From positions 16,865 through 80,864 of the forward strand of contig CAYLPP010000012.1 of NCBI GenBank assembly GCA_964385615.1: a stretch of DNA of 64,000 bases. The letters are read 5' to 3'. Shown one piece after another: positions 1 to 64,000 of the stretch; positions within the stretch are counted from its first letter, which is position 1, and every line of letters starts with the position of its first letter. The DNA comes from an uncultured bacterium (GTDB lineage: Bacteria; Omnitrophota; Omnitrophia; Omnitrophales; Aquincolibacteriaceae). The position numbers were made by a program, and so were the translations under genes. The notes under the pieces were generated by a model, which saw only the letters and a list, made by a program, of their open reading frames with translations, did no database searches and was not told the DNA's origin.

Positions 1-479
1 ACCGGAATCATGGTCACGGCGCCGGGCACCATCATGGTCGCCAGGTAGCCGAAGAAAATCTTGTCACGGCCCGGAAATTTCAAACGGGCAAAAGCGTAAG
101 CGGCCATCGCGCTGGTGGCAACCTGCCCCAAAGTTACTGCTGAAGTCACAAAGAGCGAGTTCAGATAAAACCGGGCAAAAGGCACCACGTACCATGACTT
201 AACGTAATTCTTCCAGACAAACGACATGGGAATCCACTCTTCCCACCAGTTTTTCTGAAATGAAAAAACCGCGCCAGGTTCTTTAAGAGACGTTGTCACC
301 ATCCAAAGGAACGGAGCCACCATGCTGATAGCACCCACCGTCAGAACCAGATAGGAAAAAGTTTTTTGAACCGGCCTTTTCCACTTCGGCAGCGGTTTCA
401 AACTGGCAAGCTTAAGTTCCTTCTTGGAACGCAGATAATCGGGAATCGGCCGTCTGGATCTCTTTTCTTCCTGAGTCAT
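1..479 (-). CDS. carbohydrate ABC transporter permease (MalG-type), 3'-truncated by window edge
   Basis: The minus-strand ORF starting at ATG 479 translates MTQEEKRSRR...LVLTVGAISMVAPFLWMVTTSLKEPGAVFSF. This is the typical N-terminal TM and periplasmic start of a MalG/UgpE-type permease. It lies 17 bp downstream of the partner permease. Confidence 0.6.
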   Translation of the reverse strand, partial: MTQEEKRSRRPIPDYLRSKKELKLASLKPLPKWKRPVQKTFSYLVLTVGAISMVAPFLWMVTTSLKEPGAVFSFQKNWWEEWIPMSFVWKNYVKSWYVVPFARFYLNSLFVTSAVTLGQVATSAMAAYAFARLKFPGRDKIFFGYLATMMVPGAVTMIP

Positions 480-495
480 GGTTTCCATTTTCTTT

Positions 496-1410
496 TTAAT
501 GGTAATGGACCGTTTTACCGAAAAAGCGCCACTGGATCAGCGTAAAAATAAAAACAATGATAAAAAGCACCCACGCGATAGCCGCGGCATAGCCCATCTT
601 GTGCCACTGAAACGCGTTGTTAAAAAGATAATAGATCAAGGTCGTGGTTGAACCATTAGGTCCCCCGCCCGTCATAATATAAGCCGGATCGAAACCCGCC
701 TGGAAACCGCCGATCACGCTCATGATCGCGATAAAAAAAGTCGTGGGCGAAATCTGAGGCCAGGTCACAGCCCAGAATTTCTGCCAGGGGTTAGCGCCGT
801 CCACTTCCGCCGCATCATAAAGATCGCGGGGCACACCCTGAAGAGCGGCCAAATAAAGAATCATATTGTATCCGCCCACCGTCTGCCACACGCCCATGAT
901 AATCAGCGCCGGCTTGGCCCAGCTCTCATCCGTCAGCCATTGCGGGCCGTGAAGAGACAACCCGACAATTTCACCGAACCGGGAAATCGCCATATTCAGC
1001 ACACCGAACTCCGGGTTGTAAATCAGCCGCCACAGCATATAAATCGCGACGCCTGAGCAAAGCGTCGGTAAAAAGTAAACCGTGCGGAAGAAAACAATGC
1101 CTTTAAGCTTCTGGTTCATGGCCATTCCAAGAAGCAGTGAACCGGTCATGGAAAGCGGAATGCAAAGCATCATGTAAACCGTGTTCCAGGAATACTTCCA
1201 GAAATAGGGATCTCTCAAAAGCGAGATAAAATTATCAAGACCGACAAACTTCGGCGCGGACAAAAGATCCCAGTCCACGAAACTCAAAGCCATCGAAGCC
1301 ACAACCGGAATCAAAGTGAAAAGCATGAACCCGATAAAATTCGGCATCAAAAAGCCGTACCCTGCAACCGCTTCATTAAAGGAACTGGATCTAAGCTTGC
1401 TGTTTTTCAT
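496..1410 (-). CDS. carbohydrate ABC transporter permease (MalF/UgpA-type)
   Basis: 304 aa with multiple TM segments and an EAA-like loop ([23 protein letters not shown]). The start overlaps the clpX stop by 4 bp (ATGA). Confidence 0.8.
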
Positions 1411-2669
1411 GCCGACTTAACCCACTCCCCGCCTCGAAGCAGCGCCGGAGCCTGCTTGCCCTCGACCACTTCGCGCGAAACGATGCATTCGGAAACATTA
1501 CTTTCAGAGGGAATATCGTACATCACATCCAGCATCAAGGTTTCCAGGATAGAGCGAAGCGCGCGGGCACCCGTTCCCTTACGAATAGCCTTGCGGGCAA
1601 TTTCTTCAAGTGCGTCCGGCATGAACGTCAGTTTCACGCCTTCCATTTTAAAGAGCTCTTCATACTGTTTGATCAGCGCGTTTTTGGGTTCTTTCAGAAC
1701 ACGCACCAGGTCGGATTCATTCAAGGCGTGCAGCGCACCGGTAACCGCGAAACGGCCGATGAATTCCGGGATCAAACCAAACTTCATTAAATCTTCAGTT
1801 TCAACCCGTTCCAGCATCTCACCGACATTCTGAGGCTTACTGCTTTCCGCAGCCGGGGCGCCGAAGCCCATCGACTTATTGGAAACGCGGCGTTCAATAA
1901 TCTTGTCCAGATTCGAAAACATTCCTCCGCAAATGAACAGAATGTTTTTCGTGTTGATCTGGATATATTCCTGCTGAGGGTGCTTGCGCCCGCCCTGCGG
2001 AGGCACGTTAGCGACCGTTCCCTCCAGAATTTTTAAAAGCGCCTGCTGAACGCCCTCACCCGAAACGTCACGGGTAATGGAAACGTTTTCAGACGTACGC
2101 GCGATCTTATCGATTTCATCAATATAAATAATCCCCAGCTCAGCGCGCTTCACATCGAAGTTCGCGGCCTGAAGAAGGCGGAGCAGAACATTTTCAACGT
2201 CTTCGCCGACATAACCGGCTTCCGTTAACGCGGTCGCGTCAGCGATCGCGAACGGCACATCCAGAAGCTGAGCCAGCGTGCGCGCGAAAAGCGTTTTACC
2301 GGAACCGGTCGGCCCCATGAGCATAATGTTGCTCTTCTCAAGCTCAACATCGTCACTCTTACGGTTCTTAACCCGTTTGTAATGATTGTGAACGCAAACC
2401 GAAACCTGTTTCTTGGCTTTTTCCTGCCCGATGATGTACTGATCAAGCTTAGCTTTAATTTCGCGGGGCTTGGGAACTGAAAGGCCTTCGGAAACATCAT
2501 ACTGTTTAATGTAGCTGGGCGCGTCCTTGCTGAGGATGTCACCGCAGATGCGAATGCAGATGTCGCAAATATAGACCCCGGGCCCGGCAAAAATCTTTCG
2601 GACTTCCTTGCGCTTATCGCGGCCGCAAAAGGAACACCGTTCGGAAATCATCGGCGTTAATCTCCTCAA
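1407..2669 (-). CDS. clpX: ATP-dependent Clp protease ATP-binding subunit ClpX
   Basis: N-terminal C4 zinc ribbon ([10 protein letters not shown]...ICDICIRIC), Walker [18 protein letters not shown], Walker [11 protein letters not shown], and a sensor-2 box. Confidence 0.95.
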
Positions 2670-2749
2670 CAGTTGATTTTAAAAGTTATTTATTGTAATA
2701 CGCCCGGCAAATGAGGGGCGTGTATTCTCTCTTTTTAGGGAAAAAAAGT

Positions 2750-2790
2750 AAAGCCCAAAATCCTTCGGAAGGGGTTTCAAGCTCTAAACC
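2750..2790 (-). terminator. weak hairpin followed by T7 tract downstream of giant gene stop
   Basis: On the minus strand: ...CCTTCCGAAGG...ATTTTGGGCTTTACTTTTTTTCCC. The stem is short (4-5 bp). Confidence 0.25.
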
Positions 2791-2806
2791 TAACAAAAGC
2801 AACAGT

Positions 2807-5800
2807 TTACGCCGCAGAACCAATGACCCGGCTGACCTTTTCTTCAAATAAAGCCTCGGCCAAGGCCGTATTGACCCCGAAGGCCAAACGCCCTCCGGAC
2901 TGGGTCAGCGTGATTAAGCTCTGAAAATCCCGCTCAAAAAGGTTCAAACGGCGCAGAAGCTCGTCGCGGATCTCCTGCGGTTTTCCCCTGTAGTTTTCAT
3001 CTTGAGAAAGATCGGCCATATGAATCAGGGCCCGGCTGACCACTTTGCCGATCCAACGGGCAGCTTCCGGATTTTTGCGCTGAAGCGCCTCAAGATCCGC
3101 AGGATTCAAAAACAACGGCAAAAACATTTCATTAATCGCAATCTTGCTGCCCAGAAACGCCGCCGGTACTTCCGCCTGCTCTGACTGAATGGCATTTGTC
3201 TTTTCTACGTGAACATCGCGGACCTGGATTGCCAAATCAGAAAGCCCCTTCCTGAAAACTTCAGGAACACGGCCGTCTTTCAAAAGCTCTCCAACAACGC
3301 CTTTATCCAGACCGCTTAAAAAGCCGGCCAGAAAATGATCATCTATCTTACCATCAGGAAGAACCAGGCCCACAGCGAATTTCCGGCTCACCGCGCCTGA
3401 GATTTGATCAAGTCCGGAATCCAGATCATTCATGACAGCCTGCACAGCATCAAAACGCGAAACATCCGCTTGCGCCAGCATTTTCAGCCGGAGAGCTTCT
3501 TTATTTTTACGGTACTGCGCAATTAAATCAGCAATCACGCTTTCATCAATCTGAACCGCCACGGCCCGGCTCTCATTTCCAGGCGCAAGTGCTTCGGCAA
3601 CCAGCTTTACCGCGTCGGCCTTAGGCGCGATTCTTACTTCAGAGCGGGCTGACAGCTCTGTTCTAAGATCACCCCAAGCATCATCCTCAGAAACCTGATC
3701 TTTAACTAAAACAGCGCCGGCTTCAATCTGAGCATACGAGGACCCGGAATTCGCCTGAGGCTGAATTCCCAAAATATCCTTTATTGAATATTTCCGGTAG
3801 CCTACACGGTACGCATCTTGAAATGAAACCACCACAGCGGGCAGTTCTTCATTCTTGAAAATTCCGCCATCCAGATTAGCCTTGCTCAAATAAATACCGT
3901 CCTCCGGATTAAAAACACCTTCAGGAGCGGTCTCTCCCGCTTCAAATTCTCTTTGGTTATATTCAATACGCCGGGGCGTAGGCGCGGAATTTCCATCGTA
4001 AGACCATTCATAATCAATGAAATACCGGTCTGCCGCCGCGTCTTTGGTAATTTTTACTTTGCCCATATCCACGCCCATGGCTTCAAGTTCCCAGAGAAGG
4101 GGCGCTTTGGCAAAACCAATGGCCCCTAAAACAAGCGTCGAGTTATATCCAAGCGCGGCTTTTTCGGACTGATACACTTCCCGCAAAAGTCGGAGTGTTT
4201 TTTCGTCAAGAGTTCCTTCAAACGGAAGCGCGTCAAAAATTCTGTAATAAGAAGAATCCGTGAGGTAGGAGGCCGTTTCAATGTCTCCGCCCCCCAAGGG
4301 GTTGACAACACGGCCTTGATATCCCTTTGTCTTCAGAAAATCACGCACTTTTACATATTTCTCAAGCCGGTCCCGGCTGATGAACCGGTTCCGTAAAACC
4401 GCGGGATTCGCGGGAAAATTCGAAACCTTGAAGTTTCCCGAAGCCGTTAAGTTGGAAAGCTGTTTCCGGTATTCCGCAATTTGAGCGTCTGAAGTCAGAT
4501 AACGTTGGTTCACTTCATTGACCACCCGCACGACGGATGGAACCAAAACGGACGCTTTCGCTTCAGGGAAATACTCAACGGCAATACCGCGTATCGACTG
4601 AGTTTTAAGCGTGGCAGGTGCGGAAGTTTGTTTCACGCGCATCGCTGGCAGCGCGTCGGCAGTACGATCCGCGTAACCGTCTTTTAGGATTCCTTCCTTT
4701 TTCAGGAGACGAATCAAATAGGTCTGGACGTCGGGTTTAAAATTAATCGGTTCAGAGACCGCGGAGACGCGTTTGGCGGTCGCCAGCTGCTCCAAAACAT
4801 AAACAGCCATAGCAGCTTCACGCAAATTTTCAGGAACCGTTTGATCAATAATTTCACGAGCGAAAGAGACATTCAAAAGAAATTGCTCTAAAATTCTCGT
4901 CTCCTCCGGTGCGGCTCGAACTTCGGAGCGGGTGAAGGAATTTAAAAAATTTCCAAGCTTCTCCCAGTCGTGCATGACTTTACGCGTGCGTGTTTTTTTA
5001 ATACCGTTCCAAAACTTGACCGGCGCGTTGTCTGAAACTGCTCCGATTGGAGTATTTTCAAGCGCCGGCTGTATGCCGGGCTGGTCCGCAGCCTGAATAA
5101 GTTCCATCAGGCTCAAAGATCTCTGAACCGATGTCTCCCTCGAATTTCTGCTGTAATACCCTGAAAAGAAATCCCATTGGAAGGCCAGGAGAAAAGGCAG
5201 GCCCGCGGCATATTCACGGCTTAAATCCTGATGCCACTCATAAAGTTTTCCGGCATTAGCCTGAATGGCCGCTTCAAGCTCATCAAAATAGGGCTGTCCC
5301 GCCAGCTCTCGCCGTGTTTTCGCGAGTTCTCCCGTAAATCTCTTTTTTCCAGGGCCGGCTAAAACAGGGCTCAAGCTGAAAATGACTTTCAGTAGCGAAA
5401 TTTTCAGGAGTTTTCGAACTGATCCCTGGTTTTCTTTCGTCACTTCGGCCAACTGATCTTTAGACAACTGCGCGATAACCCAGAGCACGTCGGGCGAGAA
5501 AGCTTCGACATCTTCGTTGTCCAGCCAGGAATGAAACTCCAGAGAACCCTGCACATGAAAAGCGGCTGCAAGAAGACTGAACGCTGTCAGAGTGTAAGCG
5601 TACTCGCCTGGCGCGTACCGGAAGCGCCGTGAAAAATCAATGTAATCGCTGACAGCATCATCTCCATGAAAATACGAAAAAGCCATGCTGAATAATTCGG
5701 AGAGAGTCAGTTTATTATTTTGGGGAAATTTTTTACCAAACTTTGTAAGAATCAGCTCGAGCGCCGCGAATTGTTTCGCGTTAAGCTGATCCAGCAGAAC

Positions 5801-8800
5801 AATCTGGCCGGCATTCTTATATTGTTCTGCCTGTTCACGGGCATTCAGCGGACCATCGAGCACAAGCAGGGCCAGCCCTTCCAGCACCAGCTGGGCATAG
5901 TCGGCATCTGAAAGTTCGCTGTGATAATCTTCTTCACTCTCAAAGCCTGTACCGTGGACGGACTCAAAAATCGCGGCGCGGCTATCATAATTGTGAAAAT
6001 AAAGACGTTTGCCGTTATCCGACAGGTTTTCATAAATTTGTCTGGCAATTCTGAAATACCCTTTACCGTCGAGAGAATTCCACTGCCGGTTCACGGAATT
6101 AATTAATTTTGAATAATCAACCCGAATTTCGGAGCGTGCGTCATTTCGCGGCCGGCCGAGTCCGCCCTGCTCAATTCCAATTTCCGAATACGGAATATTA
6201 TGGTCTCTGATCGCTTTTCTGATCTGCCGTGAAGTTAACCCTGACGCTCTGGCAACATTCGCAACCGTTCTGCGAAGTTTCGGATCGAGTCCTTGCGCAA
6301 GCCCTCGAAGATAAACGACCCACTCTTCGCGGCTTCTCTGAATAATTCTTTCTCGCACCATTCCCACGGAAGAGCGCGAAATTTTGTGGTGAGACATCGC
6401 GCCGCGGATGGCGGCGGCGTCCAATTCTCCATTTGAAACAGCCGCAACGTTTTCAGGCGTAGGGGCTTGTCCTTTTTCAAGCTTTGCGACAAGTTTCGTC
6501 AAATAGGTGCGCCATTCTTCTTCCGTCCGCGCGCGCATTTCGGAGCGGAGCGCGCTATTCCTTTCAGATGCCGCGGGAGACTCATTATTCCGCTTTAATT
6601 TTTCAAGCATTTCGCTTAACTCAAGGAAAGCGCTCTCATTTATATCTCCCCGGGAATATCTTTCCTTTAAATCAGATTGAGTAGCGTCAATATTTAAACG
6701 GCTCATATCAATACGCCTTAAAAACCCAGCCTCTTCAGCTACTTTAAGCCCTTTGAAACCAAGAGGGGCTATCGCGGCAGCTTCATCAGAAATACTAGCG
6801 CCTAATTGGTCATTCTCCGCGCTAAGGGCATAGTCCAGCCCGGTTTCACTGACAAGCCAATTATTGGGTAAATCAAAATATAAAGTTACTCCGTCGCTTG
6901 GCGGTTTTATGTTTCCATTATGGAAAATATACCGTAGAGGCATTGCATATAAACCGTGCTGAAGTATGGTTGGCAGATATCGAATATTGGTATTATGAAG
7001 AACTAATGTAGTTCCACTAGGGCTTGCGGGATGTTTTTCTTGCCCCAATGAAATTTCCGATATTAGAAACGAATAGATTGTTTGGCCTTCCGAAAATTTC
7101 TTCCCTATAAAAACCTTATAGGGGCCACCGGGGGGCATTTTCCAATGCAGGGGCAACAGTTGAGCAACCATTGTTTGCCTAAAGGTCGCCTTATCCGCGA
7201 TTGCTCCTTGGAAAAGCCAAAACGGAAGCACTAAAATTTTATCATTTTCGCCTGTATTTTGTTCTACCCAGCCGTATAAATCATCTATTTCCGAAAAGTC
7301 TTGTGCGGTAATTTGCAGGGAGCTGGAAGAAATGCTTTTATCAGACCGCACTTCAGATCTCGCGGGCTTTGTAAAAAGATATTCCCCGACTTTCTCATCA
7401 ATGGGAGCAACCTCAAAAGAAATGGTTCTAAAAGCTCTGAAAAACTCATCGTCTATACGGCTGTAAGGAATAATCAGCGCGCGTCCCCCGGGCTTTAAGA
7501 CACGGTTAATCTCGAGGGCCGTTTCGTAGTAAGCCATTACCGGTTTATCAATAATCTGATACCAGTAAGCAGGATCAAAAAGACCAACACTGATAACCAG
7601 GTCCACGCTTGAGTCTTCAAACGGCATTTTCTGAGCCACACCCTTTACGTAAAAGCCGGCAGGTTCCGCGGGGGCATTCGGGTCAAGTCCCACAATATCT
7701 TTACCTTGCTTGCGGAGTTCGGTAACCAGATTCATAGGAGTCAATATATCGGGAGCAAAAAGACCTTCACTGTCGGTTTCGAGCCCGATGTCCACGATTT
7801 TTCCGGAAAGAAGTTCATCAACTGAAATCCCGAGTTTTCTTTCAATCTGTTTAGCCGTTAACTGAAAATGCGCCATATGAATGGAGGAATTCATCCGCGC
7901 TTCGGAGCGGGCGGGAAATTTTGAAACCCATTCCCCCACAGTTTTGGCATCCTTCGAAAAAGTTTCATCATCAGACAATTCCCGGCTGTAACCCGCGGGA
8001 AGCTGATGACCCAAAGTCAGAACGGGAATTTTCGCGAAAGACGTCAAGAACGCTTCGCGCTTCATACCTTTCACCGATACATAAGCATCGTCCAAAATGG
8101 ATTCTTCGGCTGCTCCGGAAATCCCTTCGTGAGTCTTAACATCTCCCAATGCCCGCGAAGAATCCAGGAAGATGACAAATTCCACGGGGTGGACATCGTC
8201 ATCCTCAAGAACGGGCAGGGGTTTCTCGGCGGCGGGACCCTCCCCGATATGTTTGTATTTTGTGACAACCGTCTCAGGCAGAAGGTTCCCGACGGCAACC
8301 GGCTGGCCTTGCTGATTCAGCATGACATAAGTATTTTCATCATCATCCGCAAGAATTTTAAAAGCCGGCGCTCCGGAACGATTCGACAAATAATAAGCCA
8401 GCGTTGATTTTCCGGTATCGGAGGGCGCCATGATAATTCCTGTTTTTCCCGTCACGGAATCCTGAACTAAACCCGCGTGAAGGATCGCTACAGGCCGGTC
8501 CTGCCACCGGGTTAACTCTTGAACACCTTCTAAATCTTTTTCGGTCTCAGCTTTTTTAATGACGGTCTGCCACATGAGAGACCGTATGGTTTCGTAAACC
8601 GGTTTTTCCGGCCGGGCAAGCCCGTCAAACCACGGGAAATTTGGATCAAAGCTATAAGGATCTTTTCTTAAAGAATTATCTCCGTTTCCAATCACATCCA
8701 GAAACCAGTCCACCTTGTACTTTTTCAGTACTGCGACCTGAGCCTTGCCTAAAGGGAAACCGTTAAAATCCGTGATTGCCGGCGAAGCGGATTGATCCGC

Positions 8801-11800
8801 GCGAAGTTCGGAACGGACCATTGTGATATTCGCCAAAGTTCCCGTAACGTCAATTTCAAAATGCATACGCCCTTCACGCATTAAATCCTGAATCTGCTTC
8901 AATGTTTGACGGGCAGTTTCCGAACTCAAGGAAATCGGCTGACTCTGACCTTCAAGCTGAATCTCGGTGACTCCTTTGGCGGCCAGTGCGTCCGCGAGAT
9001 TTTCTTTTTCAAGATCCACGAAAGGCTTCTTTTCATCCCAGGTACTCAAAAAGCGCTCATACCGTTCCTTCCACGCAGGCACAATGCGGTTCACAAACTC
9101 CCCACCTTTTCTCGCGAACTCCGCCTCTTTCAAAGCTCCGAGTCCGGTCAAGTGCGGAACAACCATCGCGCTCGCCAGCTGAATGGTCGGAATGACGGCT
9201 TCAACCGTCATCTGATTTTTACGCGACGCATCGAGAAACTTTTGAAAAAGATTATTCGTGTACTGCAGGATATGATCCTGCTCATCGGGTCTCAAAGTCT
9301 CAAGGCTGGCGTAAAAAGCCGCGCTTAAAAGCAGAATCTGGCGCTCTTTCTCAGAAGTTCCCGCGAGAGTGCGTCCATTGATAAAAACAACCCACCCGGA
9401 AGATTGAGGGAAAAGAATATTTTCGTACCCGGCCTGGTGAAAAATAGTGCCGACATTCTGAAATGCCTTATCGCCCGCGGGAATCACCGATAAACCCGCC
9501 TGACGTTCCTTGAGTGCGGTATTCAAAACCGAAATAACCGCGGGGTCGTTATAAACATAAACACCTGTATCAAGTCTCACACCGTAGCGCCTGTCGATCG
9601 GCTCAAGGGTGCGGCTTTCGGAACGGGAAAGAACACGAATCGCCGTTGAAGAAGACTCGATTAAATCCAGAATTTCATCCGGCCGGCCCATTACGCCCAG
9701 AGAGTGATCTTCCCAGTGGTTTCTTAAATAATAAGCAAGATCTCCAAGCAGATTTAGCGCGCGGGTAAATTGACCGGCTAAAAACTCGTCTTTAACCGTG
9801 TCAAAAATTCCGGAGCGTTCTCCGTCCCAGGCAGATAGAATTTCTTTGGCGCGCTTAAGATCATGCAGTAATTTTTCAGCGCTGGATCCGCCCGGAACCG
9901 GCGTTTTAAAAAAACGGGAGAACTCCCCTGTCGGCCGAACGCCGGGGGCAAGCGTCACAAGAGCGAGAATATCTTCGCCATAACCAGGAACTTCAGACAT
10001 GGAGTAATCACTGCTCCGGCCGATGGCTTCATACATTTTACGCGCGTCCGCGGAACGGTAGTTAGCCGAATACCAGCGCTGAACCGCACCGCTCCTTAAA
10101 AGCAGTTTGATCGCGCGCTGCATATACCCTTTGCCTGTAATCACGCTTTTCAAATCGGGTGCCAGCACTTCCCAATCCCTGCCGTTTTCACGGTAAGCCA
10201 GGCTGGCTTTGGCGGCGAGTTCCCTTGAAGTCCGGTCAAAAACAAGAAGGAAATACTGATCTTCATCATACCCGTAGGGCGTCGGCATTTCTGATCGCAC
10301 CAAAATGACATGAAGATCTTTAAACTCCTCTGAGAACTCCGGTCCGTCTACGAGAAGAGCGATTTCATTCCCTTTGGATTTTTCAGTTTTTGGATATTCC
10401 CGGACAAGCACCGCCTGATCTGAATCATTCAAAGCGCGGACTTCCGACCGCGGTGAAACGAAATAAACAACTCCCGTTCGAGATTCTTTCAGGTAAGCCG
10501 TATGAATTGAAAATTCATCGACATTCATATCTTCCCGAAGATCAAAACGAAGATTCGCGCGGTCCGCGATAAAGGGAACCGCCTGCTTGTAGGCCGAGAT
10601 AAGCGTTTCACCCAGATCGTTAACGATCAGATAGCTTCCGGAAGGGCTGATTGACTTTAGCGCCGTCAAAAAAATGTCGCGCATTCTTTGAATTAAATAA
10701 GGGAAGACTGCTGCCGGCGCGAAGTTTGAGTACAAAGAGTATTCGACTGAACGGTACACGGGGTTCATCATTGCCAGCGCGAAAATATAATCGTAGTGTT
10801 TCCCTTTCAGCTCACTGTAGCTTTGGTAAGCGGGAATTTCCTGGTCCAGACCAAAGCCTCTGTGAAGTTCTACCTGAAAAGACAAATATTCTGAGTCAGG
10901 CTCAAGAACCGACGTTTTTAAACCGAGTTTTTCCAAAACCACCGGAAGGTAATCGCCGCTTCCAGGGCCCAAAACCAGCGCGGTTTTACCGGCTTCCAGC
11001 TTCAAACTTTTCAGTTTCTCAATAAGTCTCTGCTGGGTCTGATCATCAAAATCAGTCAGCCCGGAATGCGCGGCCACTTCCTCAATGACCGCGGAAATTT
11101 TCTCTTGCGTCACGAGTCTCGATTCGGAGCGGGCGGAAGCCTGTTTTCTAAAAACGGCCCACTCGTAACCTGAAACAGGATCCCACGGATCGCGCTCCTT
11201 TGAAACCCAGGATTCTTTTCGAATTCTGCCCAAGGGAATCAAAATCCGTTTTCTCTCCGCAACAGAAGCTTGAGGTTCCGCGCGGGCATAAATAGCCGCC
11301 TGCGAAACCAGAACCTTTCCGCCTTCAGCGGTTGCTTCCAGGATTTTGTTCCAAAAAGCAGTTTCATGCGCCAAATCTCCTCCCCACCCGGCATTTTTAA
11401 CGATTGAGAAATCTCCCTGAACCTCTGCCTCTTCATATTTTTTAGGCACAAGAACAACTTTAACTTCCCGGCCGGTAACCCGGTGTTTAAGCGTGAGAGT
11501 TAAATCCTCCCCCTTCTTAAGCGTTTCTTCCCAGCTTTTATAAAAACTGAAATCCCAGTAATTCTCAATTTCAAAGTCTCCGCTCCTGAGCCAGTCAATG
11601 GAGAACCCGACAGAAATCCGGGCAAGTTCTGAATAAGAGGGATCCACGAGATAAATCGTCTCAAGTCCCGGGAAAAGAGAAACCATCAGAGAGAGCGTTT
11701 CATTATCTTTGCCCGAAGCCAGGTAAACACCTTTTTTAGGCTCAAATTTTTCTTCCTGGAATAATTGTTTCATTTCAGGAATCCAGTCTCGCTCACCAGC

Positions 11801-14800
11801 ATTGATCCGGTCTTCCGTTCTGAGTTCGGAACGGGCCGGCAGCGCAATCACCTGAGACGCTGGATTCGCTTCCGACTCTGTACTGACTTCCGTCCCAGCC
11901 AAAATCAGCTGATCGCCGGACCGTTGGTAAAGATCCCAATCCACGACCGGTTTATCGAAAGCGTTTGTTCCAATATTGATGTTGTAAATCTCTCCGCCGT
12001 CACGAAGAGCGGTTCCCATCTGCTGGAGGGCTTTATTAATAGTTTCATCTGAAAAATAACTGACCCGGCCCCGGACCAGCAGGCCGGAGACACGCATAAA
12101 ATCGTATTGCTCCGGCAAAGGCAGAAAAATATCCTGGCGTTTAAACTCGAGAATGTCCGGATGCAGGCGGGCAAACTCTTCGGCTTCAGGGCTTAGCAGA
12201 CTCACATAAGGAAGCTTCTCTTTTCGAACACTATCCATTTTTCCAAAAATCCGGGTACCTGACTCAGCAAGCGCGTTCCAGGCGGTCGATCCCCGTTTCA
12301 CAATTCCGGATTTTTCGGTCACAATCTGAAGGAGTTCCCCTGAATCGCTAAAAAGATAAACCGCGAATTCTCCCTGCACCACATAAAAACCCAGAGTCCG
12401 GTCATAGCCGGTAATCTTGACGCCTTTATCCTGATAATGACGCGCCAGCTCCAGAGTGGTCACGCCTTCAGAAACCGCGAAATCGGCAATTTTTAATTTT
12501 TTATCTTTGTTTTCAGATTTCTCCATAAAACGGTCGAGCACCGCAAAGGTGCGGTCAAGCCTTCCCGGCCAGGTGCGTCTGTTGATAATATCCGCTTTTC
12601 CATCCGTTCCGCCTTCCCGAAAAATGACCGCCTGAAACTGAATTTGCCGGAGAATCTTCAGAAGGTCTTTTTGTTTTTTTCCTGAAAGTTTCGGATAAAG
12701 TTCTCGAAGGCGGGCGTAGGTCAATAAATTGCCGTTATAGGCGAAAATGGTCACTAAGAGTTCATATTCTTCAGAGTCCGCGTCCGCGGCCAGGAAAAAA
12801 GGAATTAAACTTTCGACATTCTGATTGTAAAGCTGTTCAGCCGCGCTCGCCATTTCCGAAAGCCGCGGTTTGGAAAATCTTTCAAGAGGAGATGTTCCTC
12901 TTAGCAATTCAGCTTCTTCACGCAAAAACTCGGGGAACGGCATCCGAAGCTCAGAACGAGCACCCTGGACTTTCTCGATTGAAATTTCAGGAAGACTTTC
13001 AGCCTGAGGAATCGTTCTTCTAAAATCGACGGGTCCTTCGTCCCAATTGATCAGCGCTTTAAAATTCAGGCCCGCGTAGAATTTCTCCGCGTCTTTACTT
13101 ACATTCTGAAGAATAAAGTTTTGAATTCCCTGCCGTTGAGCCAGCATCATAAGCGTGATCATCAAAGCCCGGCCGGCACCGCGGTATTGCCCGCGGACCG
13201 ATTCAGAAACATACAAAGCTTCCGAAAAAGCTGAGGCGATGCCATCTTCAGGCGCGTGCAGAAAAGAAAACGATTCCTGCATTTCAACCCGGTCGCGGTA
13301 AAAACGGGCGTGGGCAAAGCCCGCTTCCCGCGGGCCGGCTTCAGTCATTTGAAAAACTCTAAGCCGGTAACGCTTGAAGGTAATAACATCTTCTATCGAA
13401 AGCTGGAATTCGAAGACTGAACCATCATCCGCCGTAATGCTGAATTTTCCGCCGGTTTCAGGATCCAGAGAGTTCAGAATCTCAGCGCGCAGTTCAGAGC
13501 GCTTGGGATAAGTCAGGCCTTTCTGAACGCGGAAATTAAGAATCCTGCCTCCCTGGGGCTCGCGCTGACCGGGCGGAACATGAATATTAATGGAGTGAAG
13601 CGGGCCGGGTCTTTTAGTCTCACGGGTCAAATCGATTTTGATCAGCTTGGGTGAACGAAATAACGGAACCTGATGAGAAAATCTTTCAAAAGTTCCCGGC
13701 CTCTGCGCGTCTTCGTAAACAAACGTGATAATAACGGGCGGTTCCTGCTCAAAATCTTCTCCGGGATTCGGCGCCGCGGCCTCATTCCACAAGGCAATTT
13801 TAAATTCATCCATATCCCCCAACGGCCGGCCGTCTTCCCGGCTTAGAACAATATCCACCGGAGGAAGACCGAAACGGGTTGTAATCTGAAAACCGCTGGA
13901 AGGATCATGTTTAAACGGCACTGTATCAAAAAGAGGCGGCGTTAAAACCCGGACCGATGAATCAAACTTCTGAAGGTCTTCGTCGCCGAAATCATCCGTC
14001 AGGCTGACCGCAGGGTCCAGCACTTGAACGTTTACAGAGGGTTTGGGAAGATTTTTATTTCCCCCGCTTGAATCAAAATACCAGTATAAAACTCCGCCAA
14101 CCGCAAGCATTAACGATACAGCAAGAAGGAGAATTCCCCCAAAATTAAGGAACCTGGCTGAAACCACATCCGCCTGCTTCCGCGCGGAAGATTTCAGATT
14201 GGACTCTGCCAAAAGCAAATAGATCAGAAAGAGCCCTGAAAAAATCTTGCTGTTCTCCGGATCAATGGAAACTTCCGGAAGTGTGAGGGGCTGCTCCGCC
14301 TGCCCGCCGGACAAAGTAAAGTGAAACCGGACGCGCCCTTCTTCCGCGGTCAAATAAAACGGACTGGCTTGAGTTTCGTTTAACCCCAGTTCCCGGCGGA
14401 TCAATCCGTTTAATTTCTCCGCGAAATCTTCCGGGGAAGATCCTTTGATTTCCTCTCCCCCGTCATCATTTCCATCAAGCGGCTTCTTGCGCAATTCCAG
14501 TTTCAACTCGTCACCGGCCCACGCGCCCTTTTGAACAATCAACAAACGGTCCGGATCATATTGCAGGCTCCAAAGCGCGCCGTCGTGGTGCCCCATAACG
14601 CTGAATTTTTTCCATGCCGGATTGAGTTTCTTTAAAATCGAGTCGATTTCGGAGGCCGCCGTCCAGACAGGCTCCCAGTCTTTACGCTCCTTAAATATGG
14701 ACGTCTCCGATAAAACAGTAACGGCTCGGGCCAATTTCTCCTGATCCGCCTCACCCTGCATCCGCAATTCCGAACGGCGAAATTCAACGACAAGGAGTCC

Positions 14801-17614
14801 TGGTTTATCGCGGATATTAACCGCTTCAACTGAATCGACCGTAAATCCGTTTTGAGTCAAAAAAGCCCGGACTTCCTGTTCATCCTTGAACACCTGCCCC
14901 AGATGAGAGACAAGCGCGTCAATTTCCCGCGAAGGAACATTCAAAGCGATTCCCGCCTGTCTTAAAAAACCTTCGCCTGCCTCTTTTTCCTCAAACGGCG
15001 CGTAGCGGGAAACATAGTCAAAATATTCCTGATACATTTGCGCCAAAATACTATCGACGTCAGAACTGACCACGGTAAAAACAGGGTTCCACCGCTGTAT
15101 ATTCTGCTTCACAATAAACATCGCCTTTGCTCCCAGTTCAGCGGAATGAGGCTTCAAGCTTTTACTCATAGCGTCAAGATACGTTTGAGCGGTGCTTTCA
15201 TATTCATCCAAAGAAACCGCCCGATCTAAAAGGCGCCGGGTTAAGTTAAGAAATAAAATGCTCTGCCTAAGATCGTTAAACTGAAATTGACGGGAGGTAT
15301 CGATCGCAGAATTTTTAACATGAAATCCAAAAAGAAAACGGGCTCTGGGAGCGGCTAAACTTTTCAGCACTTCGAGAGTTTTTAAACGGTCCGTGTATTC
15401 AAAAGAATAAAGTCCGTAAATCAAATCCTGAGGGTCTTTCACGTCAAGTGAAGTCACCTCTTCAGCCGGTTTTACAATGACATTAAAACCCGGACGCATA
15501 ATGTTGCGTATCCGGCCCTTATCCAGCGAAGGTTCAATCACTGTGATCGGGTAATGCTGGTCTGAATCAAGCTCCTCTCTCAAATCCATAGAAACGGATA
15601 AATCTCCGTCGCCAACAGCCAGAATACGGGCCTGACCCCCGGCCAGAGAAACCAACCGCTTGACCATCGCCGTTTGTGAGATAACCGATACTTCATCCCG
15701 CGAGTCACGAGGCACTCCAACAAAATCATTAGTCAGCTCTCCCCAGGCCTGAATTAAACGATTTGAAGCCCGGAGTTCGGAGCGGGATTTAAGATCAAAC
15801 AGGTCCCGGGTTAGTATCGCCGCACCGCTGACACGAGGGATAATATTGGAAGATTTAAAGAGGTTGAGAACCTCAGGCGTGTTTAAACGATTTTGAGAAT
15901 CCAGAGTTTTCATTTTGAGAAGAAAATTTTCTATATTTTCTTTCCACTTTAGGCTGAAGCCGTCCGCAGACTCAGAACGAAAGACTTCGTCAAGATAACG
16001 GAGATACTGCCCCGCTTGTCCGGTTTTTTCTTCCGAAGCAAGATCGCGGATAATCTGATCCCGCCAAGTCTTCAGAAGTATGGGGTTTTCAGAGCCCGCC
16101 TTTAAAAGCTGATCCCGGAGAGCCCGGGTGAAACCCTCAGAAACCGACAGTTTGCCGTTTTCAGGCTTTAAATAACCTTTCCACGAAATCTCGCCGTTCA
16201 TCTGAGAGCGGTAAATGGAATCGTCGGGCATCGCGTTAATCGCGGGAATAACCGTGATATAAGAAATCCCGTTCTCCCGCAGCTGTTCCTTCAGTCCGGC
16301 GGTATGAAAACCGCCGGCAACCATCACGGCCTGATTTCGGCCGTTTTCACGCATCAGCCTCTGAAGATTCTTAAAGAAAGCGCGGTCACGCTGTTCCGCG
16401 TTTTGATAGAAAGCTGAGCTTGTTTCAAACCGCCCTTCTTTTTTAATCTTTTCCCAACCTTCACGGCTAAGTTCAAGGCGCACCGCTTTTTCCTGAAGGT
16501 CAAGCAGCTCACTCTCCCGGTCGAGCTTTCTTTCTTCGTTGTTGCGGAAAAGCTTTTCCTTCGCGTCACCCGCGTATTTTTCAAATTCGCGGAAAACCCG
16601 GGTTCCTTCCATTTCGCGCAGACGCGCTTCATGCCTGGCCTGACGCTGAAGTTCCGGTGAAAGCGAAAAAGGAATACTGTATTTTGAAGCTGTTTCTTTG
16701 AGATACATCAGAAAAGACCGGGCGGACAGCGTTGAGGTTTTAAAAGCCTGGAGGGATTCGTTGAATTTCCTCAGATCTTCCTCAGAGAATTTGTTCAAAA
16801 AGGAGGTGAAACTGTCAGAAATTTTTAACACCTTCGTTTCAAATGAGGCATCTGCCGGCATCTGGATTTCCTTGATGAGAGCTTCAAGATCTGATCCTTT
16901 TTCCGGCGGCAAGATAAGAGCGAGCTGTTCAAGTATCTGCGAAAAATTTTCTGCGTTTTCTGAAAACTTCCGCAGGGACTGGTCGAGATCAAAAAGTGGC
17001 TGAGAATAAATTTCCTTTTTCTTTTTTTCAAGGACTTCAGCGCGTGCGTGATTCTCTTTTGAAAGAACCGGTTCTTCAGCCATCGTCTGAGAGTAGAGAT
17101 TTAAGCCGTCTTCGTAAAGATTCCAGTCTTCAGCCCCGTGATAAACCGCGGGCGTGTTCCCCAAAAGAGCGGCCGCGGCTCCGCCGGGCAATTCCCCCTT
17201 TTCCATGAACGCTGAAAGAACTTTTTCAAGCTGACGCTTTTCCGGAAAATTTTTAAAAATCCGGGCATCCAGCTCTGAAGAAGCGCCTTCCAAAGCCACG
17301 ATTGAAATCCCGTAATTTTCTTCAAAATGGCTGATCAGATTCTGAATGTTCTTTTGCGCTTCCGGCACTGAGTGAGCGTCTTGAATAAGAACGACGGTCT
17401 GGCCGGACGAACCCTGGTAGGAATCTTCAATGCTTCCACTCTCGCCCGGAACTGAAACCTGTCCAATTTCCCCCGGAAACTTAGCTCCAGCAACTGAGGA
17501 AGGACCCGCCGGTGCCGCTATAGCTGGAAAAGGCTTCGCTCCCGTGAGCAGAAAGCTCAGAGACAAAGCTAGCGCGATTGTTTTATGTAAAAAATTTTTG
17601 ATTTTTTGAGGCAT
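2807..17614 (-). CDS. giant (4935 aa) secreted/membrane-associated multidomain protein. It has an N-terminal signal peptide and a TraB/GumN-like region, then several class-I SAM-methyltransferase-like modules, a GNAT-like module and an HprK-like P-loop module. Fifteen R-S-E-x-R linker motifs punctuate it.
   Basis: A single uninterrupted ORF of 14.8 kb. The N-terminus MPQKIKNFLHKTIALALSLSFLLTGAKPFPAIAAPA looks like a signal peptide. Motifs recognised by eye:
- TraB/GumN-like: VVLIQDAHS ... AVMVAGGFHTAGL.
- MTase motif I and post-I-like: ARILAVGDGD, KIADFAVSEGVTT...LRDGGEIY, ALVLGPGSGDY...PSGSYLIV, VDLVISVGLF...INRVLKPGGRALI.
- GNAT-like: YRGAGRALMITLMMLAQRQGIQNFILQNVSKDAEKFYAGLNF.
- HprK-like: LHAGLVQDSVTGKTGIIMAPSDTGKSTLAYYLSNRSGAPAFKILADDDE.
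- Hydrophobic TM stretch: FGGILLLAVSLMLAVGGVLYWYF.
Domain calls are from motif inspection only. Confidence 0.85.
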   Translation of the reverse strand: MPQKIKNFLHKTIALALSLSFLLTGAKPFPAIAAPAGPSSVAGAKFPGEIGQVSVPGESGSIEDSYQGSSGQTVVLIQDAHSVPEAQKNIQNLISHFEENYGISIVALEGASSELDARIFKNFPEKRQLEKVLSAFMEKGELPGGAAAALLGNTPAVYHGAEDWNLYEDGLNLYSQTMAEEPVLSKENHARAEVLEKKKKEIYSQPLFDLDQSLRKFSENAENFSQILEQLALILPPEKGSDLEALIKEIQMPADASFETKVLKISDSFTSFLNKFSEEDLRKFNESLQAFKTSTLSARSFLMYLKETASKYSIPFSLSPELQRQARHEARLREMEGTRVFREFEKYAGDAKEKLFRNNEERKLDRESELLDLQEKAVRLELSREGWEKIKKEGRFETSSAFYQNAEQRDRAFFKNLQRLMRENGRNQAVMVAGGFHTAGLKEQLRENGISYITVIPAINAMPDDSIYRSQMNGEISWKGYLKPENGKLSVSEGFTRALRDQLLKAGSENPILLKTWRDQIIRDLASEEKTGQAGQYLRYLDEVFRSESADGFSLKWKENIENFLLKMKTLDSQNRLNTPEVLNLFKSSNIIPRVSGAAILTRDLFDLKSRSELRASNRLIQAWGELTNDFVGVPRDSRDEVSVISQTAMVKRLVSLAGGQARILAVGDGDLSVSMDLREELDSDQHYPITVIEPSLDKGRIRNIMRPGFNVIVKPAEEVTSLDVKDPQDLIYGLYSFEYTDRLKTLEVLKSLAAPRARFLFGFHVKNSAIDTSRQFQFNDLRQSILFLNLTRRLLDRAVSLDEYESTAQTYLDAMSKSLKPHSAELGAKAMFIVKQNIQRWNPVFTVVSSDVDSILAQMYQEYFDYVSRYAPFEEKEAGEGFLRQAGIALNVPSREIDALVSHLGQVFKDEQEVRAFLTQNGFTVDSVEAVNIRDKPGLLVVEFRRSELRMQGEADQEKLARAVTVLSETSIFKERKDWEPVWTAASEIDSILKKLNPAWKKFSVMGHHDGALWSLQYDPDRLLIVQKGAWAGDELKLELRKKPLDGNDDGGEEIKGSSPEDFAEKLNGLIRRELGLNETQASPFYLTAEEGRVRFHFTLSGGQAEQPLTLPEVSIDPENSKIFSGLFLIYLLLAESNLKSSARKQADVVSARFLNFGGILLLAVSLMLAVGGVLYWYFDSSGGNKNLPKPSVNVQVLDPAVSLTDDFGDEDLQKFDSSVRVLTPPLFDTVPFKHDPSSGFQITTRFGLPPVDIVLSREDGRPLGDMDEFKIALWNEAAAPNPGEDFEQEPPVIITFVYEDAQRPGTFERFSHQVPLFRSPKLIKIDLTRETKRPGPLHSINIHVPPGQREPQGGRILNFRVQKGLTYPKRSELRAEILNSLDPETGGKFSITADDGSVFEFQLSIEDVITFKRYRLRVFQMTEAGPREAGFAHARFYRDRVEMQESFSFLHAPEDGIASAFSEALYVSESVRGQYRGAGRALMITLMMLAQRQGIQNFILQNVSKDAEKFYAGLNFKALINWDEGPVDFRRTIPQAESLPEISIEKVQGARSELRMPFPEFLREEAELLRGTSPLERFSKPRLSEMASAAEQLYNQNVESLIPFFLAADADSEEYELLVTIFAYNGNLLTYARLRELYPKLSGKKQKDLLKILRQIQFQAVIFREGGTDGKADIINRRTWPGRLDRTFAVLDRFMEKSENKDKKLKIADFAVSEGVTTLELARHYQDKGVKITGYDRTLGFYVVQGEFAVYLFSDSGELLQIVTEKSGIVKRGSTAWNALAESGTRIFGKMDSVRKEKLPYVSLLSPEAEEFARLHPDILEFKRQDIFLPLPEQYDFMRVSGLLVRGRVSYFSDETINKALQQMGTALRDGGEIYNINIGTNAFDKPVVDWDLYQRSGDQLILAGTEVSTESEANPASQVIALPARSELRTEDRINAGERDWIPEMKQLFQEEKFEPKKGVYLASGKDNETLSLMVSLFPGLETIYLVDPSYSELARISVGFSIDWLRSGDFEIENYWDFSFYKSWEETLKKGEDLTLTLKHRVTGREVKVVLVPKKYEEAEVQGDFSIVKNAGWGGDLAHETAFWNKILEATAEGGKVLVSQAAIYARAEPQASVAERKRILIPLGRIRKESWVSKERDPWDPVSGYEWAVFRKQASARSESRLVTQEKISAVIEEVAAHSGLTDFDDQTQQRLIEKLKSLKLEAGKTALVLGPGSGDYLPVVLEKLGLKTSVLEPDSEYLSFQVELHRGFGLDQEIPAYQSYSELKGKHYDYIFALAMMNPVYRSVEYSLYSNFAPAAVFPYLIQRMRDIFLTALKSISPSGSYLIVNDLGETLISAYKQAVPFIADRANLRFDLREDMNVDEFSIHTAYLKESRTGVVYFVSPRSEVRALNDSDQAVLVREYPKTEKSKGNEIALLVDGPEFSEEFKDLHVILVRSEMPTPYGYDEDQYFLLVFDRTSRELAAKASLAYRENGRDWEVLAPDLKSVITGKGYMQRAIKLLLRSGAVQRWYSANYRSADARKMYEAIGRSSDYSMSEVPGYGEDILALVTLAPGVRPTGEFSRFFKTPVPGGSSAEKLLHDLKRAKEILSAWDGERSGIFDTVKDEFLAGQFTRALNLLGDLAYYLRNHWEDHSLGVMGRPDEILDLIESSSTAIRVLSRSESRTLEPIDRRYGVRLDTGVYVYNDPAVISVLNTALKERQAGLSVIPAGDKAFQNVGTIFHQAGYENILFPQSSGWVVFINGRTLAGTSEKERQILLLSAAFYASLETLRPDEQDHILQYTNNLFQKFLDASRKNQMTVEAVIPTIQLASAMVVPHLTGLGALKEAEFARKGGEFVNRIVPAWKERYERFLSTWDEKKPFVDLEKENLADALAAKGVTEIQLEGQSQPISLSSETARQTLKQIQDLMREGRMHFEIDVTGTLANITMVRSELRADQSASPAITDFNGFPLGKAQVAVLKKYKVDWFLDVIGNGDNSLRKDPYSFDPNFPWFDGLARPEKPVYETIRSLMWQTVIKKAETEKDLEGVQELTRWQDRPVAILHAGLVQDSVTGKTGIIMAPSDTGKSTLAYYLSNRSGAPAFKILADDDENTYVMLNQQGQPVAVGNLLPETVVTKYKHIGEGPAAEKPLPVLEDDDVHPVEFVIFLDSSRALGDVKTHEGISGAAEESILDDAYVSVKGMKREAFLTSFAKIPVLTLGHQLPAGYSRELSDDETFSKDAKTVGEWVSKFPARSEARMNSSIHMAHFQLTAKQIERKLGISVDELLSGKIVDIGLETDSEGLFAPDILTPMNLVTELRKQGKDIVGLDPNAPAEPAGFYVKGVAQKMPFEDSSVDLVISVGLFDPAYWYQIIDKPVMAYYETALEINRVLKPGGRALIIPYSRIDDEFFRAFRTISFEVAPIDEKVGEYLFTKPARSEVRSDKSISSSSLQITAQDFSEIDDLYGWVEQNTGENDKILVLPFWLFQGAIADKATFRQTMVAQLLPLHWKMPPGGPYKVFIGKKFSEGQTIYSFLISEISLGQEKHPASPSGTTLVLHNTNIRYLPTILQHGLYAMPLRYIFHNGNIKPPSDGVTLYFDLPNNWLVSETGLDYALSAENDQLGASISDEAAAIAPLGFKGLKVAEEAGFLRRIDMSRLNIDATQSDLKERYSRGDINESAFLELSEMLEKLKRNNESPAASERNSALRSEMRARTEEEWRTYLTKLVAKLEKGQAPTPENVAAVSNGELDAAAIRGAMSHHKISRSSVGMVRERIIQRSREEWVVYLRGLAQGLDPKLRRTVANVARASGLTSRQIRKAIRDHNIPYSEIGIEQGGLGRPRNDARSEIRVDYSKLINSVNRQWNSLDGKGYFRIARQIYENLSDNGKRLYFHNYDSRAAIFESVHGTGFESEEDYHSELSDADYAQLVLEGLALLVLDGPLNAREQAEQYKNAGQIVLLDQLNAKQFAALELILTKFGKKFPQNNKLTLSELFSMAFSYFHGDDAVSDYIDFSRRFRYAPGEYAYTLTAFSLLAAAFHVQGSLEFHSWLDNEDVEAFSPDVLWVIAQLSKDQLAEVTKENQGSVRKLLKISLLKVIFSLSPVLAGPGKKRFTGELAKTRRELAGQPYFDELEAAIQANAGKLYEWHQDLSREYAAGLPFLLAFQWDFFSGYYSRNSRETSVQRSLSLMELIQAADQPGIQPALENTPIGAVSDNAPVKFWNGIKKTRTRKVMHDWEKLGNFLNSFTRSEVRAAPEETRILEQFLLNVSFAREIIDQTVPENLREAAMAVYVLEQLATAKRVSAVSEPINFKPDVQTYLIRLLKKEGILKDGYADRTADALPAMRVKQTSAPATLKTQSIRGIAVEYFPEAKASVLVPSVVRVVNEVNQRYLTSDAQIAEYRKQLSNLTASGNFKVSNFPANPAVLRNRFISRDRLEKYVKVRDFLKTKGYQGRVVNPLGGGDIETASYLTDSSYYRIFDALPFEGTLDEKTLRLLREVYQSEKAALGYNSTLVLGAIGFAKAPLLWELEAMGVDMGKVKITKDAAADRYFIDYEWSYDGNSAPTPRRIEYNQREFEAGETAPEGVFNPEDGIYLSKANLDGGIFKNEELPAVVVSFQDAYRVGYRKYSIKDILGIQPQANSGSSYAQIEAGAVLVKDQVSEDDAWGDLRTELSARSEVRIAPKADAVKLVAEALAPGNESRAVAVQIDESVIADLIAQYRKNKEALRLKMLAQADVSRFDAVQAVMNDLDSGLDQISGAVSRKFAVGLVLPDGKIDDHFLAGFLSGLDKGVVGELLKDGRVPEVFRKGLSDLAIQVRDVHVEKTNAIQSEQAEVPAAFLGSKIAINEMFLPLFLNPADLEALQRKNPEAARWIGKVVSRALIHMADLSQDENYRGKPQEIRDELLRRLNLFERDFQSLITLTQSGGRLAFGVNTALAEALFEEKVSRVIGSAA

Positions 17615-17892
17615 AAGGATATCTTTAGGCTTTTAAAAAGATGCTCAAAAGATACCACACGTATAGGAGGATTCCAAGTTAGAGGCTGTATAGGAGAAAA
17701 GAGAGGTGTCTTTAACTAACAATAACTAGCATAAACTTCTCAGCAAGCTTACTCGCAGAAGCAAAGCTGCCTTCGCCGGAGAAAGTCTTCTTTAAACTTT
17801 CCCGGTGAAACCGGCTATTCACTAGATCAGCTGCCGCACCGTAGGCAGTCTTCCTTGTACTGCCGCGGTGCAGTAGCTTTGCATGAGCAAAG

Positions 17893-17963
17893 CTGCCCGG
17901 CCTGGACTCGAACCAGGAATCATGCCTCCAAAGGGCAGTGTGATACCATTTCACCACCGGGCA
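17893..17963 (-). tRNA. tRNA-Gln (anticodon UUG)
   Basis: The reverse complement folds as a cloverleaf:
- acceptor stem UGCCCGG/CCGGGCA with discriminator G;
- D-stem GUGA/UCAC with loop AAUGGUA;
- anticodon loop CUUUGGA (UUG);
- T-arm CCUGG-UUCGAGU-CCAGG.
It is 71 nt with no encoded CCA. The ORF-track entries overlapping it (17712-18056, 17883-18131) are spurious. Confidence 0.75.
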
Positions 17964-17970
17964 GTAAAAA

Positions 17971-18849
17971 TCAGTACGTCGAACAAACGAAAATTTTATT
18001 CTTCGGAAATTCCCGGCGCAGTTCTTGAGCCGTTTTCCGGGCTGCTTTCGAATCAAAAAAAACTGAGAAAAGCGTGGGTCCGCTCCCAGTCATCCGGCTC
18101 GCGGGAATCCCCTTCTCATGCATTCCCTTAAGCTGTTTTCCTAACTCTGGCCTGAGCTTAAAAGCTGGCGCCTCGAGGTCATTTTCAAGCAAGCCCGCAA
18201 CTTTGTCCGCTTGCCTTCTTTCAAGAGAAGCGCAAAGGAGTCTAACGGTGTGATTTATTCTTGTCAAGGAAACGGCCGGGAGCGCGCGCGGCAGACTGCG
18301 GTAAACCTCAGGAGTTGAAAGTCCCTTATCCGAAACAACTAAGACGAACCAGAGTTTTACGCGGCCGGGAATTTTACAAAGAATATCCCCCACTCCGCGG
18401 CCGACCGCCTGTTTTTCCCCCATCATAAAAAAGGCAACATCCGCACCGAGCAGGCTTCCAAGTTTTAAAAATTTTTCGTCCGAAATTTTCAAGCGGTAAA
18501 GCTCTTTCATCCCCAATAAAAAGGCGGCGGCGTTTCCAGAACCCCCGCCCAGCCCCGCGCCCATGGGAATTTTTTTTGTCAGCTGAACGCGGACTCCGCC
18601 CAATCCAGGAAACTCTTTTCGCAAAAGACGATAGGCTTTAACAATTAAGTTATCTTCACCGCAGGATAACTTTTGTTTTAAACCGGAAATCTTGCAGGTT
18701 AGCTTAATGCCCGAGGGACGCCGGCTGAGAACAAGCGTGTCTGAAAGCGAAATGCGGTGAAACAGCGTAACCAGCTTGTGATAACCATCCGGCCGGCGGC
18801 CGGTGACTTTGAGATAGAGATTCAGCTTGGCGGGACTTTTAATCTTCAT
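17971..18849 (-). CDS. ispE: 4-(cytidine 5'-diphospho)-2-C-methyl-D-erythritol kinase
   Basis: N-terminus MKIKSPAKLNLYLKVTGRRPDGYH and GHMP-kinase motif PMGAGLGGGSGNAAA, 292 aa. Confidence 0.9.
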   Translation of the reverse strand: MKIKSPAKLNLYLKVTGRRPDGYHKLVTLFHRISLSDTLVLSRRPSGIKLTCKISGLKQKLSCGEDNLIVKAYRLLRKEFPGLGGVRVQLTKKIPMGAGLGGGSGNAAAFLLGMKELYRLKISDEKFLKLGSLLGADVAFFMMGEKQAVGRGVGDILCKIPGRVKLWFVLVVSDKGLSTPEVYRSLPRALPAVSLTRINHTVRLLCASLERRQADKVAGLLENDLEAPAFKLRPELGKQLKGMHEKGIPASRMTGSGPTLFSVFFDSKAARKTAQELRREFPKNKIFVCSTY

Positions 18850-18871
18850 GGAGCCTATATGAAAGAAAGAA

Positions 18872-18905
18872 GGCCGGAACCTTTTGACGGGTTCCGGCCT
18901 TTTTT
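18872..18905. terminator. intrinsic-terminator-like hairpin between the bS22-like ORF and ispE
   Basis: GGCCGGAAC-CTTTTGACG-GTTCCGGCC (9-bp GC-rich stem) is followed by TTTTTT on the plus strand, with UUCUUUCUUUC on the minus strand. The signature is bidirectional. Confidence 0.5.
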
Positions 18906-18918
18906 AGATCTGGTGAAA

Positions 18919-19017
18919 TTACGACCAGGATTTCTTCTTATGCCGGTGCTTGCGCAGTTTTTTCTTGCGCTTATGCTTGTTCATTTTTTTTCTGCGCTGC
19001 TTGCGTGCCCAAGGCAT
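18919..19017 (-). CDS. 32-aa Arg/Lys-rich micro-protein resembling ribosomal protein bS22 (AURKAIP1/DUF1713-like)
   Basis: ATG...TAA ORF translating MPWARKQRRKKMNKHKRKKKLRKHRHKKKSWS. It resembles the ~33-aa bS22 proteins of Bacteroidetes and mycobacteria (…KKRRKRMSKKKHRKLL…). It sits between hisG and a terminator hairpin and is too small for the ORF track. Confidence 0.5.
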   Translation of the reverse strand: MPWARKQRRKKMNKHKRKKKLRKHRHKKKSWS

Positions 19018-19039
19018 GCCGAACCTCCTGTTTGGTCGT

Positions 19040-19963
19040 TTAGGGAATAACTTTATTGAGCGGGTACTCGATAATGCCCGAGGCCCCCTCTTTTTTCAAA
19101 GCCGGGATAATTTCACGGACTACCGACTCATCAATAATAGTATCGACATCATACCAGCCTTCTTCAGAGAGCGAAGAGACCGTCGGTTTTTTCAGAGCCG
19201 GAAGAATTTTAAGAATTTTCGGGAGATCGGCTTTAGCCACGTTCATTTTCAGACCCACTTTTTCCTGAGCCCGGATAGCCCCCTGAAGAAGCATCACGAT
19301 ATTTTCCATTTTCTTCTTTTTCCACGGATCCTGATGGCTGGCTTTATTCGCGATAAACTTCGGCACGGAGGTCAGAATCGTATCGATAATCTTCAAATTA
19401 TTAGCACGCAGGCTGGAACCGGTTTCCGTAGCTTCCACAATAGCGTCTACAAGCCGAGGCGGTTTAACTTCCGTAGCGCCCCATGAAAACTCAACTTCCG
19501 CGTTCACGCTGTGTTTCTTAAGGTAATTTTTTGTGGCATTAACCAGTTCCGTCGAAATCTTTTTACCTTCGAGGTCTTTGACACTTTTGAAAGGAGAATC
19601 GTTGTGCACGCAAAGGACCCAGCGGATCGGGTTGCGGGTGCGCTTGGAGTACTGAAGTTCGCAAAGCTCTTCAACCTTGGATTCATTTTCAAGGATCCAG
19701 TCGTGACCGGTCAGCCCGCAGTCAATAATACCGTCTTCGATATAACGGGACATTTCCTGAGGGCGGAAGAGAATAACTTCAAGCTCAGCGTCATCTACTG
19801 ACGGGAAATAGGAACGTGACCCTACACTGATGTTGAATCCGGCCTTTTTAAAAAGCTGATAAGTAGCTTCTTCGAGGCTTCCTTTGGGAAGGGCAATTTT
19901 TAGTTTGTTTTTTACTTCTGACATAAGAGGGTGGATTTTATCTTTTTGCTTGTGGGGTGTCAA
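19040..19963 (-). CDS. hisG: ATP phosphoribosyltransferase, long form
   Basis: [12 protein letters not shown]...[12 protein letters not shown] plus a C-terminal regulatory domain. The true start is probably the internal Met ([15 protein letters not shown], about 19924), leaving a divergent intergenic region with the ZIP gene. Confidence 0.9.
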
Positions 19964-20721
19964 CCCCGGGATTATACTTGCCCGTCATGGATTCATCACT
20001 CGGTCAAACCCTGGCTTCTTACGTCAGCGCGGGACTGGGCGGTTTTCTCGCGATTGCGATCGGCGTTTCACACCGTCAGCTCTGCGCGCTCATCAGTTTT
20101 GCCGCCGGAACCCTGCTCGCCACAGCCTTTTTTCATATTGTCCCGGAAGCGCTTGAAACGCTTTCCTGGATTTCCGTTCTCATTTCGTTCGCGAGCGGCT
20201 ACGCGCTGTTTTTCCTGCTCAGCCGTTACGTCAGCCATGTATGCCCTGCCTGCGCGGCCTCTCATTTCGAGCATCAGCCTGAGTCTAAAACTTTTAACGT
20301 ATTCTTTCTGCTGGCCGTCGCGCTGAGCATTCACAGCGCTATGGACGGCATCGCCATCGCGCTCGGCGGAAATCTGGGTGACAGCCACCAACACTCCATT
20401 TTTTTCGCGGTGGCTATTCATAAACTGCCTGAAGGTCTCGCCCTCTGCGCTTTGCTCCTGAAAGCAGGCTTCAAAAGCACGCGCGCGCTGATCAATACTC
20501 TTTTGTTTGAAACCTCAACACTCGCGGGATGGCTGATTGGTTATTGGATGATTCATTGGGGCGCCGCAGGGCAAATAATGAATCTTGTCATGGTCCATGT
20601 CGCGGGGGGGTTTTTATACTTGGCGCTTCATGCTACGATCAACGAAGCTAAAGACCACTCACCCAAACTGGTTTTGGGATTTTTTCTGATCGGATTTCTG
20701 TTCCTGGCGCTGGTTCGTTAA
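19957..20721 (+). CDS. ZIP family metal (zinc) transporter
   Basis: Multi-TM protein with an HKLPEGLA signature and His-rich segments. The real start is possibly MDSSLGQ at about 19987. Confidence 0.85.
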
Positions 20722-21164
20722 AAGTCTTTTCCGCCGAAGAATCGGTTCAACTTTGACCAAATCACCAAAATAATTAGGGTCAATCCGGTCGTAATCAGCG
20801 CCGGATGATACTGCCCCATTCCGCAGGCCAGACCGATACCCGCCGCCGTCCAGACACCTGCCGCAGTCGTTAACCCTTTGATTTCCTTATCGAAACGCAT
20901 GATCGCGCCGGCGCCCAAAAAACCGACACCGCTGACCACCTGCGCCGCGATACGGGACGGATCCACATTCGCGGTTTTATAAATTTCATAAATATTAACT
21001 GAGAGAATCATAACAAGCGCCGACCCCATGGAAACAAGCGCGTACGTGCGCACCCCTGCGTCTTTTCCATGACTCTCGCGTTCCAGACCGATTAGCCCGC
21101 CAAGAATCGCCGCCGAAAAAAGCCGGAGAGTCATATCGAGATCATTCGCCGAAAATGAAAACAT
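20718..21164 (-). CDS. MgtC/SapB family membrane protein
   Basis: 148 aa with GGLIGLERESHGKDAGVRTYALVSMGSAL, typical of MgtC. Confidence 0.8.
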   Translation of the reverse strand: MFSFSANDLDMTLRLFSAAILGGLIGLERESHGKDAGVRTYALVSMGSALVMILSVNIYEIYKTANVDPSRIAAQVVSGVGFLGAGAIMRFDKEIKGLTTAAGVWTAAGIGLACGMGQYHPALITTGLTLIILVIWSKLNRFFGGKDF

Positions 21165-21202
21165 AATTCCCCCGATCGATCGGAGCTTAATTCCCGATCC
21201 GT

Positions 21203-22213
21203 TTAACGGCCCATCTTGAGATTGGGCATCCCGGTCATGGCCCAGTTTGATTTCTTAGTTTTCTTGAAAATTTCCCAGCCCCGGCGCGCGATCATTCCCG
21301 CGTTGTCCAGGCTCAAAATTCTTTCAGGAAACCAGACCTTGATTCCCCGCGTCATAGCCTCTTCCGGCAAACGCCCGCGGAGGTAAGAATTCGCGCTGAC
21401 TCCTCCGCCGACCACGATATCCTTTGCCTTCTTAGCATCGGCAGCATCGAGTGATTTATCCACCATCCAGCTGACTACCGCTGATTGAAAACTGGCGCAC
21501 ATATTTTTAACGAAATCCTCGGACAAGGTTTCACCCGCGGCTTTTTTCTGCTTCTGCACTTCATAAAGCACGGCGGTTTTAATCCCGCTGAAGCTGAAAT
21601 CAAACGGCCGGTCCTGTTTGGGTTTGGTAAAACGAAAAGTTTTGGAATCCCCCTGCAGAGCTAACTTGTCAATCACGGGCCCGCCGGGAAAACCAAGGCC
21701 TAAAAGCTTCGCAACCTTGTCATAAGCTTCGCCCACCGCGTCATCAACCGTGGAACCTAAAATTTCAATTTTTCCTTTTTTCGTCAGGGAAATAATGGAA
21801 TGTCCGCCCGAAACCAGCAGGCCGATATAGGAATCCGGAGTTCCGGTTCCAATGAAATTGGCTGCAAGATGCGCTTCCAGGTGATTCACGCCGATCAGCG
21901 GTTTTTTAAGCCGGTAAGCCAGCGACTTGGCAAATGAAATCCCGACAAGCAGTGACCCGATAAGACCCGGGCCTTCCGTCACGGCGATTAAATCCAGATC
22001 CTGCGCTTTAATTTTGGCTTCTTCCAGAGATTCTTCAAAAACGACTTCGATCTGCTCCAGCGAATGACGGGAAGCGATTTCCGGCACGATTCCGCCGAAG
22101 GGTTTGTGGCGGAAAAGGCTTGAAGAAATAATATTGGAAAGCAGTTTTTCGCCGTCTTTTAAAACGGCGCAGGAGGTTTCATCACATGAAGTTTCGATGC
22201 CTAAAGTAAGCAT
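21203..22213 (-). CDS. tsaD: tRNA N6-adenosine threonylcarbamoyltransferase
   Basis: MLTLGIETSCDETSCAVL and HLEAHL metal-binding motifs, 336 aa. Confidence 0.9.
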   Translation of the reverse strand: MLTLGIETSCDETSCAVLKDGEKLLSNIISSSLFRHKPFGGIVPEIASRHSLEQIEVVFEESLEEAKIKAQDLDLIAVTEGPGLIGSLLVGISFAKSLAYRLKKPLIGVNHLEAHLAANFIGTGTPDSYIGLLVSGGHSIISLTKKGKIEILGSTVDDAVGEAYDKVAKLLGLGFPGGPVIDKLALQGDSKTFRFTKPKQDRPFDFSFSGIKTAVLYEVQKQKKAAGETLSEDFVKNMCASFQSAVVSWMVDKSLDAADAKKAKDIVVGGGVSANSYLRGRLPEEAMTRGIKVWFPERILSLDNAGMIARRGWEIFKKTKKSNWAMTGMPNLKMGR

Positions 22214-22362
22214 CGTATTAAGACGGAAACTGCCTATGAAGGCAGCTCGAAAGCCGGATTTTCAATGGAATGGAAAATCCGTGTCTTTCGCGCAGTGAGG
22301 CCCGCTCAAACCGGCTTTTATTTTGAAGGACCGAACGGTGCGGAAATAGGCCGTTTCCGGTT

Positions 22363-23808
22363 TTAAGAAGATAATTTTTTTTGGAGGATTTCATTGACGA
22401 TCTTGGGATTAGCCTTGCCCTGCGTTTCTTTCATGATCTGCCCAACCAGATAGCCCAGCGCGTTCTGCTTGCCGGCCTTAAAATCCGTGACTGATTTTTC
22501 ATTAGCCGCGATCACGCGGGCCGCGACATCTTCAATCAGCTTGGTATCGGTCACCTGCACCAGACCTTTTTCTTTCACGATAACGTCCGCGGCCTTCCCC
22601 GTTTCAAACATAAGAGGGAGAACATCTTTGGCGATTTTTCCGCTGATAGTACTGTTGTCAATTAAAGCGATAAGCCCGGCCAGACCTTTGGGTTTTACCG
22701 GCGATTCAGCGATGGATTTTTTGGCAATTTTCAAAAGCGCCAAAAGCTCCGACTGAATCCAGTTGCTGACCAGTTTCGGACTGGCTTTTTCCTTAACGCA
22801 GTCTTCAAAATAATTAGCCAGCTCTTTGTCTTCCACCAAAACAAACGAGTCATATTCCGTCAGACCGAAATCTTTAGTGAACCGCGCCGCGCGCTGAGCG
22901 GGAAGCTCAGGAAGGGTTTTACGGACTTCGTCCACCACGGAGCGTGAAAGCGTGAACGGAACCAGGTCAGGTTCCGGGAAATACCGGTAATCATGCGCTT
23001 CTTCTTTTGAGCGCATCAGAGAAGTCGTACCCTTGTCATCATTCCACAGCCGGGTTTCCTGGCTGATTTTTCCGCCGGAATTTAATTCCTTGGTGTGGCG
23101 TTCAATTTCATAAGCGATAGCTTTCTGCACGGCTTTGAAAGAATTTAGGTTTTTGATTTCGGTCTTGGTGCCGAATTTTTCCTGACCCACGGGCCGGATG
23201 GAAACGTTAGCATCACAACGCAACTGGCCTTTTTCCATATCGCAATCGCTGACTTCCAAATACTGAAGAATCGCTTTAAGAGCCGTCAGGTAAGCGTAAG
23301 CTTCTTCGGGCGAACGCATATCAGGCTCCGAAACAATTTCCAGAAGCGGAATGCCCGCACGGTTGTAATCCACCAAACTCCCGTCTTTAATGCCTTCATG
23401 CAGAAGTTTACCCGCGTCTTCTTCCAGATGCCCGCGCGTCACACCGATTTTCTTTTTCTGAACCTGGCCTTTAGCGTCTTTGTATTCCACTTCCAGCCAG
23501 CCCTTTTTATTCACAGGCTGATCGAACTGGGAAATCTGATAGGCTTTTGGAAGGTCCGGGTAAAAATAATTTTTGCGGTCGAATTTCAGGCGCTCATTAA
23601 TTTCACAGTTCAACGCCAGGCCGACTTTCATGGCCAGCTCAAGAGCTTTGCGGTTTAAAACAGGCAGGCTCCCCGGCCAGCCCAGACAGACCGGGCAGGT
23701 GTTTTTGTTGGGCTCCGCGCCGAACTCCGCTCCGCAGGCGCAAAACAGCTTGGATTTGGTTCCAAGCTGAACGTGCACTTCAAGGCCGATCACGGGTTCG
23801 TAATTCAC
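22363..23808 (-). CDS. gatB: Asp-tRNA(Asn)/Glu-tRNA(Gln) amidotransferase subunit B
   Basis: MNYEPVIGLEVHVQLGTKSKLFC and a C-terminal YqeY-like domain, 481 aa. The start overlaps the gatA stop. Confidence 0.95.
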   Translation of the reverse strand: MNYEPVIGLEVHVQLGTKSKLFCACGAEFGAEPNKNTCPVCLGWPGSLPVLNRKALELAMKVGLALNCEINERLKFDRKNYFYPDLPKAYQISQFDQPVNKKGWLEVEYKDAKGQVQKKKIGVTRGHLEEDAGKLLHEGIKDGSLVDYNRAGIPLLEIVSEPDMRSPEEAYAYLTALKAILQYLEVSDCDMEKGQLRCDANVSIRPVGQEKFGTKTEIKNLNSFKAVQKAIAYEIERHTKELNSGGKISQETRLWNDDKGTTSLMRSKEEAHDYRYFPEPDLVPFTLSRSVVDEVRKTLPELPAQRAARFTKDFGLTEYDSFVLVEDKELANYFEDCVKEKASPKLVSNWIQSELLALLKIAKKSIAESPVKPKGLAGLIALIDNSTISGKIAKDVLPLMFETGKAADVIVKEKGLVQVTDTKLIEDVAARVIAANEKSVTDFKAGKQNALGYLVGQIMKETQGKANPKIVNEILQKKLSS

Positions 23809-25223
23809 AGTGACGGCCTCTTTTTATAAATTTCGGTTTCCTGCTCAAAAGTGTAGGACGCGCGGAAAATAGTTTCTTCGTCAAACGGCCGTGCCATCAA
23901 CTGCATACCGATCGGTAAGTTTTTCGAAGTAAATCCGCACGGAATGGAAATTGCCGGAATTCCTGCAAGATTGACGGGAATCGTAAAAATATCGGATAAA
24001 TACATTGAAAGCGGGTCGTTGGATTTTTCACCGATTTTAAACGCGGCGGACGGCGCGGTCGGCGTCAAAATCACATCTACTTCATTGAACGCTTTCTCAA
24101 AATCCTGGCGGATCAGGGTGCGGACTTTCTGACCTTTGAGATAATACGCTTCATAATAACCGGCGGATAAAACGAATGTTCCAAGCAGAATCCGGCGTTT
24201 GGCTTCACGGCCGAAACCGGCATCGCGGGTTTCCTGATACATCTCTTTCAGCGTTGCCGCCGGAACGCGTAAGCCGTATTCCACCCCATCAAAACGGCCC
24301 AGGTTGGAGCTGGCTTCGGCGACAGCCACAATGTAATACACCGCCACGGAATGTTCCGTGTTGGGCAGGCTGATGGTTTTAATTTCCGCGCCGAGTTTCT
24401 TATAAACTTCCGCGGCCGCACGCACGCTTTTTTCAACTTCCGGGTCAATCCCCTCAATAAAATATTCTTTTGGCAAACCTATTTTAAGCCCCTTAACGTC
24501 CCGCCTGAGAGATTTTGTGTAATCCGGAACCGTGTTGGAAGCCGATGTGGAATCCCGGTGATCGTGTCCCGCGATCACGTTCATCATAATCGCGGAATCT
24601 TCAACGGTACGGGTCAGCGGGCCAATCTGATCAAAACTGGAACCGAACGCGATTAAACCGTAACGGGAAACTCTTCCGTAAGTCGGTTTCAGGCCGACCA
24701 CCCCGCAGAAAGACGCGGGCTGGCGGATCGAACCGCCGGTATCACTTCCCAAAGCAGCGGGTACAAGCCCGGCGGCAACCGCCGCGGCAGAACCTCCGCT
24801 GGAACCGCCCGGCACGCAATCAAGATTCCAGGGATTCTTGACCGGTCCATAAGCAGAAGATTCGGAAGAAGACCCGAAAGCGAATTCATCCATGTTGCAC
24901 TGGCCGAAGATCGAAGCGCCGGCGGCTTTAAGTTTTTCAATCACCGCCGCGTCGTAGGGCGGTACATGACCTTTAAGAATTTTAGAAGCGCAGGTGGTTT
25001 CGAGGCCGGAAACGCAAATGTTGTCTTTAACCGCCACCGGAACACCCGCCAAAATCCCCTGTCCGCCGGCCTGAGGAGCGCGCGCGGAGTCAAAACGCAG
25101 AAGAGCGTTTACTTTGGGATTCAGTTTCGCGGTACGGTCTGAAAAAATTTTATGAACGGACGGTGCGCCCGAATTTTTAACGGCTTCCAAAGATTCACGG
25201 AGTGTCCAGACTTCGGAGCTCAT
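23805..25223 (-). CDS. gatA: Glu-tRNA(Gln) amidotransferase subunit A
   Basis: Amidase signature GGSSGGSAAAVAAGL, 472 aa. Confidence 0.95.
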   Translation of the reverse strand: MSSEVWTLRESLEAVKNSGAPSVHKIFSDRTAKLNPKVNALLRFDSARAPQAGGQGILAGVPVAVKDNICVSGLETTCASKILKGHVPPYDAAVIEKLKAAGASIFGQCNMDEFAFGSSSESSAYGPVKNPWNLDCVPGGSSGGSAAAVAAGLVPAALGSDTGGSIRQPASFCGVVGLKPTYGRVSRYGLIAFGSSFDQIGPLTRTVEDSAIMMNVIAGHDHRDSTSASNTVPDYTKSLRRDVKGLKIGLPKEYFIEGIDPEVEKSVRAAAEVYKKLGAEIKTISLPNTEHSVAVYYIVAVAEASSNLGRFDGVEYGLRVPAATLKEMYQETRDAGFGREAKRRILLGTFVLSAGYYEAYYLKGQKVRTLIRQDFEKAFNEVDVILTPTAPSAAFKIGEKSNDPLSMYLSDIFTIPVNLAGIPAISIPCGFTSKNLPIGMQLMARPFDEETIFRASYTFEQETEIYKKRPSL

Positions 25224-25504
25224 TCTCTTTCCACCGTCTTGGGAACTTTAAAAAACTTTCCGTCTTTCAAGGGGGCGTGATCGAGAGCTTTGTCGCGGAC
25301 CTGTGAAGGCTTAACCTCATCTTCGCGGAAAACGTTTTCAATGTTAAGCACATGGCTGGTCGGCTCAACATTTTTGGTGTCGAGAGTTTCCAGTTTTTTT
25401 ACGTAATCCAGAATAGCCGAAAGTTCGCCGGTCAGCTTGGCTTTTTCTTCGGGTTTCAGGCTTAAACGGGCCAGATCGGCCACTTTTTCAATGTCAAAAC
25501 TCAT
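25220..25504 (-). CDS. gatC: Glu-tRNA(Gln) amidotransferase subunit C
   Basis: 94 aa, translationally coupled to gatA. KVADLARLSLKPEE is typical of GatC. Confidence 0.85.
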   Translation of the reverse strand: MSFDIEKVADLARLSLKPEEKAKLTGELSAILDYVKKLETLDTKNVEPTSHVLNIENVFREDEVKPSQVRDKALDHAPLKDGKFFKVPKTVERE

Positions 25505-25540
25505 AGGAAGGAAGAGGTTAGCACGCCCGGGTAAGAAGTG

Positions 25541-25924
25541 TCAAACGGCGGGTTTCGAAAAATTCCCAAGCCAGAACCCAGCACCGAAAAACGCGAAACC
25601 GGCCAGAAGGCTCAAACCAATATTCCAGAAAGCAGGCATAAAACCATGCTGTTTCATCAAATACCATGATTCGAAAATTAAAGAGGAGAAAGTGGTGAAC
25701 GCGCCGCAGAAACCTGTGATCAGAAGAAGTTTGATTGAAAAATCCATTCCCCGCTGTTCGGCAAGGGCGACGAAAATACCGATCAGGAAACAGCCCGCGA
25801 CATTGGCCGTGAAAGTACCGATGGGAAAAATCGTCGGAACTGATTTGGTCATCCAGCCGGTGAGAAAGTAACGGGCAAAAGTTCCAGCCGCGCCGCCCAA
25901 TGCCAGCCAGAGCAGCCGGTTCAT
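25541..25924 (-). CDS. crcB: fluoride efflux transporter CrcB/FluC
   Basis: 127 aa, 4 TM, GTFTANVAGCFLIG...GFCGAFTTFSS signature. Confidence 0.85.
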   Translation of the reverse strand: MNRLLWLALGGAAGTFARYFLTGWMTKSVPTIFPIGTFTANVAGCFLIGIFVALAEQRGMDFSIKLLLITGFCGAFTTFSSLIFESWYLMKQHGFMPAFWNIGLSLLAGFAFFGAGFWLGNFSKPAV

Positions 25925-25927
25925 GAA

Positions 25928-26632
25928 TTAAACAGCACCGATCAAATGCATCGCGCCGGTCGGCTGAGGCACACCCCCGGCAGGTTCGAGGGTCACGGCA
26001 AATTTATCGACTTTCAGATCTTTGGGCATTTCTTTAAGATCCATTTTCACGCACCCGCCCGCGTCCACGGTAAAAGTTCCGGCGGGAACCGGCGTGGAAC
26101 CGGAAATAGCCCAAAGCTCATAAACCATTCCTTCAGGAAGTTTGGAAAGATTCATGGCCATAAAAACCCCTTCGCATTTCTTGGGGTTCCAGACCATTTT
26201 ACCGAAAGCCCGCGGGCTCGGGTCCATCGCGCTCAGGGAAACCAGCTGGGTATCAGCTTCTGATAAATGATCCGCCACCTTCTTATAATCCATCATTTTC
26301 TGGCGGGTTTGAAAAAACGCGGTTCCAAGCGCGATGCACAAACAAGCGAGAACAGCGCCGGCAGCCCAGCTCATGGAAAACGCGGGCGCGCCCGCGCCGG
26401 CCAAAGCCGGTTCACCGATCTCTTCCATTAATCTTGATTTAATAACCGCTGGAGCCTCCACTAATGAAAGAGAACCCGGAATCGAAGCTAACGCTTCTTC
26501 GGTCTGATGAACATGATTCCGGCAAATTTGACAGCCGGGTAAATGAGCGGAGAACTCCTGAAGGTCGCTTCCATCCAAAGCGCCCGCGGCGTAAATGTCT
26601 GCTAGTTCAATCCACTTCTCGTGGCCGCTCAC
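25928..26632 (-). CDS. anti-sigma factor (zinc-finger ZAS-like N-terminus, single TM, periplasmic C-terminus)
   Basis: HLPGCQICRNHVH motif and a central TM (AGAVLACLCIALGTAFF). It overlaps the upstream ECF sigma gene by 4 bp. Confidence 0.65.
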   Translation of the reverse strand: MSGHEKWIELADIYAAGALDGSDLQEFSAHLPGCQICRNHVHQTEEALASIPGSLSLVEAPAVIKSRLMEEIGEPALAGAGAPAFSMSWAAGAVLACLCIALGTAFFQTRQKMMDYKKVADHLSEADTQLVSLSAMDPSPRAFGKMVWNPKKCEGVFMAMNLSKLPEGMVYELWAISGSTPVPAGTFTVDAGGCVKMDLKEMPKDLKVDKFAVTLEPAGGVPQPTGAMHLIGAV

Positions 26633-27222
26633 AGCTTTTCCCCCGATTTAATTTTTAAAACGGACCGTAGGCTTTTCAAACCGTCGCGGATCCTGGTTTT
26701 CACGGTGCCGATCGGCACTTCCAATTTTTCGGCAATTTCTGACTGAGTTAAACCTTCAAAATAGGCCAGCTCCAATGCCTGTCTTTGCACATCCGAAAGT
26801 TCCGCCAGCGCGCTGCCCATCGTAAGCCGTACCTCAGCCTGGGTTTCCTGCCGGTTTTCAACCTCACGGCTGGTGTTCAGGAACTGTTCTTCGAGAACAT
26901 CCCCCTTCATTTCCCTTCTACGGCGCGAACGCAGTTTATCGATTGCGCGGCTTTTAGTAATTGTAATAACCCAAGCCTCCGGCTTGCCCCGGCCGGGGTT
27001 GTAATTGGAAGCCTGGTTCCATATCTGGAGGAAAACTTCCTGAACCAGATCTTCAGCCTCAGCTCGGACTCTTAAAATGCGAAGCGCGAAAGTGAAGGAC
27101 AGCGAAGAATAGAGATCATAAAAACGGGAAAAAGCCTCGCGGTCCCCGCGGGCAATCCGCTTAATCAAAGCCGTAACATCTGTATGGGCCGAAGGGTCGG
27201 TCATGGTGGCCCTTTTTACCAT
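26629..27222 (-). CDS. RNA polymerase sigma-70 factor, ECF subfamily
   Basis: Region 2 (FSRFYDLYSSLSFTFALRIL...DLVQEVFLQIW) and region 4 HTH (LTQSEIAEKLEVPIGTVKTRI). Confidence 0.9.
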   Translation of the reverse strand: MVKRATMTDPSAHTDVTALIKRIARGDREAFSRFYDLYSSLSFTFALRILRVRAEAEDLVQEVFLQIWNQASNYNPGRGKPEAWVITITKSRAIDKLRSRRRREMKGDVLEEQFLNTSREVENRQETQAEVRLTMGSALAELSDVQRQALELAYFEGLTQSEIAEKLEVPIGTVKTRIRDGLKSLRSVLKIKSGEKL

Positions 27223-27305
27223 AAAACCTCAAACAAGTAAATCCAAACAGCCCCCTACGGCGTAATAGAAACAGCAGAGAGATTATCCTGCAAGGGAGGG
27301 TTCAA

Positions 27306-27650
27306 ATGCCTCGTTTAAGAAAACCGAAATTTTCAAATCTCTATATTTCAGCTTTTATTCTAATGACGGCAGCCGTGGGAAACGCGCAGGCCGGCTTTGC
27401 GGGAGTCCTTGAAGACCCTGCCATAAGCCTGCCTGCGCCTAACCTTTCACAGGCCGAAAAGGTTTCCATAGGGTCTGGAAACTTCTGGAAAATTTCAGCG
27501 AGTTCGGCAAAAAAAACGCTTAAGAATTTTCTTCTGTTTCAGAACAGTTCAAAAATCTCCCCGCGTTCCGCGCCGGAAAGAGATGCCAAAACCCCAAAAA
27601 GGCCTTTGAATCCCTTTCAAGCGGCTCGATTAATCATGACTTCCGCATAA
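27306..27650 (+). CDS. hypothetical secreted protein (signal peptide)
   Basis: The N-terminus FILMTAAVGNAQA is signal-like. It is divergent from the ECF sigma operon. No recognisable domain. Confidence 0.4.
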   Translation: MPRLRKPKFSNLYISAFILMTAAVGNAQAGFAGVLEDPAISLPAPNLSQAEKVSIGSGNFWKISASSAKKTLKNFLLFQNSSKISPRSAPERDAKTPKRPLNPFQAARLIMTSA

Positions 27651-27774
27651 CCAATTATTGGAAAACTTTTTATAAAGTTTTTTGTGAAATGAAAATTTTT
27701 TCATCATTCTTCTTCCCTTTGAAAAGAGAAAGCAGGATAATCATATTCACTTTCCTTTCCAAACGGAGGTTGTC

Positions 27775-27996
27775 ATGAAGCATTTCGTGATGATTCCACT
27801 TTTCCTTTTCGGCATCACGGCATTCAGCATCGATCTTCCAAAACCAAAGATTTTAAATCCTCCTCAAACGGATTTAAACTTTTCGGCGATGACTGAATCT
27901 GTAAAATCGGCAGGGGTTTTGAAAAATTCTGATGAAAGAATTAAAGCCCTTGATAAAGCCGGTATGATGCGCCGCGCAATGATGGCCAGCGCCTGA
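27775..27996 (+). CDS. hypothetical small secreted protein
   Basis: MKHFVMIPLFLFGITAFS signal peptide. Preceded by GGAGG 7 bp upstream. Confidence 0.4.
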   Translation: MKHFVMIPLFLFGITAFSIDLPKPKILNPPQTDLNFSAMTESVKSAGVLKNSDERIKALDKAGMMRRAMMASA

Positions 27997-28794
27997 TCAG
28001 GCGGGAATTTTCGAAGACTCTTTAAAACGGCTGTAGCGTTCGAACAAAAGACCGCACGCAAAACCGATGCACAGCGCCATCCACGTGTCGGAAACCCAGT
28101 GGCGGTTGTAGTAAACCCTCGCGAACGCGGTTGCCATTGGAGTCAGCGCGAATAAAACGGCGGCCAGAGGCTGACGCCGGAAACGTATCATTAAAAACAA
28201 AGAAGCCCCTGCCACGATACTGACATCCCCTGACGGGAAACTCTGATAAGCCCGGTTGTCACCAACCCAATTGTCCCAGTTAAAAAAAGCGAACGCGCCT
28301 TTTCCCGTGTCGGGACGGGCGCGAAGAAAAAGATGCTTAAGCACTGTGGCGGAAAGACCCGTAAGGCAAGTCGCAAGCACCGCGCCGAAAACAGTCTGGC
28401 GGGCTTTGCGGTTAAAAACAGAAAAAAGGTAGGCTAAAAAAAGAACAATCCAGATACTCCGGCCCATTTCCGCTCCATAATTCAGAACCGCTGAACCCGC
28501 GGCTTCCGGGATGTGCGGAATAAATTTCTGAGAAGCTTCATCCAGAAAAAAGAGCGCGGCTAGAAAAAGAATAATGACGCCGGCAATCGGAGTAACCACA
28601 CGGCGGAAATTCAGGCTTTTAAGATACGCGGGAAAAACCTTAAAGTAACCTGAAAGAATTTCGGTCAGAAACGCTCCAATCAGAAAAAAAACAACAAGCG
28701 GTTTGTAATGAAGCGCATCCCAAACCCGGTTTAGGATCTCAAACATCAGTCTTCGCTCCTTTTGAATAATTGCGGGCGGCATTTCCCGAAACAA
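27997..28794 (-). CDS. PAP2 family phosphatase (phosphatidic acid phosphatase type 2)
   Basis: Three PAP2 motifs: KHLFLRARPD, SFPSGD, RVYYNRHWVSD. Multi-TM. The real start is probably the internal Met near 28746. Confidence 0.8.
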   Translation of the reverse strand: MFREMPPAIIQKERRLMFEILNRVWDALHYKPLVVFFLIGAFLTEILSGYFKVFPAYLKSLNFRRVVTPIAGVIILFLAALFFLDEASQKFIPHIPEAAGSAVLNYGAEMGRSIWIVLFLAYLFSVFNRKARQTVFGAVLATCLTGLSATVLKHLFLRARPDTGKGAFAFFNWDNWVGDNRAYQSFPSGDVSIVAGASLFLMIRFRRQPLAAVLFALTPMATAFARVYYNRHWVSDTWMALCIGFACGLLFERYSRFKESSKIPA

Positions 28795-30076
28795 AACCGC
28801 TGGCCCAGGCCCACTGAAAATTGAACCCGCCTATCCGGCCGTCCACATCCAGAATTTCACCGGCAAAGAAAAGCCCTTTCTGCAGTTTAGACTGAAGCGT
28901 CAGCCGTTCAACCTCCGAAAAGTCCACGCCTCCGGCAGTTACTTCCGCTTTAGCGTAACCAAGATCGCCGGTAACCGGAAGTGGAAAATAAAGCAGACTG
29001 CGGATTAATTTATTTTTTTGCTCCCGGCTGACTTGATTTAGAATCAAATCTTCAGGAAAATCCAGTCTGCGCATCAGCACTTCTACCAGACTGACAGGAA
29101 GCTCCATCGAAAGGAATCTTTTCAATGTCATTTTTGGACTTTCCGCAATTTCACTCTCGATGGCACCGCGGAGTTCATCTTCATTGAACGAAGGCGCGAA
29201 ACTGACCAGAATCTCAGCTTTTCCCCCGGAGCGGATCCAGTGCCGGCTGACATTCAGCGCGGCGGGCCCGCTGTACCCCTGATGCGTAAATAAAAAATCC
29301 CCTTCGAATTCATAGATTTTTTTACCCTCTCGCCGGACCGTCAACCGAACCGGAAGAGCAACGCCCGAAAGACTTTGCAAGCCGGCGTCATTTCCGCGAA
29401 GCGGAGTTAAAGAAGGTGAAGTGGGAATTAAGCTATGACCGAATTTTTTGGCGAGTTCGTATCCTGTACCATCACTGCCTGTCGAGGGAAAGGAAAGGCC
29501 TCCCGTCGCCAAAATCACCGCGCGCGCGCGGAACACACGGCCGGAGCCCGCGGTTAATTCAAAAACTTCATTATGAAACGCGATCCCGGTAATTTTTTGA
29601 CCCGATTCCAGCACCGCCCCGCTTCGGTCCATTTCCTTAACCAGCGCTTCCAGAATAGTCCGGCCAGAATGAGTCGACGGGAAATACTTCCCGTTAGGTT
29701 CTAAAATCAGTTCAACGCCGAGCTCTTCGAAAAAATTCCGGGCTTGTTCCGGCCGGAATGCCGCAAGCACGGAGCGGACGATTTTCCCCTGCTCCGATTC
29801 ATAATCTTTTTCCGTAACAGTCTGATTTGTCACGTTACAGCGAGTGCCGCCGGACATCAAAATTTTCGCGCCGATCTTTTCACGCCCATCCAGAATCAAA
29901 ACCCGGCTTCCGGCGCGGGCGGACGTAATCGCGGCCATTAATCCCGCCGCCCCCGCTCCGACGATCGCAATATCCCAAATTGTTTTTTCCGTTACATCCG
30001 TCATTTCAGCAATGCCTTTCAAAATATTCTTCCACTTTACGGTAGGCATTTTCCGAAATAAACTCTCCGTCTCCAA
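28739..30076 (-). CDS. NAD(P)/FAD-dependent oxidoreductase, HI0933/BaiN-like flavoprotein
   Basis: Dinucleotide fold DIAIVGAGAAGLMAA and a C-terminal GG-containing FAD motif. The likely true start is MTDVTEKT at about 30004. Confidence 0.85.
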   Translation of the reverse strand: METESLFRKMPTVKWKNILKGIAEMTDVTEKTIWDIAIVGAGAAGLMAAITSARAGSRVLILDGREKIGAKILMSGGTRCNVTNQTVTEKDYESEQGKIVRSVLAAFRPEQARNFFEELGVELILEPNGKYFPSTHSGRTILEALVKEMDRSGAVLESGQKITGIAFHNEVFELTAGSGRVFRARAVILATGGLSFPSTGSDGTGYELAKKFGHSLIPTSPSLTPLRGNDAGLQSLSGVALPVRLTVRREGKKIYEFEGDFLFTHQGYSGPAALNVSRHWIRSGGKAEILVSFAPSFNEDELRGAIESEIAESPKMTLKRFLSMELPVSLVEVLMRRLDFPEDLILNQVSREQKNKLIRSLLYFPLPVTGDLGYAKAEVTAGGVDFSEVERLTLQSKLQKGLFFAGEILDVDGRIGGFNFQWAWASGFVSGNAARNYSKGAKTDV

Positions 30077-30611
30077 CTAGAAGGGTTTCAAAATGAATGG
30101 AAAAAATCCGCCTCAACCCCGCCTGAGCCTTGCGGACATCCGCGTATTTGACATCAGGAAGCATATTCAGACTGCCCGAAGGGTGTCCAATTAAAGCGTC
30201 CCCTACAATCAAAATCTTCCGGTCCGTCAGATAAAAAGCGCATTCTCCGGGAGACTTTTGCTCTCTCAGGTGAATCACCTTAAGCCCGCATAAAAGATCC
30301 TGGCCGTCACGAAAAGTGAAATCCGCGCGTTCCCTCAAAAGAGTTTCGTCATGTTCATGAACCGCGATCGGGGTTTTCCATTTTTTTCTGAGATCATAAG
30401 CCATGCGCTCATGGTCTTTGTTGGAAAGATAGATCGCGTCAAACGCGCCATGGGATTCTATTTGCGCCAAAAGACTTCCATCCATAAAAACAGGGTCGAT
30501 CAGAACACGCTTTTTTCCGTCTGAGACCAGTGTGCCGTTAAAAAAATAGCCTTTCTCCGGCGACATCCAGCTCCACATCCAGATTCCTTCCGTGACTTTT
30601 TTAAGGGTCAT
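30006..30611 (-). CDS. MBL-fold metallo-hydrolase
   Basis: 201 aa. HxHxDH-like: LSNKDHERMAY ... IVGDALIGH. Confidence 0.7.
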   Translation of the reverse strand: MTLKKVTEGIWMWSWMSPEKGYFFNGTLVSDGKKRVLIDPVFMDGSLLAQIESHGAFDAIYLSNKDHERMAYDLRKKWKTPIAVHEHDETLLRERADFTFRDGQDLLCGLKVIHLREQKSPGECAFYLTDRKILIVGDALIGHPSGSLNMLPDVKYADVRKAQAGLRRIFSIHFETLLVGDGEFISENAYRKVEEYFERHC

Positions 30612-31453
30612 TATTTAAGCGCCTCCGCCAGAGCCAGATAATCTTTAAAAAGCAGTTCTTCCCCGCGCGCGGTGGGTTTAATCGCCAGACTCATGAAAAT
30701 TTTCTCCAGCTCTTCGCGGTTTTTTCCGGTTTTTGAATCCCGGCTCAGAATTCCAAGGAGAGTCTTCCGTCTTTGCGAAAAGGCTTTTTCGATTAGTTTA
30801 AAAACACGGGCTTCGAGTTTCGGTTCTAAAAGCTGCTTCTCTGGAAAGAAATCAAAAACCAGCACCGAAGAGCTGACCTCCGGCTGAGGCGTGAAACAAC
30901 CGCGGGAAACATCAAAGGCATGGCGCACATCCGCCGAATACCGCGCCGCCAGCGTTAAACGGCTGTAATCTTTCGAACCGGGAGAAGCGAGCACGCGGTC
31001 GGCAACCTCCGTCTGCATCATCAGCACTGCCTGAGAAATCATAAACCTCGCGTCCGCAAGGCAAAATAAAATCGGTGCCGTAATATAATAAGGCAGGTTG
31101 CTGACCACTTTGATCTTTTTCTTTTTCCCGGATTTTTCCCAAAATTTCTTAAAATCAAACCGGATAATATCATCTTCGATCACTTCAAGCAGACCGGTGC
31201 TTCCATATTCTTCCCGAAGAATTTCAACAAAACGGGGGTCTTTTTCCACCGCGATAACCTTGATTCCCCGGCCCAGAATTTCCCCGGTTAAAGCTCCAAG
31301 CCCGGGGCCGATTTCAAAAACGGTTTCCCCCTTTTTCAGCTCAAGCAGATCAACTATTTTTTTCTGAATATTCGGATCGATCAGCAGATGCTGGCCCATG
31401 TTTCCGCGAACGCTGAGCCCGTGTTTTTTCAGCAGTTCAATCTGAGTGGTCAT
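30611..31453 (-). CDS. rsmA: 16S rRNA (adenine1518/1519-N6)-dimethyltransferase
   Basis: GQHLLIDPNI...VFEIGPGLGALT...NLPYYIT motifs. Confidence 0.9.
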   Translation of the reverse strand: MTTQIELLKKHGLSVRGNMGQHLLIDPNIQKKIVDLLELKKGETVFEIGPGLGALTGEILGRGIKVIAVEKDPRFVEILREEYGSTGLLEVIEDDIIRFDFKKFWEKSGKKKKIKVVSNLPYYITAPILFCLADARFMISQAVLMMQTEVADRVLASPGSKDYSRLTLAARYSADVRHAFDVSRGCFTPQPEVSSSVLVFDFFPEKQLLEPKLEARVFKLIEKAFSQRRKTLLGILSRDSKTGKNREELEKIFMSLAIKPTARGEELLFKDYLALAEALK

Positions 31454-32418
31454 CAGCGGGAAGCCAATTTCTCGGCAAGACTCAATGAAGCGCGCAGGGA
31501 AACGGGGTCCGCCTGGCCTTTATAGGCAATATCAAAAGCAGTGCCGTGATCGGGGCTGGTGCGGATAAAAGGCAACCCCAGCGTGACATTCACGCCGTCA
31601 CGGAAGGAAATCATTTTAAACGGTGCCAGCCCCTGGTCATGATACATACTGATTACGGCATCAAACCGGCCTTCGTAGGCATCAAAGAATAGTTGATCCG
31701 CGGAGAGTGGTCCTGAAACTTTTAAGCCCCTTTTCCGGGCTTTATTTACCGCGGGCCTGATTTCCGCTTCATCCTCAGTCCCCGTTTCCCGCCCATGGGG
31801 GTTTAGCGCGCAAACCGCCAGCCGGGGGGTTTTGCGTAAAAATTTTTTGAAAAAATCGTGCGTCAGCTGAATTTTCTCAAAAACCAGTCCGCGTTTAATC
31901 AAAGTATTCACTTTTCTAATCGGCACATGAATCGTCGCCAGCGTTACTTTCAGTTTCGGCCCGTAAAACATCATGGCAAATTTTTTGACGCCCGCAACAT
32001 CAGCGAGATATTCCGTGTGTCCGGTAAAATTCGGATCCATCAGCCTCATAGAGGTTTTATTCAAGGGAGCCGTAACAATCGCTTTGATTTTTCCAGCCGC
32101 GGCAGAATAGGCCGCGGCTTCAAGCGCCGCGAAAGCGCCCTTAGCGTTGGAGAGTGAAACTTTTCCGGGATTTACCGGGCCTTCATAAACTTTCCAGAAA
32201 TAAACCGGAGCTTTTCCGATTTCAGAAAGCGAACGGATTACCGGGACCTTGATCTTTAAACCCGTTCTTTTTTGAAGAAGTTCAAAGGGTTCCTGCGAAC
32301 CGGTGATGAGATACTGGTATTGACGGGAAGGTTTAAACTGGCGGAAAGTTTTGGCGATAATTTCGGGGCCGACTCCGCCCGGGTCTCCCATCGTGACCGC
32401 GATCAGGGATTGTTTCAT
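31453..32418 (-). CDS. pdxA: 4-hydroxythreonine-4-phosphate dehydrogenase
   Basis: IAVTMGDPGGVGPEI ... GHTEYLA ... ISMYHDQGLAPFK PdxA signature, 321 aa. Confidence 0.9.
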   Translation of the reverse strand: MKQSLIAVTMGDPGGVGPEIIAKTFRQFKPSRQYQYLITGSQEPFELLQKRTGLKIKVPVIRSLSEIGKAPVYFWKVYEGPVNPGKVSLSNAKGAFAALEAAAYSAAAGKIKAIVTAPLNKTSMRLMDPNFTGHTEYLADVAGVKKFAMMFYGPKLKVTLATIHVPIRKVNTLIKRGLVFEKIQLTHDFFKKFLRKTPRLAVCALNPHGRETGTEDEAEIRPAVNKARKRGLKVSGPLSADQLFFDAYEGRFDAVISMYHDQGLAPFKMISFRDGVNVTLGLPFIRTSPDHGTAFDIAYKGQADPVSLRASLSLAEKLASR

Positions 32419-32431
32419 GAAGCGGAGTGAA

Positions 32432-33463
32432 TTACCGGATGGAAATGTAAGCGTTGCGCTTGAGAGAATTGATCCATTCCTGAAAACGCTTCATGGATTT
32501 TTCACGGAAAAGCCGGTCATAAATCAGCGGCTTGGCCTCCTCGAGCGTCTTGCGGAATTTTTCCTTCTTTTCTTCGAGTCTGAAAATATGGTAACCCATC
32601 GGCGTTTCAATCACGTCTGAAATCTGCCCGGGTTTCAGGGAAAAAATAACCTGGTTAATTTCGGGAATCATTTCTCCGGGGCGAATCCATTCACTGAGAC
32701 CGCCCATCTTGGCGCTGGTATCTTCTGAAGAATCCTGAGCAATTACGCCGAAATCTTCTCCGTCTGAAATACGCTTTTTAAGCTTTTCGATTTTATTTTT
32801 CGCGGTTTCATCCGTCAGACCTTTTTCACGGGCCTCTTCCGATTTCTTAACCGTCAAAGAACGGACTCTCACGGTGCCTTCACTGGAAAACTCATCCGCA
32901 TGCTGAGCATAGAACTCTTCAACTTCCAACGGTGAAACGACAACCTTCGCGCGCACTTCCATGTCTTGAAGATGGCGGATCACCGACTGCCTTTCAAGTC
33001 TTTCGCGCAAAGCCTGAAAACTCATACCTTCTTTTGAAAGCGCGTCTTCCATATCCATATCGCTTTTAAATTTTTTCTTAAAATCGCCAAGCATTCCTTC
33101 AACTTCAGCTTCATTCGGCTCAATTTTCTGCGCGATCGCTTCCTGATAAACGAGCTTATCTTCGATCAGCTGATTCAGGATTTTGCGCTTGGCATCCACC
33201 ATGGCTTCCATGAGGGCTTGACCGGAATATTGGCTTTTGTAATCCTCATAAACAGGGCGCATAACACCGTCAAGCTCGCTCTGGGTGATAGGGTCATCAT
33301 TAACGATGGCAACCACCTGGTCTAAAAGCTGGCGGTCAGCCCGGGCTGAAGGGGCCGAAAAAAAGGTCAAAATGATGAGTAAAATCAGGGGTTTCTTCAT
33401 AGAGGTTTTGGAGGGCTTTATTATGCCCCAGGGTCCGGCCTTTTTCAAGGCGCTTTTCCCCAA
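32432..33463 (-). CDS. SurA-like periplasmic peptidyl-prolyl cis-trans isomerase (parvulin domain)
   Basis: Signal peptide, SurA N-terminal-like chaperone region and a C-terminal PpiC domain (VIETPMGYHIFRLEEK). Confidence 0.8.
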   Translation of the reverse strand: MGKSALKKAGPWGIIKPSKTSMKKPLILLIILTFFSAPSARADRQLLDQVVAIVNDDPITQSELDGVMRPVYEDYKSQYSGQALMEAMVDAKRKILNQLIEDKLVYQEAIAQKIEPNEAEVEGMLGDFKKKFKSDMDMEDALSKEGMSFQALRERLERQSVIRHLQDMEVRAKVVVSPLEVEEFYAQHADEFSSEGTVRVRSLTVKKSEEAREKGLTDETAKNKIEKLKKRISDGEDFGVIAQDSSEDTSAKMGGLSEWIRPGEMIPEINQVIFSLKPGQISDVIETPMGYHIFRLEEKKEKFRKTLEEAKPLIYDRLFREKSMKRFQEWINSLKRNAYISIR

Positions 33464-33472
33464 GTCCTCTGA

Positions 33473-35398
33473 CTAGTGCCCGCGAACGGAGCGTTCCCGT
33501 GGCGCTTTATTTGTCTTTTTGGACTCTTCTATAGCAGATTTGAGCATTTTGCAGTAAAGGTCAAAACCCACGGCATGAATAAATCCGCTTTGCTCGTGCC
33601 CCAGCAGGTTGCCCGCCCCCCGGATTTCAAGGTCCTCCAGAGCGATTTTGAAGCCGGAACCCAATTCCGTAAAACGCTCAATCGCCGCCAAACGCTTCTC
33701 CGCGTCTTTGGGCATAATGTAATTTTTAGGCACCATGAAATAAGCATAAGCCTGGCGTTTTTCATGATAACGCCCCACCCTTCCGCGCAGCTGGTACAAA
33801 TCCGCCAAACCAAACAGATCCGCGCGGTTTACGAAAATCGTATTCGCGTTAGGAATATCAATCCCTGACTCAATAATGTTTGTGGCAATCAGGCAGTCGA
33901 TTTTCTTTTCTTCAAACGCGTCCATCACCATTTCCAGTGACTCAGGATCCATCTGCCCGTGCGCCACGCCTAACCGCGCTTGCGGAACCAGTTCTTTCAG
34001 ATGCGCGTGGATTTTTTCAATTGAAGCCACGCGGTTGTGAATAAAATAAATTTGTCCGTTCCGGGCCAGTTCTTTTTCAAAAGCGCGTTTCACCGTCTGA
34101 TCGTTATATTCCAAAACATAAGTTTCAACCGGCAGACGCATTTTGGGCGGAGTGTTAATGGCCGACATATCGCGCACGCCCAGCAGAGCCATGTAAAGAG
34201 TGCGGGGAATCGGCGTGGCGGTAAGCGTTAAAATATCCACTTCCGCGCGCATATGCTTTAAGCGTTCTTTATGTTTAACGCCGAAGCGCTGTTCTTCGTC
34301 AATTACCAGCAGGCCGAGATCTTTAAATTGAATATCTTTGGAAAGCAGGCGGTGAGTTCCGATGACGATATCGGTTGTGCCTTCACGCACGGATACGGCA
34401 ACGTTCTTCAAATCTTTCGCTGAGCGGAAACGTGACAAAACCTCCACCGTGACCGGAAAATTTTTCATGCGCTTTTTAAAAACGTGGTAGTGCTGTTCGG
34501 CCAGCACTGTCGTCGGCACCAGCACCGCAACCTGCTTGCCCGCGTTCACCGCTTTAAAAGCCGCGCGGATGGCAACTTCGGTTTTACCGTAACCGACATC
34601 CCCGGCTAAAAGACGGTCCATTGGCTTATTGGATTCCATGTCGCGCTTGACTTCTTCAATCGCCCGCTTCTGATCCGGAGTTTCTTCAAACGGGAAATCA
34701 TCCTCAAACACTTTCTGCCAGGGGTGATCAGCCGGAAAGGCGTAGCCTCCGCCCATACTGCGCATTGCCTGAATCACAATCATTTCCCGCGCCACATTTT
34801 CAACCGCGCGTTTCGTTTTTTCTTTAAGCGTTTCCCACTCTTTACCGTGCAGTTTGGTCAGCCTGGGCGTATGACCGTGCCCGCCGATATAGCGCTCCAG
34901 CGGTTCATGCATCTCGATATAAATAATTTCACGGTTGGCGTATTCAATCGCCATATGGCGGAGGCGGTCACCTTTAACCTGAATCATTTTGGTGCCCAAA
35001 AAACGGCCGATGCCGTATTTCAAATGCACCACATAATCGCCGGGGCGCAAATCCTTGATCTGGGAAACCGGTTCAAAATCCTGATACTGGCCGGAAAGCC
35101 GACTCATTTTTTTCTCGAGAGTTTCAGTCACGGGAATCAGGAAGACTTCTTCGAAACTAGCCAGCGATTTGCCGTCATTAATGGAAAAATCACGGATGGA
35201 GGAAATGCGGTCGGCCTCAAACTCAAGGCGCACCGGGCTCCGGTAGGTCATGGGGTAAATGTCGAAAATGGCTCCGCGCCGGGCAAATTCGCCCGGCTTC
35301 ATCACCATATCCGTTTTTTGATAGCGGAGGTCACGCAGGAGGTCTTCAAGACCCTCCCGGTCAATTTCCTGTCCGGTTGTAAGCTTCCGCAGTTCCAT
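33473..35398 (-). CDS. mfd: transcription-repair coupling factor Mfd, domain-minimal form (RID + translocase only)
   Basis: Strong matches to three Mfd regions:
- D1b fragment [21 protein letters not shown];
- RNAP-interaction domain [16 protein letters not shown]...[11 protein letters not shown];
- superfamily-2 translocase [19 protein letters not shown]...[11 protein letters not shown]...[11 protein letters not shown]...QLRGRVGR.
The protein stops right after the TRG/hook region, with no D7. It begins mid-D1b, with no D1a/D2/D3. Confidence 0.85.
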
Positions 35399-35419
35399 AA
35401 CGGAAAGAAGGGCGCTTTC

Positions 35420-37276
35420 CTAAAACTTCCAGAAAACCGGAATAAGCGCGATTGAGAAAAGAAAGCAAATCAGGTTAAGAACGGGACCGACTTTAAGGTA
35501 GTCACTGAATTTATACCCGCCCGCGGCCTGCACCATAAGGTGGGTCTGATAACCTAACGGCGTGGAAAAACCCCACGACGCTGCGAATGTAACCGCCATC
35601 ACAAAAGGCATGGGACTCACACCCATCTTGTGCGCGGTCGCCAGCGCGATTGGAAAAATCAGAGCGGCCGCGGAATTGTTGGTCATAATTTCCGTCAAAA
35701 AATTAGTCAGAAGATAAATCGCGGCCAGAATCCCAACCAACCCCAAAGGCTGGGCCACACTCACCACACCCCCGGCAATCATCGCGGCCAGCCCGGTCTT
35801 CTGCATCGCGAAGCTGATACCGAATGAGCAGGCAATCGTAATCAACACGTCCCAGCGCATGGCCTTTTTAGCTTCCGCGCCCGGCAGCGCCCCGCACATC
35901 AGCGTCGCGATCACAGCGGCAAAAGCCATCTGAAGAATTCCGACTTTCTGCCCGCCGATCGAAAAATACCCCATCTCTCCGAGCACGGCGCCAATCACCA
36001 TCAGCAAAGTCACGCCCAGCACAATAAAGCTTTTCAAGCCTCCGCCCGGCGCGATATCTTTCAAATAAGACATTAAATAAAAATCCGTGGAATCTTTCCA
36101 CGAGCTAAGAAAATCTTCAGGCGCGAAAAGCAAAAGCGTATCGCCCGCGCGCAAAGTAATATCCCCGATCTTGGACTGAATCCTTTCGCCGTTCCGGTGA
36201 ATCGCGACAACTCCCGCGCCGTATTTCCCCCGGAAATGGCATTCTTTAACTGTTTTTCCCAAAATCGGAGAGCCGTGCGAAACTACGGCTTCAACTAAAT
36301 GCGCGCGCATTTTTGAAAAATCGCGCTCAAACATTTCATCCGCCGGAACCAGTCCCGGAATTTCCTGAAGATCCAGCACCGCGGACGTCACCCCCGCGAA
36401 CATCAGGCAATCCTCAGCTTCAAGAACCTGAGTGCTTGAAACAGGGCCCAGCGATTTACCCTCGCGTTCAATATCCACCAAGAAAAGGCCTTTCAGGTTT
36501 CTAAGGCCGGCATTTTTAACATTCTTTCCGACCAGCGGGCACCCTTTCTTCACGCGCATTTCAATGACGTATTCACGGCTGTGCTCCGTCACAAATTCGC
36601 TCACGCCCTGGCGGTCAGGCAATAAGTGCCTGCCGACAAAAGCGATATACAAAAGGCCGACAATCGTTACCGGAATCCCTACTTTCGCCAATTCGAAGAA
36701 CTGCATTCCGTGCATGCCGTTATTGATCATCAGACCGTGCACCACCAGGTTCGTGGAGGTTCCAATCAGCGTGATACAGCCGCCAAGCACGGTCGCGAAC
36801 GAAAGCGGAATAAAAAATTTAGACGCCGGCAGGTTGCTGTTACGCGTCCACTTTTTGATGATCGGCGTAAAAATCGCCACAATCGCCGTATTGTTGAGAA
36901 AAGCCGAAAGCCCGGCAATAGGCGCCATCATTTTAAGCATTAAAAGAGAAAGGTTGGGACGGCGGTGGTAAATACCTAAAAAGTTGAAGACCGCGGAATC
37001 AAGCGCTCCAGTGTTGCGGATCGCTTCACTTAACACAAACAGGAGAGCTACAGTAATCAAACCTTCATTCGAAAATCCGGCCAGGGCTTCTTTGGGAGTA
37101 ATAATGCCGGGAATGAGCAAAAAGGTCAGCGCGGTTGAAAGCACAAATTCCATCGTGCCCCAACTGCGGCCCAAAGCCACGACCATTCCCACAATAACTA
37201 TTAATGTCCAAACAGCCGGAAAATCCAAAAAACCCCTCCTGGGAGAGCCCCTGTAAGCAGTTTGGGATAATACCAC
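35420..37276 (-). CDS. SLC13/DASS family anion transporter with two central TrkA-C (RCK_C) domains
   Basis: Inverted-repeat TM halves with two cytoplasmic TrkA-C-like segments (VIEMRVKKGCPLVGKNV..., LVEAVVSHGSPILGKTV...). Confidence 0.85.
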   Translation of the reverse strand: MVLSQTAYRGSPRRGFLDFPAVWTLIVIVGMVVALGRSWGTMEFVLSTALTFLLIPGIITPKEALAGFSNEGLITVALLFVLSEAIRNTGALDSAVFNFLGIYHRRPNLSLLMLKMMAPIAGLSAFLNNTAIVAIFTPIIKKWTRNSNLPASKFFIPLSFATVLGGCITLIGTSTNLVVHGLMINNGMHGMQFFELAKVGIPVTIVGLLYIAFVGRHLLPDRQGVSEFVTEHSREYVIEMRVKKGCPLVGKNVKNAGLRNLKGLFLVDIEREGKSLGPVSSTQVLEAEDCLMFAGVTSAVLDLQEIPGLVPADEMFERDFSKMRAHLVEAVVSHGSPILGKTVKECHFRGKYGAGVVAIHRNGERIQSKIGDITLRAGDTLLLFAPEDFLSSWKDSTDFYLMSYLKDIAPGGGLKSFIVLGVTLLMVIGAVLGEMGYFSIGGQKVGILQMAFAAVIATLMCGALPGAEAKKAMRWDVLITIACSFGISFAMQKTGLAAMIAGGVVSVAQPLGLVGILAAIYLLTNFLTEIMTNNSAAALIFPIALATAHKMGVSPMPFVMAVTFAASWGFSTPLGYQTHLMVQAAGGYKFSDYLKVGPVLNLICFLFSIALIPVFWKF

Positions 37277-37654
37277 GAAACCGGGCGAGAGTAAAAATCG
37301 CCTTTAGGGACTCATCACAATGAGCGTATTCCGGAGAAAGCACGTTAATCACCTGCGCGGGTTCGTGGCTTTCAAATTTTTCTTCCAGTTCTTCTTTGGC
37401 AATAACCTGAACCATAAAACGCCTCCTTTTGCTTGTAGATACAGTTTTCTTTCAGGCGGGATTAACTCAATAACCGTGCCAACTTCTCTCTAAGGGAACT
37501 AACTTAAAAAGACGGGGGAACCGTCTGAAAAACAGCGGAAACTGTCTGAACTATCTTACAAATAAATGCCCCGAAGAACCGGACTGTACGGAATAAATCC
37601 GCAAGATCCATTTTTTTCATGACAGGCGTTATAGCATTATGGTAATTTTACGCC

Positions 37655-38287
37655 ATGTGCTTCGGGCCGATACCCAGTTTCGCCAGCAGTGCCGTCTTAA
37701 CCACAGCCGGCGCCGTCACCCTCAAAACCACCCGCTCCCGAAATGAGCTGGTAATCGCGGCTTTTCCCCTTCTTTTCGGCATTCAGCAATTCATTGAAGG
37801 TCTGATCTGGATAGGCGTTAAAGGCGGACCTTTGCAGGCGTGGCTCAAACCTCTGACCGCGGCTTTTCTTTTTTTCGCTTATTTAATCTGGCCCATTATT
37901 TCACCAATCGCCGTTTATCTTTTGGAGCCTGATCTAAAAAGACGCCGGATTCTTTCCGTTTTCATACTGATGGGCGTCGGAACCGCTATGTATCTTGCCT
38001 GGTTCTTCTTGCAGTATCCGCACGAAGTCACGGTCGTAGGGCATAGCCTGCGTTATCACATCAAAAAATTTTCAACGCTGAACGGATTTTTTTATCTGGG
38101 AGCAACTTACGTTTCCTACCTGATTTCAAGCCACAAGAAACTCTGCGCCCTTGGAGTCATCAATATTATTTTCGCGGGGTTTTCACGCTGGATTTACTGG
38201 AAGACTTTCGATTCGGTGTGGTGTTTCTTCGCGGCTCTTTTAAGCGTGGGGATTTTCTTTTTTCTGCGTTCTCTGCGCAAAAAATAA
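37655..38287 (+). CDS. hypothetical integral membrane protein
   Basis: 210 aa with about 6 predicted TM helices. No recognisable motif. Confidence 0.5.
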   Translation: MCFGPIPSFASSAVLTTAGAVTLKTTRSRNELVIAAFPLLFGIQQFIEGLIWIGVKGGPLQAWLKPLTAAFLFFAYLIWPIISPIAVYLLEPDLKRRRILSVFILMGVGTAMYLAWFFLQYPHEVTVVGHSLRYHIKKFSTLNGFFYLGATYVSYLISSHKKLCALGVINIIFAGFSRWIYWKTFDSVWCFFAALLSVGIFFFLRSLRKK

Positions 38288-38295
38288 CTTGCTGA

Positions 38296-39072
38296 TTAAT
38301 TCCATCCGCCACCCCGCACATTCTTCCTGCGGTAGAGCTGACGGCGAGACTCTTCGTAACGGTTCAAATCATCCTGATAGCTTTGCTGTTGTCTGGAAAT
38401 AGCCTGCTCGAGCGAGGAAGTGTCCTGCCCTGCCGCTCTCTGCTGGTCTAACTGCGCCTGCATATTTCTGAGGTCGATTTCAGAACTCGCCATGGACCGG
38501 CGGTTACGGTCCACGCTGTCGTAATAATCCTGAAGATCGGCATCATTTTGGGGGTATTGCTGTTGGCGGTAAAAACCACGATTCTGATTGAACCCGTTGT
38601 TGTAGCCATTATTGTAACCGTTGTTATAACCATTCTGATTGTAGCCATTCTGCTGAGCCAGCTGTCTTTTGCGCCAGGCTAATTGCTGACTGCTCTGCTG
38701 ATAACGGTTTAAATCGTCCCGGTAGCTTTGCTGAAGGCTGGCGATAGTCTGCTGATCCGCGGAAGTGTCGAGGCCGGCCTGCTGATGCGCCTGCATCTGG
38801 CGGTAAGCTTCGTTGAGGTTGCGCTCTGAGCTTTGCACCGAATTGCGGTTCCGGTTCAAGCTTTCATAGTCCTGATCCAACACGGAATTGTCCTCATAAT
38901 AACCGTCATTGTAGCCATTGTTATAGCCGTTGGACTGAGAGTTCGAGGAGGAACCGCCCAGGACCTGCCCCAGAATATCCATGAATTTGTCACTTTTAGC
39001 GTAAGCAGGACTCACTGCCAACGCCATGAAAACCCCTGCCAAAAAGACCTTCTTAATCCAGCCTGCGCGCAT
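38296..39072 (-). CDS. secreted low-complexity protein with NGY/Q-rich internal tandem duplication
   Basis: Signal peptide MRAGWIKKVFLAGVFMALAVSPAYA. Two ~100-aa repeats, each starting with (NGYN)n and followed by a Q-rich helical stretch (...RNRNSVQSSERNLNEAYRQMQ... / ...RNRRSMASSEIDLRNMQAQLD...). Confidence 0.6.
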   Translation of the reverse strand: MRAGWIKKVFLAGVFMALAVSPAYAKSDKFMDILGQVLGGSSSNSQSNGYNNGYNDGYYEDNSVLDQDYESLNRNRNSVQSSERNLNEAYRQMQAHQQAGLDTSADQQTIASLQQSYRDDLNRYQQSSQQLAWRKRQLAQQNGYNQNGYNNGYNNGYNNGFNQNRGFYRQQQYPQNDADLQDYYDSVDRNRRSMASSEIDLRNMQAQLDQQRAAGQDTSSLEQAISRQQQSYQDDLNRYEESRRQLYRRKNVRGGGWN

Positions 39073-39160
39073 ACCAACTCCCTGGGAATTCCCCGTTTGA
39101 GGGAGGGATTCTATAAGAAAAACCCTTAAATTTGAAAAGAAAATTTAGACCCCGGAAACC

Positions 39161-39409
39161 TTACCCGCCGGGGCCTTTGTAGGTGAAAATATCTTCGAGG
39201 GTGAATTTTTTTTCGAGGGAGCAGTCATTAAGCGCGCGCAAAACCCTGAGTTGAGTCCGGGCCTTGATCCGGCGCCCTTTGCGGGCTTTAAGAACCATGC
39301 GGAAAGTCAAATTGTCCGTCGATTTGTCCACAAGATCGGCGTCTGAAAGCATCAACTCTTTCATAATTTTATCCAGCGGTTGAACGCCTTCATCCATTTC
39401 AGGATTCAT
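39161..39409 (-). CDS. conserved hypothetical small protein, paralog A (82 aa)
   Basis: MNPEMDEGVQPLDKIMKELMLSDADLVDKSTDNLTFRMVLKARKGRRIKARTQLRVLRALNDC... It is about 85% identical in protein to ORF 42781-43023. The start overlaps the O-methyltransferase stop (ATGA). Confidence 0.6.
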   Translation of the reverse strand: MNPEMDEGVQPLDKIMKELMLSDADLVDKSTDNLTFRMVLKARKGRRIKARTQLRVLRALNDCSLEKKFTLEDIFTYKGPGG

Positions 39410-40041
39410 TTTTTAACCGCCAGCGTGATCCCATCACGAACCGTCAGCATCACGGTTTCAACCCGCTTGTCGCGCGCTACGCGGCGGTTGAAAGCTGCGA
39501 TATGCCGGTCGCTTTCTTCTTTGGGGTTTAAAACCCGTCCGCTCCAAAGCACATTGTCAGCGAGCAGAAAACCGCCACGCTTCACCCGAGGCACGCAAAG
39601 CTCCCAATATTGAATATAATTATTTTTATCCGCGTCAATGAAGACCATGTCAAAAGCGCCTTTGAGTTTCTTGATAGTTTCAACAGCCGGGCCCAATTTA
39701 AGTTCGATTTTTTTACCGTGCGGGCTTTTTTTCCAGTGCTCTTTGGCAATCCGCGTATTTTTGGGATCAATATCGCAGGTAATGAGTTTGCCGCCGGCCG
39801 GAAGCCCCTCCGCCATCGCAAGCGCGCTGTAGCCGGTAAAGGTGCCAATCTCAAGAATGCGTTTAGCCTTTGAGACCTTAACCATCAACCGCAGGAAATG
39901 GCCTTCCAGATGGCCGACCTGCATTTGAGGCATAGCGGTTTTAGCGTAAGTCGCCTTCGCCAGCGCCTTAAACAGCGCGGTTTCAGCCGTGCTGTGCTTT
40001 CCCGCGTATGCTTCCAGCTTTTGATCCACTATATGGGTCAT
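39406..40041 (-). CDS. class I SAM-dependent O-methyltransferase (caffeoyl-CoA OMT/YrrM family)
   Basis: ILEIGTFTGYSALAMAEGLPAGGKLITCDID ... MVFIDADKNNY ... GGFLLADNVLW motifs. Confidence 0.85.
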   Translation of the reverse strand: MTHIVDQKLEAYAGKHSTAETALFKALAKATYAKTAMPQMQVGHLEGHFLRLMVKVSKAKRILEIGTFTGYSALAMAEGLPAGGKLITCDIDPKNTRIAKEHWKKSPHGKKIELKLGPAVETIKKLKGAFDMVFIDADKNNYIQYWELCVPRVKRGGFLLADNVLWSGRVLNPKEESDRHIAAFNRRVARDKRVETVMLTVRDGITLAVKK

Positions 40042-40121
40042 GGGAAAGGTATTGTACCACCGCGGGCGCTTAATTTCCTTTTTGCGATTCAGAACAAGTT
40101 ATCGTATGATAAAACCCAATT

Positions 40122-40925
40122 ATGGAAACCGTTCAACAGCTTCGCGATATTTGCCAGCCCCGGCACAAAAAAGACGGGGTCTTTCATTTCAGTTTACCCC
40201 GTTTATTCAGCATTTATTTGACCCGCTCCCTGCTTGAGAAAAACATTCCCTGCAAACTCATCACCGCCGCTTTATCAGCAACCATGCTGATCGCCTGCCT
40301 CTTTTTGCTTTCAGGCTCCTTACCCCTCATCCTGATCGCCGGGCTTCTGAGCGCGGGCTGGTCTGTTCTTTACTGCTCAGCGGAAGAAATCAGACTTTAT
40401 AAAAAATCCGGCCTTACTTCAATTTACGCCGAAACCATTTTTCAATATTCCATGCAATTGCTCGCGCCTCTTTGCCTGTCTGTCGGCATTTTAAATTTAA
40501 CGGGAAGCAACCTCTGGGTGGTCATAGGCATCGGCACAGCTCTGGCGGAAATTCTATTACTCGTCATGCACCACGCGCAGGAAAGCGCGCTGTTGAGAAA
40601 AATCAATCATCAGAGAAATGACTACGCTTTACGCAATACCGCGGAAACAGGCGGAAAGAAAGAACCCGAAAGCCCTTCGCTCACGCATAAAATCATAACC
40701 GCCGTGAGTCAGAACGTGCAGTATCCAGCCGTTGGAAGCTGGTTTTTTATTTTTAGTCTTTTGGCTTTCTTTTCGGGAACGGCCGGCGCTCTTAAAATCT
40801 TCTTACTTCTGACAGGCTCTCTCTCAGGCGCTGTGGCTTTTTACACCATTGCCCGCAAAATCAAAAACAGCGACCCCGACAAGCAATTCTCACAGCTTTT
40901 CACATCCAAAAATACCGGCGCCTAA
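40122..40925 (+). CDS. hypothetical membrane protein
   Basis: 267 aa with multiple TM segments. No recognisable domain. Confidence 0.5.
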   Translation: METVQQLRDICQPRHKKDGVFHFSLPRLFSIYLTRSLLEKNIPCKLITAALSATMLIACLFLLSGSLPLILIAGLLSAGWSVLYCSAEEIRLYKKSGLTSIYAETIFQYSMQLLAPLCLSVGILNLTGSNLWVVIGIGTALAEILLLVMHHAQESALLRKINHQRNDYALRNTAETGGKKEPESPSLTHKIITAVSQNVQYPAVGSWFFIFSLLAFFSGTAGALKIFLLLTGSLSGAVAFYTIARKIKNSDPDKQFSQLFTSKNTGA

Positions 40926-41425
40926 TTAGGTTTGAGTTTTTCCTGATACCGGATGTCACCGGCAGGTGAAAAAATAAGAGCTTCGGCAGGAGCGTGAAAC
41001 AACGCCGCCATCTTGACCGGATGGGGCGCAATCTTTTTCAGCTGAGCCAGGATCACTTCATCGGGAGGAGGGTGGTTAAATTCAAAAATCATAGCCACAG
41101 ACAGGATCTTGTCGATGCGGTGAAGAATATACCACTTGCCGGTCGTCTCCCCGTTCAGCGCCGGATCGTAACTTCTTTCGTTATAAAGGCACTGGGTGGT
41201 GAAGCCATCCTTTTCCATCAGCTTCCCCCCATCCTTGCACCAGATTTCCTTCTCATACCGCCGGACAATCGTGAGGTTCATCGTAGTCGCTTGGCTGGGA
41301 AACGTTTGCTTCGAGACCAGATAGTAGAAATCCGTGACAGGCTTGGGGTGACAACCGCTGAGCAGAGGCATACAGAGGGTAATGATTAAAAGAGCCGGGG
41401 CCGGCCATTTCCCTGTTTTCGACAT
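40922..41425 (-). CDS. hypothetical lipoprotein
   Basis: N-terminus ...LLIITLCMPLLSGC has a lipobox (LSGC). Confidence 0.5.
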   Translation of the reverse strand: MSKTGKWPAPALLIITLCMPLLSGCHPKPVTDFYYLVSKQTFPSQATTMNLTIVRRYEKEIWCKDGGKLMEKDGFTTQCLYNERSYDPALNGETTGKWYILHRIDKILSVAMIFEFNHPPPDEVILAQLKKIAPHPVKMAALFHAPAEALIFSPAGDIRYQEKLKPN

Positions 41426-41447
41426 GGCGGCTATTGTATCACTAATT

Positions 41448-41711
41448 TTAGCCAGCCAGGCGGTCAGTATGCTCAGCGATCCAAAGTTTGATCAATGAAG
41501 TGCGCGGCACTCCAATGCGATCCGCTTCCCTATCCACTTTTTTGAGAATCTCACCCGGAATATCAATATTGATTCTTTGAACCGGGTAAACAACGCGAGC
41601 CGACTTCAAATCAAGATGCTCGGTAATATCTTCCTTGCCTTCGTCGAATTTCTTGTCAAATTCCTCAGCTGAAATTTTATTTTTCTTTTTCATTTTTAAA
41701 ACTCTCCTCAA
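41448..41711 (-). CDS. brnA: BrnA antitoxin (RHH/CopG-like)
   Basis: SAEEFDKKFDEGKEDITEHLDL...VDREADRIGVPRTSLIKLWIAEH matches the BrnA pattern. It overlaps upstream brnT. Confidence 0.7.
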   Translation of the reverse strand: MRRVLKMKKKNKISAEEFDKKFDEGKEDITEHLDLKSARVVYPVQRINIDIPGEILKKVDREADRIGVPRTSLIKLWIAEHTDRLAG

Positions 41712-41958
41712 AAATTTTTATCTCTTTTTCCCAGCTTCTCCTGACAGAAATAATGCGGGCCGCCTCTTTCCGCCAGGTAAAAACGCACGAGTAATACTTC
41801 CCCTGCCAAATGCCAATAAAGAGAAATCGCTCTTCATTTTCCGATCTGGCTGAAACCATCACGCCTGGAAGCATCCACATTTCCTGCGCTTCTTCAAAAG
41901 AGATGCCATGCTTCACTTTATTTGCTTCAGACTTAGCAATATCATACTCAAATTCCAT
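41677..41958 (-). CDS. brnT: BrnT ribonuclease toxin
   Basis: MEFEYDIAKSEANKVKHGISFEEAQ ... RIISVRRSWEKE is characteristic of the BrnT family. Confidence 0.75.
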   Translation of the reverse strand: MEFEYDIAKSEANKVKHGISFEEAQEMWMLPGVMVSARSENEERFLFIGIWQGKYYSCVFTWRKEAARIISVRRSWEKEIKIFEESFKNEKEK

Positions 41959-42085
41959 ATTAATTATATACCTTTTTTATACAAAAATTGATATTTGAGG
42001 GCTAATTTGACGTAACTGCTTTTAAGGGAATATCTTAGGAGGGATTAACTAAAAGGGAACCGCCCGCAGACGGTGTTTTTGAACT

Positions 42086-42102
42086 GGTCGCAAATTGCGA
42101 CC
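42086..42102. repeat. fourth copy of the same palindrome family, 3 bp downstream of the ORF6N stop
   Basis: GGTCGCAAATTGCGACC is a perfect 17-bp palindrome with the same core as the intragenic copies. Confidence 0.7.
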
Positions 42103-42104
42103 GC

Positions 42105-42698
42105 CTAATGAAACCCGATTTTCCGGCGGGAAGGTTCTGAGGGTCTCATCAGCTGGCGAATCGCGGTGAAGATGGCTCTGATTTCTTCATCATGCCTTTC
42201 GGTCTTGCGCTCCAGCTGGTCCAGCTTGGCCGAAAGCTCTTTATGGGCTGATAAAATCTGCCTCAACTTCACAAACGCTCTCATAATCGCGACATTAACA
42301 TCAATAGCCCGGTCGCTCTTCAAAACCCCCGAGAGCATGGCAACCCCCTGCTCTGTAAAGACATAGGGTAAATACTTACTGTGCCGCCCTCTTCCTTCTC
42401 TGTCTAAGGTCACATTTTGTGACCTTAGACGTTCCATTTCAAAGGTCGCATTTTGCGACCTTAAAGAGCCCAGACTTGAGGTTGCAAATTGCAACCTCAA
42501 GTTATCCAGTTCTTCTTTGGTTAGTTGAAACATAAAATCTTCGGGGAAGCGCTTGGGGTTGCGTTTTACCTGCTGGTTTAGCTGTTTGGTGGTAACTCCA
42601 TAAAGATGCGCCAGGTCAGAATCGAGCATGACCCGGTGACCACGGATAATGAAAATGCGCCCTGCGATTTGTTCGTGAGTTAATGTTTTGGAAGCCAT
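42105..42698 (-). CDS. ORF6N (KilA-N-like) domain protein with C-terminal coiled coil, carrying an in-frame repeat insertion
   Basis: IRGHRVMLDSDLAHLYGVTTKQLNQQVKRNPKRFPEDFMFQLTKEE ... KYLPYVFTEQGVAMLSGVLKSDRAIDVNVAIMRAF is the ORF6N signature. The insertion encodes LRLQFATSSLGS-LRSQNATFEMER-LRSQNVTLDREG (3 x 12 aa). Confidence 0.8.
   Translation of the reverse strand: MASKTLTHEQIAGRIFIIRGHRVMLDSDLAHLYGVTTKQLNQQVKRNPKRFPEDFMFQLTKEELDNLRLQFATSSLGSLRSQNATFEMERLRSQNVTLDREGRGRHSKYLPYVFTEQGVAMLSGVLKSDRAIDVNVAIMRAFVKLRQILSAHKELSAKLDQLERKTERHDEEIRAIFTAIRQLMRPSEPSRRKIGFH
42404..42501. repeat. three tandem 36-bp units, each containing a 21-27 bp perfect palindrome, inside the ORF6N coding frame
   Basis: Palindromes: CTAAGGTCACA-TTT-TGTGACCTTAG (42404-42428), AAGGTCGCA-TTT-TGCGACCTT (42442-42462), CTTGAGGTTGCAA-A-TTGCAACCTCAAG (42475-42501). 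Centres are spaced exactly 36 bp apart. Confidence 0.8.
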
Positions 42699-42780
42699 GC
42701 TTCCAAAATACAGAATTTCAGGAGAGGATCAATGAAGACTTGAAGAAATTAAACAGAAAGTGCCGTTTCCGCACACTGGG

Positions 42781-43023
42781 TCACGGACCCAAATAAGTGA
42801 AGATATCTTCGTGAGTGAATTTCTTCTCAGGCGAGCAGTCATTGAGCGCCCGCAAAACCCGCAGTTGAGTGCGCGCCTTGATCCGGCGCCCTTTGCGGGC
42901 CTTTAAAACCATACGGAAAGTCAGATTATCCGTCGATTTATCCACCAAATCCGTATCAGAAAGCATCAGCGCCTTCATGACCTTGTCCAGCGGCTGAACC
43001 CCCTCATCCATTTGCGGATTCAT
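42781..43023 (-). CDS. conserved hypothetical small protein, paralog B (80 aa)
   Basis: MNPQMDEGVQPLDKVMKALMLSDTDLVDKSTDNLTFRMVLKARKGRRIKARTQLRVLRALNDC... It is about 80-85% identical in DNA to 39161-39409. Confidence 0.6.
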   Translation of the reverse strand: MNPQMDEGVQPLDKVMKALMLSDTDLVDKSTDNLTFRMVLKARKGRRIKARTQLRVLRALNDCSPEKKFTHEDIFTYLGP

Positions 43024-43074
43024 TCATTATCCCTGCAACCCGGCACCGAGAGTACCGGCACCCAATTCAATTAC

Positions 43075-43623
43075 CTAATCCTTAAACTCTTTAAAAAATT
43101 GATCTAAGTAAGTCAAGGTCTCTTTCACGCGTGCTTTATTACCTCTTTCAAATGCCTGAGGCAATGGACGCAAAATGTATCTTTCGTATTTTCCTGCCAA
43201 ACTTGGAAATATCTCTAAAATAGTCTCTTTTATTGTTAATTTTCGCTGTTTCGCATACGTCTTAATTTTATCCACATATGGCTGAGGCAAAGAAACCTGT
43301 CTTGTTTTAGGGTTTTTTAACTGCCCAGTAAAATCAGGCGATCTCTTATGCCAAATTTCAGCGTAGTCTATTTCCCTTTTATCGTAATCAATTTTCAAAT
43401 CTTTGTAATTCATTCGCCCCGTAACGACTCTATTCCGCATTGATTCAGAATGACGACGGGTAGAAAAATTTTTTTTGATAAAAAAATGAACGGTTTGTCG
43501 GCTAATTGGCTTTTTATACTTATTTTCTATCTGTTCTGCGATTTCTTTGGCAGACATTCTTTCATTTATGTACCAATTCTCAATTTCCGCTAAAGGCACA
43601 AGATTTCCTAGGATTTTTCGCAT
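43075..43623 (-). CDS. hypothetical protein with N-terminal HTH-like segment, in low-GC island
   Basis: 182 aa. MSAKEIAEQIENKYKKPISRQTVHFFIKK resembles a helix-turn-helix. Local GC is about 36% against about 51% for the flanks. Confidence 0.5.
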   Translation of the reverse strand: MRKILGNLVPLAEIENWYINERMSAKEIAEQIENKYKKPISRQTVHFFIKKNFSTRRHSESMRNRVVTGRMNYKDLKIDYDKREIDYAEIWHKRSPDFTGQLKNPKTRQVSLPQPYVDKIKTYAKQRKLTIKETILEIFPSLAGKYERYILRPLPQAFERGNKARVKETLTYLDQFFKEFKD

Positions 43624-43675
43624 AGACTTCCCGATTTGAACGCAACGCTGAATGTGTTATGGCCAGTCTTAGAAT

Positions 43676-44470
43676 TCATTTTTTCTGACTCACAAACTCC
43701 CAGATATTAAAGCCTTCCCTACTTAAACCTGTTGGTTTTGACAGATCTTTTTTACTCAACCTTTGAATAAATTCGATCATTTCGCTTTTCGATTCACCCC
43801 TCTTAGATTTGCTGGTGCCCTTTTTATTCCAAACAAATGAGATTGCACCAACCAACAAATCTACCAACTGCAGGAGGTTATGGTCTTTAGCTTTCCCTTC
43901 GGAGATAGAACAATGTTCTAAATAACTTTCAACTCCATTCGTTTTTCTCATAAAGCGCCAGTTTGTGGTTTGCTCTAAAATCTCAACACCTCGATTGAAG
44001 TCAGAGGAGTACCTATCAATTATTATTTCAAAAAAATGATCCCCCTTATTTTTCATCAATCCATCACATAAGAAAGTACAATAAAATTTAACATACCCAG
44101 TCAAAGCATCGCCCCCCATGTAAACCTTGTGATTTAAAGGGTACTTAACCGTATCGACAACTAAACAACGAAAACGAATTCGACCGATATTTTCCAAAAA
44201 AAGCCGAAGGAATTCTTTATAACCTTCTCGATACCGTCCTTCCGTAGGAATTTTCTCCCACTTCAGCTCGTGCATTAAGCGGTATTTGGTTTTGATATCT
44301 GCTAGTTTTTTTTCGATCTTCTGGATTATTAAATCTGATTCATCAGGTTTTGTTGGGATGAAATATACAGCCCCCAGCACAAAGTATCTATGCCCTGATT
44401 GAGATGATTCATCGCAAAAGGCGATGATTTTCTTATCAGCGTGAATTTTGTCAGGTAAATTCAGATTCAT
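43676..44470 (-). CDS. DUF3800 family protein
   Basis: 264 aa. The two diagnostic DUF3800 motifs are present: N-terminal D-E-S (IIAFCDESSQSG) and C-terminal Q-x-x-D (NLLQLVDLLVGAI). Low GC. Confidence 0.65.
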   Translation of the reverse strand: MNLNLPDKIHADKKIIAFCDESSQSGHRYFVLGAVYFIPTKPDESDLIIQKIEKKLADIKTKYRLMHELKWEKIPTEGRYREGYKEFLRLFLENIGRIRFRCLVVDTVKYPLNHKVYMGGDALTGYVKFYCTFLCDGLMKNKGDHFFEIIIDRYSSDFNRGVEILEQTTNWRFMRKTNGVESYLEHCSISEGKAKDHNLLQLVDLLVGAISFVWNKKGTSKSKRGESKSEMIEFIQRLSKKDLSKPTGLSREGFNIWEFVSQKK

Positions 44471-44565
44471 TGGTGTTTTAGCGAAATTCCAATCCGTCTA
44501 AAGCCAGTTAGATCATTTTCTAATATATCCTAATGACAAAGGGAAAGTTTCCAGATTACTAGAAA

Positions 44566-45774
44566 TTAAAGTTTGCTAAACCAGGCGGTGAGGCGCTTGG
44601 AGGCTTCGGCGAGCTGGGCGTCGGAGGTGGCGAAGCTGAGGCGGATGTGCTTGTCGGAGCCAAAGGGCTTGCCGGGCACCACGGCCACAAGGGCTTCGGC
44701 CAGGAGGCGGTCGGAGAGGGTCACGGAGTCGATTTTGGAGTCGGCGCAGTTGACCCAGAGGTAGAAGGCGCCCTGAGCCTTGAAGGGCTTCAGGTGCGGG
44801 ACTTTGGAGATTTGTTCATAGAAGCTGGTGCGGCGCTTTTCGAAAACCTGGCGCAGTTTCTCGGCTTCTTCGTCCCCTTTTTCGAGGGCCACAACACCGC
44901 CGGCCTGCGAAAAAGAAGTGGGGTTGGAAGTCGAGTGGCTTTGAATGCTTCCCGCGGCGTCGGCGATTTCCTTGTTGGGGAAAGCGGCGTAACCCAGGCG
45001 CCAACCGGTCATGGCGTAGGCTTTGCTCATGCCGTTGATCACAATGGTGCGCTGGGCAATTTCAGGGTCGAGTGAAGCGATACAAACGTGTTTGCGGTTG
45101 TCGTAAATCAGCTTTTCGTAAATTTCGTCGCTGATCACCACGACTTTCGGGAAATCCTTGAGCACCTGCACCAGGGCCTGCATTTCTTCTTTGGAGTAAA
45201 CCGCGCCCGTGGGGTTTGAAGGTGAATTCAGGATCAAAACTTTGGTTTTATCGCTCAGGCCTTTGCGGAGAATTTCGGGCGTGAGTTTGAAGTCAGTCGT
45301 TTCGTCGGTATAAAGAAAAACGGATTTACCGCCCAGCACCGTGACCATTTCGGGGTAACTGAGCCAGAAAGGCGCGGGAATCGCGACTTCATCGCCTTCG
45401 TTTAAAAGGGCGAAGAGCACATTGAAAATAGAGTGTTTGGCGCCGGTTGAAACGATGATCTGGTTCGCGGGGTAAGTCAGGCCCTGATCTTTCAGGAGCT
45501 TGGCCGCGATGGCTTTGCGAAGGTCGATGGTGCCGACTGCGGGTGTGTATTTAGTTTGGCCTTTTTGAAGCGCGGTAATCGCGGCTTCTTTGATGAAGGA
45601 GGGTGTATCGAAGTCAGGCTCACCGGCGGACAGGGAAACAACGTCTTTGCCCTGCGCCTTCAGTTCAGCCGCCCTGGCCGCGATGGCCAGGGTGACTGAA
45701 GGAGCTACTGAAAGAACTCTGCGGGAGAGTTCGATTTTACTGTTCGTCCCCTTTAAAGAACTTGCGGAGGCCAC
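44566..45774 (-). CDS. pyridoxal phosphate-dependent aminotransferase (aspartate aminotransferase family)
   Basis: SLSAGEPDFDTP, the NSPSNPTG motif and the SKAYAMTGWRLGY lysine motif. The 5' end overlaps the rplQ 3' end by about 38 bp. Confidence 0.9.
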   Translation of the reverse strand: MASASSLKGTNSKIELSRRVLSVAPSVTLAIAARAAELKAQGKDVVSLSAGEPDFDTPSFIKEAAITALQKGQTKYTPAVGTIDLRKAIAAKLLKDQGLTYPANQIIVSTGAKHSIFNVLFALLNEGDEVAIPAPFWLSYPEMVTVLGGKSVFLYTDETTDFKLTPEILRKGLSDKTKVLILNSPSNPTGAVYSKEEMQALVQVLKDFPKVVVISDEIYEKLIYDNRKHVCIASLDPEIAQRTIVINGMSKAYAMTGWRLGYAAFPNKEIADAAGSIQSHSTSNPTSFSQAGGVVALEKGDEEAEKLRQVFEKRRTSFYEQISKVPHLKPFKAQGAFYLWVNCADSKIDSVTLSDRLLAEALVAVVPGKPFGSDKHIRLSFATSDAQLAEASKRLTAWFSKL

Positions 45775-46318
45775 TTAAAAAGCCGCCTTTCTTGTCAGAC
45801 TCTTTCTTCTCTTCAGAAGAAGCCGTCTTTTTGTCTTCTTTACGGGATTCGGATTTGGTTTCTTCCTTCGCCTTTTTCTTCGGCTCAGGAGCAACTTCTT
45901 TCACGCTTTCAGCGGGCTTTTTGGCCTTTTCCTTCTTGGCTTTCTTCTTTTCAGGCGATTCAATCACCGCCGTGAACTCAAGAAGGGCCATATCGGCCGC
46001 GTCACCCACACGGTTGCCCATGCGAAGCACGCGAGTATAACCGCCCTTGCGCTCTTTAAAGTGCGGGGCGATCTGCGTGATCAGCTGGTGCGCGGTCTGG
46101 GAGTTGCCGAGTTTGGAAATAAGCAGACGGCGCGAATGAAGACTGCCTTCTTTCGCAATCTGAACCATGCGATCCGCGAAAGCGCTGGCTTCCTTAGCCT
46201 TGGCGAAGGTGGTCTGGATCTGCTTGTGAATCACAAGATTGCGGACCAGGTTCCTCAACAGGGCCTTGCGGTGATTGCTCTTAACTCCAAGTTTTCTACG
46301 TAGTCTTCTGTGGCGCAT
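45737..46318 (-). CDS. rplQ: 50S ribosomal protein L17 with Lys-rich C-terminal extension
   Basis: MRHRRLRRKLGVKSNHRKALLRNL ... GGYTRVLRMGNRVGDAA, then an approximately 70-aa K/E/A-rich tail. Confidence 0.9.
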   Translation of the reverse strand: MRHRRLRRKLGVKSNHRKALLRNLVRNLVIHKQIQTTFAKAKEASAFADRMVQIAKEGSLHSRRLLISKLGNSQTAHQLITQIAPHFKERKGGYTRVLRMGNRVGDAADMALLEFTAVIESPEKKKAKKEKAKKPAESVKEVAPEPKKKAKEETKSESRKEDKKTASSEEKKESDKKGGFLSGLRKFFKGDEQ

Positions 46319-46330
46319 TGTTTTCTACCT

Positions 46331-47335
46331 TTAAGCTCCGGCCTGGGCGGGAGCGGACTTTTTCCCCTTCAAACGTTCCTCGATGTTCATGCCCAGCGTC
46401 AGGTTCATCTGGACTAAAATCGCGGAAATTTCAGAGAGAGATTTTTTTCCAAAATTCTTATATTTCAGCATCTGGGCTTCGGTCTTCTGAATCAGGTCGC
46501 CGATGGTCTTGATATTGGCGGCTTCCAGGCAGTTCGCACTGCGGACAGAAAGTTCCAGTTCGCTGATGGGCTTGTTGATCATTTCCTTAAAGCCCTGGTC
46601 TTCTTCCTCTTCCTCTTCTTCTTCAATCGGAATTTCACCGTAGTTGACGAAGATATCCATGTGCCGCTGGGCGATGTTAGAAGCATAAAGCAGAGCTTCT
46701 TCAGGAGTCACCGCGCCGTTGGTCCAGATTTCGAGGATCAGGCGGTCATAGTCAGTGATCTGACCGACACGGGTGTCTTCCACAAGGAAATTCACCTTGG
46801 TGATCGGAGAGAAAATCGAGTCCACCGGGATCATGCCGATCGGAGCGCCTTCCTGCTTGTTGCGCTCAGCGGGCAAATAACCGCGGCCGCGGCCGACTTC
46901 CATCTCAATGCGGACCGGCACATCCTTGGTCAGGGTGCAGATGACAAGGTCAGGGTTGATGACTTCAACCGTTTCATCAGCCTGAATGTCCTTGGCGGTA
47001 AGCGGGCCCTTTTTCTTGGACTCAGCCACAATCTTCTTGGGGCCTTTGCCGTGATATTTGAGCACCAGCTTCTTGATGTTCAGAACGATCTGGGCGCCGT
47101 CTTCCATAACGCCTTCCATCGAAGAGAATTCGTGCTGCATACCTTCAACCTTGATGCTGGTGATAGCAGCGCCTTCGATCGAGGAAATCAAAACGCGGCG
47201 AAGCGCGTTGCCGATCGTGGTGCCGTAACCGCGTTCAAACGGCTCAGCCGTGAACTTGCCGTAAGTCGGGGTTAAAGTGGCTTTATCAACTTCAAGCCGC
47301 TTCGGCATTTCAAAAGTTTTCCAACGAATTCCCAT
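46331..47335 (-). CDS. rpoA: DNA-directed RNA polymerase subunit alpha
   Basis: 334 aa with N-terminal dimerisation domain and C-terminal domain (ELSVRSANCLEAANIKTIGDL). Confidence 0.95.
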   Translation of the reverse strand: MGIRWKTFEMPKRLEVDKATLTPTYGKFTAEPFERGYGTTIGNALRRVLISSIEGAAITSIKVEGMQHEFSSMEGVMEDGAQIVLNIKKLVLKYHGKGPKKIVAESKKKGPLTAKDIQADETVEVINPDLVICTLTKDVPVRIEMEVGRGRGYLPAERNKQEGAPIGMIPVDSIFSPITKVNFLVEDTRVGQITDYDRLILEIWTNGAVTPEEALLYASNIAQRHMDIFVNYGEIPIEEEEEEEEDQGFKEMINKPISELELSVRSANCLEAANIKTIGDLIQKTEAQMLKYKNFGKKSLSEISAILVQMNLTLGMNIEERLKGKKSAPAQAGA

Positions 47336-47400
47336 TTTAATCCTCCTGTGGATTATTCAAAACTGATTATTTCCCCCCTTGCGGGGACAACTCAACTTTG

Positions 47401-48024
47401 CTACTTGGAGAACAATTCGACGATCAGAGATTCTTCAACCGGCAGAGCCGCGTCAGCCTTGGTCGGTACACGCACCATCGTGGCTTCAAGATTTTTCGCG
47501 TCTAACTGAAGCCATTCGGGAACCGTGAGGTCTTTCCACTTTTCAAGGCTCGCCTGCACGCGCTTCTGCGTAGCTTCCTTCTTACGCGCCGCGATCTTGT
47601 CACCGGGGCGGACGATAAAAGAAGGAATATTCACCACTCGGCCGTTCACAAAAATCAGGCCGTGGCTGACCATCTGACGGGCTTCGCGGCGGGTAGCCGA
47701 AAAGAGCAGACGGTAAACAACGTTATCAAGACGGCGTTCCAGAAGTTCGATCAGCTGTTCGCCGGTCACACCGCGCTTCTGAGCGGCGCGGTCGAAGAAC
47801 ACGCGGAACTGGCGCTCCATGAGGCCGTAAATCCGCTTGAGCTTCTGTTTTTCACGAAGCTGCACACCATAGTCGGAAAGCTTACCGCGGCCTTTGCCGT
47901 GCTGACCGGGCACCTGGTTAATGCGCTTGTCGTATTTTTCATCTGTCGCGCGGCGGCCCTTGAGCCCAAGGTTCACACCTTCGCGGCGGTGTAATTTGAC
48001 TACGGGTCCTGTATAGCGTCCCAT
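47401..48024 (-). CDS. rpsD: 30S ribosomal protein S4
   Basis: MGRYTGPVVKLHRREG ... S4 domain. Confidence 0.95.
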   Translation of the reverse strand: MGRYTGPVVKLHRREGVNLGLKGRRATDEKYDKRINQVPGQHGKGRGKLSDYGVQLREKQKLKRIYGLMERQFRVFFDRAAQKRGVTGEQLIELLERRLDNVVYRLLFSATRREARQMVSHGLIFVNGRVVNIPSFIVRPGDKIAARKKEATQKRVQASLEKWKDLTVPEWLQLDAKNLEATMVRVPTKADAALPVEESLIVELFSK

Positions 48025-48026
48025 GA

Positions 48027-48398
48027 TTAAACTCTCCTTCTCTTCGGCGGACGGCAGCCGTTATGCGGAATCGGGGTCATGTCATGGATCGCGCTGACGG
48101 CAAGACCGGCAGCCTGAAGCGCGCGAATCGCTGATTCACGGCCGGCGCCCGGACCCTTGACGAACACTTCCACTTCCTTCATGCCGTGTTCAAGCGCCTT
48201 CTTGGCAGCTTGCTCGGAAGCAATCTGGGCCGCGAAAGGCGTGGATTTTTTGGATCCCTTGAAACCCGCGGCTCCGGCAGACGACCAGCAAAGGGCGTTG
48301 CCTTTCGGGTCCGTGATGGTCACAAAGGTGTTGTTGAAGCTCGCGAGAATATGCACCACTCCGCGGGCGACTTGTTTAATTTTTTTCTTCTTAGCCAT
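48027..48398 (-). CDS. rpsK: 30S ribosomal protein S11
   Basis: [24 protein letters not shown]. Confidence 0.95.
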
Positions 48399-48426
48399 GA
48401 TTTCTCCCTGATTCCTTAGTCAAATC

Positions 48427-48813
48427 TTATTTAGGCGCGGGCGGCTTTTTGGAAAGACCACTCATAGTCTTCCGCGGCCCTTTGCGCGTTCTTGCGTTAG
48501 TGTGGCTGCGCTGACCGCGAACCGGCAGGCCCTTCAAGTGGCGCGTACCGCGGTAGCAGCGAATGTCCATCAAGCGTTTAATGTTCTGCTGGACTTCACG
48601 GCGCAAGTCACCCTCAACCTTGCAGGTTTTCTGGATGACGGTGGTGATGGCCGAGATTTCTTTTTCGGTCAAATCCTTGGCGCGTTTATTGGGGTCCACA
48701 CCCGCTTCCTGAAGCACGTCAACGGCGTTAGACTTGCCGATTCCGTACAGATAACGAAGCGCGATGACCGTTCTTTTTTCTCTCGGAATATCAACACCAA
48801 AAATACGAGGCAT
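48427..48813 (-). CDS. rpsM: 30S ribosomal protein S13
   Basis: [14 protein letters not shown] ... [14 protein letters not shown]. Confidence 0.95.
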
Positions 48814-48861
48814 TTAATTGCTCCTTTTTATCCTTGAAGCGTTTTTAGCTTCAAGTTGACT

Positions 48862-48975
48862 TTTCTTTCTCTCAGCCCTGCCGCTGCTTGTGCTTAGGAT
48901 TCGTGCAGATGACATACACAACCCGTTTGCGGCGGACAATCTTACAATTTTCACAAATACGCTTAACAGAACTGC
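48862..48975 (-). CDS. rpmJ: 50S ribosomal protein L36
   Basis: Translates [37 protein letters not shown] (37 aa, Zn-ribbon C-x2-C...C-x). Not in the ORF track because it is under 60 aa. Confidence 0.9.
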
Positions 48976-48995
48976 GAACTTTCATAAATTCCTCA

Positions 48996-49214
48996 TTATT
49001 TAATTCGGAAAGTGATGCGCCCGCGCGTCAAATCGTACGGCGAAAGCTCCACTTTCACTTTATCACCCGGCAAAATGCGGATGTAATTCATTCTCATCTT
49101 ACCGGAAATATGAGCTAAAACCTTGTGCCCGTTCTCAAGCTCTACCCGAAACATCGCGTTGGGCAGGGGCTCGATCACTACGCCCTCAACTTCAATGGCA
49201 TCATCTTTAGGCAT
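48996..49214 (-). CDS. infA: translation initiation factor IF-1
   Basis: [41 protein letters not shown]. Confidence 0.95.
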
Positions 49215-49217
49215 AAG

Positions 49218-49970
49218 TTAGCTTTTGTCCCCGGTTAAATTCACGTAGCCGTTGTCAAAAAAAGCCACGGTATCTTCATAGTGACTGGCCCATTTACGGT
49301 CCTTCGTCACTACCGTCCAGCCATCCGGCAGTGTTTCCACCGCGCAGCTGCCTTCCGTTACCATCGGCTCTATGGCCAGGACAAGGCCACTTTCAATTTT
49401 CGGCCCGTGCCCTGCTCGGCCGTAATTTGGAACCTGCGGCTCTTCATGAAGCGCGCGCCCAATTCCGTGTCCCACATAATCCCGCACCACCTGAAAACCG
49501 CGGGACTCAATCAATTGCTGAATTTTTTCCGACAGATCGCCGATTCTGCATCCGGGCTTATACGCGTCAAGCCCAGCCATAAATGAATCACGGGCTGTAT
49601 CGATCAGTTTCTGTCTTACAGGAGAAACTTTCCCGACGGCCCAGCTTCTTGCCGCGTCAGCATAGTAACCGCTGACTTTGGATCCGATATCAAAACTTAC
49701 GATATCGCCTTCTTTTAACTTTTTCGGGCCCGGAATCCCGTGCACCACTTCTTCGTTCAGCGAGATGCACGCCGTTTTTTTGAAACCGCGGTAACCTTTA
49801 AACGCCGGCTCACCGCCCGATTCCCGGATAATCGCTTCGGCCATCGCGTCAAGCTCATCGGTTGTAACCCCGGGCTTGATTTCCTGCCGGACCTTCGCAA
49901 AAACTTTTCTTAAAATCTCGGAAGCTTCCTGGATGATCTGTATTTCTCGCTTGGACTTCAGCGAAATCAT
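49218..49970 (-). CDS. map: type I methionine aminopeptidase
   Basis: Metal-binding residues in ...DIVSFDIG... HGIG ... LAIEPM. Confidence 0.95.
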   Translation of the reverse strand: MISLKSKREIQIIQEASEILRKVFAKVRQEIKPGVTTDELDAMAEAIIRESGGEPAFKGYRGFKKTACISLNEEVVHGIPGPKKLKEGDIVSFDIGSKVSGYYADAARSWAVGKVSPVRQKLIDTARDSFMAGLDAYKPGCRIGDLSEKIQQLIESRGFQVVRDYVGHGIGRALHEEPQVPNYGRAGHGPKIESGLVLAIEPMVTEGSCAVETLPDGWTVVTKDRKWASHYEDTVAFFDNGYVNLTGDKS

Positions 49971-50623
49971 GCCAACTTTAACTTCTCAAAAAGCTTCTTA
50001 ATTTCCGCCTGAAGTTCAGGCACATCAAAGTCGCCCGGCACTTCATGGAGCTGTCCCTGTTTCGCGTAATAATCAATCAGGGGCTTTGTTTCTTTGTCAT
50101 ACATTTTAAGCCGGTTCTGAATCGTAGCCGGCTCATCATCTTTACGCTGCGTGAGTTTCTCACCGCAGTTATCGCAAATCCCCTCAACCTTCGGGCGGAT
50201 ATTGCGGATATGATAATTTCCATTGCACTTAGTGCAGACCCGGCGGCCTGAAAGCCGTTCCAGGATCATTTTTTCCGAAGTCGCGAAATTCAAAACCACG
50301 TCGATCTTCGTATTTTCTTTTTTCAAAAAACCATCGAGCGCTTCCGCCTGACCGATCGTGCGCGGATAACCGTCGAGAATAAATCCCCGGTCAAGACCGG
50401 AACGCTTCATCTCCTCGAACATCATCGCGTTAACAAGGTCATCAGAAACCAATCCGCCTTTTTCAATCACTTCCTTGGCTTTTTTCCCAAGTTCAGTGTT
50501 GCCGCGAATATGGCCTCTTAAAATTTCGCCCGTTGAAAGCTGAGGACAGCCGTACTTTTTGCTGATAATGACCGCGTGAGTACCCTTACCTGCTCCCGGA
50601 GGGCCCAACAAGATCATCTTCAT
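49967..50623 (-). CDS. adk: adenylate kinase (Zn-binding lid)
   Basis: ILLGPPGAGKGT P-loop. Lid with C-x2-C...C-x2-C. Confidence 0.95.
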   Translation of the reverse strand: MKMILLGPPGAGKGTHAVIISKKYGCPQLSTGEILRGHIRGNTELGKKAKEVIEKGGLVSDDLVNAMMFEEMKRSGLDRGFILDGYPRTIGQAEALDGFLKKENTKIDVVLNFATSEKMILERLSGRRVCTKCNGNYHIRNIRPKVEGICDNCGEKLTQRKDDEPATIQNRLKMYDKETKPLIDYYAKQGQLHEVPGDFDVPELQAEIKKLFEKLKLA

Positions 50624-51981
50624 GAGCTGCGCCGAGCTTTCAGCTTCCCTCTTTTGATGAACCCTTCATAGTGACGCATCAAAAGCTGGGATTCAATTTG
50701 CTGCATGGTGTCCAGCACCACACCGACGATAATCAAAAGACCTGTACCGCCGAAGAAGCTGGCGATTAAAAACGGAATGTTCAGCACTTTCGGCGACGAA
50801 ATCACGCTGGGAAACAGCGCGATAACCGCAAGAAAGATGGCGCCGCTTGCCGCGATGCGGGTCATCACGTAATCCAGATATTCCGCCGTATTTTTTCCGG
50901 GCCGGATACCGGGCAGGAAACCGCCGAACTTCTGCAAGTTTTCGCTGACTTCGATCGGATTAAACGTAATCGCCGTATAAAAGAACGTGAAAAACAAAAT
51001 TAAAAACGCTTCAAAACAAGAATAAACCAGTGAACCATGCGACAGGTGCCTGGCAACCCAGTTGAGCGCTCCCGCTTTCGGGAAAAACCCGGCAATCGTG
51101 GCCGGAAACAAAATAACAGACTGGGCGAAGATAATCGGAATCACACCCGCCTGGTTAACTTTCAGCGGGAGATAAGTGCTTTGCCCGCCGTACATCCGGT
51201 TACCGCGAAGCTGTTTCGCGTATTGCACCGGAATCTTTCGCTGACCCTGAATAATCAGAATAACGCCAATAACCGTGCCGACGAAAAGGCCGATCATGAG
51301 AGCGAATTTCCACCAAGCTAACTGCTGACGCGACGGATCAAACGGCGAAAGTAGAAGCCAGGTCTGCCACAGCGCGGTCGGAACCGATTCAATAATACCG
51401 GCCGTGATAACAATCGAAATACCGTTGCCAATGCCGTACTGATCAATCTGTTCGCCCAGCCACATAATGAAAGCTGTTCCAGTGGTCAGAGTCAAAATCG
51501 TCATCAGGCGGAAAGCCCAGCCCGGGTTCGGCACAATCACGGTGCCTTGGAACGCGTTCGGGTTTTCAAGCCACAGCGAAATGAAAAAAGTCTGGATAAT
51601 GGCCAGAATCACCGTTCCATAACGGGTATACTGAATAATTTTCTTACGGCCTTCTTCGCCTTCCTTAGCCATCTTTTCAAGCTGAGGAATAACCACCGTC
51701 AAAAGCTGAAGAATAATAGACGCGGAAACGTAAGGCATGATGCCCAGAGCGAAAATCGTCGCTTTCTGGAGCGCTCCGCCTGAAAACATTCCCATAATGC
51801 CAAAGATCGTTCCTCCCGGAGTCCGGGAGATGGATTGAAAGAAGCGCGACAGAGCCACGCCGTCAATCCCCGGCGTCGGAATATAAGCGCCGACGCGGTA
51901 AACCGCGATAATCAATAGCGTAAAAAGGATCTTTTTCCTGAGTTCAGGAATTTTAAATATATTGGAATAAGCTTGAAGCAT
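50620..51981 (-). CDS. secY: preprotein translocase subunit SecY
   Basis: 453 aa, 10 TM, conserved SecY plug/TM2 motifs. Confidence 0.95.
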   Translation of the reverse strand: MLQAYSNIFKIPELRKKILFTLLIIAVYRVGAYIPTPGIDGVALSRFFQSISRTPGGTIFGIMGMFSGGALQKATIFALGIMPYVSASIILQLLTVVIPQLEKMAKEGEEGRKKIIQYTRYGTVILAIIQTFFISLWLENPNAFQGTVIVPNPGWAFRLMTILTLTTGTAFIMWLGEQIDQYGIGNGISIVITAGIIESVPTALWQTWLLLSPFDPSRQQLAWWKFALMIGLFVGTVIGVILIIQGQRKIPVQYAKQLRGNRMYGGQSTYLPLKVNQAGVIPIIFAQSVILFPATIAGFFPKAGALNWVARHLSHGSLVYSCFEAFLILFFTFFYTAITFNPIEVSENLQKFGGFLPGIRPGKNTAEYLDYVMTRIAASGAIFLAVIALFPSVISSPKVLNIPFLIASFFGGTGLLIIVGVVLDTMQQIESQLLMRHYEGFIKRGKLKARRSS

Positions 51982-51999
51982 TTTCCGCCAAGATCCTGT

Positions 52000-52455
52000 T
52001 TATGATTCCGATGTTTCTGTTTTCTTAGCAGCAGACGCAATCACAATCGCCTGCCCTCCCGCTTTTTCGATTTTTTCCTTGGCCGACTCACTGAAATAAT
52101 GAGCGCTGACCTTCAGGGCCTTCTTCACTTCACCCTGCCCCAGAACTTTCACCAGCTTCTGGTGGATCAAACCCCTTTTCTTCATGACTTCGGGAGAAAT
52201 TTCCGATTCACGAAGCTTGGAGAGGCTTTCAACATTCACAATATCAATCCGTTCCTGCAGAGAGGCACGGTTGAAACCGCGCTTGGGAATACGGCGGTAC
52301 AACGGGTTCTGACCGCCTTCAAAGCCGAGGCGCTGAGAAAAGCCGGAGCGTGAGCGCTGACCTTTCTGACCACGGCAGGAAGTCTTTCCGTGACCGGAAC
52401 CGATACCAAAACCAACCCGTTTCTTTCTTTTTTTGTAAGGAAATTTTGCTTTCAT
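52000..52455 (-). CDS. rplO: 50S ribosomal protein L15
   Basis: Gly/Arg-rich N-terminus KRVGFGIGSGHGKTSCRGQKGQRSRSG. It directly follows rpsE with a 5-bp gap, so no L30 gene. Confidence 0.9.
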   Translation of the reverse strand: MKAKFPYKKRKKRVGFGIGSGHGKTSCRGQKGQRSRSGFSQRLGFEGGQNPLYRRIPKRGFNRASLQERIDIVNVESLSKLRESEISPEVMKKRGLIHQKLVKVLGQGEVKKALKVSAHYFSESAKEKIEKAGGQAIVIASAAKKTETSES

Positions 52456-52460
52456 GAAAT

Positions 52461-53027
52461 TCAGCCTTCCGGTGTATTTTCTTCGTGACGTTCGCGCGTG
52501 CTGACAAGCCTTCTCAGACCATCAACCGTCGCTTTAAGCACGTTCACGGAATTATCGCTGCCAAGACTCTTGGTCAGAATGTCTTTGATACCGCAAGCTT
52601 CACAAACGGCGCGCACCGCACCGCCGGCGATAATGCCGGTACCGGGAGCCGCAGGCTTAAGAAGCACTTTGGCCGCCCCGTAACGCCCGATGATATCGTG
52701 CGGAATCGTGGTGCCCTTCAAATAAACTTTAAACCTTCTCTTATCCGCGGCAATCAAACCTTTGCGGATGGAGTCTGCCACTTCATTGGCTTTGCCCAAG
52801 GCAAAACCCATTTCGGCTTGACCGTTTCCAATCACAACAAGCGCGCTAAAGTGAAAGCGGCGTCCGCCCTTCACAACCTTGGCGCAACGGTTAACTTGAA
52901 TAACTTTTTCATAACGGCCAGTGGCAGCAAGAGTCGCCGCAGAAGACATCGGCTTCGAGGGCTGTTCCTTCCGCTCTCTTTTCGGTTTCGGTTCTTCTTC
53001 CAAAGTGGTTTCTCCTTTTTTCTGCAT
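52461..53027 (-). CDS. rpsE: 30S ribosomal protein S5 (N-terminally extended)
   Basis: [25 protein letters not shown] core, with an approximately 35-aa charged N-terminal extension. Confidence 0.9.
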
Positions 53028-53386
53028 TAGAACTTGATCCCGCCCTGACGGAGCGATTCAGCAAGAGCTTTGACCCGGCCATGATAAAGATAACCGCCGC
53101 GGTCAAACGCGATTTGAGTAATTCCTTTTTCCTTAAGCTTGGACGCAAAAACTTCACCGAGCTTTTCTGATTTCTTCACTTTGCCCGACTTCGGCGCGGA
53201 CTTCGAAAAATCTTTATCCAGCGTGGAAATCGAAACAAGAGTCTTCGCATTGACATCATCTACCACCTGAACATAAATGTTCTTGGCGGAGCGGTGAACC
53301 GCGAGGCGCGGACGCTCAGGCGTGCCGACCATCTTCTTGCGAATTCTTCCGTGTCTTTTCTGTCTTGCAAGGTCTTTTGTATTCAT
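53027..53386 (-). CDS. rplR: 50S ribosomal protein L18
   Basis: [18 protein letters not shown] ... [17 protein letters not shown]. Confidence 0.9.
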
Positions 53387-53412
53387 AATTTTATCGTCCT
53401 TAATTCCGGCTA

Positions 53413-53949
53413 TTAACCGACCGTTTTACCCTGTTTACGGCGGATCACTTCGCCGACATAGTGGATACCTTTGCCCTTATAGGGTTCGGGTTCATAGAAA
53501 CCGCGGATCTCAGCCGCCACCTGACCGACCTTCTGCTTGTCGGAACCGGTCACAACCACGCGGGTCGGGTTGGGGCACTTGATTTCAATGCCTTCGGGAA
53601 TATTAAAATCAATCGGGTGCGTGTAGCCGAGAGCGAGGTTCAGAATCTTACCCTTCACAATAGCTTTGAAACCGACACCGACGATTTCGAGTTCTTTGGT
53701 GTATCCCTGAGTCACACCCACGACCATATTCTGAATAAGGCTGCGGGTCAGACCGTGAAGCTCGCGATCCACACGGTTGTCCGTCGGACGGGTCACTTCA
53801 ACTTTTTCATTGGAAACCGCGACTTTCACACGGGGATGAATCTTAATATCCAGTTTGCCCTTCGGGCCCTGAACAGAAACATTCAATCCCTGAGCCGCGA
53901 CTTTCACACCACTGGGAATCGTAATAGGTTTTTTTCCGATACGTGACAT
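53413..53949 (-). CDS. rplF: 50S ribosomal protein L6
   Basis: [17 protein letters not shown]... Confidence 0.95.
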
Positions 53950-53959
53950 AGTTAAACTC

Positions 53960-54358
53960 CTACCAGACCTTGCACAAAAGTTCGCCGCCGGCCTTGGATT
54001 GACGGGCCTGACGGTCGGTCAAAACGCCTTTGGATGTGGAAACGATCGCCACGCCCAATCCGCCCTGAACACGGGGAATTTCATCACAGCTCACATAAAT
54101 GCGGCGGCCGGGCTTTGAAACACGGCGCAAGCCCTGAATAGCGGGCTTCTTACCGCGAATGTACTTCAAATGGATACGAATGTAATTTTTCTTTTCTTCG
54201 GTAAACGGCTTAACGTTCTCGACGAAACCTTCTTCTTTAAGAATTTCCGCGATTTTCACGGTCATCTTCGAAGCGGGAACGGTAACCTTGTCCTTTTTGG
54301 CCTTGGCGGCGTTACGGACAACCGTTAAAAAATCTGCGACAAAATCAGTAACAGGCAT
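53960..54358 (-). CDS. rpsH: 30S ribosomal protein S8
   Basis: True start MPVTDFVADFLTVVRNA (ATG at 54358). The ORF-track extension to 54415 overlaps rpsN and is an artefact. Confidence 0.9.
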   Translation of the reverse strand: MPVTDFVADFLTVVRNAAKAKKDKVTVPASKMTVKIAEILKEEGFVENVKPFTEEKKNYIRIHLKYIRGKKPAIQGLRRVSKPGRRIYVSCDEIPRVQGGLGVAIVSTSKGVLTDRQARQSKAGGELLCKVW

Positions 54359-54368
54359 TGTTTTCTCC

Positions 54369-54554
54369 TTACCAGCTGGACTTGACGACGCCGGGAATGA
54401 ATCCCTGGACGGCAAGTTCCCGGAAGCAAATACGGCAGAGCGCGAACTTGCGGATGTAACCGCCTGAACGGCCGCACTGCTTGCAGCGCGTATAAGCCTG
54501 CACTTTAAATTTAGGTTTTCTCTGCTGCTTTACAACCAAACATGTTTTAGCCAT
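54369..54554 (-). CDS. rpsN: 30S ribosomal protein S14 type Z (zinc-binding)
   Basis: 61 aa. [20 protein letters not shown] four-Cys motif. Confidence 0.9.
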
Positions 54555-55122
54555 TCTTCACCTCTTTTTTGTGGAACGGCAGTCCCAGAAGCTCAAGAAA
54601 TCTTTTAGCTTCCTGCTTATTTTCAGCGGTGGTCACAAACGTGATGTTCATGCCCTTGATTTTCTTAACCTTATCAAATTCCACTTCCGGGAAAATCGTC
54701 TGTTCAGTGATTCCCAGAGTGTAGTTACCGCGTTCATCAAAAGCGTGTTCGGAATAACCGCGGAAGTCACGGATACGGGGCATCGCGACGTTAAAAAGAC
54801 GGTCAAGGAATTCCCACATACGCTGACGGCGGAGAGTAACCTTCAAACCGACCGGAGAACCTTCGCGGAGCTTGAAGCCGGCGATTGATTTTTTCGCGCG
54901 GTTAACCTGAGGCTTCTGGCCGGTAATTTGACCAAGTTCATGCGCAAGCTGTTCAAAAAGCTTGATGTCTTCCTGGCCTTCTTTCACACCAATATTCACG
55001 ACCACTTTTTCAAGTTTAGGAACGCGCATCGCGTTGGGATATTTGAATTCCTGCTTAAGAACAGGAACCACTTCCTTCTTATACTTTTCAGCGAGTCTGG
55101 GAACGAATGCTGTCGTGCTCAT
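54547..55122 (-). CDS. rplE: 50S ribosomal protein L5
   Basis: True start [18 protein letters not shown] (ATG at 55122). The longer ORF-track frame reads through rplX and is an artefact. Confidence 0.9.
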
Positions 55123-55123
55123 T

Positions 55124-55447
55124 TTATTTGGTCTCCCCCAACAATTCATGGCAGAGATGGCAGGAGCGCTGCTTGGTTTCGTCCGCAAGAATCGTATATT
55201 TAACGCGAGTCGGCTTACCGCAGCGGGGGCAGATGAGCTGAAGCTTGGAAACATGGATCTTGGTTTCCATCTCAAGAATACCGCCCTTGGGATTCGACTG
55301 ACTGGGGCGAGTCGCGACCTTGCGGTAATTAATCTTTTCCACAAGAGCCTTGTGCTCACTTGCCAATACACGCATCACACGGCCTTTTTTGCCGCGATCT
55401 TTACCTGAAATCACAACCACTTGATCATTTTTACGAATACGCATCAC
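55124..55447 (-). CDS. rplX: 50S ribosomal protein L24
   Basis: [27 protein letters not shown] (KOW motif). Confidence 0.9.
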
Positions 55448-55812
55448 ACCACCTCAGGGGCGAGAGAAAGAATCTTGGTGAATTCCCGCTCTCTAAGCTC
55501 ACGCGCCACAGGGCCGAAAATACGGGTACCCTTGGGGTTTTTCTGAGCATCAATAATGACAATCGCGTTTGAAGAAAATTTCACAGCCGAACCGTCTTTA
55601 CGGCGGATCGGGGACTTAGTGCGTACGATCACAGCCTTGACGACTTCGCCCTTTTTAACACCGCCGTCAGGAATCGCTTCCTTGACGTTCGCGGTAATGA
55701 CATCGCCAACCTGGGCAATACGCTTACCACGGCGGCCAATGACGCCAATCATAGACGCTTTTTTAGCACCGCTGTTGTCTGCAATATCCAGAATGGTTCT
55801 GATCTGAATCAT
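55444..55812 (-). CDS. rplN: 50S ribosomal protein L14
   Basis: [18 protein letters not shown]. Confidence 0.95.
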
Positions 55813-56141
55813 TTCGACACCTTTTCAAGCACCTGCACAAGACGCCAGCGCTTGGTTTTTGAAAGCGGACGGGTTTCGATAATACGAACCTTGTCGCCGA
55901 TTTTAGCTTCGTTCTTTTCATCATGCACCGCGTACTTCACGTTACGGCGGATGACTTTTTTGAAATCCGGATGTTCCATCTGACGCGTCACCTGAACAAT
56001 CAAGGTCTTCTGCATCTTATTGCTAAGCACAACGCCTTCTCTCTGACGCTGGCCGTAAGATTCGGAAGCGCCAGACTGAGCGGCTTTCGGAGCCTGAACT
56101 TTCTTAACAGCTGTCTTTTTAGCTTTGGTTTCTTCAGTCAT
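55809..56141 (-). CDS. rpsQ: 30S ribosomal protein S17 (N-terminally extended)
   Basis: [18 protein letters not shown]...[27 protein letters not shown] core with an approximately 35-aa Lys/Ala-rich leader. Confidence 0.9.
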
Positions 56142-56144
56142 GGC

Positions 56145-56477
56145 TTACTTACCCTTTTTCGCTTTGGCCGGAGCTTTAACAGCTTTGGCTTCAGGCTTCT
56201 TTTTAACTGCTTTTTTCTCTTCCGCTTTAGGCTGGACTGCCTTAACTTTTTTCACCGGAGTGGCAGGCGCAGTCTTGACGGCGCCTTCACGGTTCAATTC
56301 ATTGGCAACAGTCAGGAGACGGGCAATCGTACGGCGGGTTTCGCGAATCGCGCCCTGGCGTTCAAGTTTGCCGGTTTTAGCCTGAAAACGAAGCTGCATC
56401 AATTCTTTGCGCAGAGAACTTTCTTTTTCGCGCAATTCTTCAGGACCGAGATTTCTCAATTCTTCAATCTTCATCAT
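56145..56477 (-). CDS. rpmC: 50S ribosomal protein L29 with long Lys/Ala-rich C-terminal tail
   Basis: MMKIEELRNLGPEELREKESSLRKELMQLRFQ core. Confidence 0.85.
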   Translation of the reverse strand: MMKIEELRNLGPEELREKESSLRKELMQLRFQAKTGKLERQGAIRETRRTIARLLTVANELNREGAVKTAPATPVKKVKAVQPKAEEKKAVKKKPEAKAVKAPAKAKKGK

Positions 56478-56479
56478 GA

Positions 56480-56902
56480 TTAAGCCCCTACCCCTTTACG
56501 CGTAATAAACTTGGTGCGGAACGGAATCTTGTAAGCGCAAAGCCGAAGAGCTGACTTGGCCAAGGTTTCAGGAATACCACCCATTTCAAAAAGAATACGC
56601 CCGGGTTTAACCACCACGACATAATATTCTGGAGCGCCTTTTCCCTTACCCATACGGGTTTCCGCGGGTTTTTTGGAATAAGCTTTGTCCGGAAAAACGC
56701 GGGTCCAGATTTTTCCGCCGCGCTTAACGTGACGGGTCAAAGCGACACGGGCCGCTTCAAGCTGAATGGCCGTAAGCCATCCGCGATCCAGAGATTTCAA
56801 AGCATAATCACCGAAAGCGATTTCACTACCGCGCGTGGCAACGCCGCCCATCCATCCGCGCTGTTGTTTTCTAAATTTGACTCTCTTCGGCTGCATCGAC
56901 AT
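56480..56902 (-). CDS. rplP: 50S ribosomal protein L16
   Basis: [16 protein letters not shown]. Confidence 0.95.
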
Positions 56903-56911
56903 AAAAACTCC

Positions 56912-57661
56912 TTAGGATTCCTTTGCTTCCCCAGCGGCCGGAGAATCTTCTTTTGCTTCCGGCTTGGCTTCTTCTTTCATTTTTTCAAGCAGCTGCGCTT
57001 CGCGTTCTTTACGCGCGGCAGCTTGTTCTTTCTTCACGAGAATGTCACCCTTGTAAATCCAAACCTTGATTCCGATGGAACCGTAGGTGGTATGCGCTTC
57101 AGCAAATCCATAATCAATATCCGCGCGGAAAGTGCTGAGAGGAACTTTTCCTTCGTGATACTTTTCATCACGGGCAATTTCAGCACCGCCAAGACGGCCC
57201 TTCGCGAGAACCTTGATTCCAAGAGCGCCCTTCTGCATGGCCATCTGAACCGCTTTTTTCATAGCGCGGCGGAAACCGACACGCTTCTCAAGCTGCATTC
57301 CGATATTTTCAGCAACCAGCTGTCCGTCCGTTTGAGGATTCTTCACTTCCTTGATATCCACAAGGACTTCACCTTTGGTCAGGTTCGCAAGCTCTTCTTT
57401 AATCTTGTCGATTTCCTGACCGCGGCGTCCAATAATGACCCCGGGACGAGCGGTATAAATACGCACGCGAACACGGTTTGAAGACCGGTCGATCTCAATG
57501 CTGGAAACGCCGGCGAAGGAAAGTTTTTCCTTCAGGAATTTACGGACTTTGATGTCCTCGTGAAGGTAATCGGTGAATGCTTTTTTCTGAGCATACCACC
57601 GGGCTTTCCACGGCTTGATGTATCCAAGCCTTAAACCGTACGGATGCGATTTCTGACCCAA
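56912..57661 (-). CDS. rpsC: 30S ribosomal protein S3 (C-terminally extended)
   Basis: [23 protein letters not shown] ... KH domain. About 35-aa K/E/A tail. Confidence 0.95.
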
Positions 57662-57673
57662 GGGATCCTCCTG

Positions 57674-58156
57674 TTACGCGCCAGCAGCGGCTTTTTTGCT
57701 GCGGCCGAAAAATTTCTTTCCGGATTTGGTTTCTTTCTTTTCCTCATGCGCTTCCGGTGCCGCGGCAGAGGTTTTAAATTTCTTCTGACCTTCCGTCAAA
57801 ATAATCGAAAGGTGTGACGTGCGCTTCAGAATCCTATCGCCGCGCCCCATAGAGCGTTCAATAAAACGCTTCATAACGGGACCGCCGTCAGCGCGAATAT
57901 CTGAAATCAAAAGACGGTTTTCATCCATTTTCAGCACTTTGGCATTCGCCACGGCTGTCTTGAGAACCTTTTCAGCAATCCGGGCACCCTTCTGATGGAT
58001 GGTCATCAGAATGCGGAACGCCTGTTCGGGATGCTTCCAGCGAATAGTATCAATCACATTGCGAAGCTTGCGCGGCGCAATACGGACAAACTTAGCTTTT
58101 GCTCTGGCTGAAAGAACCTGATTTTCAGCGGCTTCTTTTTTGGCAGATTTAGTCAT
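57674..58156 (-). CDS. rplV: 50S ribosomal protein L22 (C-terminally extended)
   Basis: AKAKFVRIAPRKLRNVIDTIR core. 160 aa. Confidence 0.9.
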   Translation of the reverse strand: MTKSAKKEAAENQVLSARAKAKFVRIAPRKLRNVIDTIRWKHPEQAFRILMTIHQKGARIAEKVLKTAVANAKVLKMDENRLLISDIRADGGPVMKRFIERSMGRGDRILKRTSHLSIILTEGQKKFKTSAAAPEAHEEKKETKSGKKFFGRSKKAAAGA

Positions 58157-58158
58157 GA

Positions 58159-58458
58159 TTAAGTCTTAGCTCCCGCAGCCACAGCCTTGGCCTTATCCTG
58201 CGATGTGCTGTGCTTTCTGAAAGTACGGGTCGGAGAAAATTCGCCCAGCTTGTGTCCGACCATGTTTTCACTGACAAACACGTTGTTAAAAACTTTTCCG
58301 TTATGCACGGCAAAAGTCAAACCCACAAAGTCAGGCGTAATGGTCGAGCGCCGGGACCAGGTCTTGATCGGACGGCGGTCGTTTTTAGCCTTGGCCTTTT
58401 GGGCCTTCATCAAAAGTTTTTCGTCTACGTAAATGCCTTTTTTCGAAGAGCGGCTCAT
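58159..58458 (-). CDS. rpsS: 30S ribosomal protein S19
   Basis: [18 protein letters not shown] ... [13 protein letters not shown]. Confidence 0.95.
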
Positions 58459-59282
58459 TTTCTGCGATCCTTCACGATGTATTTGTTAGTGACCTTGTTA
58501 CGCGCGCGGGTGCGAAGGCCTTTGGCTTTCTGACCCCACGGGCTCTGCGGATGGTTACCGCCCTTGGACTTACCTTCACCACCGCCCATCGGATGGTCAA
58601 CCGGATTCTTGGCCACACCGCGGGAAGCGGGACGAATGCCAAGCCAGCGGTGACGGCCGGCTTTTCCAAGAGAAATATTTTCATGATCAATGTTTGAGCA
58701 TTGACCCACAGTCGCGTACGCGTTCAGAGCGATCATGCGGACTTCACCGGATGAAAGTTTGATGTGTGCGTATTCGTTTTCTTTTGAAAGGATCTGCGCA
58801 ACACCGCCGGCGGAACGGACTAACTGACCGCCCAAACCAGGATAAAGCTCGATATTATGAATCGCGGTGCCTTCAGGAATCAGACGAAGCGGCAGGTGAT
58901 TGCCAAGTTTCACTTCAGCTTTTTCACCGCTCATAACCGTCTGGCCGACAAGCAGGCCTTCAGGGCAAAGAATATAGCTTTTCTCGCCGTCCTGATACTG
59001 AATCAGAGCAATACGAGCGCTGCGGTTCGGATCATACTCAACCGTCAGAACCGTCGCGGGAACACCAAACTTATTACGGCGAAAATCCACCAGACGAAGA
59101 CGGCGCTTGTGGCCTCCCCCGCGGCGGCGAGCCGTAATATGACCATTGGAGTTGCGTCCGCCGGTTCTCTTTTTGATAATCGTAAGCGGTTTGTAAGGAC
59201 GATCCGTGGTAACGTCGGTAAAATCAGCAACGTTCGCGAAGCGCCGTGTCGGAGTTGTGGGTTTATATTTAATCAGTGCCAT
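58455..59282 (-). CDS. rplB: 50S ribosomal protein L2
   Basis: True start [14 protein letters not shown] (ATG at about 59282). The ORF-track upstream extension is an artefact. Confidence 0.9.
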
Positions 59283-59293
59283 AAATTCCTCGG

Positions 59294-59581
59294 TTAAGCC
59301 GTGATATCGATTTTTTGGCCAGCCTTGACGGTAACAACCGCTTTCTTCCAATCCGCGGTTCTGCCCGGCTGATACCGGACGCGTCTCAACTTGCCGGAGT
59401 TATTAACAGTATTGACTTTGGTCACGGTCACGTTAAAAATTTTCTCAATCGCGGCCTTCACATCACGCTTGCTGGCCTTCGGATGAACCTTGAAAGCGTA
59501 CTTGTGGCTCTTTTCGGTTTCCTTGGTAATTTTTTCCGTGATCAAAGGTTCCTGAATAACGTTATAAAGATTCAGATTCAT
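59294..59581 (-). CDS. rplW: 50S ribosomal protein L23
   Basis: LYNVIQEPLITEKIT ... KVNTVN. Confidence 0.9.
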   Translation of the reverse strand: MNLNLYNVIQEPLITEKITKETEKSHKYAFKVHPKASKRDVKAAIEKIFNVTVTKVNTVNNSGKLRRVRYQPGRTADWKKAVVTVKAGQKIDITA

Positions 59582-60393
59582 GACTTCGACCCCTTCTTGG
59601 CGGCGCTTTTCTTAGCTTTAGAAGCCGCGCTCTTAGCTTTCACAGCGACCTTGGTTCTTTTCGCGGCGCGAACAGCGCTTTTAGCAGCCTTGCTCTTGAT
59701 CACGCGCTTCTTCGGCGCTTTCTCTTTCTTCTCTTCAACAGCAACAGCGGAAGTTCCGCTCGCTTCACCCAGAAGACGGACTTCAATGACAGAAACCGCA
59801 TCCTGCTCAAGCACGATTTTTTCACGCTGAAGAATATGGTAAGCATTTAAATCACTGGCGCGCTTCACATCAATCCACTGGCTCATATTCCGGCTGGCGC
59901 GTTCCAAATTTTCATCCACTTCTTTAACAATGCAAAGAGCGCGCTTGTCTTCCAGAGGAAGAGCGTTAAAAATACCGGCCCATTCTTTTGTCTTGGGCGT
60001 TTCGAGCTTGGCATCTTCAAGAAGAAGAATATTTTTCTGCTCACCGCGAAGGCTGAGAGCGGAAATCAAAGCCGCTTTACGCATCGTCTTCGGAAGGTTC
60101 ACGAAGAAAGAATGAGGCTGAGGACCGAAAACGGTACCGCCGCCACGCCAAATAGGAGAGCGGGTGGAACCGTGACGCGCGCGCCCCGTACCTTTTTGCT
60201 TCCAAGGCTTCTTACCGCCGCCGCGAATTTCCTTACGGACTTTTGTGTCCGCGGTTCCGTGACGGAGATTGTTGCTGTAAGCATTGCGCACGAGCTCAAG
60301 AAGACGGTTATTAATCCGCGCAGCAAAAATCTCGGGATTGAGAACCACTTCGCCTTTTTTCTTACCTTCTTTTGAATAAACCGTCGCCTTCAT
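59578..60393 (-). CDS. rplD: 50S ribosomal protein L4 with about 70-aa Lys/Ala-rich C-terminal extension
   Basis: True start MKATVYSKEGKKKGEVVL. The tail reads KSKAAKSAVRAAKRTKVAVKAKSAASKAKKSAAKKGSKS. Confidence 0.9.
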   Translation of the reverse strand: MKATVYSKEGKKKGEVVLNPEIFAARINNRLLELVRNAYSNNLRHGTADTKVRKEIRGGGKKPWKQKGTGRARHGSTRSPIWRGGGTVFGPQPHSFFVNLPKTMRKAALISALSLRGEQKNILLLEDAKLETPKTKEWAGIFNALPLEDKRALCIVKEVDENLERASRNMSQWIDVKRASDLNAYHILQREKIVLEQDAVSVIEVRLLGEASGTSAVAVEEKKEKAPKKRVIKSKAAKSAVRAAKRTKVAVKAKSAASKAKKSAAKKGSKS

Positions 60394-60479
60394 ATCTCTC
60401 TCTTTGTTGTCTTCGTGACGCTTAAAGGGATGAAAATCTCCCATCCCTCAGCATGACTCAGGAAGACACCTTTTTTTAA

Positions 60480-61199
60480 TTAAGCTTTTTCTTCAGGATT
60501 CTGAACTGCAGGAGCTTGTTCCGGGGAACTTGCTGTTTGGCCCTGAACCTTCCACTTGCGTCCTTTTGTCCCTCTTTTGAGCGCACTGCGCACAATGAGG
60601 TAACGTCCTTCAAAACCGGGCACCGAACCTTCAACCGCCAGAAGATTACTCGCTTCATCAACCTTCACAACCTTCAGGTTCTGCACCGTAATTTTCTTAT
60701 TGCCCATATGCCCGCCCATCTTCATACCCTTAATAACGCGGGAAGGAAATGAGGAGGCGCCGATAGAACCCGGACGGCGGCGCGACATATCACCATGGCT
60801 GAAAGTCTGAGCGCCTTTGAAATGATGACGCTTCACAACGCCCTGGAAACCGCGGCCGATTGAAGTGCCTTCAACGTCCACAAAATCACCAACCTGAAAA
60901 CTGCCGGCTCCAACTTCACTGCCGACCGCAAGACCCTCAACTTCTTCCGTGCGGATCTCGCGGATAAAATCCATCGGCGAAACACCAGCTTTTTTAAACT
61001 GGCCCTTTTGGGGCGCATTCAACTTTTTTTCTTTGCAGGCGTTAAAAGCAAGCTGAACCGCCACATAACCCTGCTTCTCTTTGGTTTTAAGATCCGTTAC
61101 TTTACAAGGACCAACCTCGAGAAGGGTCACAGGAATCTGCTTTCCTTCACCGTCAAACAACTGCGTCATTCCAATTTTTTTACCGAGTAAACCAATCAT
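60480..61199 (-). CDS. rplC: 50S ribosomal protein L3
   Basis: True start [16 protein letters not shown]-terminal approximately 25-aa extension. Confidence 0.9.
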
Positions 61200-61212
61200 T
61201 TTATCTTCTCTT

Positions 61213-61527
61213 TTATAATTTAATTTCGACATCCACACCGGCAGGCAGATCCAGCTTCATCAGAGCATCTACCGTGCGGGAGGTCGGTTCTTCAATTCCA
61301 ATAAGGCGTTTGTGCGTGCGCATTTCAAACTGATCACGGGATTTCTTATCGATTGTGGGACCCCGAAGAACCGTAGTCTTCCAAATACGGGTCGGAAGCG
61401 GAATCGGGCCGACAACTTTAGCGCCCGTGCGCTTGGCAGTGCCGACAATTTCCTGAACGGACTGGTCCAAAATGCGGTGATCGTAAGCTTTTAACTTGAT
61501 TCTGATTTTTTCTCTGTTTCCGGCCAT
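61213..61527 (-). CDS. rpsJ: 30S ribosomal protein S10
   Basis: [22 protein letters not shown] ... It directly follows fusA, with no tuf in between. Confidence 0.95.
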
Positions 61528-61542
61528 ATTTTTTAAGGCAGT

Positions 61543-63639
61543 TTAATTAGAAACTGCCTGTTCTCCCATCACTTTATCTGCGATTTGTTTCGGAACTTGC
61601 TGGTAACTGTGCGGTTCCATCGTGTAATTCGCGCGGCCCTGTGACAGCGAGCGGATCGCGGTCGCATAACCGAACATTTCGGCAAGAGGAACCAGACCTT
61701 TAATGACTTTTAAATGTCCGCGGTTAGTCATTTCCTGGATAACGCAGCGGCGGGAATTCAAATCGCCGATGATGTCGCCCATATATTCTTCAGGAACAAT
61801 GACTTCCACAAGCATAATCGGCTCAAGAAGAACCGGCTTAGCTTTGCGGAAAGCTTCTTTAAAACCAAGAATACCGGCCATTTTGAAAGCGATTTCTGAA
61901 GAGTCAACGTCGTGGTAGCTGCCGTCAAAAACGGTAGCCTTAACGTCCGTAACCGGATAACCAGCCAGAACACCGCCGGCACAGGCATCCATAACACCGT
62001 CTTCGACAGCCGGAACATATTCACGAGGGATAGCACCGCCGACGACTTTATTTTCAAACTCAATCCCCTTACCTTTTTCAAGGGGTTCAATTCTCAAATA
62101 GCAGTGACCATACTGACCACGGCCGCCGGTTTGCTTAATAAACTTACCTTCGGCTTCCGCCGCGGCTGTAATTGTTTCTTTATAAGCGACCTGAGGCTTA
62201 CCGACGCTGACCTGCACGCCGTATTCGCGCTTCATAATATCGATCTTGATATCAAGGTGCAATTCACCCATACCGCCAATAAGCGTCTGAACCGTTTCCG
62301 CATCGCTCTTCACGCGGAAAGTCGGATCTTCAGAAACAAGGCGGCCGATCGCGTCAGACATTTTGTCACGATCCGCTTTGGTTTTAGGCTCAATAGACAT
62401 CCAGATAACCGGTTCAGGAACGAAAAGCTTTTCGAGAACGATCGGATGATTTTCATCAGAAAGGCTATCACCCGTCTTCACATCTTTAAGACCCACAGCG
62501 GCAACAATGTTTCCGGCACCCGCTTCTTCAATTTCTTCACGCTTGTTAGCGTGCATCAAAAGAAGACGGCCGATACGTTCTTTTTTACCGTTACGGGAAT
62601 TGTAAATATAAGAGCTGGACGTAAGCTTACCGGAATAAATACGGATATAGGTCAGAGAACCCACGAATTTATCGCTGGCAATTTTAAACGCGAAGCAGGC
62701 AAGAGGTTCGTTTTCATCCGCATGACGCTCAACTTCACTGTCGTCATTCGGGTTAATTCCCTTGATTGCGGGAACATCTTTAGGAGAAGGAAGGTAATCA
62801 ATAACTGAATCGAGGAGTTGCTGAACACCTTTATTTTTAAGCGAGGAACCGCAGATAACCGGGGTTAATTTCAAAGCGATTGTCGCGTGGCGGATGGCTT
62901 TCTTAAGTTCTTCCTTGGTCGGTTCATGTCCTTCGATAAACTTATTCATCAGAGCGTCATCATGCTCTGCTACTTTTTCAATCATATACGCGCGGGCTTT
63001 TTCGGCTTCTTCTTTTAAATCAGCCGGAATTTCAGCCGTATCAAACTTAGCGCCAAGAGTTTCATCATGAAAAAGATACGCCTTCATTTCGATCAGATCG
63101 ATCACGCCTTTAAACTTATCTTCAAGACCCACGGGAATCTGAATCGGAACAGCGTTCGCGGCAAGCTGGTCACGCATCTGCTGAACGTTTACTTCAAACT
63201 GAGCGCCGGTGCGGTCCATCTTATTAATGAAAGCAACGCGGGGAACACGGTAACGGTCCGCCTGACGCCAAACCGTTTCAGATTGAGGCTCAACACCTTC
63301 AACAGCGCCGAATACCGCGACGCAACCGTCAAGCACGCGGAGCGAACGCTCGACTTCAATCGTGAAATCTACGTGGCCCGGCGTATCAATAATATTAATA
63401 CGGCAGTCTTTCCAGAAACAGGTCGTGGCCGCGGACGTAATCGTGATACCGCGTTCCTGCTCCTGTTCCATCCAGTCCATAACCGCGGTTCCTTCGTGCA
63501 CTTCACCGATCTTGTAGGTTCGGCCAGTGTAATAAAGGATACGTTCCGTAGTCGTCGTTTTGCCGGCGTCAATGTGCGCAGCAATCCCGATGTTACGGAT
63601 TTTCTCAAGCGGATAATTAATTTTTTTATCGTCTGCCAT
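61543..63639 (-). CDS. fusA: elongation factor G
   Basis: [24 protein letters not shown]1 motif. 698 aa with all EF-G domains. Confidence 0.95.
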
Positions 63640-63693
63640 AAATTCCTTCAGGTAAAAACCGCGTAGAGCGGTGTAAGCCTTTTGTCCGCTGAC

Positions 63694-64000
63694 TTACCAG
63701 CGATAGTGTGCAAATGCGCGGTTTGATTCCGCCATTTTGTGGACGTCTTCTCTTTTCTTGAACGCAGAACCGGTCTTGTTGTAACCGTCGAGGAGTTCCT
63801 CGGCCAGCTTCACATGCATCGGTTTGCCCTTCCTTGCTTTCGCGAAGGAACGAACCCAACGCATCGCCAAGGTATTTCCGCGTTCGGGGCGAACACTAAT
63901 AGGAACTTGATATGTAGCGCCACCCACCCTGCGGGATTTTGTCTCAAGCAAAGGGCGTACATTATCTATCGATTTCTTGAAAACTTCAAGAGGTTCTTTT
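63694..64000 (-). CDS. rpsG: 30S ribosomal protein S7, C-terminal part (5' end beyond the window)
   Basis: [16 protein letters not shown]...[19 protein letters not shown] is the conserved S7 C-terminus. The ORF continues to the window edge. Confidence 0.85.

Follow-up and report, generated by a model that had tools for sequence, protein, structure and literature searches.

A single open reading frame of 4,935 aa, carried in the 64,000-nucleotide stretch of Omnitrophota DNA analysed here (the window), is divided by 15 copies of the pentapeptide R-S-E-x-R. This motif is constrained as a peptide, recurs family-wide, is specific to these giant proteins and bounds modules that can be shuffled independently. 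We propose, at a probability of roughly 55%, that the gene encodes a polyprotein precursor that would be cut at these separators, probably by its own N-terminal head domain. Giant ORFs are a signature of the Omnitrophota, presumed to be nanobacteria that live as predators or parasites, and published analyses leave open whether such ORFs yield one protein or many and where they might be cut. A conserved, statistically unambiguous separator makes the one-or-many question directly testable and provides an immediate computational rule for parsing giants into modules for structure and function prediction.

The giant reading frame is intact

The frame begins with ATG and continues without interruption to its stop codon, in line with the 14.8-kb uninterrupted frame of the original prediction.

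2807..17614, minus strand: giant ORF, 4,935 aa plus stop, with signal peptide, TIKI-like head module and 15 cargo modules

We trained a log-odds score of codon usage on 13 of the window's housekeeping genes, and it favoured this frame in 31/31 overlapping 300-codon windows; there is therefore no sign of a frameshift or chimeric join. The full-length chain has a mass of 540 kDa. We considered whether the long frame could be an artefact of metagenome assembly, either a chimera or a degenerate pseudo-ORF. The identical protein is present at NCBI as a singleton, and no orthologue of the central modules turned up in the metagenome collection, so the exact gene is without confirmation from a second assembly. 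Nevertheless, an artefact is highly improbable given the in-frame coding score, the uniform GC content over the gene and the same punctuation from the start of the ORF to its end. Furthermore, dozens of independent assemblies contain ORFs of the same architecture (2,000 to >6,000 aa), among them multi-thousand-residue relatives with the same starting domain such as P0009 (6,157 aa) and P0011 (5,930 aa). The description of such a frame as extremely rare in bacteria requires qualification, because the literature already presents giant multi-enzyme ORFs as a hallmark of the Omnitrophota.

R-S-E-x-R separators divide the chain into 16 modules

The defining feature of the protein, overlooked in the original prediction, is the set of 15 R-S-E-x-R separators (0.13 expected from shuffles), which delimit 16 modules of 137-615 aa. 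The other long ORFs of the window, 18,456 residues in all, contain no copy.

15770..15784, minus strand: separator 1, RSELR, aa 611-615
14762..14776, minus strand: separator 2, RSELR, aa 947-951
13487..13501, minus strand: separator 3, RSELR, aa 1372-1376
12944..12958, minus strand: separator 4, RSELR, aa 1553-1557
11819..11833, minus strand: separator 5, RSELR, aa 1928-1932, overlapping a second, loose match (RTEDR)
11117..11131, minus strand: separator 6, RSESR, aa 2162-2166
10436..10450, minus strand: separator 7, RSEVR, aa 2389-2393
9611..9625, minus strand: separator 8, RSESR, aa 2664-2668
8801..8815, minus strand: separator 9, RSELR, aa 2934-2938
7895..7909, minus strand: separator 10, RSEAR, aa 3236-3240
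7346..7360, minus strand: separator 11, RSEVR, aa 3419-3423
6533..6547, minus strand: separator 12, RSEMR, aa 3690-3694
6122..6136, minus strand: separator 13, RSEIR, aa 3827-3831
4916..4930, minus strand: separator 14, RSEVR, aa 4229-4233
3632..3646, minus strand: separator 15, RSEVR, aa 4657-4661

The codons that spell the motif vary between copies (CGC/CGT/CGG/AGA; TCC/TCG/TCT), with synonymous change at all five positions, demonstrating that the constraint acts on the peptide and ruling out a DNA-level repeat. Across the family, 368 copies give the consensus R, [S285 A63 T20], [E360 D8], hydrophobic, R, and the motif reaches a density of 1.8 per 1000 aa in giant ORFs with the head domain as opposed to 0.04 in the ordinary ORFs of the same loci. 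The S/A/T variant tracks the genome in which a copy lies (287, compared with at most 273 in permutations), as would be expected of a lineage-specific reader. Because modules are clearly shuffled between proteins, the motif could in principle be a recombination site or DNA-level scar of cassette exchange that has no role in the protein; the freely varying synonymous codons, together with amino-acid conservation and lineage-specific S/A/T substitution, leave this reading with a negligible probability.

In 17% of copies the Ser position is taken by Ala, which means that the Ser can be neither a chemical nucleophile nor a phospho-acceptor, and such tolerance would fit a protease subsite. The separators lie in Pro/Ser/Thr-rich, aromatic-poor linker, with flanks in which Pro is enriched 1.44x and Tyr (0.42x) and Cys (0.07x) are depleted. 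The residue immediately after the motif is also selective, being rich in S/T/A and poor in L/I/F/W/Y/P.

The cargo modules are unrelated to one another

Pairwise comparison of the 16 segments revealed no significant similarity, which rules out internal repeats and an adhesin-like architecture and bears out the predicted string of unrelated, mostly enzyme-like units lacking adhesin or Ig repeats. The 15 cargo modules comprise one SAM methyltransferase, a GNAT-like unit, a P-loop kinase-like unit and 12 modules without an assignable fold.

14075..14245, minus strand: hydrophobic hairpin in module 3, with a weak helix (aa 1124-1136), a basic loop and a strong TM helix (aa 1155-1180)
12944..13486, minus strand: module 4, sub-threshold GNAT-like acetyltransferase, aa 1377-1557
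8801..9610, minus strand: module 9, fold unassigned, aa 2669-2938
7895..8800, minus strand: module 10, P-loop NTPase/kinase-like, possibly HPr-kinase-like, aa 2939-3240, Walker A at aa 3063-3071
7346..7894, minus strand: module 11, class-I SAM-dependent methyltransferase (Methyltransf_11), aa 3241-3423
6533..7345, minus strand: module 12, function unassigned, aa 3424-3694
2810..3631, minus strand: module 16, C-terminal, aa 4662-4935

In the Pfam scans, which had been proposed as a check, Methyltransf_11 alone exceeded its threshold, with the GNAT unit and the clan of the head domain both falling below theirs. The Methyltransf_11 match (PF08241, aa 3298-3381) scores 33.7 bits against a cut-off of 21.2. 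NCBIfam gave only weak UbiE-like matches, at this same module. Four or five methyltransferase modules had been expected, and only module 11 could be verified: the other modules so described (2, 5, 6, 7 and 15) lack a significant profile match, module 5 reaching only E=0.14 with a methyltransferase Pfam model, and hhalign comparison of the segment-11 profile with all other segments returned nothing, at a probability of at most 1.2%.

The GNAT-like assignment of module 4 remains weak (Acetyltransf_7, E 3.4e-5, 24.6 bits against a cut-off of 27). For module 10, predicted to be an HprK-like P-loop unit, the Walker A motif is conserved in 6 homologues, and the HPr-kinase similarity itself is sub-threshold both in its profile match to HprK in the PDB (E 1.7) and in its P0010 homologue (Hpr_kinase_C, PF07475, 23.5 bits against 33.3). 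The anticipated hydrophobic TM stretch is present as one strong helix preceded by a weaker one; this hairpin is not conserved in the family, in which relatives have 0-9 such segments.

Modules 2-15 had no relative in the 80 related loci, jackhmmer included; modules 4-7 had none in a word-indexed search of 5.8-billion proteins, and central modules 8-9 had none in metagenome_contigs. Module 16 is homologous to the C-terminal module of another giant ORF, L026 (aa 2029-2305 of 2305).

Separators bound modules that are shuffled across the family

The suggested search for orthologues in the Omnitrophota did recover relatives: 240 loci encode the head domain, and essentially all of them are from this phylum. 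Between paralogous proteins the order of modules is permuted, and 35% of the alignment ends between paralogues lie no more than 10 aa from a motif, as opposed to 7% at random. For each of modules 9-12, other giants contain separate homologues, placed at unrelated positions, and in motif-rich giants these alignments end at separators, with some of the homologues being standalone proteins of 220-344 aa. The one homologue of module 9 fills exactly one motif-bounded module of P0009 (aa 4794-5065). Module 10 has homologues both standalone (P0026, 250 aa) and within other giants, as does module 12 (standalone P0031, 344 aa; giants P0032 and P0053), and approximately 35 modules in other giant proteins are homologous to module 11. 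Chains in the family contain up to 19 modules.

Four proteins whose head domain is more divergent (P0024, P0027, P0030 and P0036) contain no more than one motif each over lengths of 3,964-7,727 aa; the head domain is thus not always accompanied by the motif, and no alternative separator was found in these four. Conversely, P0053 is motif-rich and has a signal peptide, yet is without the head domain, so action in cis cannot be the sole mode. In other Omnitrophota giants, a homologous methyltransferase module is framed by [AS]SSP[VIAL] or DASAxGLAxP instead. Homologous modules between different separators indicate that the separators are family-specific punctuation.

These observations bear on whether the chain is cut at all. 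It could function as an uncleaved mega-enzyme or scaffold, intact beads on a string at the membrane, in which the motif serves as a docking, hinge or regulatory site. Published readings mostly take Omnitrophota giants as single membrane-associated proteins, the linker-like composition of the flanks suits a non-cleaved linker equally well, and the motif is missing from some giants that have the head domain. However, three invariant charged residues in a linker that is unconstrained elsewhere, selectivity at +1, single modules with standalone homologues, free permutation of modules and alternative separators by family are all typical of processing sites, and a docking motif would not be expected at every module boundary, the end of the head domain included. 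We therefore regard an uncleaved chain as unlikely, while still giving it appreciable weight.

The head module resembles TIKI-superfamily endopeptidases

Inspection of the N-terminus confirmed the signal-peptide-like character noted originally as a canonical Sec signal peptide, with a positively charged n-region, a 14-residue hydrophobic core and an A-I-A↓A site that, by the -3/-1 rule, would be cleaved at approximately residue 33. The hydrophobic N-terminal segment is kept in nearly all homologues.

17516..17614, minus strand: Sec-type signal peptide, aa 1-33, MPQKIKNFLHK / TIALALSLSFLLTG / AKPFPAIA↓A, read from sequence
15770..17614, minus strand: module 1, the head module, aa 1-615, closed by separator 1
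16175..17437, minus strand: predicted TIKI/TraB/ChaN/EreA-fold hydrolase core, aa ~60-480, with a ~300-aa helical insertion between E109 and R409
17372..17386, minus strand: IQDAH, aa 77-81, invariant D79-x-H81, counterpart of RRSP E3900-x-H3902
17279..17296, minus strand: ALEGAS, aa 107-112, invariant E109, 28 residues after H81 (as RRSP H3902 to E3930 and Bcr135 H85 to E113)
16376..16399, minus strand: AEQRDRAF, aa 406-413, invariant R409, counterpart of the conserved basic residue of TIKI proteases (RRSP R4001)
16304..16315, minus strand: GGFH, aa 434-437, invariant H437, 28 residues after R409 (RRSP R4001 to H4030 is 29)

The head domain fits the alpha/beta fold with a parallel beta-sheet core that is common to ChaN, Bcr135/EreA, HopBA1, RRSP and TraB. 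By sequence it has the 2His/2Glu set and basic residue of that superfamily, with D79, H81, E109, R409 and H437 invariant or nearly so across 35-70 homologues. Its spacings are likewise preserved (H to E 28 and R to H 28, compared with 28 and 29 in RRSP and 28 in Bcr135). It departs from the TIKI/TraB/PrgY/GumN, erythromycin esterase and ChaN superfamily in its ~300-residue helical insertion between Glu and Arg, in having Asp for Glu at the first acidic position and in scoring below threshold with the Pfam models. Specifically, Erythro_esteras matches at E 1e-3 and 19.3 bits (cut-off 26.4), Cofac_haem_bdg at E 0.09, and these matches appear in only 2/35 members; Foldseek gave the fold no significant support (E 0.11), and among PDB sequences a head-domain profile matched nothing but coiled-coil noise that stems from the helical insertion. 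We regard the predicted fold and catalytic residues of the head domain as shown, and the proposed TraB/GumN-like N-terminal region is upheld by fold, with the clan's Pfam models below threshold. As judged from these residues, the head domain has kept the full catalytic set found in those members of the superfamily that are proven endopeptidases. It may thus be considered protease-compatible, in a superfamily that also has esterases and binding proteins.

Separator 1 lies 173-252 aa past GGFH in 45/65 homologues with a motif downstream of GGFH. Giants with the head domain have no conserved neighbouring gene, and no protease gene is conserved beside them, leaving the head domain as the motif's only constant partner. 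These points weigh on the possibility that the polyprotein is cut at R-S-E-x-R by another protease, either an unlinked bacterial Arg-specific enzyme or one from the prey cell, in which case the head domain would have another function, such as hydrolysing ester or peptide bonds on the prey envelope or binding a cofactor. Such an arrangement would accommodate both the motif-rich P0053 and the four motif-poor proteins that have the head domain, it agrees with the existence of non-protease members of the superfamily, and S8 and C39 peptidase domains have been noted in other Omnitrophota giants (West-Roberts et al., 10.1101/2023.11.21.568195). Weighed against the lack of a linked protease gene, the full RRSP-type endopeptidase catalytic set and the fixed placement of a separator directly after the head domain, an outside enzyme appears distinctly unlikely.

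A proposed model for processing of the giant chain

In the polyprotein reading that we favour, the Sec signal peptide would take the N-terminus out of the cytoplasm and the core of module 1 (aa ~60-480), as a TIKI/TraB/EreA-superfamily hydrolase with the set D79-x-H81, E109, R409 and H437, would read the separators on its own chain or on paralogues from the same cell. The R-S-E-x-R that closes each module would be an endoproteolytic site, most likely with the scissile bond behind the second Arg, given that the position after it takes small or polar residues and excludes bulky ones. The modules would thereby be freed as separate proteins, which may act in the cell's own cytoplasm, in the periplasm or in a prey cell. 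A short junction motif repeated between unrelated units, in linker-like flanks, is consistent with such processing. Further points run counter to it. The head domain is predicted to be exported, whereas the recognisable cargo (SAM methyltransferase, GNAT and P-loop) is of cytoplasmic type, so the protease would meet its substrate only if the whole chain were exported; and the TIKI superfamily includes non-proteases such as erythromycin esterases and the haem-binding ChaN. Confirmation of cleavage would make this a cellular polyprotein system, with as many as 19 products from one gene and processing by a TIKI-fold protease, allowing unusual co-expression and fast reshuffling of large enzyme sets in small genomes.

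More tentatively, and with less than even odds, we speculate that the giant genes of the Omnitrophota in general encode polyproteins with family-specific punctuation. At least three separators (R-[S/A/T]-E-x-R, [AS]SSP[VIAL] and DASAxGLAxP) would then frame homologous, exchanged modules, each family with an N-terminal domain of its own. The reader of R-S-E-x-R would constitute a new, insertion-bearing branch of TIKI endopeptidases, and the freed modules would form a fast-diversifying enzyme arsenal, possibly of effectors for prey cells. Were this true, a simple rule would divide proteins of 5-150 kaa into real functional units.

Comparison with known systems

Giant multi-enzyme proteins of the Omnitrophota have been described as the 'Archaeovorin' type (West-Roberts et al. 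2023, bioRxiv 10.1101/2023.11.21.568195) and under the class name 'multi-enzyme metabolic cluster' (bioRxiv 10.64898/2026.06.07.730766). Methyltransferase PF08241 and GNAT rank among the commonest Pfams given for them, and it has been suggested that they are cleaved into several products; the papers point to C39 and S8 peptidase domains as candidate processing enzymes and describe the cleavage points as unknown (10.1101/2023.11.21.568195; 10.64898/2026.06.07.730766). Our protein resembles these giants in phylum, in its single long ORF of unrelated enzyme domains, in its signal peptide and TM topology and in its few annotated domains. It shares with them Omnitrophota relatives, PF08241 and a weak GNAT match; at 4,935 aa, however, it lies below the papers' 10-30 kaa thresholds for 'giant' and is far from the 30-147 kaa of the published examples. 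In the literature searched, peptides have been detected only for a different giant ORF. Neither a separator motif nor a TIKI/TraB-like head domain is mentioned in the Omnitrophota giant-gene literature searched.

MARTX toxins are likewise giant secreted precursors with variable, shuffled and unrelated effectors, freed by a built-in protease at short inter-module sites, and the TIKI fold and catalytic set predicted for the head domain here are also those of one of these effectors, RRSP. MARTX processing is carried out by a cysteine protease domain and not by a TIKI domain. The TIKI domain of MARTX belongs to the cargo and does not do the processing, and homology with the giant extends no further than the fold. 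The glycine-rich repeats and type I secretion of MARTX are not seen here: a whole-protein Pfam scan gave no match to Peptidase_C80 or RTX repeats, and the giant has a Sec signal peptide instead. The likeness is accordingly one of functional analogy only. To our knowledge, no member of the TIKI superfamily has a role in polyprotein processing.

With viral polyproteins (picornavirus 3C, nidovirus Mpro) the giant has in common one long product with short conserved junction motifs between unrelated proteins, and a built-in protease that is putative here. It differs in being a cellular chromosomal gene in a core-genome neighbourhood, in cargo that is hypervariable between paralogues and in its protease fold. 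A further parallel is with polymorphic toxins and the 'polyvalent proteins' of phages and conjugative elements, reportedly described by Zhang et al. in 2012 and Iyer et al. in 2017. These similarly combine a conserved N-terminal trafficking or processing part with quickly shuffled enzymatic modules, and occur as several paralogues per genome with the diversity of conflict systems. Unlike polymorphic toxins, the giants have up to 19 modules per chain with a fixed pentapeptide between them. PADLOC found nothing on the giant, and no known toxin, immunity or pre-toxin peptidase domain was detected in it by Pfam or PADLOC.

Genomic neighbourhood

The genes flanking the giant ORF are placed as originally described, with clpX directly downstream on the same strand and a tRNA-Gln adjacent.

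1407-2669, minus strand: clpX (AAA_2 and zf-C4_ClpX)
17892-17963, minus strand: tRNA-Gln(ttg), upstream of the giant ORF

The functional link to clpX that this arrangement implied is not supported, as clpX was found near 0/80 related loci; we reject such a link and regard the position of clpX as coincidental. The giant gene itself lies in a core-genome setting that includes a ribosomal protein operon, secY and gatAB, and the window is core chromosome, ruling out a mobile-element context.

The giant ORF and its chromosomal setting

The giant ORF lies exactly where the original prediction had placed it, among the following features of the window:

2807-17614, minus strand: giant ORF, ATG start, 4,935 codons
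1407-2669, minus strand: clpX (AAA_2 and ClpX zinc finger), directly downstream of the giant ORF on the same strand
496-1410, minus strand: ABC-transporter permease gene (BPD_transp_1), next after clpX
17892-17963: tRNA-Gln, upstream of the giant ORF

We trained a codon-usage log-odds score on 13 housekeeping genes from the window, and it preferred the ORF's own frame in 31 of 31 overlapping 300-codon windows; GC content is uniform over its length, and there is no sign of a frameshift or of a chimeric join. Elsewhere the window is core chromosome, with hisG, tsaD, gatA/gatB, rpoA, rpsD, secY and fusA, and NCBI holds an identical copy of the giant protein, a singleton on an 80.9-kb contig. The coding log-odds fell to about 0.01 at window positions 6500-7900 (modules 11-12, residues about 3300-3600) compared to 0.12-0.27 elsewhere in the gene, which may reflect recent acquisition of these modules.

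Giant multi-enzyme ORFs of Omnitrophota have already been described in the literature, so the gene as first presented is a smaller example of these. Its proposed link to clpX proved coincidental, with clpX adjacent in 0 of 80 related loci, among which no conserved neighbor gene emerged (the best cluster, in 9 of 80, is housekeeping). Within the window, clpP does not adjoin clpX on the upstream side because the giant gene fills that position.

A pentapeptide separates 16 dissimilar modules

The translation contains 15 copies of the pentapeptide R-S-E-x-R, which had escaped the original prediction, starting at residues 611, 947, 1372, 1553, 1928, 2162, 2389, 2664, 2934, 3236, 3419, 3690, 3827, 4229 and 4657. 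Residue shuffles of the protein gave a mean of 0.13 copies and a maximum of 4, and no copy occurs in the window's other long stop-free stretches (18,456 residues in all). The codons differ between copies (Arg CGC/CGT/CGG/AGA, Ser TCC/TCG/TCT, Glu GAA/GAG), which argues for selection on the peptide and rules out a DNA repeat. These separators divide the chain into 16 segments, each 137-615 residues long and with no detectable similarity to the others, ruling out a repeat protein.

The earlier description of a string of unrelated, partly enzymatic units holds, but its multiple methyltransferases are not verified. Pfam scans of the whole protein and of each segment validated a single class-I SAM methyltransferase, in module 11 (Methyltransf_11 at 33.7 bits, gathering score 21.2), and a profile of the module-11 family matched no other segment; the claimed four or five had been judged by eye from glycine-rich motifs. 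In the per-segment scan, module 4 matched GNAT just under threshold (24.6 versus 27) and module 13 gave faint HTH and sigma-factor matches. Module 10 carries a Walker-A P-loop conserved within its small family, with similarity to HPr kinase below significance. Apart from these and the head module, the domain scans yielded no annotation. Of all the modules, only the head module and C-terminal module 16 have a counterpart in the 80 related loci; module 16 (window 2810-3631) shows 32% identity to residues 2029-2305 of an ORF at locus L026, is C-terminal in both proteins, and ends here in ...RVIGSAA.

The head module looks like a competent TIKI-fold hydrolase

The giant protein begins with a canonical Sec signal peptide (residues 1-33), followed by a domain with few relatives in a word-indexed protein database. 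When one genome per species was scanned with a degenerate pattern, the domain turned up at 240 loci, essentially all Candidatus Omnitrophota and often several per genome. Conservation is complete or nearly so across 35-70 homologues at I77-Q-D-A-H81, Q87, E109-G110, D116, F402-Y403, R409, G434-G-F-H437 and Y468. The Ras-cleaving endopeptidase RRSP uses E3900, H3902, E3930 and H4030 with a conserved basic R4001, and Bcr135 has the corresponding pair H85/E113 (PMC6254334). The head domain reproduces the RRSP pattern and spacings, with D79-x-H81, E109 28 residues on, R409, and H437 28 residues after R409, differing in that its first acid is D79. The 'TraB/GumN-like' call of the original prediction is therefore correct at the superfamily level, and the conserved residues make the domain look catalytically competent.

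Separators accompany the head domain and bound exchangeable modules

We next considered the ORFs that start with the head domain at 80 loci. These typically run to thousands of residues (48 of at least 2,000), many being cut by the 10-kb flank of the retrieved locus; in the database, complete members are as long as 5,930 and 6,157 residues. R-[S/A/T]-E-x-R occurs at 1.8 per 1000 residues in these ORFs versus 0.04 in ordinary 150-499-residue ORFs of the same loci. Among 368 copies, in which both Arg were fixed by the search pattern, position 2 is S in 285, A in 63 and T in 20, the Glu position is nearly invariant (E in 360, D in 8), and position 4 takes hydrophobic residues, Met, Val and Leu being enriched. 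Pro, Ser and Thr are enriched in the flanks and Tyr, Cys, Phe and His depleted, while the +1 residue is S/T/A-rich and depleted in Leu, Ile, Phe, Trp, Tyr and Pro. The head module has a separator at its own end, the first lying 173-252 residues after GGFH in 45 of 65 proteins. Use of the S/A/T variants co-varies by genome (clustering statistic 287 versus a permutation maximum of 273), and the rare R-T-E-x-R makes up 10 of the 12 copies in one MAG.

Outside the head domain, 81 proteins have very little in common (68 HSPs), common modules occur in differing order, and 35% of HSP ends fall within 10 residues of a separator compared to 7% at random positions. An exhaustive HMMER search of modules 9-12 against 1.84 billion representatives returned a separate homologue set for each, mostly within other giants at unrelated positions, with a few standalone proteins (220-344 residues). 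Alignment limits coincide with the separator-set borders (module 9, query 1-270, match spans 2-273; module 11, query 573-755, matches about 565-765), and in the motif-rich proteins P0009, P0011, P0014 and P0053 separators flank the homologous block within a few residues.

Many giants with a module-11-like methyltransferase lack R-S-E-x-R and carry [AS]SSP[VIAL] at similar spacing, one every 200-500 residues (P0042, 21 copies; P0034, 17; P0017, 9; P0028, 8; P0019 and P0020, 6 each). The methyltransferase occupies residues 2108-2278 of P0017, between copies at 2100 and 2300, and 1597-1761 of P0020, between copies at 1587 and 1778. These giants, a second family, have conserved N-termini different from the head domain, such as FEQSGFAQ.AGQLDISGYF. 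In P0012 (2,338 residues, Candidatus Omnitrophica, MBF0388255.1), DASAQGLAEP and DASAKGLADP frame a methyltransferase at 452-614; its flanks, ...PRDASAQGLAEPQ... and ...PVDASAKGLADPQ..., represent a third separator type, and 'QA.VD' and 'P.DAS' occur five times each. One member per class, P0042 and P0012, has a source naming Omnitrophota. Because separators and N-termini differ around a homologous module, the separators look like family-specific punctuation around a common module pool.

The domain-motif association has exceptions. P0024 (7,727 residues), P0027, P0030 and P0036 possess a more divergent TIKI-like head (hmmsearch E 1e-26 to 1e-78; IQDLH/IQDVH...GGFH) with at most one R-S-E-x-R each, and simple k-mer counting found no replacement recurrent motif. 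P0053 (1,810 residues, 8.9-kb Logan contig) has 11 separators (6.1 per 1000 residues), an N-terminal signal peptide and a Sigma70_r4 module (E 2.4e-15) without a TIKI-like head, so any processing must occur in trans.

A proposed polyprotein mechanism

From the observed anatomy and evolutionary behavior of separators and modules, we infer that the giant ORF encodes a polyprotein precursor processed at R-S-E-x-R, giving cleavage somewhat better than even odds (roughly 0.55); this is the simplest mechanism consistent with the separator, module and head-domain data. The short, charged, exposed and family-specific junction motifs would be endoproteolytic sites, and the head domain would process chains of the R-S-E-x-R family, in cis or on paralogues. 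As the separator's only constant partner, with a TIKI endopeptidase fold and residues, the head domain is the best candidate enzyme, an assignment we hold less firmly than cleavage. Ala replaces Ser in 17% of copies, which disfavors the Ser as nucleophile or phospho-acceptor and favors subsite recognition. The small polar +1 residue suggests a scissile bond after the second Arg.

The Omnitrophota giant-gene papers (West-Roberts et al. 2023, bioRxiv 10.1101/2023.11.21.568195; bioRxiv 10.64898/2026.06.07.730766) treat proteolytic processing as an open question, naming C39 and S8 domains as candidates with cleavage points unknown. Neither the separator nor the TIKI-like head is reported there or was found by full-text literature search (motif; bacterial polyproteins). 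What is new is the separator punctuation, together with its link to a TIKI-fold domain, and this makes that question directly testable.

One difficulty is that export is predicted for the head domain, whereas the recognizable cargo needs cytoplasmic cofactors. Downstream TM segments number 0 to 9 in the family, and the window protein has a weak-plus-strong hydrophobic hairpin at residues 1124-1180. Speculatively, if the whole chain were exported, its modules could use SAM, acetyl-CoA and ATP only inside another cell, perhaps resembling MARTX toxins; such use would fit the predatory or parasitic lifestyle proposed for Omnitrophota.

Motif-rich giant ORFs also occur in tandem, directly upstream of another head-domain giant and running off the 5' locus end:

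L036:1-9500, plus strand: 14 motifs
L070:1-8750, plus strand: 6 motifs
L019:1-3960, plus strand: 5 motifs

In a 3,090-residue ORF of MAG HK-STAS-OMNI-5 (L002:10001-19270), the separator variant D-R-T-E-M-R lies inside a tandem unit of 21 residues, GLHKxFDSLDRTEMRPVTDVT, with back-to-back repeats at residues 1834-1855 and 2308-2371; were the separator cleaved, this tandem would yield a series of identical 21-mer peptides, like a peptide-precursor array.

Follow-up and report, generated by a model that had tools for sequence, protein, structure and literature searches.

A giant Omnitrophota protein divided by a recurrent R-S-E-x-R separator and headed by a TIKI-like module: a candidate self-processing polyprotein

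The MARTX toxins of Vibrio and relatives are single, very large secreted polypeptides with approximately 3-5 effector modules, a cysteine protease domain (CPD) that is activated by inositol hexakisphosphate and cuts after Leu, and RTX/glycine-rich repeats; they leave the cell by type I secretion, which uses a C-terminal signal, and they have no N-terminal signal peptide. Gingipain/HagA of Porphyromonas gingivalis and the cleaved adhesins of Mycoplasma hyopneumoniae are precursors, secreted or exposed on the surface, that have an N-terminal protease or adhesin domains and are cleaved into several functional parts at recurring Arg/Lys or S/T-X-F|X-D/E sites; their adhesin modules are few and related, and the enzyme is a C25 cysteine peptidase or an unassigned protease. 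Polyvalent proteins of phages and conjugative elements, like viral polyproteins, place many unrelated enzymatic domains in one giant chain that is delivered to another cell; an embedded peptidase is thought or known to cut this chain at short sites that recur along it. In MARTX toxins the built-in protease cuts the linkers between effector modules of one chain, the effectors form a mosaic between strains, and one of them, RRSP, is itself a sequence-specific endopeptidase of the TIKI fold (PMC6254334).

The uncultivated Omnitrophota, whose members are probably predators or parasites, are marked by giant proteins that are mostly unannotated, and it has been asked whether these proteins act as single chains or as cut pieces. 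They are very long, carry signal peptides and unrelated tiled domains (methyltransferase, GNAT, HATPase), and post-translational cleavage has been hypothesised for them (bioRxiv 10.1101/2023.11.21.568195; PMC10066038; bioRxiv 10.64898/2026.06.07.730766). The cleavage points were unknown to West-Roberts et al. (2023), and this gap prevented the giants from being divided for structure prediction (bioRxiv 10.1101/2023.11.21.568195). That study, Seymour et al. (2023) and the 2026 preprint centre on proteins of >20-30 kaa with many TM helices and SecA-like, C39 peptidase, subtilisin or dockerin domains. The R-S-E-x-R motif considered here was not found described in the Omnitrophota giant-protein literature searched; a term search of these papers found no mention of TIKI or TraB, and the terms 'motif' and 'cleavage' had no match in the 2026 preprint (bioRxiv 10.64898/2026.06.07.730766).

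The window, the whole stretch of 64,000 nucleotides that was analysed, contains a giant ORF identical to NCBI protein P0005 (80.9-kb contig). A regex scan of its translation found exactly 15 matches to RSE.R, the number given by the initial annotation; the composition of the ORF predicts 0.12 (2000 shuffles: mean 0.12, maximum 3), in agreement with the chance figure of about 0.1 proposed earlier. All 15 peptides had been listed rightly and their codons do vary among copies, while the DNA positions assigned to them fall in some cases inside the 15-nt motifs and in others a few bases off. The proposed scan of other proteins found RSE.R in none of the window's other ORFs of >=80 aa, in all frames. 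In the following rows the upper coordinate of each separator is the first base of its leading Arg codon on the (-) strand, and P0006 is a relative of the giant protein.

2807..17614, (-): giant ORF, 4935 aa plus stop
15770..15784, (-): separator 1, RSELR, aa 611-615; within the low-confidence stretch aa 593-615 at the end of the module-1 model
14762..14776, (-): separator 2, RSELR, aa 947-951; aligned site in P0006 RSETR
13487..13501, (-): separator 3, RSELR, aa 1372-1376; aligned site in P0006 RSELR
12944..12958, (-): separator 4, RSELR, aa 1553-1557
11819..11833, (-): separator 5, RSELR, aa 1928-1932
11117..11131, (-): separator 6, RSESR, aa 2162-2166
10436..10450, (-): separator 7, RSEVR, aa 2389-2393
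9611..9625, (-): separator 8, RSESR, aa 2664-2668; aligned site in P0006 RSEMR
8801..8815, (-): separator 9, RSELR, aa 2934-2938; aligned site in P0006 RSELR
7895..7909, (-): separator 10, RSEAR, aa 3236-3240
7346..7360, (-): separator 11, RSEVR, aa 3419-3423
6533..6547, (-): separator 12, RSEMR, aa 3690-3694
6122..6136, (-): separator 13, RSEIR, aa 3827-3831; aligned site in P0006 RSEMR
4916..4930, (-): separator 14, RSEVR, aa 4229-4233
3632..3646, (-): separator 15, RSEVR, aa 4657-4661

The 15 motifs divide the protein into 16 modules, with 611 aa ahead of the first motif, 137-428 aa between motifs and 278 aa beyond the last. At each module border, R-S-E-(L/V/M/I/A/S)-R stands in a linker of approximately 15 residues with low hydrophobicity. 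Its two Arg residues are three positions apart, which is not the classical dibasic site suggested earlier. Placement in linkers as opposed to folded cores rests, among structure models, on that of module 1 alone, and otherwise on composition and homology borders; a single-sequence AF2 model of aa 3200-3900, a stretch with four junctions and three complete modules, had a pLDDT of 35.7, too low to read, and homologue searches with the junction-spanning fragments aa 1339-1605 (GNAT) and aa 3200-3470 (methyltransferase) gave no match. The peptide 'RTEDR' at aa 1932 was rejected as a 16th site, as it overlaps site 5. No internal paralogy exists among the 16 modules, and the idea of a repeat array was therefore dropped.

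The motif is kept in relatives. Among 69 related giant ORFs, almost all of them from MAGs of Candidatus Omnitrophota, there are 378 matches to the pattern R-[S>A>T,P]-E-[LVM]-R and 283 to RSE.R itself versus 5.6 expected, an excess of approximately 50-fold over 198 kaa. The R, E and R positions are 100% identical over 375 family sites, and the flanks are uninformative. A serine nucleophile for self-cleavage was rejected because Ala or Pro takes its place in ~20% of family sites. Across the family the motifs are located in short, low-hydrophobicity linkers, homology matches extend from one motif to the next with 26-46% identity, and the same modules occupy different positions in different proteins, shuffled and duplicated exactly at motif borders; several giant paralogues are found per genome, some in tandem. 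A selected separator at module borders, as the initial annotation had claimed, is supported by homology units that the motif bounds and by conservation at the peptide level. As in a polyprotein, a recurrent short site borders units that fold and evolve independently.

Assembly can create artefactual long ORFs in MAGs, and this general caveat is all that speaks for a motif count due to chance or composition, or for an ORF that is no real gene. Such an origin is refuted by the shuffles, by the family-wide excess and by homologues in 240 loci, and its probability is negligible; the protein is also recorded in NCBI-derived data, and the gene is chromosomal, amid housekeeping genes on the same strand.

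Conservation could instead act mainly on the DNA, with an in-frame microhomology (CGY-TCC-GAR-NTN-CGN) as a recombination joint for module cassettes among the paralogues of one genome and the peptide as a tolerated by-product. The shuffling and duplication at motif borders and the multiple, sometimes tandem paralogues fit this explanation, as does codon usage: the first Arg is CGC/CGT at 80% of sites versus 41% in the same-ORF background, Ser is TCN at 97% versus 68% (TCC 47% versus 20%), and the 9-mer CGCTCCGAA occurs 6 times in the window versus 1.25 expected. However, four codons are used at each Arg and three at Ser within the window, and the 12-mer GCCCGCTCCGAA, initially counted in five copies, is common to just two sites. 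The fourth position alternates among hydrophobic residues with different codons, the Glu and last-Arg codons are near background while R, E and R are invariant as residues, and 15 degenerate bases are very short for homologous recombination. A DNA-level origin is accordingly very improbable, and a role as recombination joint could be a secondary consequence of the motif, not its cause.

Module 1 is the only module common to the whole family, and the first motif always follows it. Its predicted fold is alpha/beta, with a parallel beta-sheet core and flanking helices as in TIKI proteins, and a helical insertion of ~240 residues separates the two halves of the model. The TIKI catalytic set consists of two His, two Glu and a basic residue, with E-x-H on one strand, a Glu ~28 residues on, and an Arg ~29 residues before the second His (PMC6254334, also the source of the RRSP and Bcr135 residues below). 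Module 1 has this set, except that its first acidic residue is Asp instead of Glu.

15770..17614, (-): module 1, TIKI-superfamily-like putative hydrolase module, aa 1-615
17372..17380, (-): D79-A80-H81 of the invariant IQDAH motif, matching RRSP E3900-x-H3902
17288..17290, (-): invariant E109, 28 residues past H81, matching RRSP E3930 and Bcr135 E113
16388..16390, (-): invariant R409, matching the conserved basic residue of TIKI proteases (RRSP R4001)
16304..16306, (-): invariant H437 of GGFH, 28 residues past R409, matching RRSP H4030

D79-x-H81, E109, R409 and H437 are invariant in 64/64 family members; D116, E141 and E162 are further invariant acids. Among Pfam models of the TIKI clan, Erythro_esteras gave module 1 19.3-20 bits (cut-off 26.4) and Cofac_haem_bdg 13 (cut-off 27.7); just 3 of 45 N-terminal modules matched in Pfam at E < 0.1, a profile of the 45 had no significant TIKI match in PDB sequences or Pfam, and a Foldseek search of the module-1 model against the PDB was non-significant. 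Because no curated model reaches its gathering score, TIKI membership applies only at the superfamily (fold) level. At that level, predicted fold and catalytic-residue spacing support a TIKI/TraB/erythromycin-esterase-like module 1, consistent with the TraB/GumN-type module first suggested. Within a superfamily that includes Tiki1/2, TraB/PrgY, RRSP, HopBA1, erythromycin esterases, ChaN and GumN, it is set apart by the insertion, the Asp and the sub-threshold Pfam scores. In the literature searched, no TIKI member was found as a polyprotein-processing enzyme or with R-S-E-x-R specificity.

The segments that follow are mostly orphans. Each had been thought to match a recognisable enzyme-like module, but no more than 3-5 of the 16 resemble any enzyme family known so far: Pfam gives a sub-threshold signal for segment 1 (erythromycin esterase/ChaN), GNAT for segment 4, SAM methyltransferase above threshold for segment 11 and a faint signal for segment 5, and for the remaining segments Pfam, NCBIfam and PDB sequences yielded nothing. 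Searches with the whole protein found nothing useful among PDB sequences, and in Pfam and NCBIfam only methyltransferase and GNAT matches. Approximately 80% of the modules are without a Pfam match; those recognised in relatives include Fic, patatin, deaminase, kinase and phosphatase modules. The cargo modules with homologues or distinctive features are:

13487..14761, (-): module 3, aa 952-1376; motif-to-motif homologue of P0006 module 2, 26% identity
14075-14152, (-): strongly hydrophobic, TM-like segment in module 3, aa 1155-1180
12944..13486, (-): module 4, GNAT acetyltransferase-like, aa 1377-1557, 181 aa; scores slightly below Pfam cut-offs
10436..11116, (-): module 7, Rossmann-type (LVLGPGSGDYLP...), aa 2167-2393
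8801..9610, (-): module 9, aa 2669-2938; motif-to-motif homologue of P0006 aa 4787-5062, 38% identity
7346..7894, (-): module 11, class I SAM methyltransferase, aa 3241-3423, 183 aa; Methyltransf_11 33.7 bits versus cut-off 21.2
6122..6532, (-): module 13, small and helical, aa 3695-3831, 137 aa; several tandem copies in P0006
2810..3631, (-): module 16, C-terminal, aa 4662-4935; homologous to the C-terminal modules of L026 and P0006

Module 7 is probably methyltransferase-like. Approximately 28 proteins match it border to border, most of these matches being internal modules of other giants and three being proteins of ~260 aa.

Hydrophobicity and inspection of the sequence predict an export signal at the N-terminus, with a comparable hydrophobic N-terminus in 72/79 relatives; the whole giant protein has only two hydrophobic windows and, by composition, no cysteines.

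17513..17614, (-): predicted N-terminal Sec-type signal peptide or anchor (MPQKIKNFLHKTIALALSLSFLLTGAKPFPAIAAPAG)
2810..2824, (-): C-terminal tail ...IGSAA-COOH

The final residue is A in 17/19 complete family ORFs, and nearly all of these 17 end in [AS]-A. A universal conserved C-terminal domain was rejected: an iterative HMM search reached only the window giant, L026 and P0006, and the tail alone is shared. Around 80 loci no shared neighbour gene (secretion system, protease, immunity) was found, synteny being limited to one sub-clade; clpX, which adjoins the giant gene in the window, is not kept at other loci, and no T1SS genes recur beside giant loci.

Like the MARTX toxins, the giant protein is one very large chain of unrelated modules; its own modules are bounded by a conserved separator, and its candidate protease, part of the same chain, may cut there. 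It differs from them in that Pfam and NCBIfam detect no RTX repeat or CPD family in it, in its N-terminal Sec-type signal, in the N-terminal position and TIKI type of the candidate protease, in its strict R-S-E-x-R, in belonging to Omnitrophota and in module number, up to 18 or more versus ~3-5. A cysteine protease is impossible within this protein because it has zero cysteines. Gingipain/HagA and the M. hyopneumoniae adhesins differ in protease class, motif and secretion route, and lack the many unrelated modules seen here; polyvalent and viral polyproteins differ in enzyme and motif, and the giant gene is chromosomal among housekeeping genes, with a Sec-type export signal. Compared with the Omnitrophota giants described so far, the present family is smaller (1.3 to >6 kaa), with few hydrophobic segments and a defined separator. 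The 'Archaeovorin'/dockerin-type proteins of West-Roberts et al. have >30,000 aa, numerous TM regions and SecA DEAD-like, C39 peptidase or dockerin domains, whereas this protein has 4935 aa, two hydrophobic windows and no such Pfam matches.

The reading we prefer, at a probability of about 0.5, is that the protein is a multi-effector polyprotein which passes through Sec and which its own N-terminal TIKI peptidase cuts at R-S-E-x-R. The cysteine-free chain would be exported via Sec, signal peptide first, with the TIKI-superfamily module and its complete catalytic set as candidate endopeptidase ahead of 15 unrelated cargo modules, few of them recognisable (SAM methyltransferase, GNAT). R-S-E-x-R would be both recognition and cleavage site of this endopeptidase, acting in cis or in trans on the exported chain, with a scissile bond presumably inside or next to the motif, and the separated modules may be effectors that act on or inside the cells of a host or prey, in keeping with the predation or parasitism inferred for Omnitrophota.

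The same evidence for an exposed, short linear site bounding modules would fit equally if the motif were a processing site for another protease (a bacterial trans-acting periplasmic or surface enzyme, or one of host or prey), with the TIKI module otherwise employed, e.g., as an esterase or peptidase on a target cell. Two Arg residues suit many Arg-specific proteases. The relatives L080 and L064 carry the TIKI module without the motif, and the module can therefore exist without this substrate; in addition, no covariation of the position-2 dialect with TIKI residues was found beyond a weak hint at position 163 in Ala-type proteins. However, motif and TIKI module co-occur tightly across giants, and giants with homologous cargo that lack the TIKI module use other separators. 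No conserved protease gene was found beside 80 loci, and a prey enzyme is unlikely to impose one strict pentapeptide phylum-wide. A separate processing enzyme is consequently improbable.

An uncleaved motif would leave one giant multi-enzyme chain, in which R-S-E-x-R is a hinge, or a recognition or docking element to which the TIKI module, a chaperone, a modifying enzyme or a component of secretion or translocation binds. What its conservation, its co-occurrence with the TIKI module and its place in linkers demonstrate is only recognition by something linked to the family, not cutting; one module has a TM-like segment, and peptides of Omnitrophota giants have been detected, these giants being discussed as single surface proteins (PMC10066038). 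However, a docking element or hinge would usually show a secondary-structure signature or constraint on more than five residues, and the flanks of this motif are uninformative. Fifteen unrelated, motif-bounded modules that are shuffled between paralogues form the pattern of cargo to be separated, and the first motif always follows the putative enzyme, module 1. We consider an uncleaved motif rather unlikely; the co-occurrence of motif and TIKI module, together with the other separators of TIKI-less giants, favours a self-cut polyprotein over a docking peptide.

More tentatively, Omnitrophota may possess phylum-wide 'punctuated' secreted polyproteins with at least two separator dialects, R-S-E-x-R with TIKI and R-x-S-[AST]-S-G with an unassigned enzyme, both with an -[AS]-A tail, in which separators serve as cut sites and as in-frame joints for module shuffling. 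If this possibility holds, bacteria have in these proteins a counterpart to the processing of viral polyproteins, with dozens of interchangeable, mostly novel modules, and their lineage-specific penta- or hexapeptide separators would be the first rule to split Omnitrophota giants into functional products. A strict phylum-wide separator linked to a built-in, putative TIKI-type hydrolase is a concrete and cheaply testable hypothesis, and it offers an immediate rule for splitting giants into units of domain size whose structures can be predicted and functions sought. If self-cleavage were confirmed, the TIKI superfamily would gain a new substrate specificity and biological role, and Omnitrophota would provide a second, independently invented bacterial self-processing multi-effector toxin, after MARTX, together with a large store of new effector domains.

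The window protein, with a probability that we put at about one in two, is exported and then processed by its own N-terminus: the chain would pass through Sec, its N-terminal TIKI peptidase (module 1, aa 1-615) would cut every R-S-E-x-R, in cis or in trans, and the individual modules would be set free.

Features of the window protein and its surroundings
2807-17614, minus strand: giant ORF, 4935 aa, ATG start, the sole giant ORF of the window
14075-14152, minus strand: FLNFGGILLLAVSLMLAVGGVLYWYF, a strongly hydrophobic, TM-like segment (aa 1155-1180) within cargo module 3
2810-2824, minus strand: C-terminal tail of the window protein, ...IGSAA
1407-2669, minus strand: clpX, 138 bp downstream of the giant gene, same strand
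R-S-E-x-R starts in the window protein: aa 611, 947, 1372, 1553, 1928, 2162, 2389, 2664, 2934, 3236, 3419, 3690, 3827, 4229, 4657

A regular-expression scan returned exactly 15 R-S-E-x-R matches, with the peptides listed in the initial annotation and DNA positions agreeing within a few bases, against 0.12 expected from composition; 2000 shuffles gave a mean of 0.12 (maximum 3), in line with the chance value of about 0.1 first proposed. None occurs in the other ORFs of at least 80 aa, in all frames, of the 64-kb window. Aligned, the 15 sites have in common only R, S and E, then a hydrophobic or small residue and a closing R; the residue just before the motif (-1) is in most cases Ala, and the rest is unconserved; the 12-mer GCCCGCTCCGAA, said to be shared by five copies, was found twice, and a shorter 9-mer, CGCTCCGAA, six times. 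Most inter-motif segments, too, proved not to be recognizable enzyme-like modules: in searches of Pfam, NCBIfam and PDB sequences, segment 11 matched a methyltransferase above threshold, segment 4 a GNAT near threshold, segment 1 erythromycin esterase/ChaN below threshold and segment 5, faintly, a methyltransferase; the other segments had no match. There is no paralogy among the 16 modules. The protein is present among NCBI records, and its gene's neighbors (ABC permease, ClpX, GHMP kinase, HisG, ZIP transporter, TsaD, GatB, GatA, an ECF sigma/anti-sigma pair) are housekeeping genes, so the locus is bacterial chromosome and not a mobile element.

Relatives of the N-terminal 615 residues number 240 among GTDB species representatives. 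The loci of 80 were fetched (L001-L080); those named are almost all Candidatus Omnitrophota MAGs, and the genomes often hold several paralogues each, sometimes in tandem. Their module-1-bearing ORFs usually run to thousands of residues with several motifs (up to 11 in 3701 aa). In the pooled set of 69 ORFs (198,311 aa), RSE.R was observed 283 times (5.6 expected), RAE.R 60 (7.7), RTE.R 18 (3.6) and RPE.R 17 (3.8), other position-2 residues being at chance level and permuted control patterns 10-40 times rarer; some proteins use a single dialect (10 RAE.R in L025, 7 RTE.R in L002, 3 RPE.R in L004). Flanking genes of the same genomes, other giant ORFs set aside, hold about 13 motifs in ~163,000 aa. 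That the motif is an artefact is scarcely credible against such counts. Tandem arrangement is common: shortly upstream of the fetched ORF, on the same strand, lies the end of another giant ORF rich in motifs (L019, L036, L045, L052, L070; 14 motifs in 3170 aa at L036). In some loci a frameshift or stop divides the family ORF, with continuations at L043 and L065, and one sub-clade (L047, L049, L055, L056, L057, L059, L060, L067, L071) keeps a same-strand upstream gene block (products of ~485, 617, 335 and 1005 aa, up to 5.5 kb upstream).

In a logo of 375 family sites, as in the window's 15, only the five motif positions carry information; the flanks show small residues at -3 to -1 and S/T/A after the motif, then acidic residues, and hydrophobicity dips from -5 to +9 only. 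Logo and profile together are those of a short linear motif within a linker that is itself short and exposed. Such a motif could also be an uncleaved recognition or docking element, a reading that we find doubtful.

The motif also borders evolutionary modules. Cargo is hypervariable across the 80 loci, where BLAST relatives of the window protein were confined to module 1 and, at one locus, the C-terminal module. Among motif-cut family pieces, many pairs align over their entire length at 27-86% identity (lengths 888/888, 318/318, 273/268, 358/358, 399/396), often at different ordinal positions or as tandem duplicates, and 51% of the ends of homology blocks have a motif no more than 25 aa away, vs 13% of random positions; the ninth module of L049 equals modules 8 plus 9 of L056. 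An exhaustive HMMER search with modules 6-9 against 1.84 billion representatives returned 35 proteins including the window protein, with matches that respect module borders (query ~224-463 for module 7, 731-1006 for module 9, 11-228 for module 6) and none for module 8. P0006 (6157 aa, 18 motifs), the nearest relative, has modules 1, 3, 9 and 13 in common with the window protein; both ends of its module 3 and module 9 alignments (26-38% identity) fall exactly on conserved motifs. Module 13 (137 aa, window 6122-6532) is present in P0006 as several tandem copies (aa ~4400-4790), with a separator after the last copy only in the alignments examined, so gain or loss of separators inside repeats is possible.

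Mobility of this kind might also reflect a DNA-level recombination joint, which we consider quite unlikely. Codon choice at the 283 RSE.R sites of the window and family ORFs departs from that elsewhere in these ORFs: CGC or CGT encodes the first Arg in 80% (background 41%), and Ser is TCN in 97% (68%), with TCC at 47% (20%) and AGY at 3% (32%); the Glu and last Arg codons are near background. This skew towards CGY-TCC counts against TIKI cutting. S, A, T and P, the residues accepted at position 2, are precisely the four amino acids that NCN codons encode.

In 64 members of the family, IQDAH (77-81), A86, E109-G110, Y167, F402-Y403, R409, GGFH (434-437) and Y468 are invariant, and Q87, D116, E141 and E162 are conserved in 98%. 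The TIKI active site of RRSP, a sequence-specific endopeptidase, comprises E3900-x-H3902, E3930, H4030 and the basic R4001, with H85/E113 as equivalents in Bcr135 (PMC6254334); D79-x-H81, E109 (+28), R409 and H437 (+28) of the family follow the order and spacing of RRSP. The TraB/GumN (Tiki-like) assignment first made for the N-terminus is supported by this residue spacing and by the predicted fold. By sequence alone module 1 falls below every Pfam TIKI-clan threshold; it is best ranked as a divergent new family of that superfamily. An AF2 model from a five-sequence alignment (pLDDT 73.6) has a confident core and places the first motif in a predicted disordered tail (aa 593-615).

Several points weigh against TIKI cutting. 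Evidence for the fold, from a predicted model, is no more than moderate, and the TIKI superfamily also includes proteins other than proteases; cleavage of the motif by another protease is, in our estimate, slightly less probable than the docking reading. Covariation of motif dialect with enzyme sequence was not detected. Two family proteins without R-x-E-x-R, L080 (3846 aa) and L064 (1226 aa), keep an intact TIKI catalytic set. A third with the set intact, L034 (3980 aa), has only two R-x-E-x-R. L080 carries a hydrophobic segment and a coiled-coil-like region after the TIKI module, and L064 a degenerate MSEMR where the first site is expected.

Giants recovered through shared cargo allow proteins with and without the TIKI module to be compared. 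Those with it (P0006, P0015, P0026, P0037) have 6-18 R-x-E-x-R sites and 1-6 cysteines; those without (P0010, P0011, P0012, P0014, P0021, P0027, P0028, P0031, P0035, P0036) have 0-3 sites and 15-83 cysteines. R-x-S-[AST]-S-G occurs 15 times in P0010, 5 in P0014 (MDO8536410.1, annotated Candidatus Omnitrophota) and 4 each in P0011 and P0023, where about 3 are expected over all eleven proteins together; it stands on both sides of module-7-like cargo in P0010 and P0011, and once after its C-terminal end in P0014. Cargo of the same kind is thus flanked by differing separators, and separator type follows the N-terminal module. No other comparative observation argues as strongly for the TIKI module and R-S-E-x-R being an enzyme-substrate pair. 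P0010, P0011, P0014 and P0023, with P0027 and P0036 beside them, form a second class of punctuated giants that lack the TIKI module and R-S-E-x-R and have normal Cys content; their N-termini show a signal peptide, then ...S(T/A)LAP...-like sequences; P0027 repeats (F/S)SSP(V/I) and P0036 ITTVPPGTFPETETRGGVTRDK.

Signal-peptide-like N-termini are present in 72 of 79 members. The window protein has no Cys, against 0.92% in the other 45 window ORFs (P about 1e-20); the TIKI/R-S-E-x-R family averages 0.13%, and TIKI-less giants with related cargo are normal. About 80% of 148 sampled cargo modules of relatives lack a Pfam hit, and the remainder are very mixed, intracellular-type enzymes (HATPase_c, Fic, patatin, dCMP and MafB19-like deaminases, protein kinase, phosphatases, HD, GNAT, methyltransferases, DnaJ). 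For enzymes requiring SAM, acetyl-CoA or ATP that follow a signal peptide in a chain free of Cys, a role as delivered effectors would fit better than periplasmic metabolism. Motif-bounded cargo sampled from L001-L077 also includes an intein splicing domain, two MarC-family integral membrane modules, an RNA polymerase alpha CTD and a DnaJ domain, which are unexpected for a secreted chain. Module 3 could be a membrane-inserting or translocating module; its P0006 homologue also has hydrophobic stretches by eye, and a second TM-like hydrophobic segment lies around aa 4069 (module 14).

Of 19 complete family ORFs, 17 terminate in an amphipathic helix and then -[K/T/S]-[A/S]-A-COOH (also ...RKAA, ...LSAA), as do most TIKI-less giants (L002, L005, L010, L012, L017, L019, L022, L025-L028, L033, L046, L048, L063, L066, L073; P0006, P0010-P0012, P0014, P0015, P0023, P0024, P0026, P0028, P0031, P0035-P0037), [AS]A endings among flanking ORFs being 10/301; homology of the domains upstream of the tail is not detectable across the family. 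Degrons of the ssrA type (...LAA) are recognized by ClpXP and tail-specific proteases. The tail resembles them, or it may be a sorting signal. The adjoining clpX is suggestive; clustering of flanking ORFs gave no recurrent ClpX-like neighbor at related loci.

Self-processing multi-effector polyproteins are already known as a kind. The proposed mechanism would share its processing logic with MARTX toxins but differ in protease class, motif, secretion route and phylum. For Omnitrophota giants, one preprint hypothesizes processing via C39 or subtilisin domains and states the cleavage points as unknown (bioRxiv 10.1101/2023.11.21.568195), and another describes multi-enzyme tiling (bioRxiv 10.64898/2026.06.07.730766). 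Neither a cleavage or separator motif nor a TIKI or TraB module came up in term searches of such papers, and no earlier description of R-S-E-x-R was found in the searchable literature. The motif makes the question of where these giants might be cut directly testable.

What the first reader, a model, noticed from the sequence alone, without database searches (positions are those of the whole stretch)
33473..35398. A domain-minimal Mfd has no UvrA-recruiting or autoinhibitory modules
The 641-aa protein starts inside the D1b region and contains the RNAP-interaction domain and the complete RecG-like translocase. It ends immediately after the TRG/hook motif. It therefore lacks D1a, D2 (UvrA binding), most of D1b, D3 and D7 (the autoinhibitory clamp) of canonical about 1150-aa Mfd. 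There is no coding room upstream (the SLC13 transporter ends 21 bp away) or downstream (surA-like starts 10 bp away). Such a protein could still displace stalled RNAP but could not couple to NER in the canonical way. It would be a naturally 'derepressed' translocase.
Basis: partly seen in the sequence, partly recalled or inferred. Interest (0 to 1): 0.55.

Follow-up and report, generated by a model that had tools for sequence, protein, structure and literature searches.

The report
Minimal Mfd that keeps its UvrA-binding domain

Summary
The 641-aa ORF at 33473-35398 (-) exists as described and is tightly flanked by other genes. It is a genuine Mfd: it scores above NCBI's curated TIGR00580 cutoff and has an RNAP-interaction domain, a complete translocase and the TRG motif. 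Residues 1-92 are D2, the UvrA-binding module (Pfam PF17757; aligns to E. coli Mfd 131-219), not D1b. The architecture is D2, a flexible linker, D4, D5 and D6. D1a, D1b, D3 and D7 are missing. This is not an artefact. At least 240 protein clusters (about 620-680 aa when complete), almost all Omnitrophota where named, share the architecture, and eight loci share mfd-surA-pdxA-ksgA synteny. Sensitive domain HMMs find no stray D1, D3 or D7 nearby. Two of the three known UvrA-contact residues (E. coli R165, R181) are essentially invariant, and F185 is replaced. Published annotation tables show Omnitrophota genomes with single-copy mfd plus uvrA, uvrB and uvrC, and one with no TRCF (D7) domain at all. 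So "naturally lacks the D2-D7 autoinhibitory clamp" is supported, and "cannot couple to NER" is not. Engineered E. coli MfdΔD7 performs transcription-coupled repair, so this is most likely a clamp-less but repair-competent Mfd. It is a new variant of a known kind, of moderate interest.

The parts
33473..35398 (-). mini-mfd gene, 641 aa: D2 - linker - D4 (RID) - D5 - D6, with no D1a, D1b, D3 or D7
   Evidence: ORF. TIGR00580 scores 872.5 bits against a cutoff of 800. PDB phmmer hits to Mfd structures at E about 1e-180. Foldseek best matches are Mfd structures.
35123..35398 (-). D2 (aa 1-92), the UvrB-homology domain that binds UvrA in E. coli Mfd
   Evidence: PF17757 matches aa 5-91 at E=2e-20. 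Aligns to E. coli Mfd 131-219, 4DFC_A and UvrB domain 2. D2 HMM E=1e-25. R41 (=Ec R165) and R57 (=Ec R181) are invariant, and 13/92 positions are invariant in 120 relatives. pLDDT about 80.
35063..35122 (-). Flexible D2-RID linker (aa 93-112), replacing the ~267 residues of D1b+D3 in E. coli
   Evidence: 0/20 invariant positions. pLDDT about 35 for aa 101-112. The connector is 33-34 aa in group A and 23-29 aa in group B, against 267 in E. coli.
34844..35062 (-). D4, the RNA polymerase interaction domain (aa 113-185)
   Evidence: PF02559 CarD_TRCF_RID. D4 HMM E=6e-21. Matches RID structures 6YHZ and 3MLQ. The L499 equivalent is I/L/F.
34139..34843 (-). Relay helix and translocase lobe TD1/D5 (aa 186-420), with Walker A GxGKT and Walker B DEEQ
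   Evidence: PF00270 DEAD matches aa 240-401. The equivalents of W550, K634 and E730 are invariant. pLDDT 80-94.
33515..34138 (-). Translocase lobe TD2/D6 with TRG motif and hook helices (aa 421-628)
   Evidence: PF00271 matches aa 441-544. The R929 and R953 equivalents are invariant, the Q963 equivalent is Q in 119/120, and hook I970 is replaced by an invariant V. Aligns to E. coli Mfd up to residue 988.
33476..33514 (-). Short unconserved basic C-terminal tail (aa 629-641) in place of D7
   Evidence: 0/13 invariant positions. Relatives have 0-32 residues after the Ec988 equivalent. No PF03461 TRCF hit.
30611..33463 (-). Conserved downstream genes surA-like (32432-33463), pdxA (31453-32418) and ksgA/rsmA (30611-31453), which mark the orthologous locus
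   Evidence: Pfam hit for the SurA-like gene. The pdxA and ksgA/rsmA names are my own reading of the translations and were not scanned against a family library. The order mfd-surA-pdxA-ksgA is found in the window and in all seven short-form loci L002-L008. The closest full-length relative is also followed by surA.

Best explanation
This is the lineage-typical Mfd (transcription-repair coupling factor) of Omnitrophota, a derived minimal form made of D2 (UvrA-binding), a ~20-35 residue flexible tether, the RNAP-interaction domain D4, and the D5/D6 ATP-driven dsDNA translocase with TRG motif and hook helices. Proposed mechanism: the RID docks on the beta subunit of a stalled RNA polymerase. The translocase binds upstream duplex DNA and pushes the polymerase forward until the complex collapses. 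D2 has no D7 to mask it, so it is permanently exposed and can hand the site to UvrA2B. The D2-D7 clamp and the D1-D3 body that gate motor activity and UvrA access in E. coli do not exist here. Any remaining self-restraint would come from the conserved relay-helix/hook contact (W550/I970 equivalents). Shown here: the architecture, intact catalytic and TRG residues, conservation of the D2 patch, conservation of the form across a large clade, and the absence of the missing domains nearby. Inferred: RNAP displacement, constitutive motor activity, UvrA binding and TCR competence.
For: Architecture. Motor, RID and TRG residues are invariant in 120 group-A and 119 group-B relatives. D2 is constrained (14% invariant positions, against 0% in the linker and tail), and the most conserved stretch (aa 41-57) corresponds to the UvrA-contact segment R165-F185. 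The R165 and R181 equivalents are present in 120/120 and 120/120, and in 115/119 and 119/119. In E. coli these arginines are also buried in the D2-D7 interface, so their retention without D7 points to the UvrA role (PMC3025350). The form is conserved: 240 listed clusters, nearly all 620-680 aa, none with PF03461. At 50% clustering only three short clusters sit among full-length Mfds. Synteny holds in 8/8 loci. NER partners exist: Omnitrophota genomes 58 and 231 of Seymour et al. 2023 each have uvrA, uvrB, uvrC and mfd at count 1. Genome 58 (94% complete) has PF02559, PF17757 and the UvrA Pfams but no PF03461. Experimental precedent: E. coli MfdΔD7 catalyses TCR in vitro and in vivo, the D2 surface is essential, and removing D7 or D1-3 derepresses the motor. 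Isolated D2 co-crystallised with a UvrA fragment (4DFC). Thermus Mfd is already constitutively derepressed (PMC13453472).
Against: The third reported UvrA-contact residue, F185, is not conserved: it is E/R/Q in group A and D/E in group B. No UvrA from this genome or any short-form genome was examined, so cognate binding is untested. I did not verify directly that genomes 58 and 231 of the published tables carry the short form; this is inferred from the missing TRCF in genome 58. In E. coli the whole BHM (D1a-D2-D1b) was deleted or D2 was point-mutated, so whether D2 works without D1a/D1b in a full Mfd has not been tested. The AF2 model is only moderate (pLDDT 71.8, TD2 about 45-65) and says nothing reliable about D2 docking. 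The rest of this genome outside the 64-kb window was not searched.
Confidence: 0.62

Rival explanations
1. One reading: an Mfd stripped of both the UvrA-recruiting and the autoinhibitory modules. It would be a pure RNAP-displacing or anti-roadblock translocase uncoupled from nucleotide excision repair, like the Buchnera and Wigglesworthia Mfds.
For: D7, D1a, D1b and D3 are absent. F185 is not conserved. Natural Mfds uncoupled from NER exist (PMC3488230; PMC13453472).
Against: D2 is present and conserved, with the R165 and R181 equivalents essentially invariant. The known uncoupled Mfds lost D2 and occur in organisms without UvrABC. Omnitrophota genomes keep uvrA, uvrB and uvrC.
Confidence: 0.15
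2. D2 is retained for a purpose other than UvrA recruitment, for example as a structural cap, a contact with RNAP or DNA, or binding to another partner. The protein would then act mainly in transcription termination and roadblock clearance.
For: F185 is replaced by charged residues. The family has its own invariant motif T51-Y52-R53 that is absent from E. coli Mfd and UvrB. There is no direct UvrA evidence.
Against: The conserved patch coincides with the UvrA-contact segment shared by Mfd and UvrB. uvrABC co-occur with mfd. No alternative partner is suggested by gene neighbourhood, which holds surA, pdxA and ksgA.
Confidence: 0.18
3. Split gene, pseudogene or assembly artefact: the missing domains are encoded elsewhere or hidden by a frameshift.
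For: Only 64 kb of this genome was available. One Omnitrophota-labelled MAG contig encodes a full-length Mfd (P0254/P0275).
Against: The same length and architecture occur in 240 clusters from many independent assemblies. Only 7 codons are open upstream, and both neighbouring genes are complete. tblastn and domain HMMs find no D1a, D1b, D3 or D7 in any frame of the window or within +-10 kb in seven relatives, and the positive controls work. The weak hits lie in ribosomal proteins L24 and S4. A 94%-complete Omnitrophota genome has one mfd and no TRCF domain.
Confidence: 0.03

Closest known systems
Canonical Mfd / TRCF (E. coli 2EYQ, M. smegmatis 6AC6; TIGR00580)
   Same: D2, the RID, the D5/D6 translocase, the TRG motif and the relay and hook helices. 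Identity over D4-D6 is about 50%. All catalytic residues are conserved. It scores above the TIGR00580 cutoff.
   Different: It lacks D1a, D1b, D3 and D7, which is about 45% of the E. coli protein. There is no D2-D7 clamp, and no D1-D3 body to be repositioned around DNA during loading. F185 is replaced.
Engineered E. coli MfdΔD7 and Mfd D7AAA (Smith 2007; Manelyte 2010, PMC3025350)
   Same: No D7, so D2 is unmasked. These engineered forms have derepressed ATPase and translocase activity and still perform TCR in vitro and in vivo.
   Different: The engineered forms keep D1a, D1b and D3, whereas the natural form also lacks those. The engineered forms are laboratory constructs, whereas this one is fixed in a whole lineage.
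Atypical Mfd of Buchnera, Wigglesworthia and Arabidopsis chloroplast (PMC3488230; PMC13453472)
   Same: Natural Mfd variants that have lost part of the autoinhibitory clamp.
   Different: They show the opposite pattern. They lost the UvrB-homology module including D2, reportedly keep D7, and occur where UvrABC is absent. The Omnitrophota form keeps D2, loses D7 and co-occurs with UvrABC.
Thermus thermophilus Mfd (PMC13453472, 2026)
   Same: It is reported as constitutively derepressed, which shows that autoinhibition is not universal.
   Different: Thermus Mfd still has all domains (978 aa) and its clamp is merely dynamic. In the Omnitrophota form the clamp components are physically absent.
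RecG
   Same: A homologous SF2 translocase core with a TRG motif (NCBIfam RecG models score up to about 408 bits, all below their curated cutoffs; 1GM5 E=1e-74).
   Different: The mini-Mfd has no wedge domain and has a RID and D2 instead. The RecG model scores fall well below their cutoffs.

Membership tests
Mfd / transcription-repair coupling factor (TIGR00580) | Whole-protein score above the curated equivalog cutoff | tested here: met
   TIGR00580.2 scores 872.5 bits against a cutoff of 800. The E. coli-type full-length model NF007966 scores 663.7 against a cutoff of 1329, so that one is not met, as expected for a half-length protein.
Mfd / transcription-repair coupling factor (TIGR00580) | RNA polymerase interaction domain (D4, CarD_TRCF_RID) N-terminal to the motor | tested here: met
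   PF02559 at E=1.7e-9. D4 HMM at E=6e-21. The L499 equivalent is hydrophobic. Binding to RNAP itself was not testable.
Mfd / transcription-repair coupling factor (TIGR00580) | RecG-like SF2 translocase with Walker A and B, motif VI and the TRG motif (R929, R953, Q963) | tested here: met
   The K634, E730, R929 and R953 equivalents are invariant in 120/120 relatives and the Q963 equivalent is Q in 119/120. In group B, K634, E730, R953 and Q963 are 119/119 and R929 is 117/119.
Mfd / transcription-repair coupling factor (TIGR00580) | UvrA-binding D2 with contact residues R165, R181 and F185 | tested here: inconclusive
   The D2 fold and sequence are present (PF17757 at E=2e-20). The R165 and R181 equivalents are conserved, but the F185 position is E/R/Q/D. 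UvrA binding was not testable.
Mfd / transcription-repair coupling factor (TIGR00580) | C-terminal D7 (Pfam PF03461 TRCF) forming the autoinhibitory clamp with D2 | tested here: not met
   There is no PF03461 hit in this protein or in any of the 240 listed relatives. The D7 HMM finds nothing in the window or flanks. The full-length control P0275 does show PF03461.
Mfd / transcription-repair coupling factor (TIGR00580) | UvrB-homology module D1a/D1b and the D3 domain | tested here: not met
   E. coli residues 1-126 and 220-470 have no counterpart. The D1a and D1b HMMs find nothing, and the weak D3 HMM hits fall only within the helicase lobes.
RecG | Score above the RecG equivalog cutoffs, and an N-terminal wedge domain | tested here: not met
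   The best RecG model scores 407.6 bits against a cutoff of 718. The N-terminus is D2 plus RID, not a wedge domain.

The most novel reading that the evidence does not exclude
A whole bacterial phylum runs transcription-coupled repair with a 'core' Mfd in which D2 is tethered directly to the RID and motor. If so, the D1/D3 scaffold, the D7 clamp and the multi-step ATP-dependent loading and proofreading seen in E. coli are dispensable in vivo. The protein would be a constitutively active, constitutively UvrA-accessible coupling factor. The replacement of F185 would reflect a re-wired D2-UvrA interface or, alternatively, a new D2 partner.
Probability: 0.35. Interest if true: 0.6.

Novelty: new variant of a known kind. 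Interest (0 to 1): 0.45.

Why it matters
Mfd is a model for autoinhibited molecular motors and is a proposed 'anti-evolution' drug target. Its regulation by the D2-D7 clamp and by relocation of D1-D3 has been worked out almost entirely in E. coli. This lineage-wide natural form keeps only D2, the RID and the motor. That makes it a natural minimal construct of 641 aa, convenient for biochemistry and cryo-EM. It could show which domains are truly required for RNAP displacement and UvrA hand-off. It complements the opposite natural truncation in endosymbionts and adds to the 2026 finding that autoinhibition is not universal. It also has a practical consequence for annotation: Mfd in Omnitrophota genomes and related MAGs is about half the usual length and should not be flagged as partial.

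Tried and rejected
1) Hidden domains in other frames or nearby. I ran tblastn with E. coli Mfd and its missing pieces against the window and against seven relatives' loci. I also ran HMMs of D1a, D1b, D3 and D7, built from 147 full-length Mfds, against six-frame translations. Nothing was found. The marginal hits lie in ribosomal proteins L24 and S4. 2) UvrA or UvrB in the window or the Omnitrophota loci: none was found, which is uninformative given the small fraction of each genome sampled. 3) Literature on Mfd in Omnitrophota: there is no paper combining Mfd or UvrA with Omnitrophota terms, and no mention in two Omnitrophota genomics papers. Only the supplementary annotation tables were informative. 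4) Other short Mfds among the representatives (P0215 at 929 aa, P0161 at 1006 aa) proved to be contig-end partials. 5) Monophyly of the short forms: an NJ tree on D4-D6 groups subgroups A and B together but with one full-length intruder, and bootstrap support is only 16/40. One loss versus two therefore remains unresolved (one search timed out). 6) Locating the window's own contig by exact protein look-up failed.

Full report
OBSERVATION. The window has an ATG-started ORF of 641 codons at 33473-35398 on the minus strand. The upstream gene (35420-37276, -) is a complete CitMHS/TrkA_C transporter. Its TAG stop lies 21 nt before the mfd ATG and in the same frame, so only seven codons are open upstream. 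The downstream gene is SurA-like. Its earliest possible start (TTG 33463) is 9 nt after the mfd stop, and the likelier ATG (33400, which begins a signal peptide MKKPLILLI) is 72 nt after it. The coordinates, the length and the 'no coding room' statement are therefore correct.

Pfam finds PF17757 'UvrB interaction domain' at aa 5-91 (E=2e-20), the RID PF02559 at aa 117-161, and DEAD plus Helicase_C at aa 240-544. It finds no PF03461 TRCF. A search against PDB sequences aligns aa 7-95 to E. coli Mfd 131-219, to the crystallised D2 fragment 4DFC_A and to UvrB domain 2. It aligns aa 111-628 to E. coli Mfd 471-988. tblastn with E. coli Mfd (fetched) gives the same two blocks and nothing else of significance in the 64-kb window. 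So the protein begins at D2, the UvrA-binding module, and not 'inside D1b'. The architecture is D2 (1-92), linker (93-112), D4/RID (113-185), relay helix plus TD1/D5 (186-420), TD2/D6 with TRG and hook (421-628), and a 13-residue tail. The missing parts are D1a, D1b, D3 and D7. The protein passes NCBI's curated Mfd equivalog TIGR00580 (872.5 bits, cutoff 800) and fails the RecG models. An AlphaFold2 model built from a 60-sequence family alignment is of moderate quality (pLDDT 71.8). D2, the RID and TD1 are confident, and the linker at 101-112 has very low confidence, consistent with a flexible tether. Its best structural matches are Mfd crystal and cryo-EM structures (E down to 4e-56), followed by RecG.

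NOT AN ARTEFACT, BUT A LINEAGE-WIDE FORM. The 120 best 90%-identity clusters for this protein (65-100% identity) are all 628-683 aa with the same Pfam set and no TRCF. The names that sources give them are overwhelmingly Candidatus Omnitrophica/Omnitrophota. A search of 1.84 billion 50%-identity representatives returns only two other short, single-stretch hits (P0121 at 640 aa, P0123 at 642 aa) among 148 longer Mfds of 929-1380 aa that match in two or three stretches. Two of the shorter ones, P0215 (929 aa) and P0161 (1006 aa), are annotated as contig-end partials. A second search seeded with the Omnitrophica WOR_2 protein from L008 (51% identical to the window's) returns another 120 short clusters of 574-669 aa. 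Their names include Omnitrophica WOR_2, Ca. Zapsychrus exili and Ca. Aceula lacicola. A few MAGs carry other PVC labels (Planctomycetales, L007; Verrucomicrobiae, P0077).

In the window and in all seven short-form genome loci that were fetched (L002-L008, 51-87% identity), the gene is followed by surA-like, pdxA and ksgA. The pdxA and ksgA names in the window are my reading of the translations and of their cross-matches among loci, not a family-library result. I built HMMs for each E. coli-defined domain from 147 diverse full-length Mfds. The D2 and D4 models hit every short-form ORF (E from 1e-19 to 1e-26). The D1a, D1b and D7 models hit nothing significant in any frame of the window or within +-10 kb of the seven relatives. 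The two marginal hits fall in ribosomal proteins L24 and S4. The frameshift, split-gene and pseudogene alternatives are therefore rejected for the neighbourhood.

ORIGIN. Over D4-D6 the short forms are 53-100% identical to each other and at most 61% identical to full-length Mfds. They form two subgroups. Group A includes the window, and group B includes WOR_2. The two differ in connector length: 33-34 residues in A and 23-29 in B, against 267 in E. coli. In a neighbour-joining tree the two groups cluster together, but one full-length sequence (P0254, 1112 aa) sits inside the cluster and only 16/40 bootstraps recover monophyly. Whether there was one ancestral loss or two is unresolved. P0254 is itself labelled Ca. 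Omnitrophota, although it lies on a 3.8-kb contig. Its cluster mate P0275 carries the full Pfam set including PF03461 and is also followed directly by a surA-like gene. This supports the view that mini-mfd is the ortholog of canonical mfd at the same locus, reduced by deletion within or near the base of the phylum.

FUNCTIONAL RESIDUES. The equivalents of Walker A K634, Walker B E730, R929, TRG R953, relay-helix W550 and hook I970 (V or I) are invariant or nearly so in both subgroups. TRG Q963 is Q in 119/120 of group A and 119/119 of group B, and the RID L499 position stays hydrophobic. D2 is under constraint: 13/92 positions are invariant, against 0/20 in the linker and 0/13 in the tail. Its most conserved stretch (aa 41-57: R41, G42, D46, P49, T51, Y52, R53, P55, R57) corresponds to the E. 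coli segment R165-F185. [quoted passage not shown] The R165 and R181 equivalents are present in 120/120 and 120/120 of group A and in 115/119 and 119/119 of group B. The F185 position is E/R/Q in group A and D/E in group B. The motifs G-E-F/Y-x-x-R-G and P-x-R-hydrophobic-D/E are shared with UvrB domain 2. In E. coli, R165 and R181 are also buried against D7. Their retention where D7 does not exist argues that they are kept for the other known function, UvrA contact. This is an inference.

IS THE PARTNER THERE? UvrA and UvrB are not encoded in the window or in the fetched loci, which is uninformative. Published per-genome annotation tables for Omnitrophota (Seymour et al. 2023, PMC10066038, Source Data Figs 3-5) help here. 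Both genomes whose KO lists are readable (IDs 58 and 231) have K03701 uvrA, K03702 uvrB, K03703 uvrC and K03723 mfd, each at count 1. Genome 58 is a 93.9%-complete, 2.26-Mb MAG of order B26-G9. It lists PF02559, PF17757 and the UvrA families PF17755 and PF17760, but not PF03461; the list runs from PF03449 straight to PF03462. Other genomes list TIGR00580 together with TIGR00630 and, in some cases, TIGR00631. So NER enzymes co-occur with a single, TRCF-less Mfd in this phylum. One caveat is that I could not confirm directly that those particular genomes carry the short form.

MECHANISM (most likely; the steps are inferred by homology). The RID binds the beta subunit of a stalled polymerase. TD1 and TD2 translocate on upstream DNA via the TRG motif and dislodge the polymerase. 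D2 sits on a flexible tether, is never masked, and recruits UvrA2B. The experimental precedents are strong. Deleting D7 or D1-3 derepresses E. coli Mfd. MfdΔD7 still performs strand-specific repair in vitro and in vivo, whereas the D2 surface/BHM is essential. Thermus Mfd is constitutively derepressed. Any residual self-control may come from the relay-helix/hook contact, which is a second autoinhibition node (PMC3488230) and whose residues are conserved here. From my own knowledge of the E. coli cryo-EM loading pathway (Kang et al. 2021), the ATP-dependent relocation of D1-D3 around DNA cannot occur in this protein. Target discrimination and processivity may therefore differ.

COMPARISON AND NOVELTY. 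The known natural atypical Mfds (Buchnera, Wigglesworthia, Arabidopsis chloroplast) lost the UvrB-homology module including D2. They occur where UvrABC is absent, and D7 is discussed as their remaining regulator. The Omnitrophota form shows the reverse pattern: D2 is kept, D7 and the scaffold are lost, and UvrABC is present. I found no description of it in the searchable literature. Databases simply name it 'transcription-repair coupling factor'. It is a new variant of a known kind, not a new kind of system.

VERDICT. Interest is moderate (0.45).

Noticed in passing
window 2807-17614 (-): A giant ORF of 4935 aa. Its only Pfam hit is a methyltransferase domain (PF08241) at aa 3298-3381. Very long proteins are a reported Omnitrophota trait; titles and abstracts seen cover this.
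   Followed up: partly
window 38296-39072 (-): A 258-aa predicted secreted protein with N/G/Y-rich runs (NGYNNGYNNGYNNGF). It also has an internal duplication of a ~70-aa Q-rich segment (…LNRNRNSVQSSE…YRDDLNRYQQS… and …VDRNRRSMASSE…YQDDLNRYEES…), seen in the translation.
   Followed up: no
window 35398-35422 (-): The upstream transporter and mfd are in the same reading frame, separated by one TAG and 21 nt, with no obvious Shine-Dalgarno motif before the mfd ATG. This is probably incidental. The transporter is not conserved upstream of mini-mfd in relatives.
   Followed up: partly
window 30611-33463 (-); L002-L008: A surA-like, pdxA, ksgA/rsmA cluster lies directly downstream of mfd and is conserved across short-form loci down to 51% Mfd identity. 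From my own knowledge, the gene order surA-pdxA-ksgA matches the E. coli operon.
   Followed up: partly
groups A and B of short Mfds (P0001-P0120; P0279-P0398): The D2-to-RID connector has two discrete length classes: 33-34 aa in the window's subgroup and 23-29 aa in the WOR_2-type subgroup. This could mean two independent deletions of D1b-D3, or one deletion followed by an indel.
   Followed up: partly
L084 229-3567 (+) (P0275/P0254): A full-length 1112-aa Mfd with a TRCF domain, labelled Ca. Omnitrophota, is the nearest full-length relative of the short forms and is also followed by surA. It is either a lineage that kept the ancestral form or a mis-binned contig.
   Followed up: partly
window ~44000-64000 (-): A large ribosomal-protein and translation gene cluster. 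S4 is confirmed by Pfam. S8, L5, L24, L14, S17, L29, L16 and S3 are identified from my reading of the translations. A 698-aa ORF at 61543-63639 is probably EF-G, and a 334-aa ORF at 46331-47335 is probably RpoA; both guesses rest on position and length only.
   Followed up: no
window 33476-35419 (-), aa ~294-550 of the Mfd ORF: The HMM built for Mfd domain D3 gives weak matches (E about 4e-4 to 0.1) inside the two RecA-like lobes of every short Mfd. This suggests a remote similarity between D3 and the helicase lobes, not a remnant of D3.
   Followed up: no

Follow-up and report, generated by a model that had tools for sequence, protein, structure and literature searches.

Controller (C) proteins of restriction–modification (R-M) systems, such as C.AhdI, C.BclI, and C.Esp1396I, precede and control their endonuclease gene. 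In the dusB–fis operon of E. coli (Gammaproteobacteria), the small helix–turn–helix (HTH) protein Fis is encoded directly behind dus. Within the Planctomycetes–Verrucomicrobia–Chlamydiae (PVC) group, nucleic-acid binding was reportedly proposed for the protein CT421.2 by Lagkouvardos et al. in 2014. CT421.2 is a small, basic PVC signature protein that is confined to this group (Gupta and colleagues, PMC3444138), and the members of its family, 51–53 aa in length, have the sequence MSRHRSYGKSVKGETKRNVLKRFERIEVLRKLGRW... (alignment in the supplement of PMC2474590). Here, we describe a protein, termed X, that is encoded twice in the window (the whole 64-kb stretch of DNA that was analyzed). It belongs to a family without a name or a Pfam/NCBIfam model, and the pair in the window represents a small chromosomal HTH gene that underwent a lineage-specific duplication. 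The reading that we prefer, with a probability of about 0.7, is that X is a normally single-copy PVC chromosomal HTH gene that was duplicated locally, mobile cassettes being inserted around it later. The features concerned are as follows.

37655–38287, plus strand: DUF6629 membrane protein, a conserved neighbor of copy A (by identity to DUF6629 genes adjoining X elsewhere)
39125–39176, minus strand: GC-rich hairpin followed by a U-rich tract, overlapping the copy A stop codon (RNA fold)
39161–39409, minus strand: copy A of X, 82 aa (ORF; family profile match, E = 5e-36)
39406–40041, minus strand: class I SAM-dependent O-methyltransferase (Methyltransf_3, Pfam PF01596, E = 3e-68)
40122–41425: two ORFs of native GC, one for a 267-aa membrane protein (plus strand) and one for a 167-aa lipoprotein-like protein (minus strand)
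41448–41958, minus strand: BrnT/BrnA type II toxin–antitoxin (TA) pair (Pfam), low-GC insert
42105–42698, minus strand: ORF6N-domain protein (Pfam ORF6N, E = 2e-37), a candidate single-gene defense protein directly downstream of copy B
42781–43023, minus strand: copy B of X, the additional paralogue of 80 aa (ORF; family profile match)
43075–44470, minus strand: DUF3800 protein (Pfam) and orphan 182-aa protein, a low-GC block between aspC and copy B

Both X genes lie on the minus strand exactly where the preliminary description had placed them, and their paralogy is evident, but the protein identity of ~85% given there was too low: the copies share 73 of 80 residues (91%; BLASTP, E = 3e-54). 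At the DNA level, the copies are 82% identical across 239 nt and 81% across the first 240 nt, within the 80–85% range proposed earlier. The similarity begins no more than ~10 nt from the start codon and ends at the stop codon, and the pair is the sole direct repeat of at least 40 nt in the window. The 46 nucleotide differences are distributed over codon positions 1, 2, and 3 as 9, 4, and 33, respectively (dN = 0.058, dS = 1.65). The dN/dS ratio of 0.035 together with this dS shows that the duplication is old and that both copies are under strong purifying selection, as the preliminary description had supposed. All seven substitutions fall at residues 4, 15, 18, 24, 65, 71, and 78. Residues 25–64, which include the predicted HTH, are the same in the two copies and form the best-conserved stretch of the entire family.

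Copy A is coupled to the O-methyltransferase gene, as was noted before; the stop codon of the latter overlaps the copy A start in an ATGA (39406–39409), and the same junction recurs on an independent short contig (L028). At the other end of copy A, a hairpin with a 9-bp GC-rich stem is followed by UAAAUUUUCUUUUC (RNA fold), which, at a z-score of only −1.4, is suggestive of a terminator-like end of the O-methyltransferase–X unit. The DUF6629 gene is 54–69% identical to the DUF6629 genes adjoining X in L001, L005, and L006, and the order X, one gene, DUF6629, CitMHS, and a 641-aa ORF is common to the copy A side of the window and L001. By position, copy A is orthologous to X in related Omnitrophota-like contigs, and this conserved neighbor marks it as the ancestral position.

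The O-methyltransferase, the 267-aa membrane ORF, the 167-aa lipoprotein-like ORF, BrnA, BrnT, and ORF6N all lie in the 3,371 nt that separate the copies; the earlier list was correct except that it left out the O-methyltransferase. BrnT is a clear match to Pfam BrnT_toxin (E = 2e-20), and BrnA is assigned because of a sub-threshold match to CopG_antitoxin (E = 8e-6, 26.9 bits, below the 28-bit gathering cut-off) and a position overlapping brnT. The GC content of this pair is 0.40–0.42 versus 0.49 for the window, whereas the rest of the interval has native values of 0.48–0.51, so that the term "accessory" used for the whole 3.4-kb segment suits only BrnTA. The 267-aa and 167-aa ORFs have no Pfam match. 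The ORF6N gene (GC 0.48, native) is a candidate defense gene solely by its match to PADLOC PDC-S05 (E = 2e-62); PHROG anti-repressor families match it as well. Ahead of copy B, the DUF3800 gene (PADLOC PDC-M04A, E = 1e-29) and the 182-aa gene have a GC of 0.35–0.37, and the 182-aa protein has no homologue besides itself among 5.8 billion clusters. Because of their low GC, BrnTA and the DUF3800 block are read as foreign. Copy B does start 51 nt past the 182-aa ORF, itself behind DUF3800, but its own GC is native (0.51), and the "operon" described earlier is therefore an insertion before copy B rather than a cassette to which copy B belongs.

Same-strand direct repeats that enclose TA and candidate defense genes could bound an island that is mobile or excisable, the 3.4-kb interval being acquired or deleted through recombination between the copies, and the genes upstream of X are wholly different between the window and its relative L001. 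We regard this as extremely unlikely. The repeats are only 82% identical and match perfectly over at most 26 nt, which makes them poor recombination substrates, and their dS places them far before typical insertion scars. There is no integrase or recombinase, the sole hint being a Pfam Recombinase match of the 182-aa ORF at E = 0.01, and there are no tRNA nearby and no other flanking repeats. Moreover, the inserts differ in GC, which implies separate events, and three short, independent contigs from that strain carry the same junctions.

A confident AlphaFold (AF2) model of X (pLDDT 85.5, pTM 0.73) has helices at residues 11–18, 23–29, 36–44, 50–63, and 71–74. In a Foldseek search of the PDB, nearly all of the top 50 matches were lambda-repressor-like/XRE HTH proteins or domains; the best was 28tn (TM 0.64 query-normalized and 0.77 target-normalized, rmsd 2.0 Å, 67 columns), followed by C.BclI, C.Esp1396I, HipB, 434 Cro, and lambda cI. 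The E-values of this search were 0.14 or worse, which is normal for a domain of 70 residues. The named viral matches in BFVD were also mostly XRE/HTH, and for the PDB and BFVD matches taken together the E-values were 0.06 or worse. By sequence, the two copies match nothing in Pfam, NCBIfam, PHROG, or PADLOC, and no HTH-family model is significant on the window proteins. HTH_26 gave weak matches in five of 79 relatives (best E = 0.014), and hhalign against 434 Cro gave a probability of 0.15% with the aligned helix 4 in the expected register. The fold assignment thus rests on the predicted structure, according to which X is a five-helix lambda-repressor/XRE-type HTH protein with helix 2–turn–helix 3 as the DNA-reading unit. 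The predicted helix 3 and the following turn carry a basic conserved motif, LT-x-K-x-V-x-KARKGRR. This motif and the modeled fold suggest that X binds nucleic acid, in line with the earlier view of it as a basic protein of nucleic-acid-binding type.

Clustering of the family at 50% yields 158 representatives, and clustering at 90% yields 1,206 clusters; all named members are annotated as "hypothetical." The phyla represented among them are Omnitrophota, Verrucomicrobiota, Kiritimatiellota, Lentisphaerota, and Planctomycetota, and their sources include Kiritimatiellales/Pontiella, Sedimentisphaerales (Anaerobaca lacustris), and Victivallales. In 108 of 108 other loci, X is present in exactly one copy, as counted in neighborhoods of a few kb (3.5–10 kb requested on either side of X, with many contigs ending sooner). 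One chromosomal copy is apparently the usual state. The preliminary description had set ubiquitous single-copy housekeeping homologues against its own proposal. The family fits that picture in part: its members are apparently present once each and in many cases linked to core genes, but they are confined to PVC-type lineages.

The neighbors of X were identified by a Pfam/NCBIfam scan of cluster representatives. They fall into 49 upstream and 59 downstream families in the 108 loci, and the upstream gene is co-oriented with X in 93 of 101 loci. This holds for 41 of the 49 distinct upstream families, bearing out the earlier remark that X trails otherwise unrelated genes. Stop/start overlaps with X, often ATGA, occur in ten different upstream families. 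No constant toxin, integrase, or cassette partner was found in the 108 loci. The idea that X is a cassette-associated regulator or a mobility or addiction component finds no support, given this variety, the core-gene contexts of a family of this size with one copy per locus, the native GC of copy B, and the poor recombination prospects of the copies described above.

Some X loci do contain TA or R-M genes. Inspection of ORF translations by eye revealed a BrnTA-like-looking pair near X in L008 and a VapBC-like-looking pair in L010, and in L026 X follows a methyltransferase and BamHI/BglII-type endonuclease pair at a distance of 79 nt (precomputed Pfam matches). Because such genes are found near X in several loci, X may be loosely associated with mobile cassettes or insertion hotspots. 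A stronger version would make X an orphan or cassette-linked XRE-type antitoxin or addiction regulator (like HigA, HipB, or MqsA) that neutralizes or represses a neighboring toxic gene in each cassette. The XRE antitoxins HipB and CHU_2935 are among its structural matches, and BrnTA in the window and the pairs in these three loci supply the proximity. Nevertheless, this identity is very unlikely, since the partners are not constant, the commonest being Rho, Dus, malic enzyme, and malate dehydrogenase, and no toxin was identified among the neighbor families of the cluster representatives. The BrnT of the window is already paired with its own BrnA, neither copy of X matches any PADLOC model, and X, in contrast to fast-evolving TA regulators, has a recognition helix with high cross-phylum conservation.

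Rho is encoded directly upstream of X in 32 loci, with a 4-nt overlap in 24, a count that is not an unbiased frequency because 80 metagenome loci were chosen as the best matches to one X subfamily. The downstream gene varies; it encodes malic enzyme or malate dehydrogenase in 20 of these 32 loci. The X-linked Rho matches the NCBIfam Rho profile only at positions ~127–413 and therefore lacks the canonical N-terminal RNA-binding domain. Dus-linked X was found in six loci, with the order dus–X–uvrA in Pontiellaceae, which resembles E. coli dusB–fis. These arrangements, as well as the cross-phylum conservation of the recognition helix, would fit an accessory factor of the transcription machinery with a link to Rho-dependent termination, or else a nucleoid protein resembling Fis, whose two copies serve dosage or differential expression. 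We consider such a role unlikely here; the window contains neither rho nor dus, X also trails dozens of other genes, and it matches neither the Fis-type HTH_8 nor the Rho_N domains. It is compatible with the chromosomal-duplicate reading and differs from it solely by naming a target. More specifically, and quite improbably on this evidence, X could be a dedicated nucleic-acid-binding partner of the PVC termination machinery, translationally coupled in many lineages to an N-terminally reduced Rho, whose substrate recognition it may supply or modulate. If this were true, the trailing-gene habit and the duplicate found here would reflect a need to link X dosage to ongoing transcription and translation.

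Here, we propose the history of the locus on the reading of X as a duplicated chromosomal gene. X would normally be expressed from a trailing position behind any same-strand upstream gene, often with translational coupling. Long ago, it was duplicated locally in this genome; copy A would have stayed at the ancestral site by DUF6629–CitMHS, behind the O-methyltransferase, and copy B would have landed behind aspC. Mobile cassettes, namely BrnTA and the DUF3800 and 182-aa block, were presumably inserted afterward in and beside the interval, and these insertions would account for the look of two cassettes each ending in X. With the same predicted DNA-reading surface, the two copies most likely perform one job under two different transcriptional inputs, namely nucleic-acid binding as a general factor or one with a widely conserved target.

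This reading removes a false lead, as the repeated gene is taken as a duplicated chromosomal gene and not as a mobility, addiction, or cassette-marker element, and it affects the annotation of BrnTA, ORF6N, and the DUF3800 islet. X represents a sizeable small-HTH family with an unusually conserved predicted DNA-reading helix and a habit of co-translation with the upstream gene, most often an N-terminally reduced Rho, and is therefore a reasonable candidate for family definition and for initial biochemistry in cultured hosts, for example Anaerobaca lacustris or Pontiella species.

Among known systems, X is most like the stand-alone XRE/Cro-C1 HTH proteins (Pfam HTH_3/HTH_26; 434 Cro and E. coli 28tn) of ~70–80 aa. 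Its five-helix model superposes at 1.6–2.5 Å on many of the best-matching chains, the helix order and register agree, and the Gly after the recognition helix (G45) is conserved. Unlike them, X has its own conserved N-terminal G-x-QPLD and C-terminal DLF-x-Y motifs and an unusually basic conserved KARKGRR turn, shows no significant sequence-profile match, is limited to PVC-type lineages, and usually trails a gene instead of lying beside a divergent operator/promoter. R-M controller proteins are similar in size and fold and rank among the best structural matches. X follows unrelated genes, however; the window contains no R-M system, and R-M genes were found at no other X locus except L026 (Pfam annotation of encoding-contig loci and cluster representatives), where X is downstream of the endonuclease; identity as a controller was rejected. 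XRE-type antitoxins (HipB, HigA, and CHU_2935-like) share the fold, the size, and, at some loci, the TA proximity, but X has no adjacent conserved toxin and is conserved across phyla with core-gene synteny, so it was not classed as a type II antitoxin. Nor was it classed as a known anti-phage defense protein, as the PADLOC matches are in the neighbors (DUF3800 and ORF6N) and not in the copies. Minf_1886 is a different family. CT421.2 is likewise small, basic, and PVC-confined, but its published alignment shows an unrelated sequence. Fis differs in fold family, being of the HTH_8 type, for which X gives no match. Both are small HTH proteins encoded directly behind, and co-expressed with, dus (in Pontiellaceae for X) or another housekeeping gene, and this likeness may be taken as a functional analogy alone.

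The two genes encoding X, the small protein under study, both lie on the minus strand at the positions proposed in the preliminary description:

39161–39409, minus strand, copy A of X, 82 aa
42781–43023, minus strand, copy B of X, 80 aa

Their paralogy was borne out, with a protein identity (73/80 residues, 91%; BLASTP E = 3e-54) higher than the approximately 85% estimated earlier. Copies A and B are genuine protein-coding paralogues. Their DNA is 82% identical across 239 nt, with a longest exact run of 26 nt, and a flank-inclusive alignment placed the start of the similarity ~10 nt 5′ of the ATG and its end at the stop codon. This is the sole direct repeat of ≥40 nt in the window, and a family search of the window found no third copy of X. 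The 46 nucleotide differences are distributed over codon positions 1, 2, and 3 as 9, 4, and 33, respectively, and the Nei–Gojobori estimates were dN = 0.058, dS = 1.65, and dN/dS = 0.035. Because the synonymous sites are near saturation, the duplication is old, and the strong purifying selection on A and B agrees with the previous suggestion that both copies have been maintained. The closest relatives of the two copies are each other (dN of 0.058, compared with at least 0.10 to the three relatives whose DNA could be compared). They differ at seven amino acids (residues 4, 15, 18, 24, 65, 71, and 78), and no difference was found in residues 25–64.

Neither copy matched the models of Pfam, NCBIfam, PHROGs, or PADLOC. 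Homologues numbered only 8 clusters in a word-indexed search, 158 when all 1.84 billion representatives were scanned with HMMER, and 1,206 clusters at 90% identity in a profile search; the named members among these 1,206 clusters are all "hypothetical protein," none with a Pfam domain. The family consensus is G-x-QPLD-x2-M-x2-L-x-L-x-N-x-DLV-x-AS-x-EQLTHK-x-V-x-KARKGRRLT-x3-Q-x-KIL-x-ALN ... DLF-x-Y. An AlphaFold2 model based on a 79-sequence alignment was confident (pLDDT 85.5, pTM 0.73) and contains helices at residues 11–18, 23–29, 36–44, 50–63, and 71–74. In a Foldseek search against the PDB, nearly all of the top 50 matches were lambda-repressor-like/XRE proteins or domains. They included 28tn (TM-scores of 0.64 query-normalized and 0.77 target-normalized; rmsd 2.0 Å), the controller proteins C.BclI, C.Esp1396I, and C.AhdI, HipB, 434 Cro, and lambda cI. 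The named viral structure matches were also mostly XRE/HTH. The structural matches had weak E-values (≥0.06), which is usual for a domain of only 70 residues. Support for the fold at the sequence level was marginal, with an HTH_26 match in 5 of the 79 relatives. The hhalign comparison of the family profile with 434 Cro was not significant, and the aligned helix was nonetheless in the expected register; among PDB sequences, the profile gave only chance-level matches, to ribosomal protein eL34 at E ≥ 0.1. We conclude from the model that X probably has an XRE-type HTH fold while forming a separate sequence family of its own. The family is new and unnamed, within a fold class that is well known, and it is represented here by two paralogues of old origin. 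The most conserved stretch of the family is the predicted recognition helix and the basic turn after it, and the fold and charge suggest that X binds nucleic acid. Several relatives are longer (P0028, P0049, P0077, P0085, P0107, P0083, and P0124; 190–270 aa), with the X domain at the N terminus followed by a partial DUF1398 match (profile positions ~62–114 of 119); these may be either true fusions or gene-calling mergers.

The named or binned carriers of X belong to Omnitrophota, Verrucomicrobia, Kiritimatiellales (including Pontiella), Sedimentisphaerales (including the isolate Anaerobaca lacustris, Planctomycetota), and Victivallales (Lentisphaerota), in addition to one MAG labelled Elusimicrobia. 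Because this distribution is a PVC-superphylum pattern, X was compared with the published "PVC signature protein." The alignment of that protein, CT421.2 (MSRHRSYGKSV..., supplement of PMC2474590), is unrelated to X. Minf_1886 was likewise rejected because the sequences are unrelated.

Other loci carrying X were retrieved with A3 and A5, alignments narrower than the overly diverse A2 and A4. Each of these 108 loci has exactly one copy in the DNA covered (3.5–10 kb sought on either side of X, less where the contig was short); the pair in the window is therefore unusual. The upstream neighbor of X, as defined by a simple ORF caller, is co-oriented in 93 of 101 loci. Counted by distinct upstream protein families, co-orientation holds for 41 of 49, the gap is ≤20 nt in 26, and the stop and start codons overlap in 10. 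The largest upstream group is the transcription termination factor Rho, found at 32 loci (L034, L063, L068, L097, and 28 other metagenome loci), although the 80 metagenome loci were those that best matched a single subfamily alignment, so that such counts are not unbiased frequencies. One example is as follows:

L063:2419–3719, X directly 3′ of the Rho termination-factor gene

These Rho proteins score ~370 bits against NCBIfam NF006886 (cut-off 315), but only profile positions ~127–413 are matched, and the canonical RNA-binding domain is replaced by a basic low-complexity N terminus. The rho–X junction is an ATGA overlap in 24 of the 32 loci, and the genes downstream vary (malic enzyme, malate dehydrogenase, and others). 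Elsewhere, X follows genes for a YacP-like NYN protein, 3-methyladenine glycosylase, GFO/IDH/MocA oxidoreductase, a ferredoxin-domain protein, GntP permease, or a BamHI-type endonuclease. No constant partner, whether a toxin, an integrase, or another gene, was seen across the 108 loci. The rho, dus, uvrA, mdh, and malic enzyme genes are absent from the window.

In the window, copy B is preceded by an insertion that differs from it in composition:

43075–44470, low-GC two-gene block between aspC and copy B, DUF3800 gene and 182-aa ORF

GC content of the genes around the two copies of X
aspC: 0.56
DUF3800 gene: 0.37
182-aa ORF: 0.35
Copy B: 0.51
ORF6N gene: 0.48
BrnT / BrnA: 0.40 / 0.42
Lipoprotein-like ORF: 0.51
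Membrane ORF: 0.48
O-methyltransferase: 0.51
Copy A: 0.49
Whole window: 0.49

Judged by gene-by-gene GC content, copy B belongs to the native DNA, and the DUF3800 block and BrnTA are foreign and were inserted separately. Without the block, copy B would stand directly behind aspC, the usual "trailing" position of the family. The DUF3800 protein matches PHROG 3732 and PDC-M04A, a candidate defence gene of PADLOC, and the ORF6N protein matches the PADLOC candidate PDC-S05. Homologues of the 182-aa ORF were found neither in viral contigs nor, apart from itself, among 5.8 billion protein clusters. At 42087–42502, a near-perfect palindrome with the core GGTYRCAAWWTGYRACC occurs four times, three times inside the ORF6N coding sequence and once just past its stop codon. 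The three internal ones code for an LRSQN(A/V)T-like peptide present in triplicate, which lengthens the Pfam ORF6N match; the palindromes may represent operator-like sites or a repeat that has expanded. Rfam gave no match in the 37–46-kb region of the window. Farther away, a single ORF of 4,935 aa occupies 2807–17614 on the minus strand.

On one side, copy A shares its surroundings with L001, the closest long relative (84% identity between the L001 X and copy A). A tblastn search with L001 genes showed a common order of X, one variable gene, DUF6629, CitMHS, and a 641-aa ORF, whereas the seven L001 genes upstream of X all lack a counterpart in the window. X also adjoins DUF6629 in L005 and L006. 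From this synteny on the DUF6629 side, the orthologue by position is copy A, which makes copy B the additional one. The variable slot holds a glycoamylase-family gene in L001 and, in the window, a 258-aa Gln/Asn/Tyr-rich secreted or lipoprotein-like ORF (38296–39072) with an internal duplication (78-nt repeat, 345 nt apart, 76% identity). A hairpin, GC-rich and followed by U-rich sequence, overlaps the copy A stop codon, consistent with termination of the O-methyltransferase–X unit at this site; the equivalent after copy B is weak. The O-methyltransferase gene before copy A (39406–40041) has a partial PADLOC mad2 match (E = 6e-19, residues 22–162), which probably reflects generic methyltransferase-domain similarity. 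The mad2 model belongs to the "mads" methylation-associated defence system.

The preliminary description suggested that X might be a regulator associated with cassettes or else part of a mobility or addiction system. Its underlying observation was confirmed and its interpretation only partly supported. The suggested role itself was not supported: X has no constant partner, its recurrent contexts elsewhere center on core genes, and the composition of copy B is native, whereas that of the "cassette" before it is not. As to mobility, the repeats are too diverged and too old to resemble element ends. No integrase was found among the window proteins, the only tRNA was a distant tRNA-Gln at window position 17.9 kb, and a search for att-like repeats around the A–B interval gave only short chance-level ones. 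Three short same-strain contigs from independent assemblies have the same junctions as the window and give no hint of excision, a comparison that is not a population test. Here, we propose that X is a PVC-lineage XRE-fold protein, normally single-copy and chromosomal, which would have been duplicated locally long ago in the present genome. The toxin–antitoxin and candidate defence cassettes would have arrived later in the A–B interval and its left flank.

Because their HTH regions are identical, both copies probably recognize the same molecular target, and the main difference between them would be the transcriptional context. This target is more likely to be conserved, and perhaps general, than to be a private operator, given the conservation of the recognition helix across phyla and the recurrent coupling of X to a Rho without the canonical N-terminal RNA-binding domain. 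A functional link of X to Rho-dependent termination is itself very improbable. The finding at the level of the window is modest; for the family, the rho–X coupling and the conserved reading helix are a lead worth a note. In Pontiella/Pontiellaceae (L011, L012, L013, and L018), the gene order is dus–X–uvrA, which resembles the dusB–fis arrangement of E. coli.
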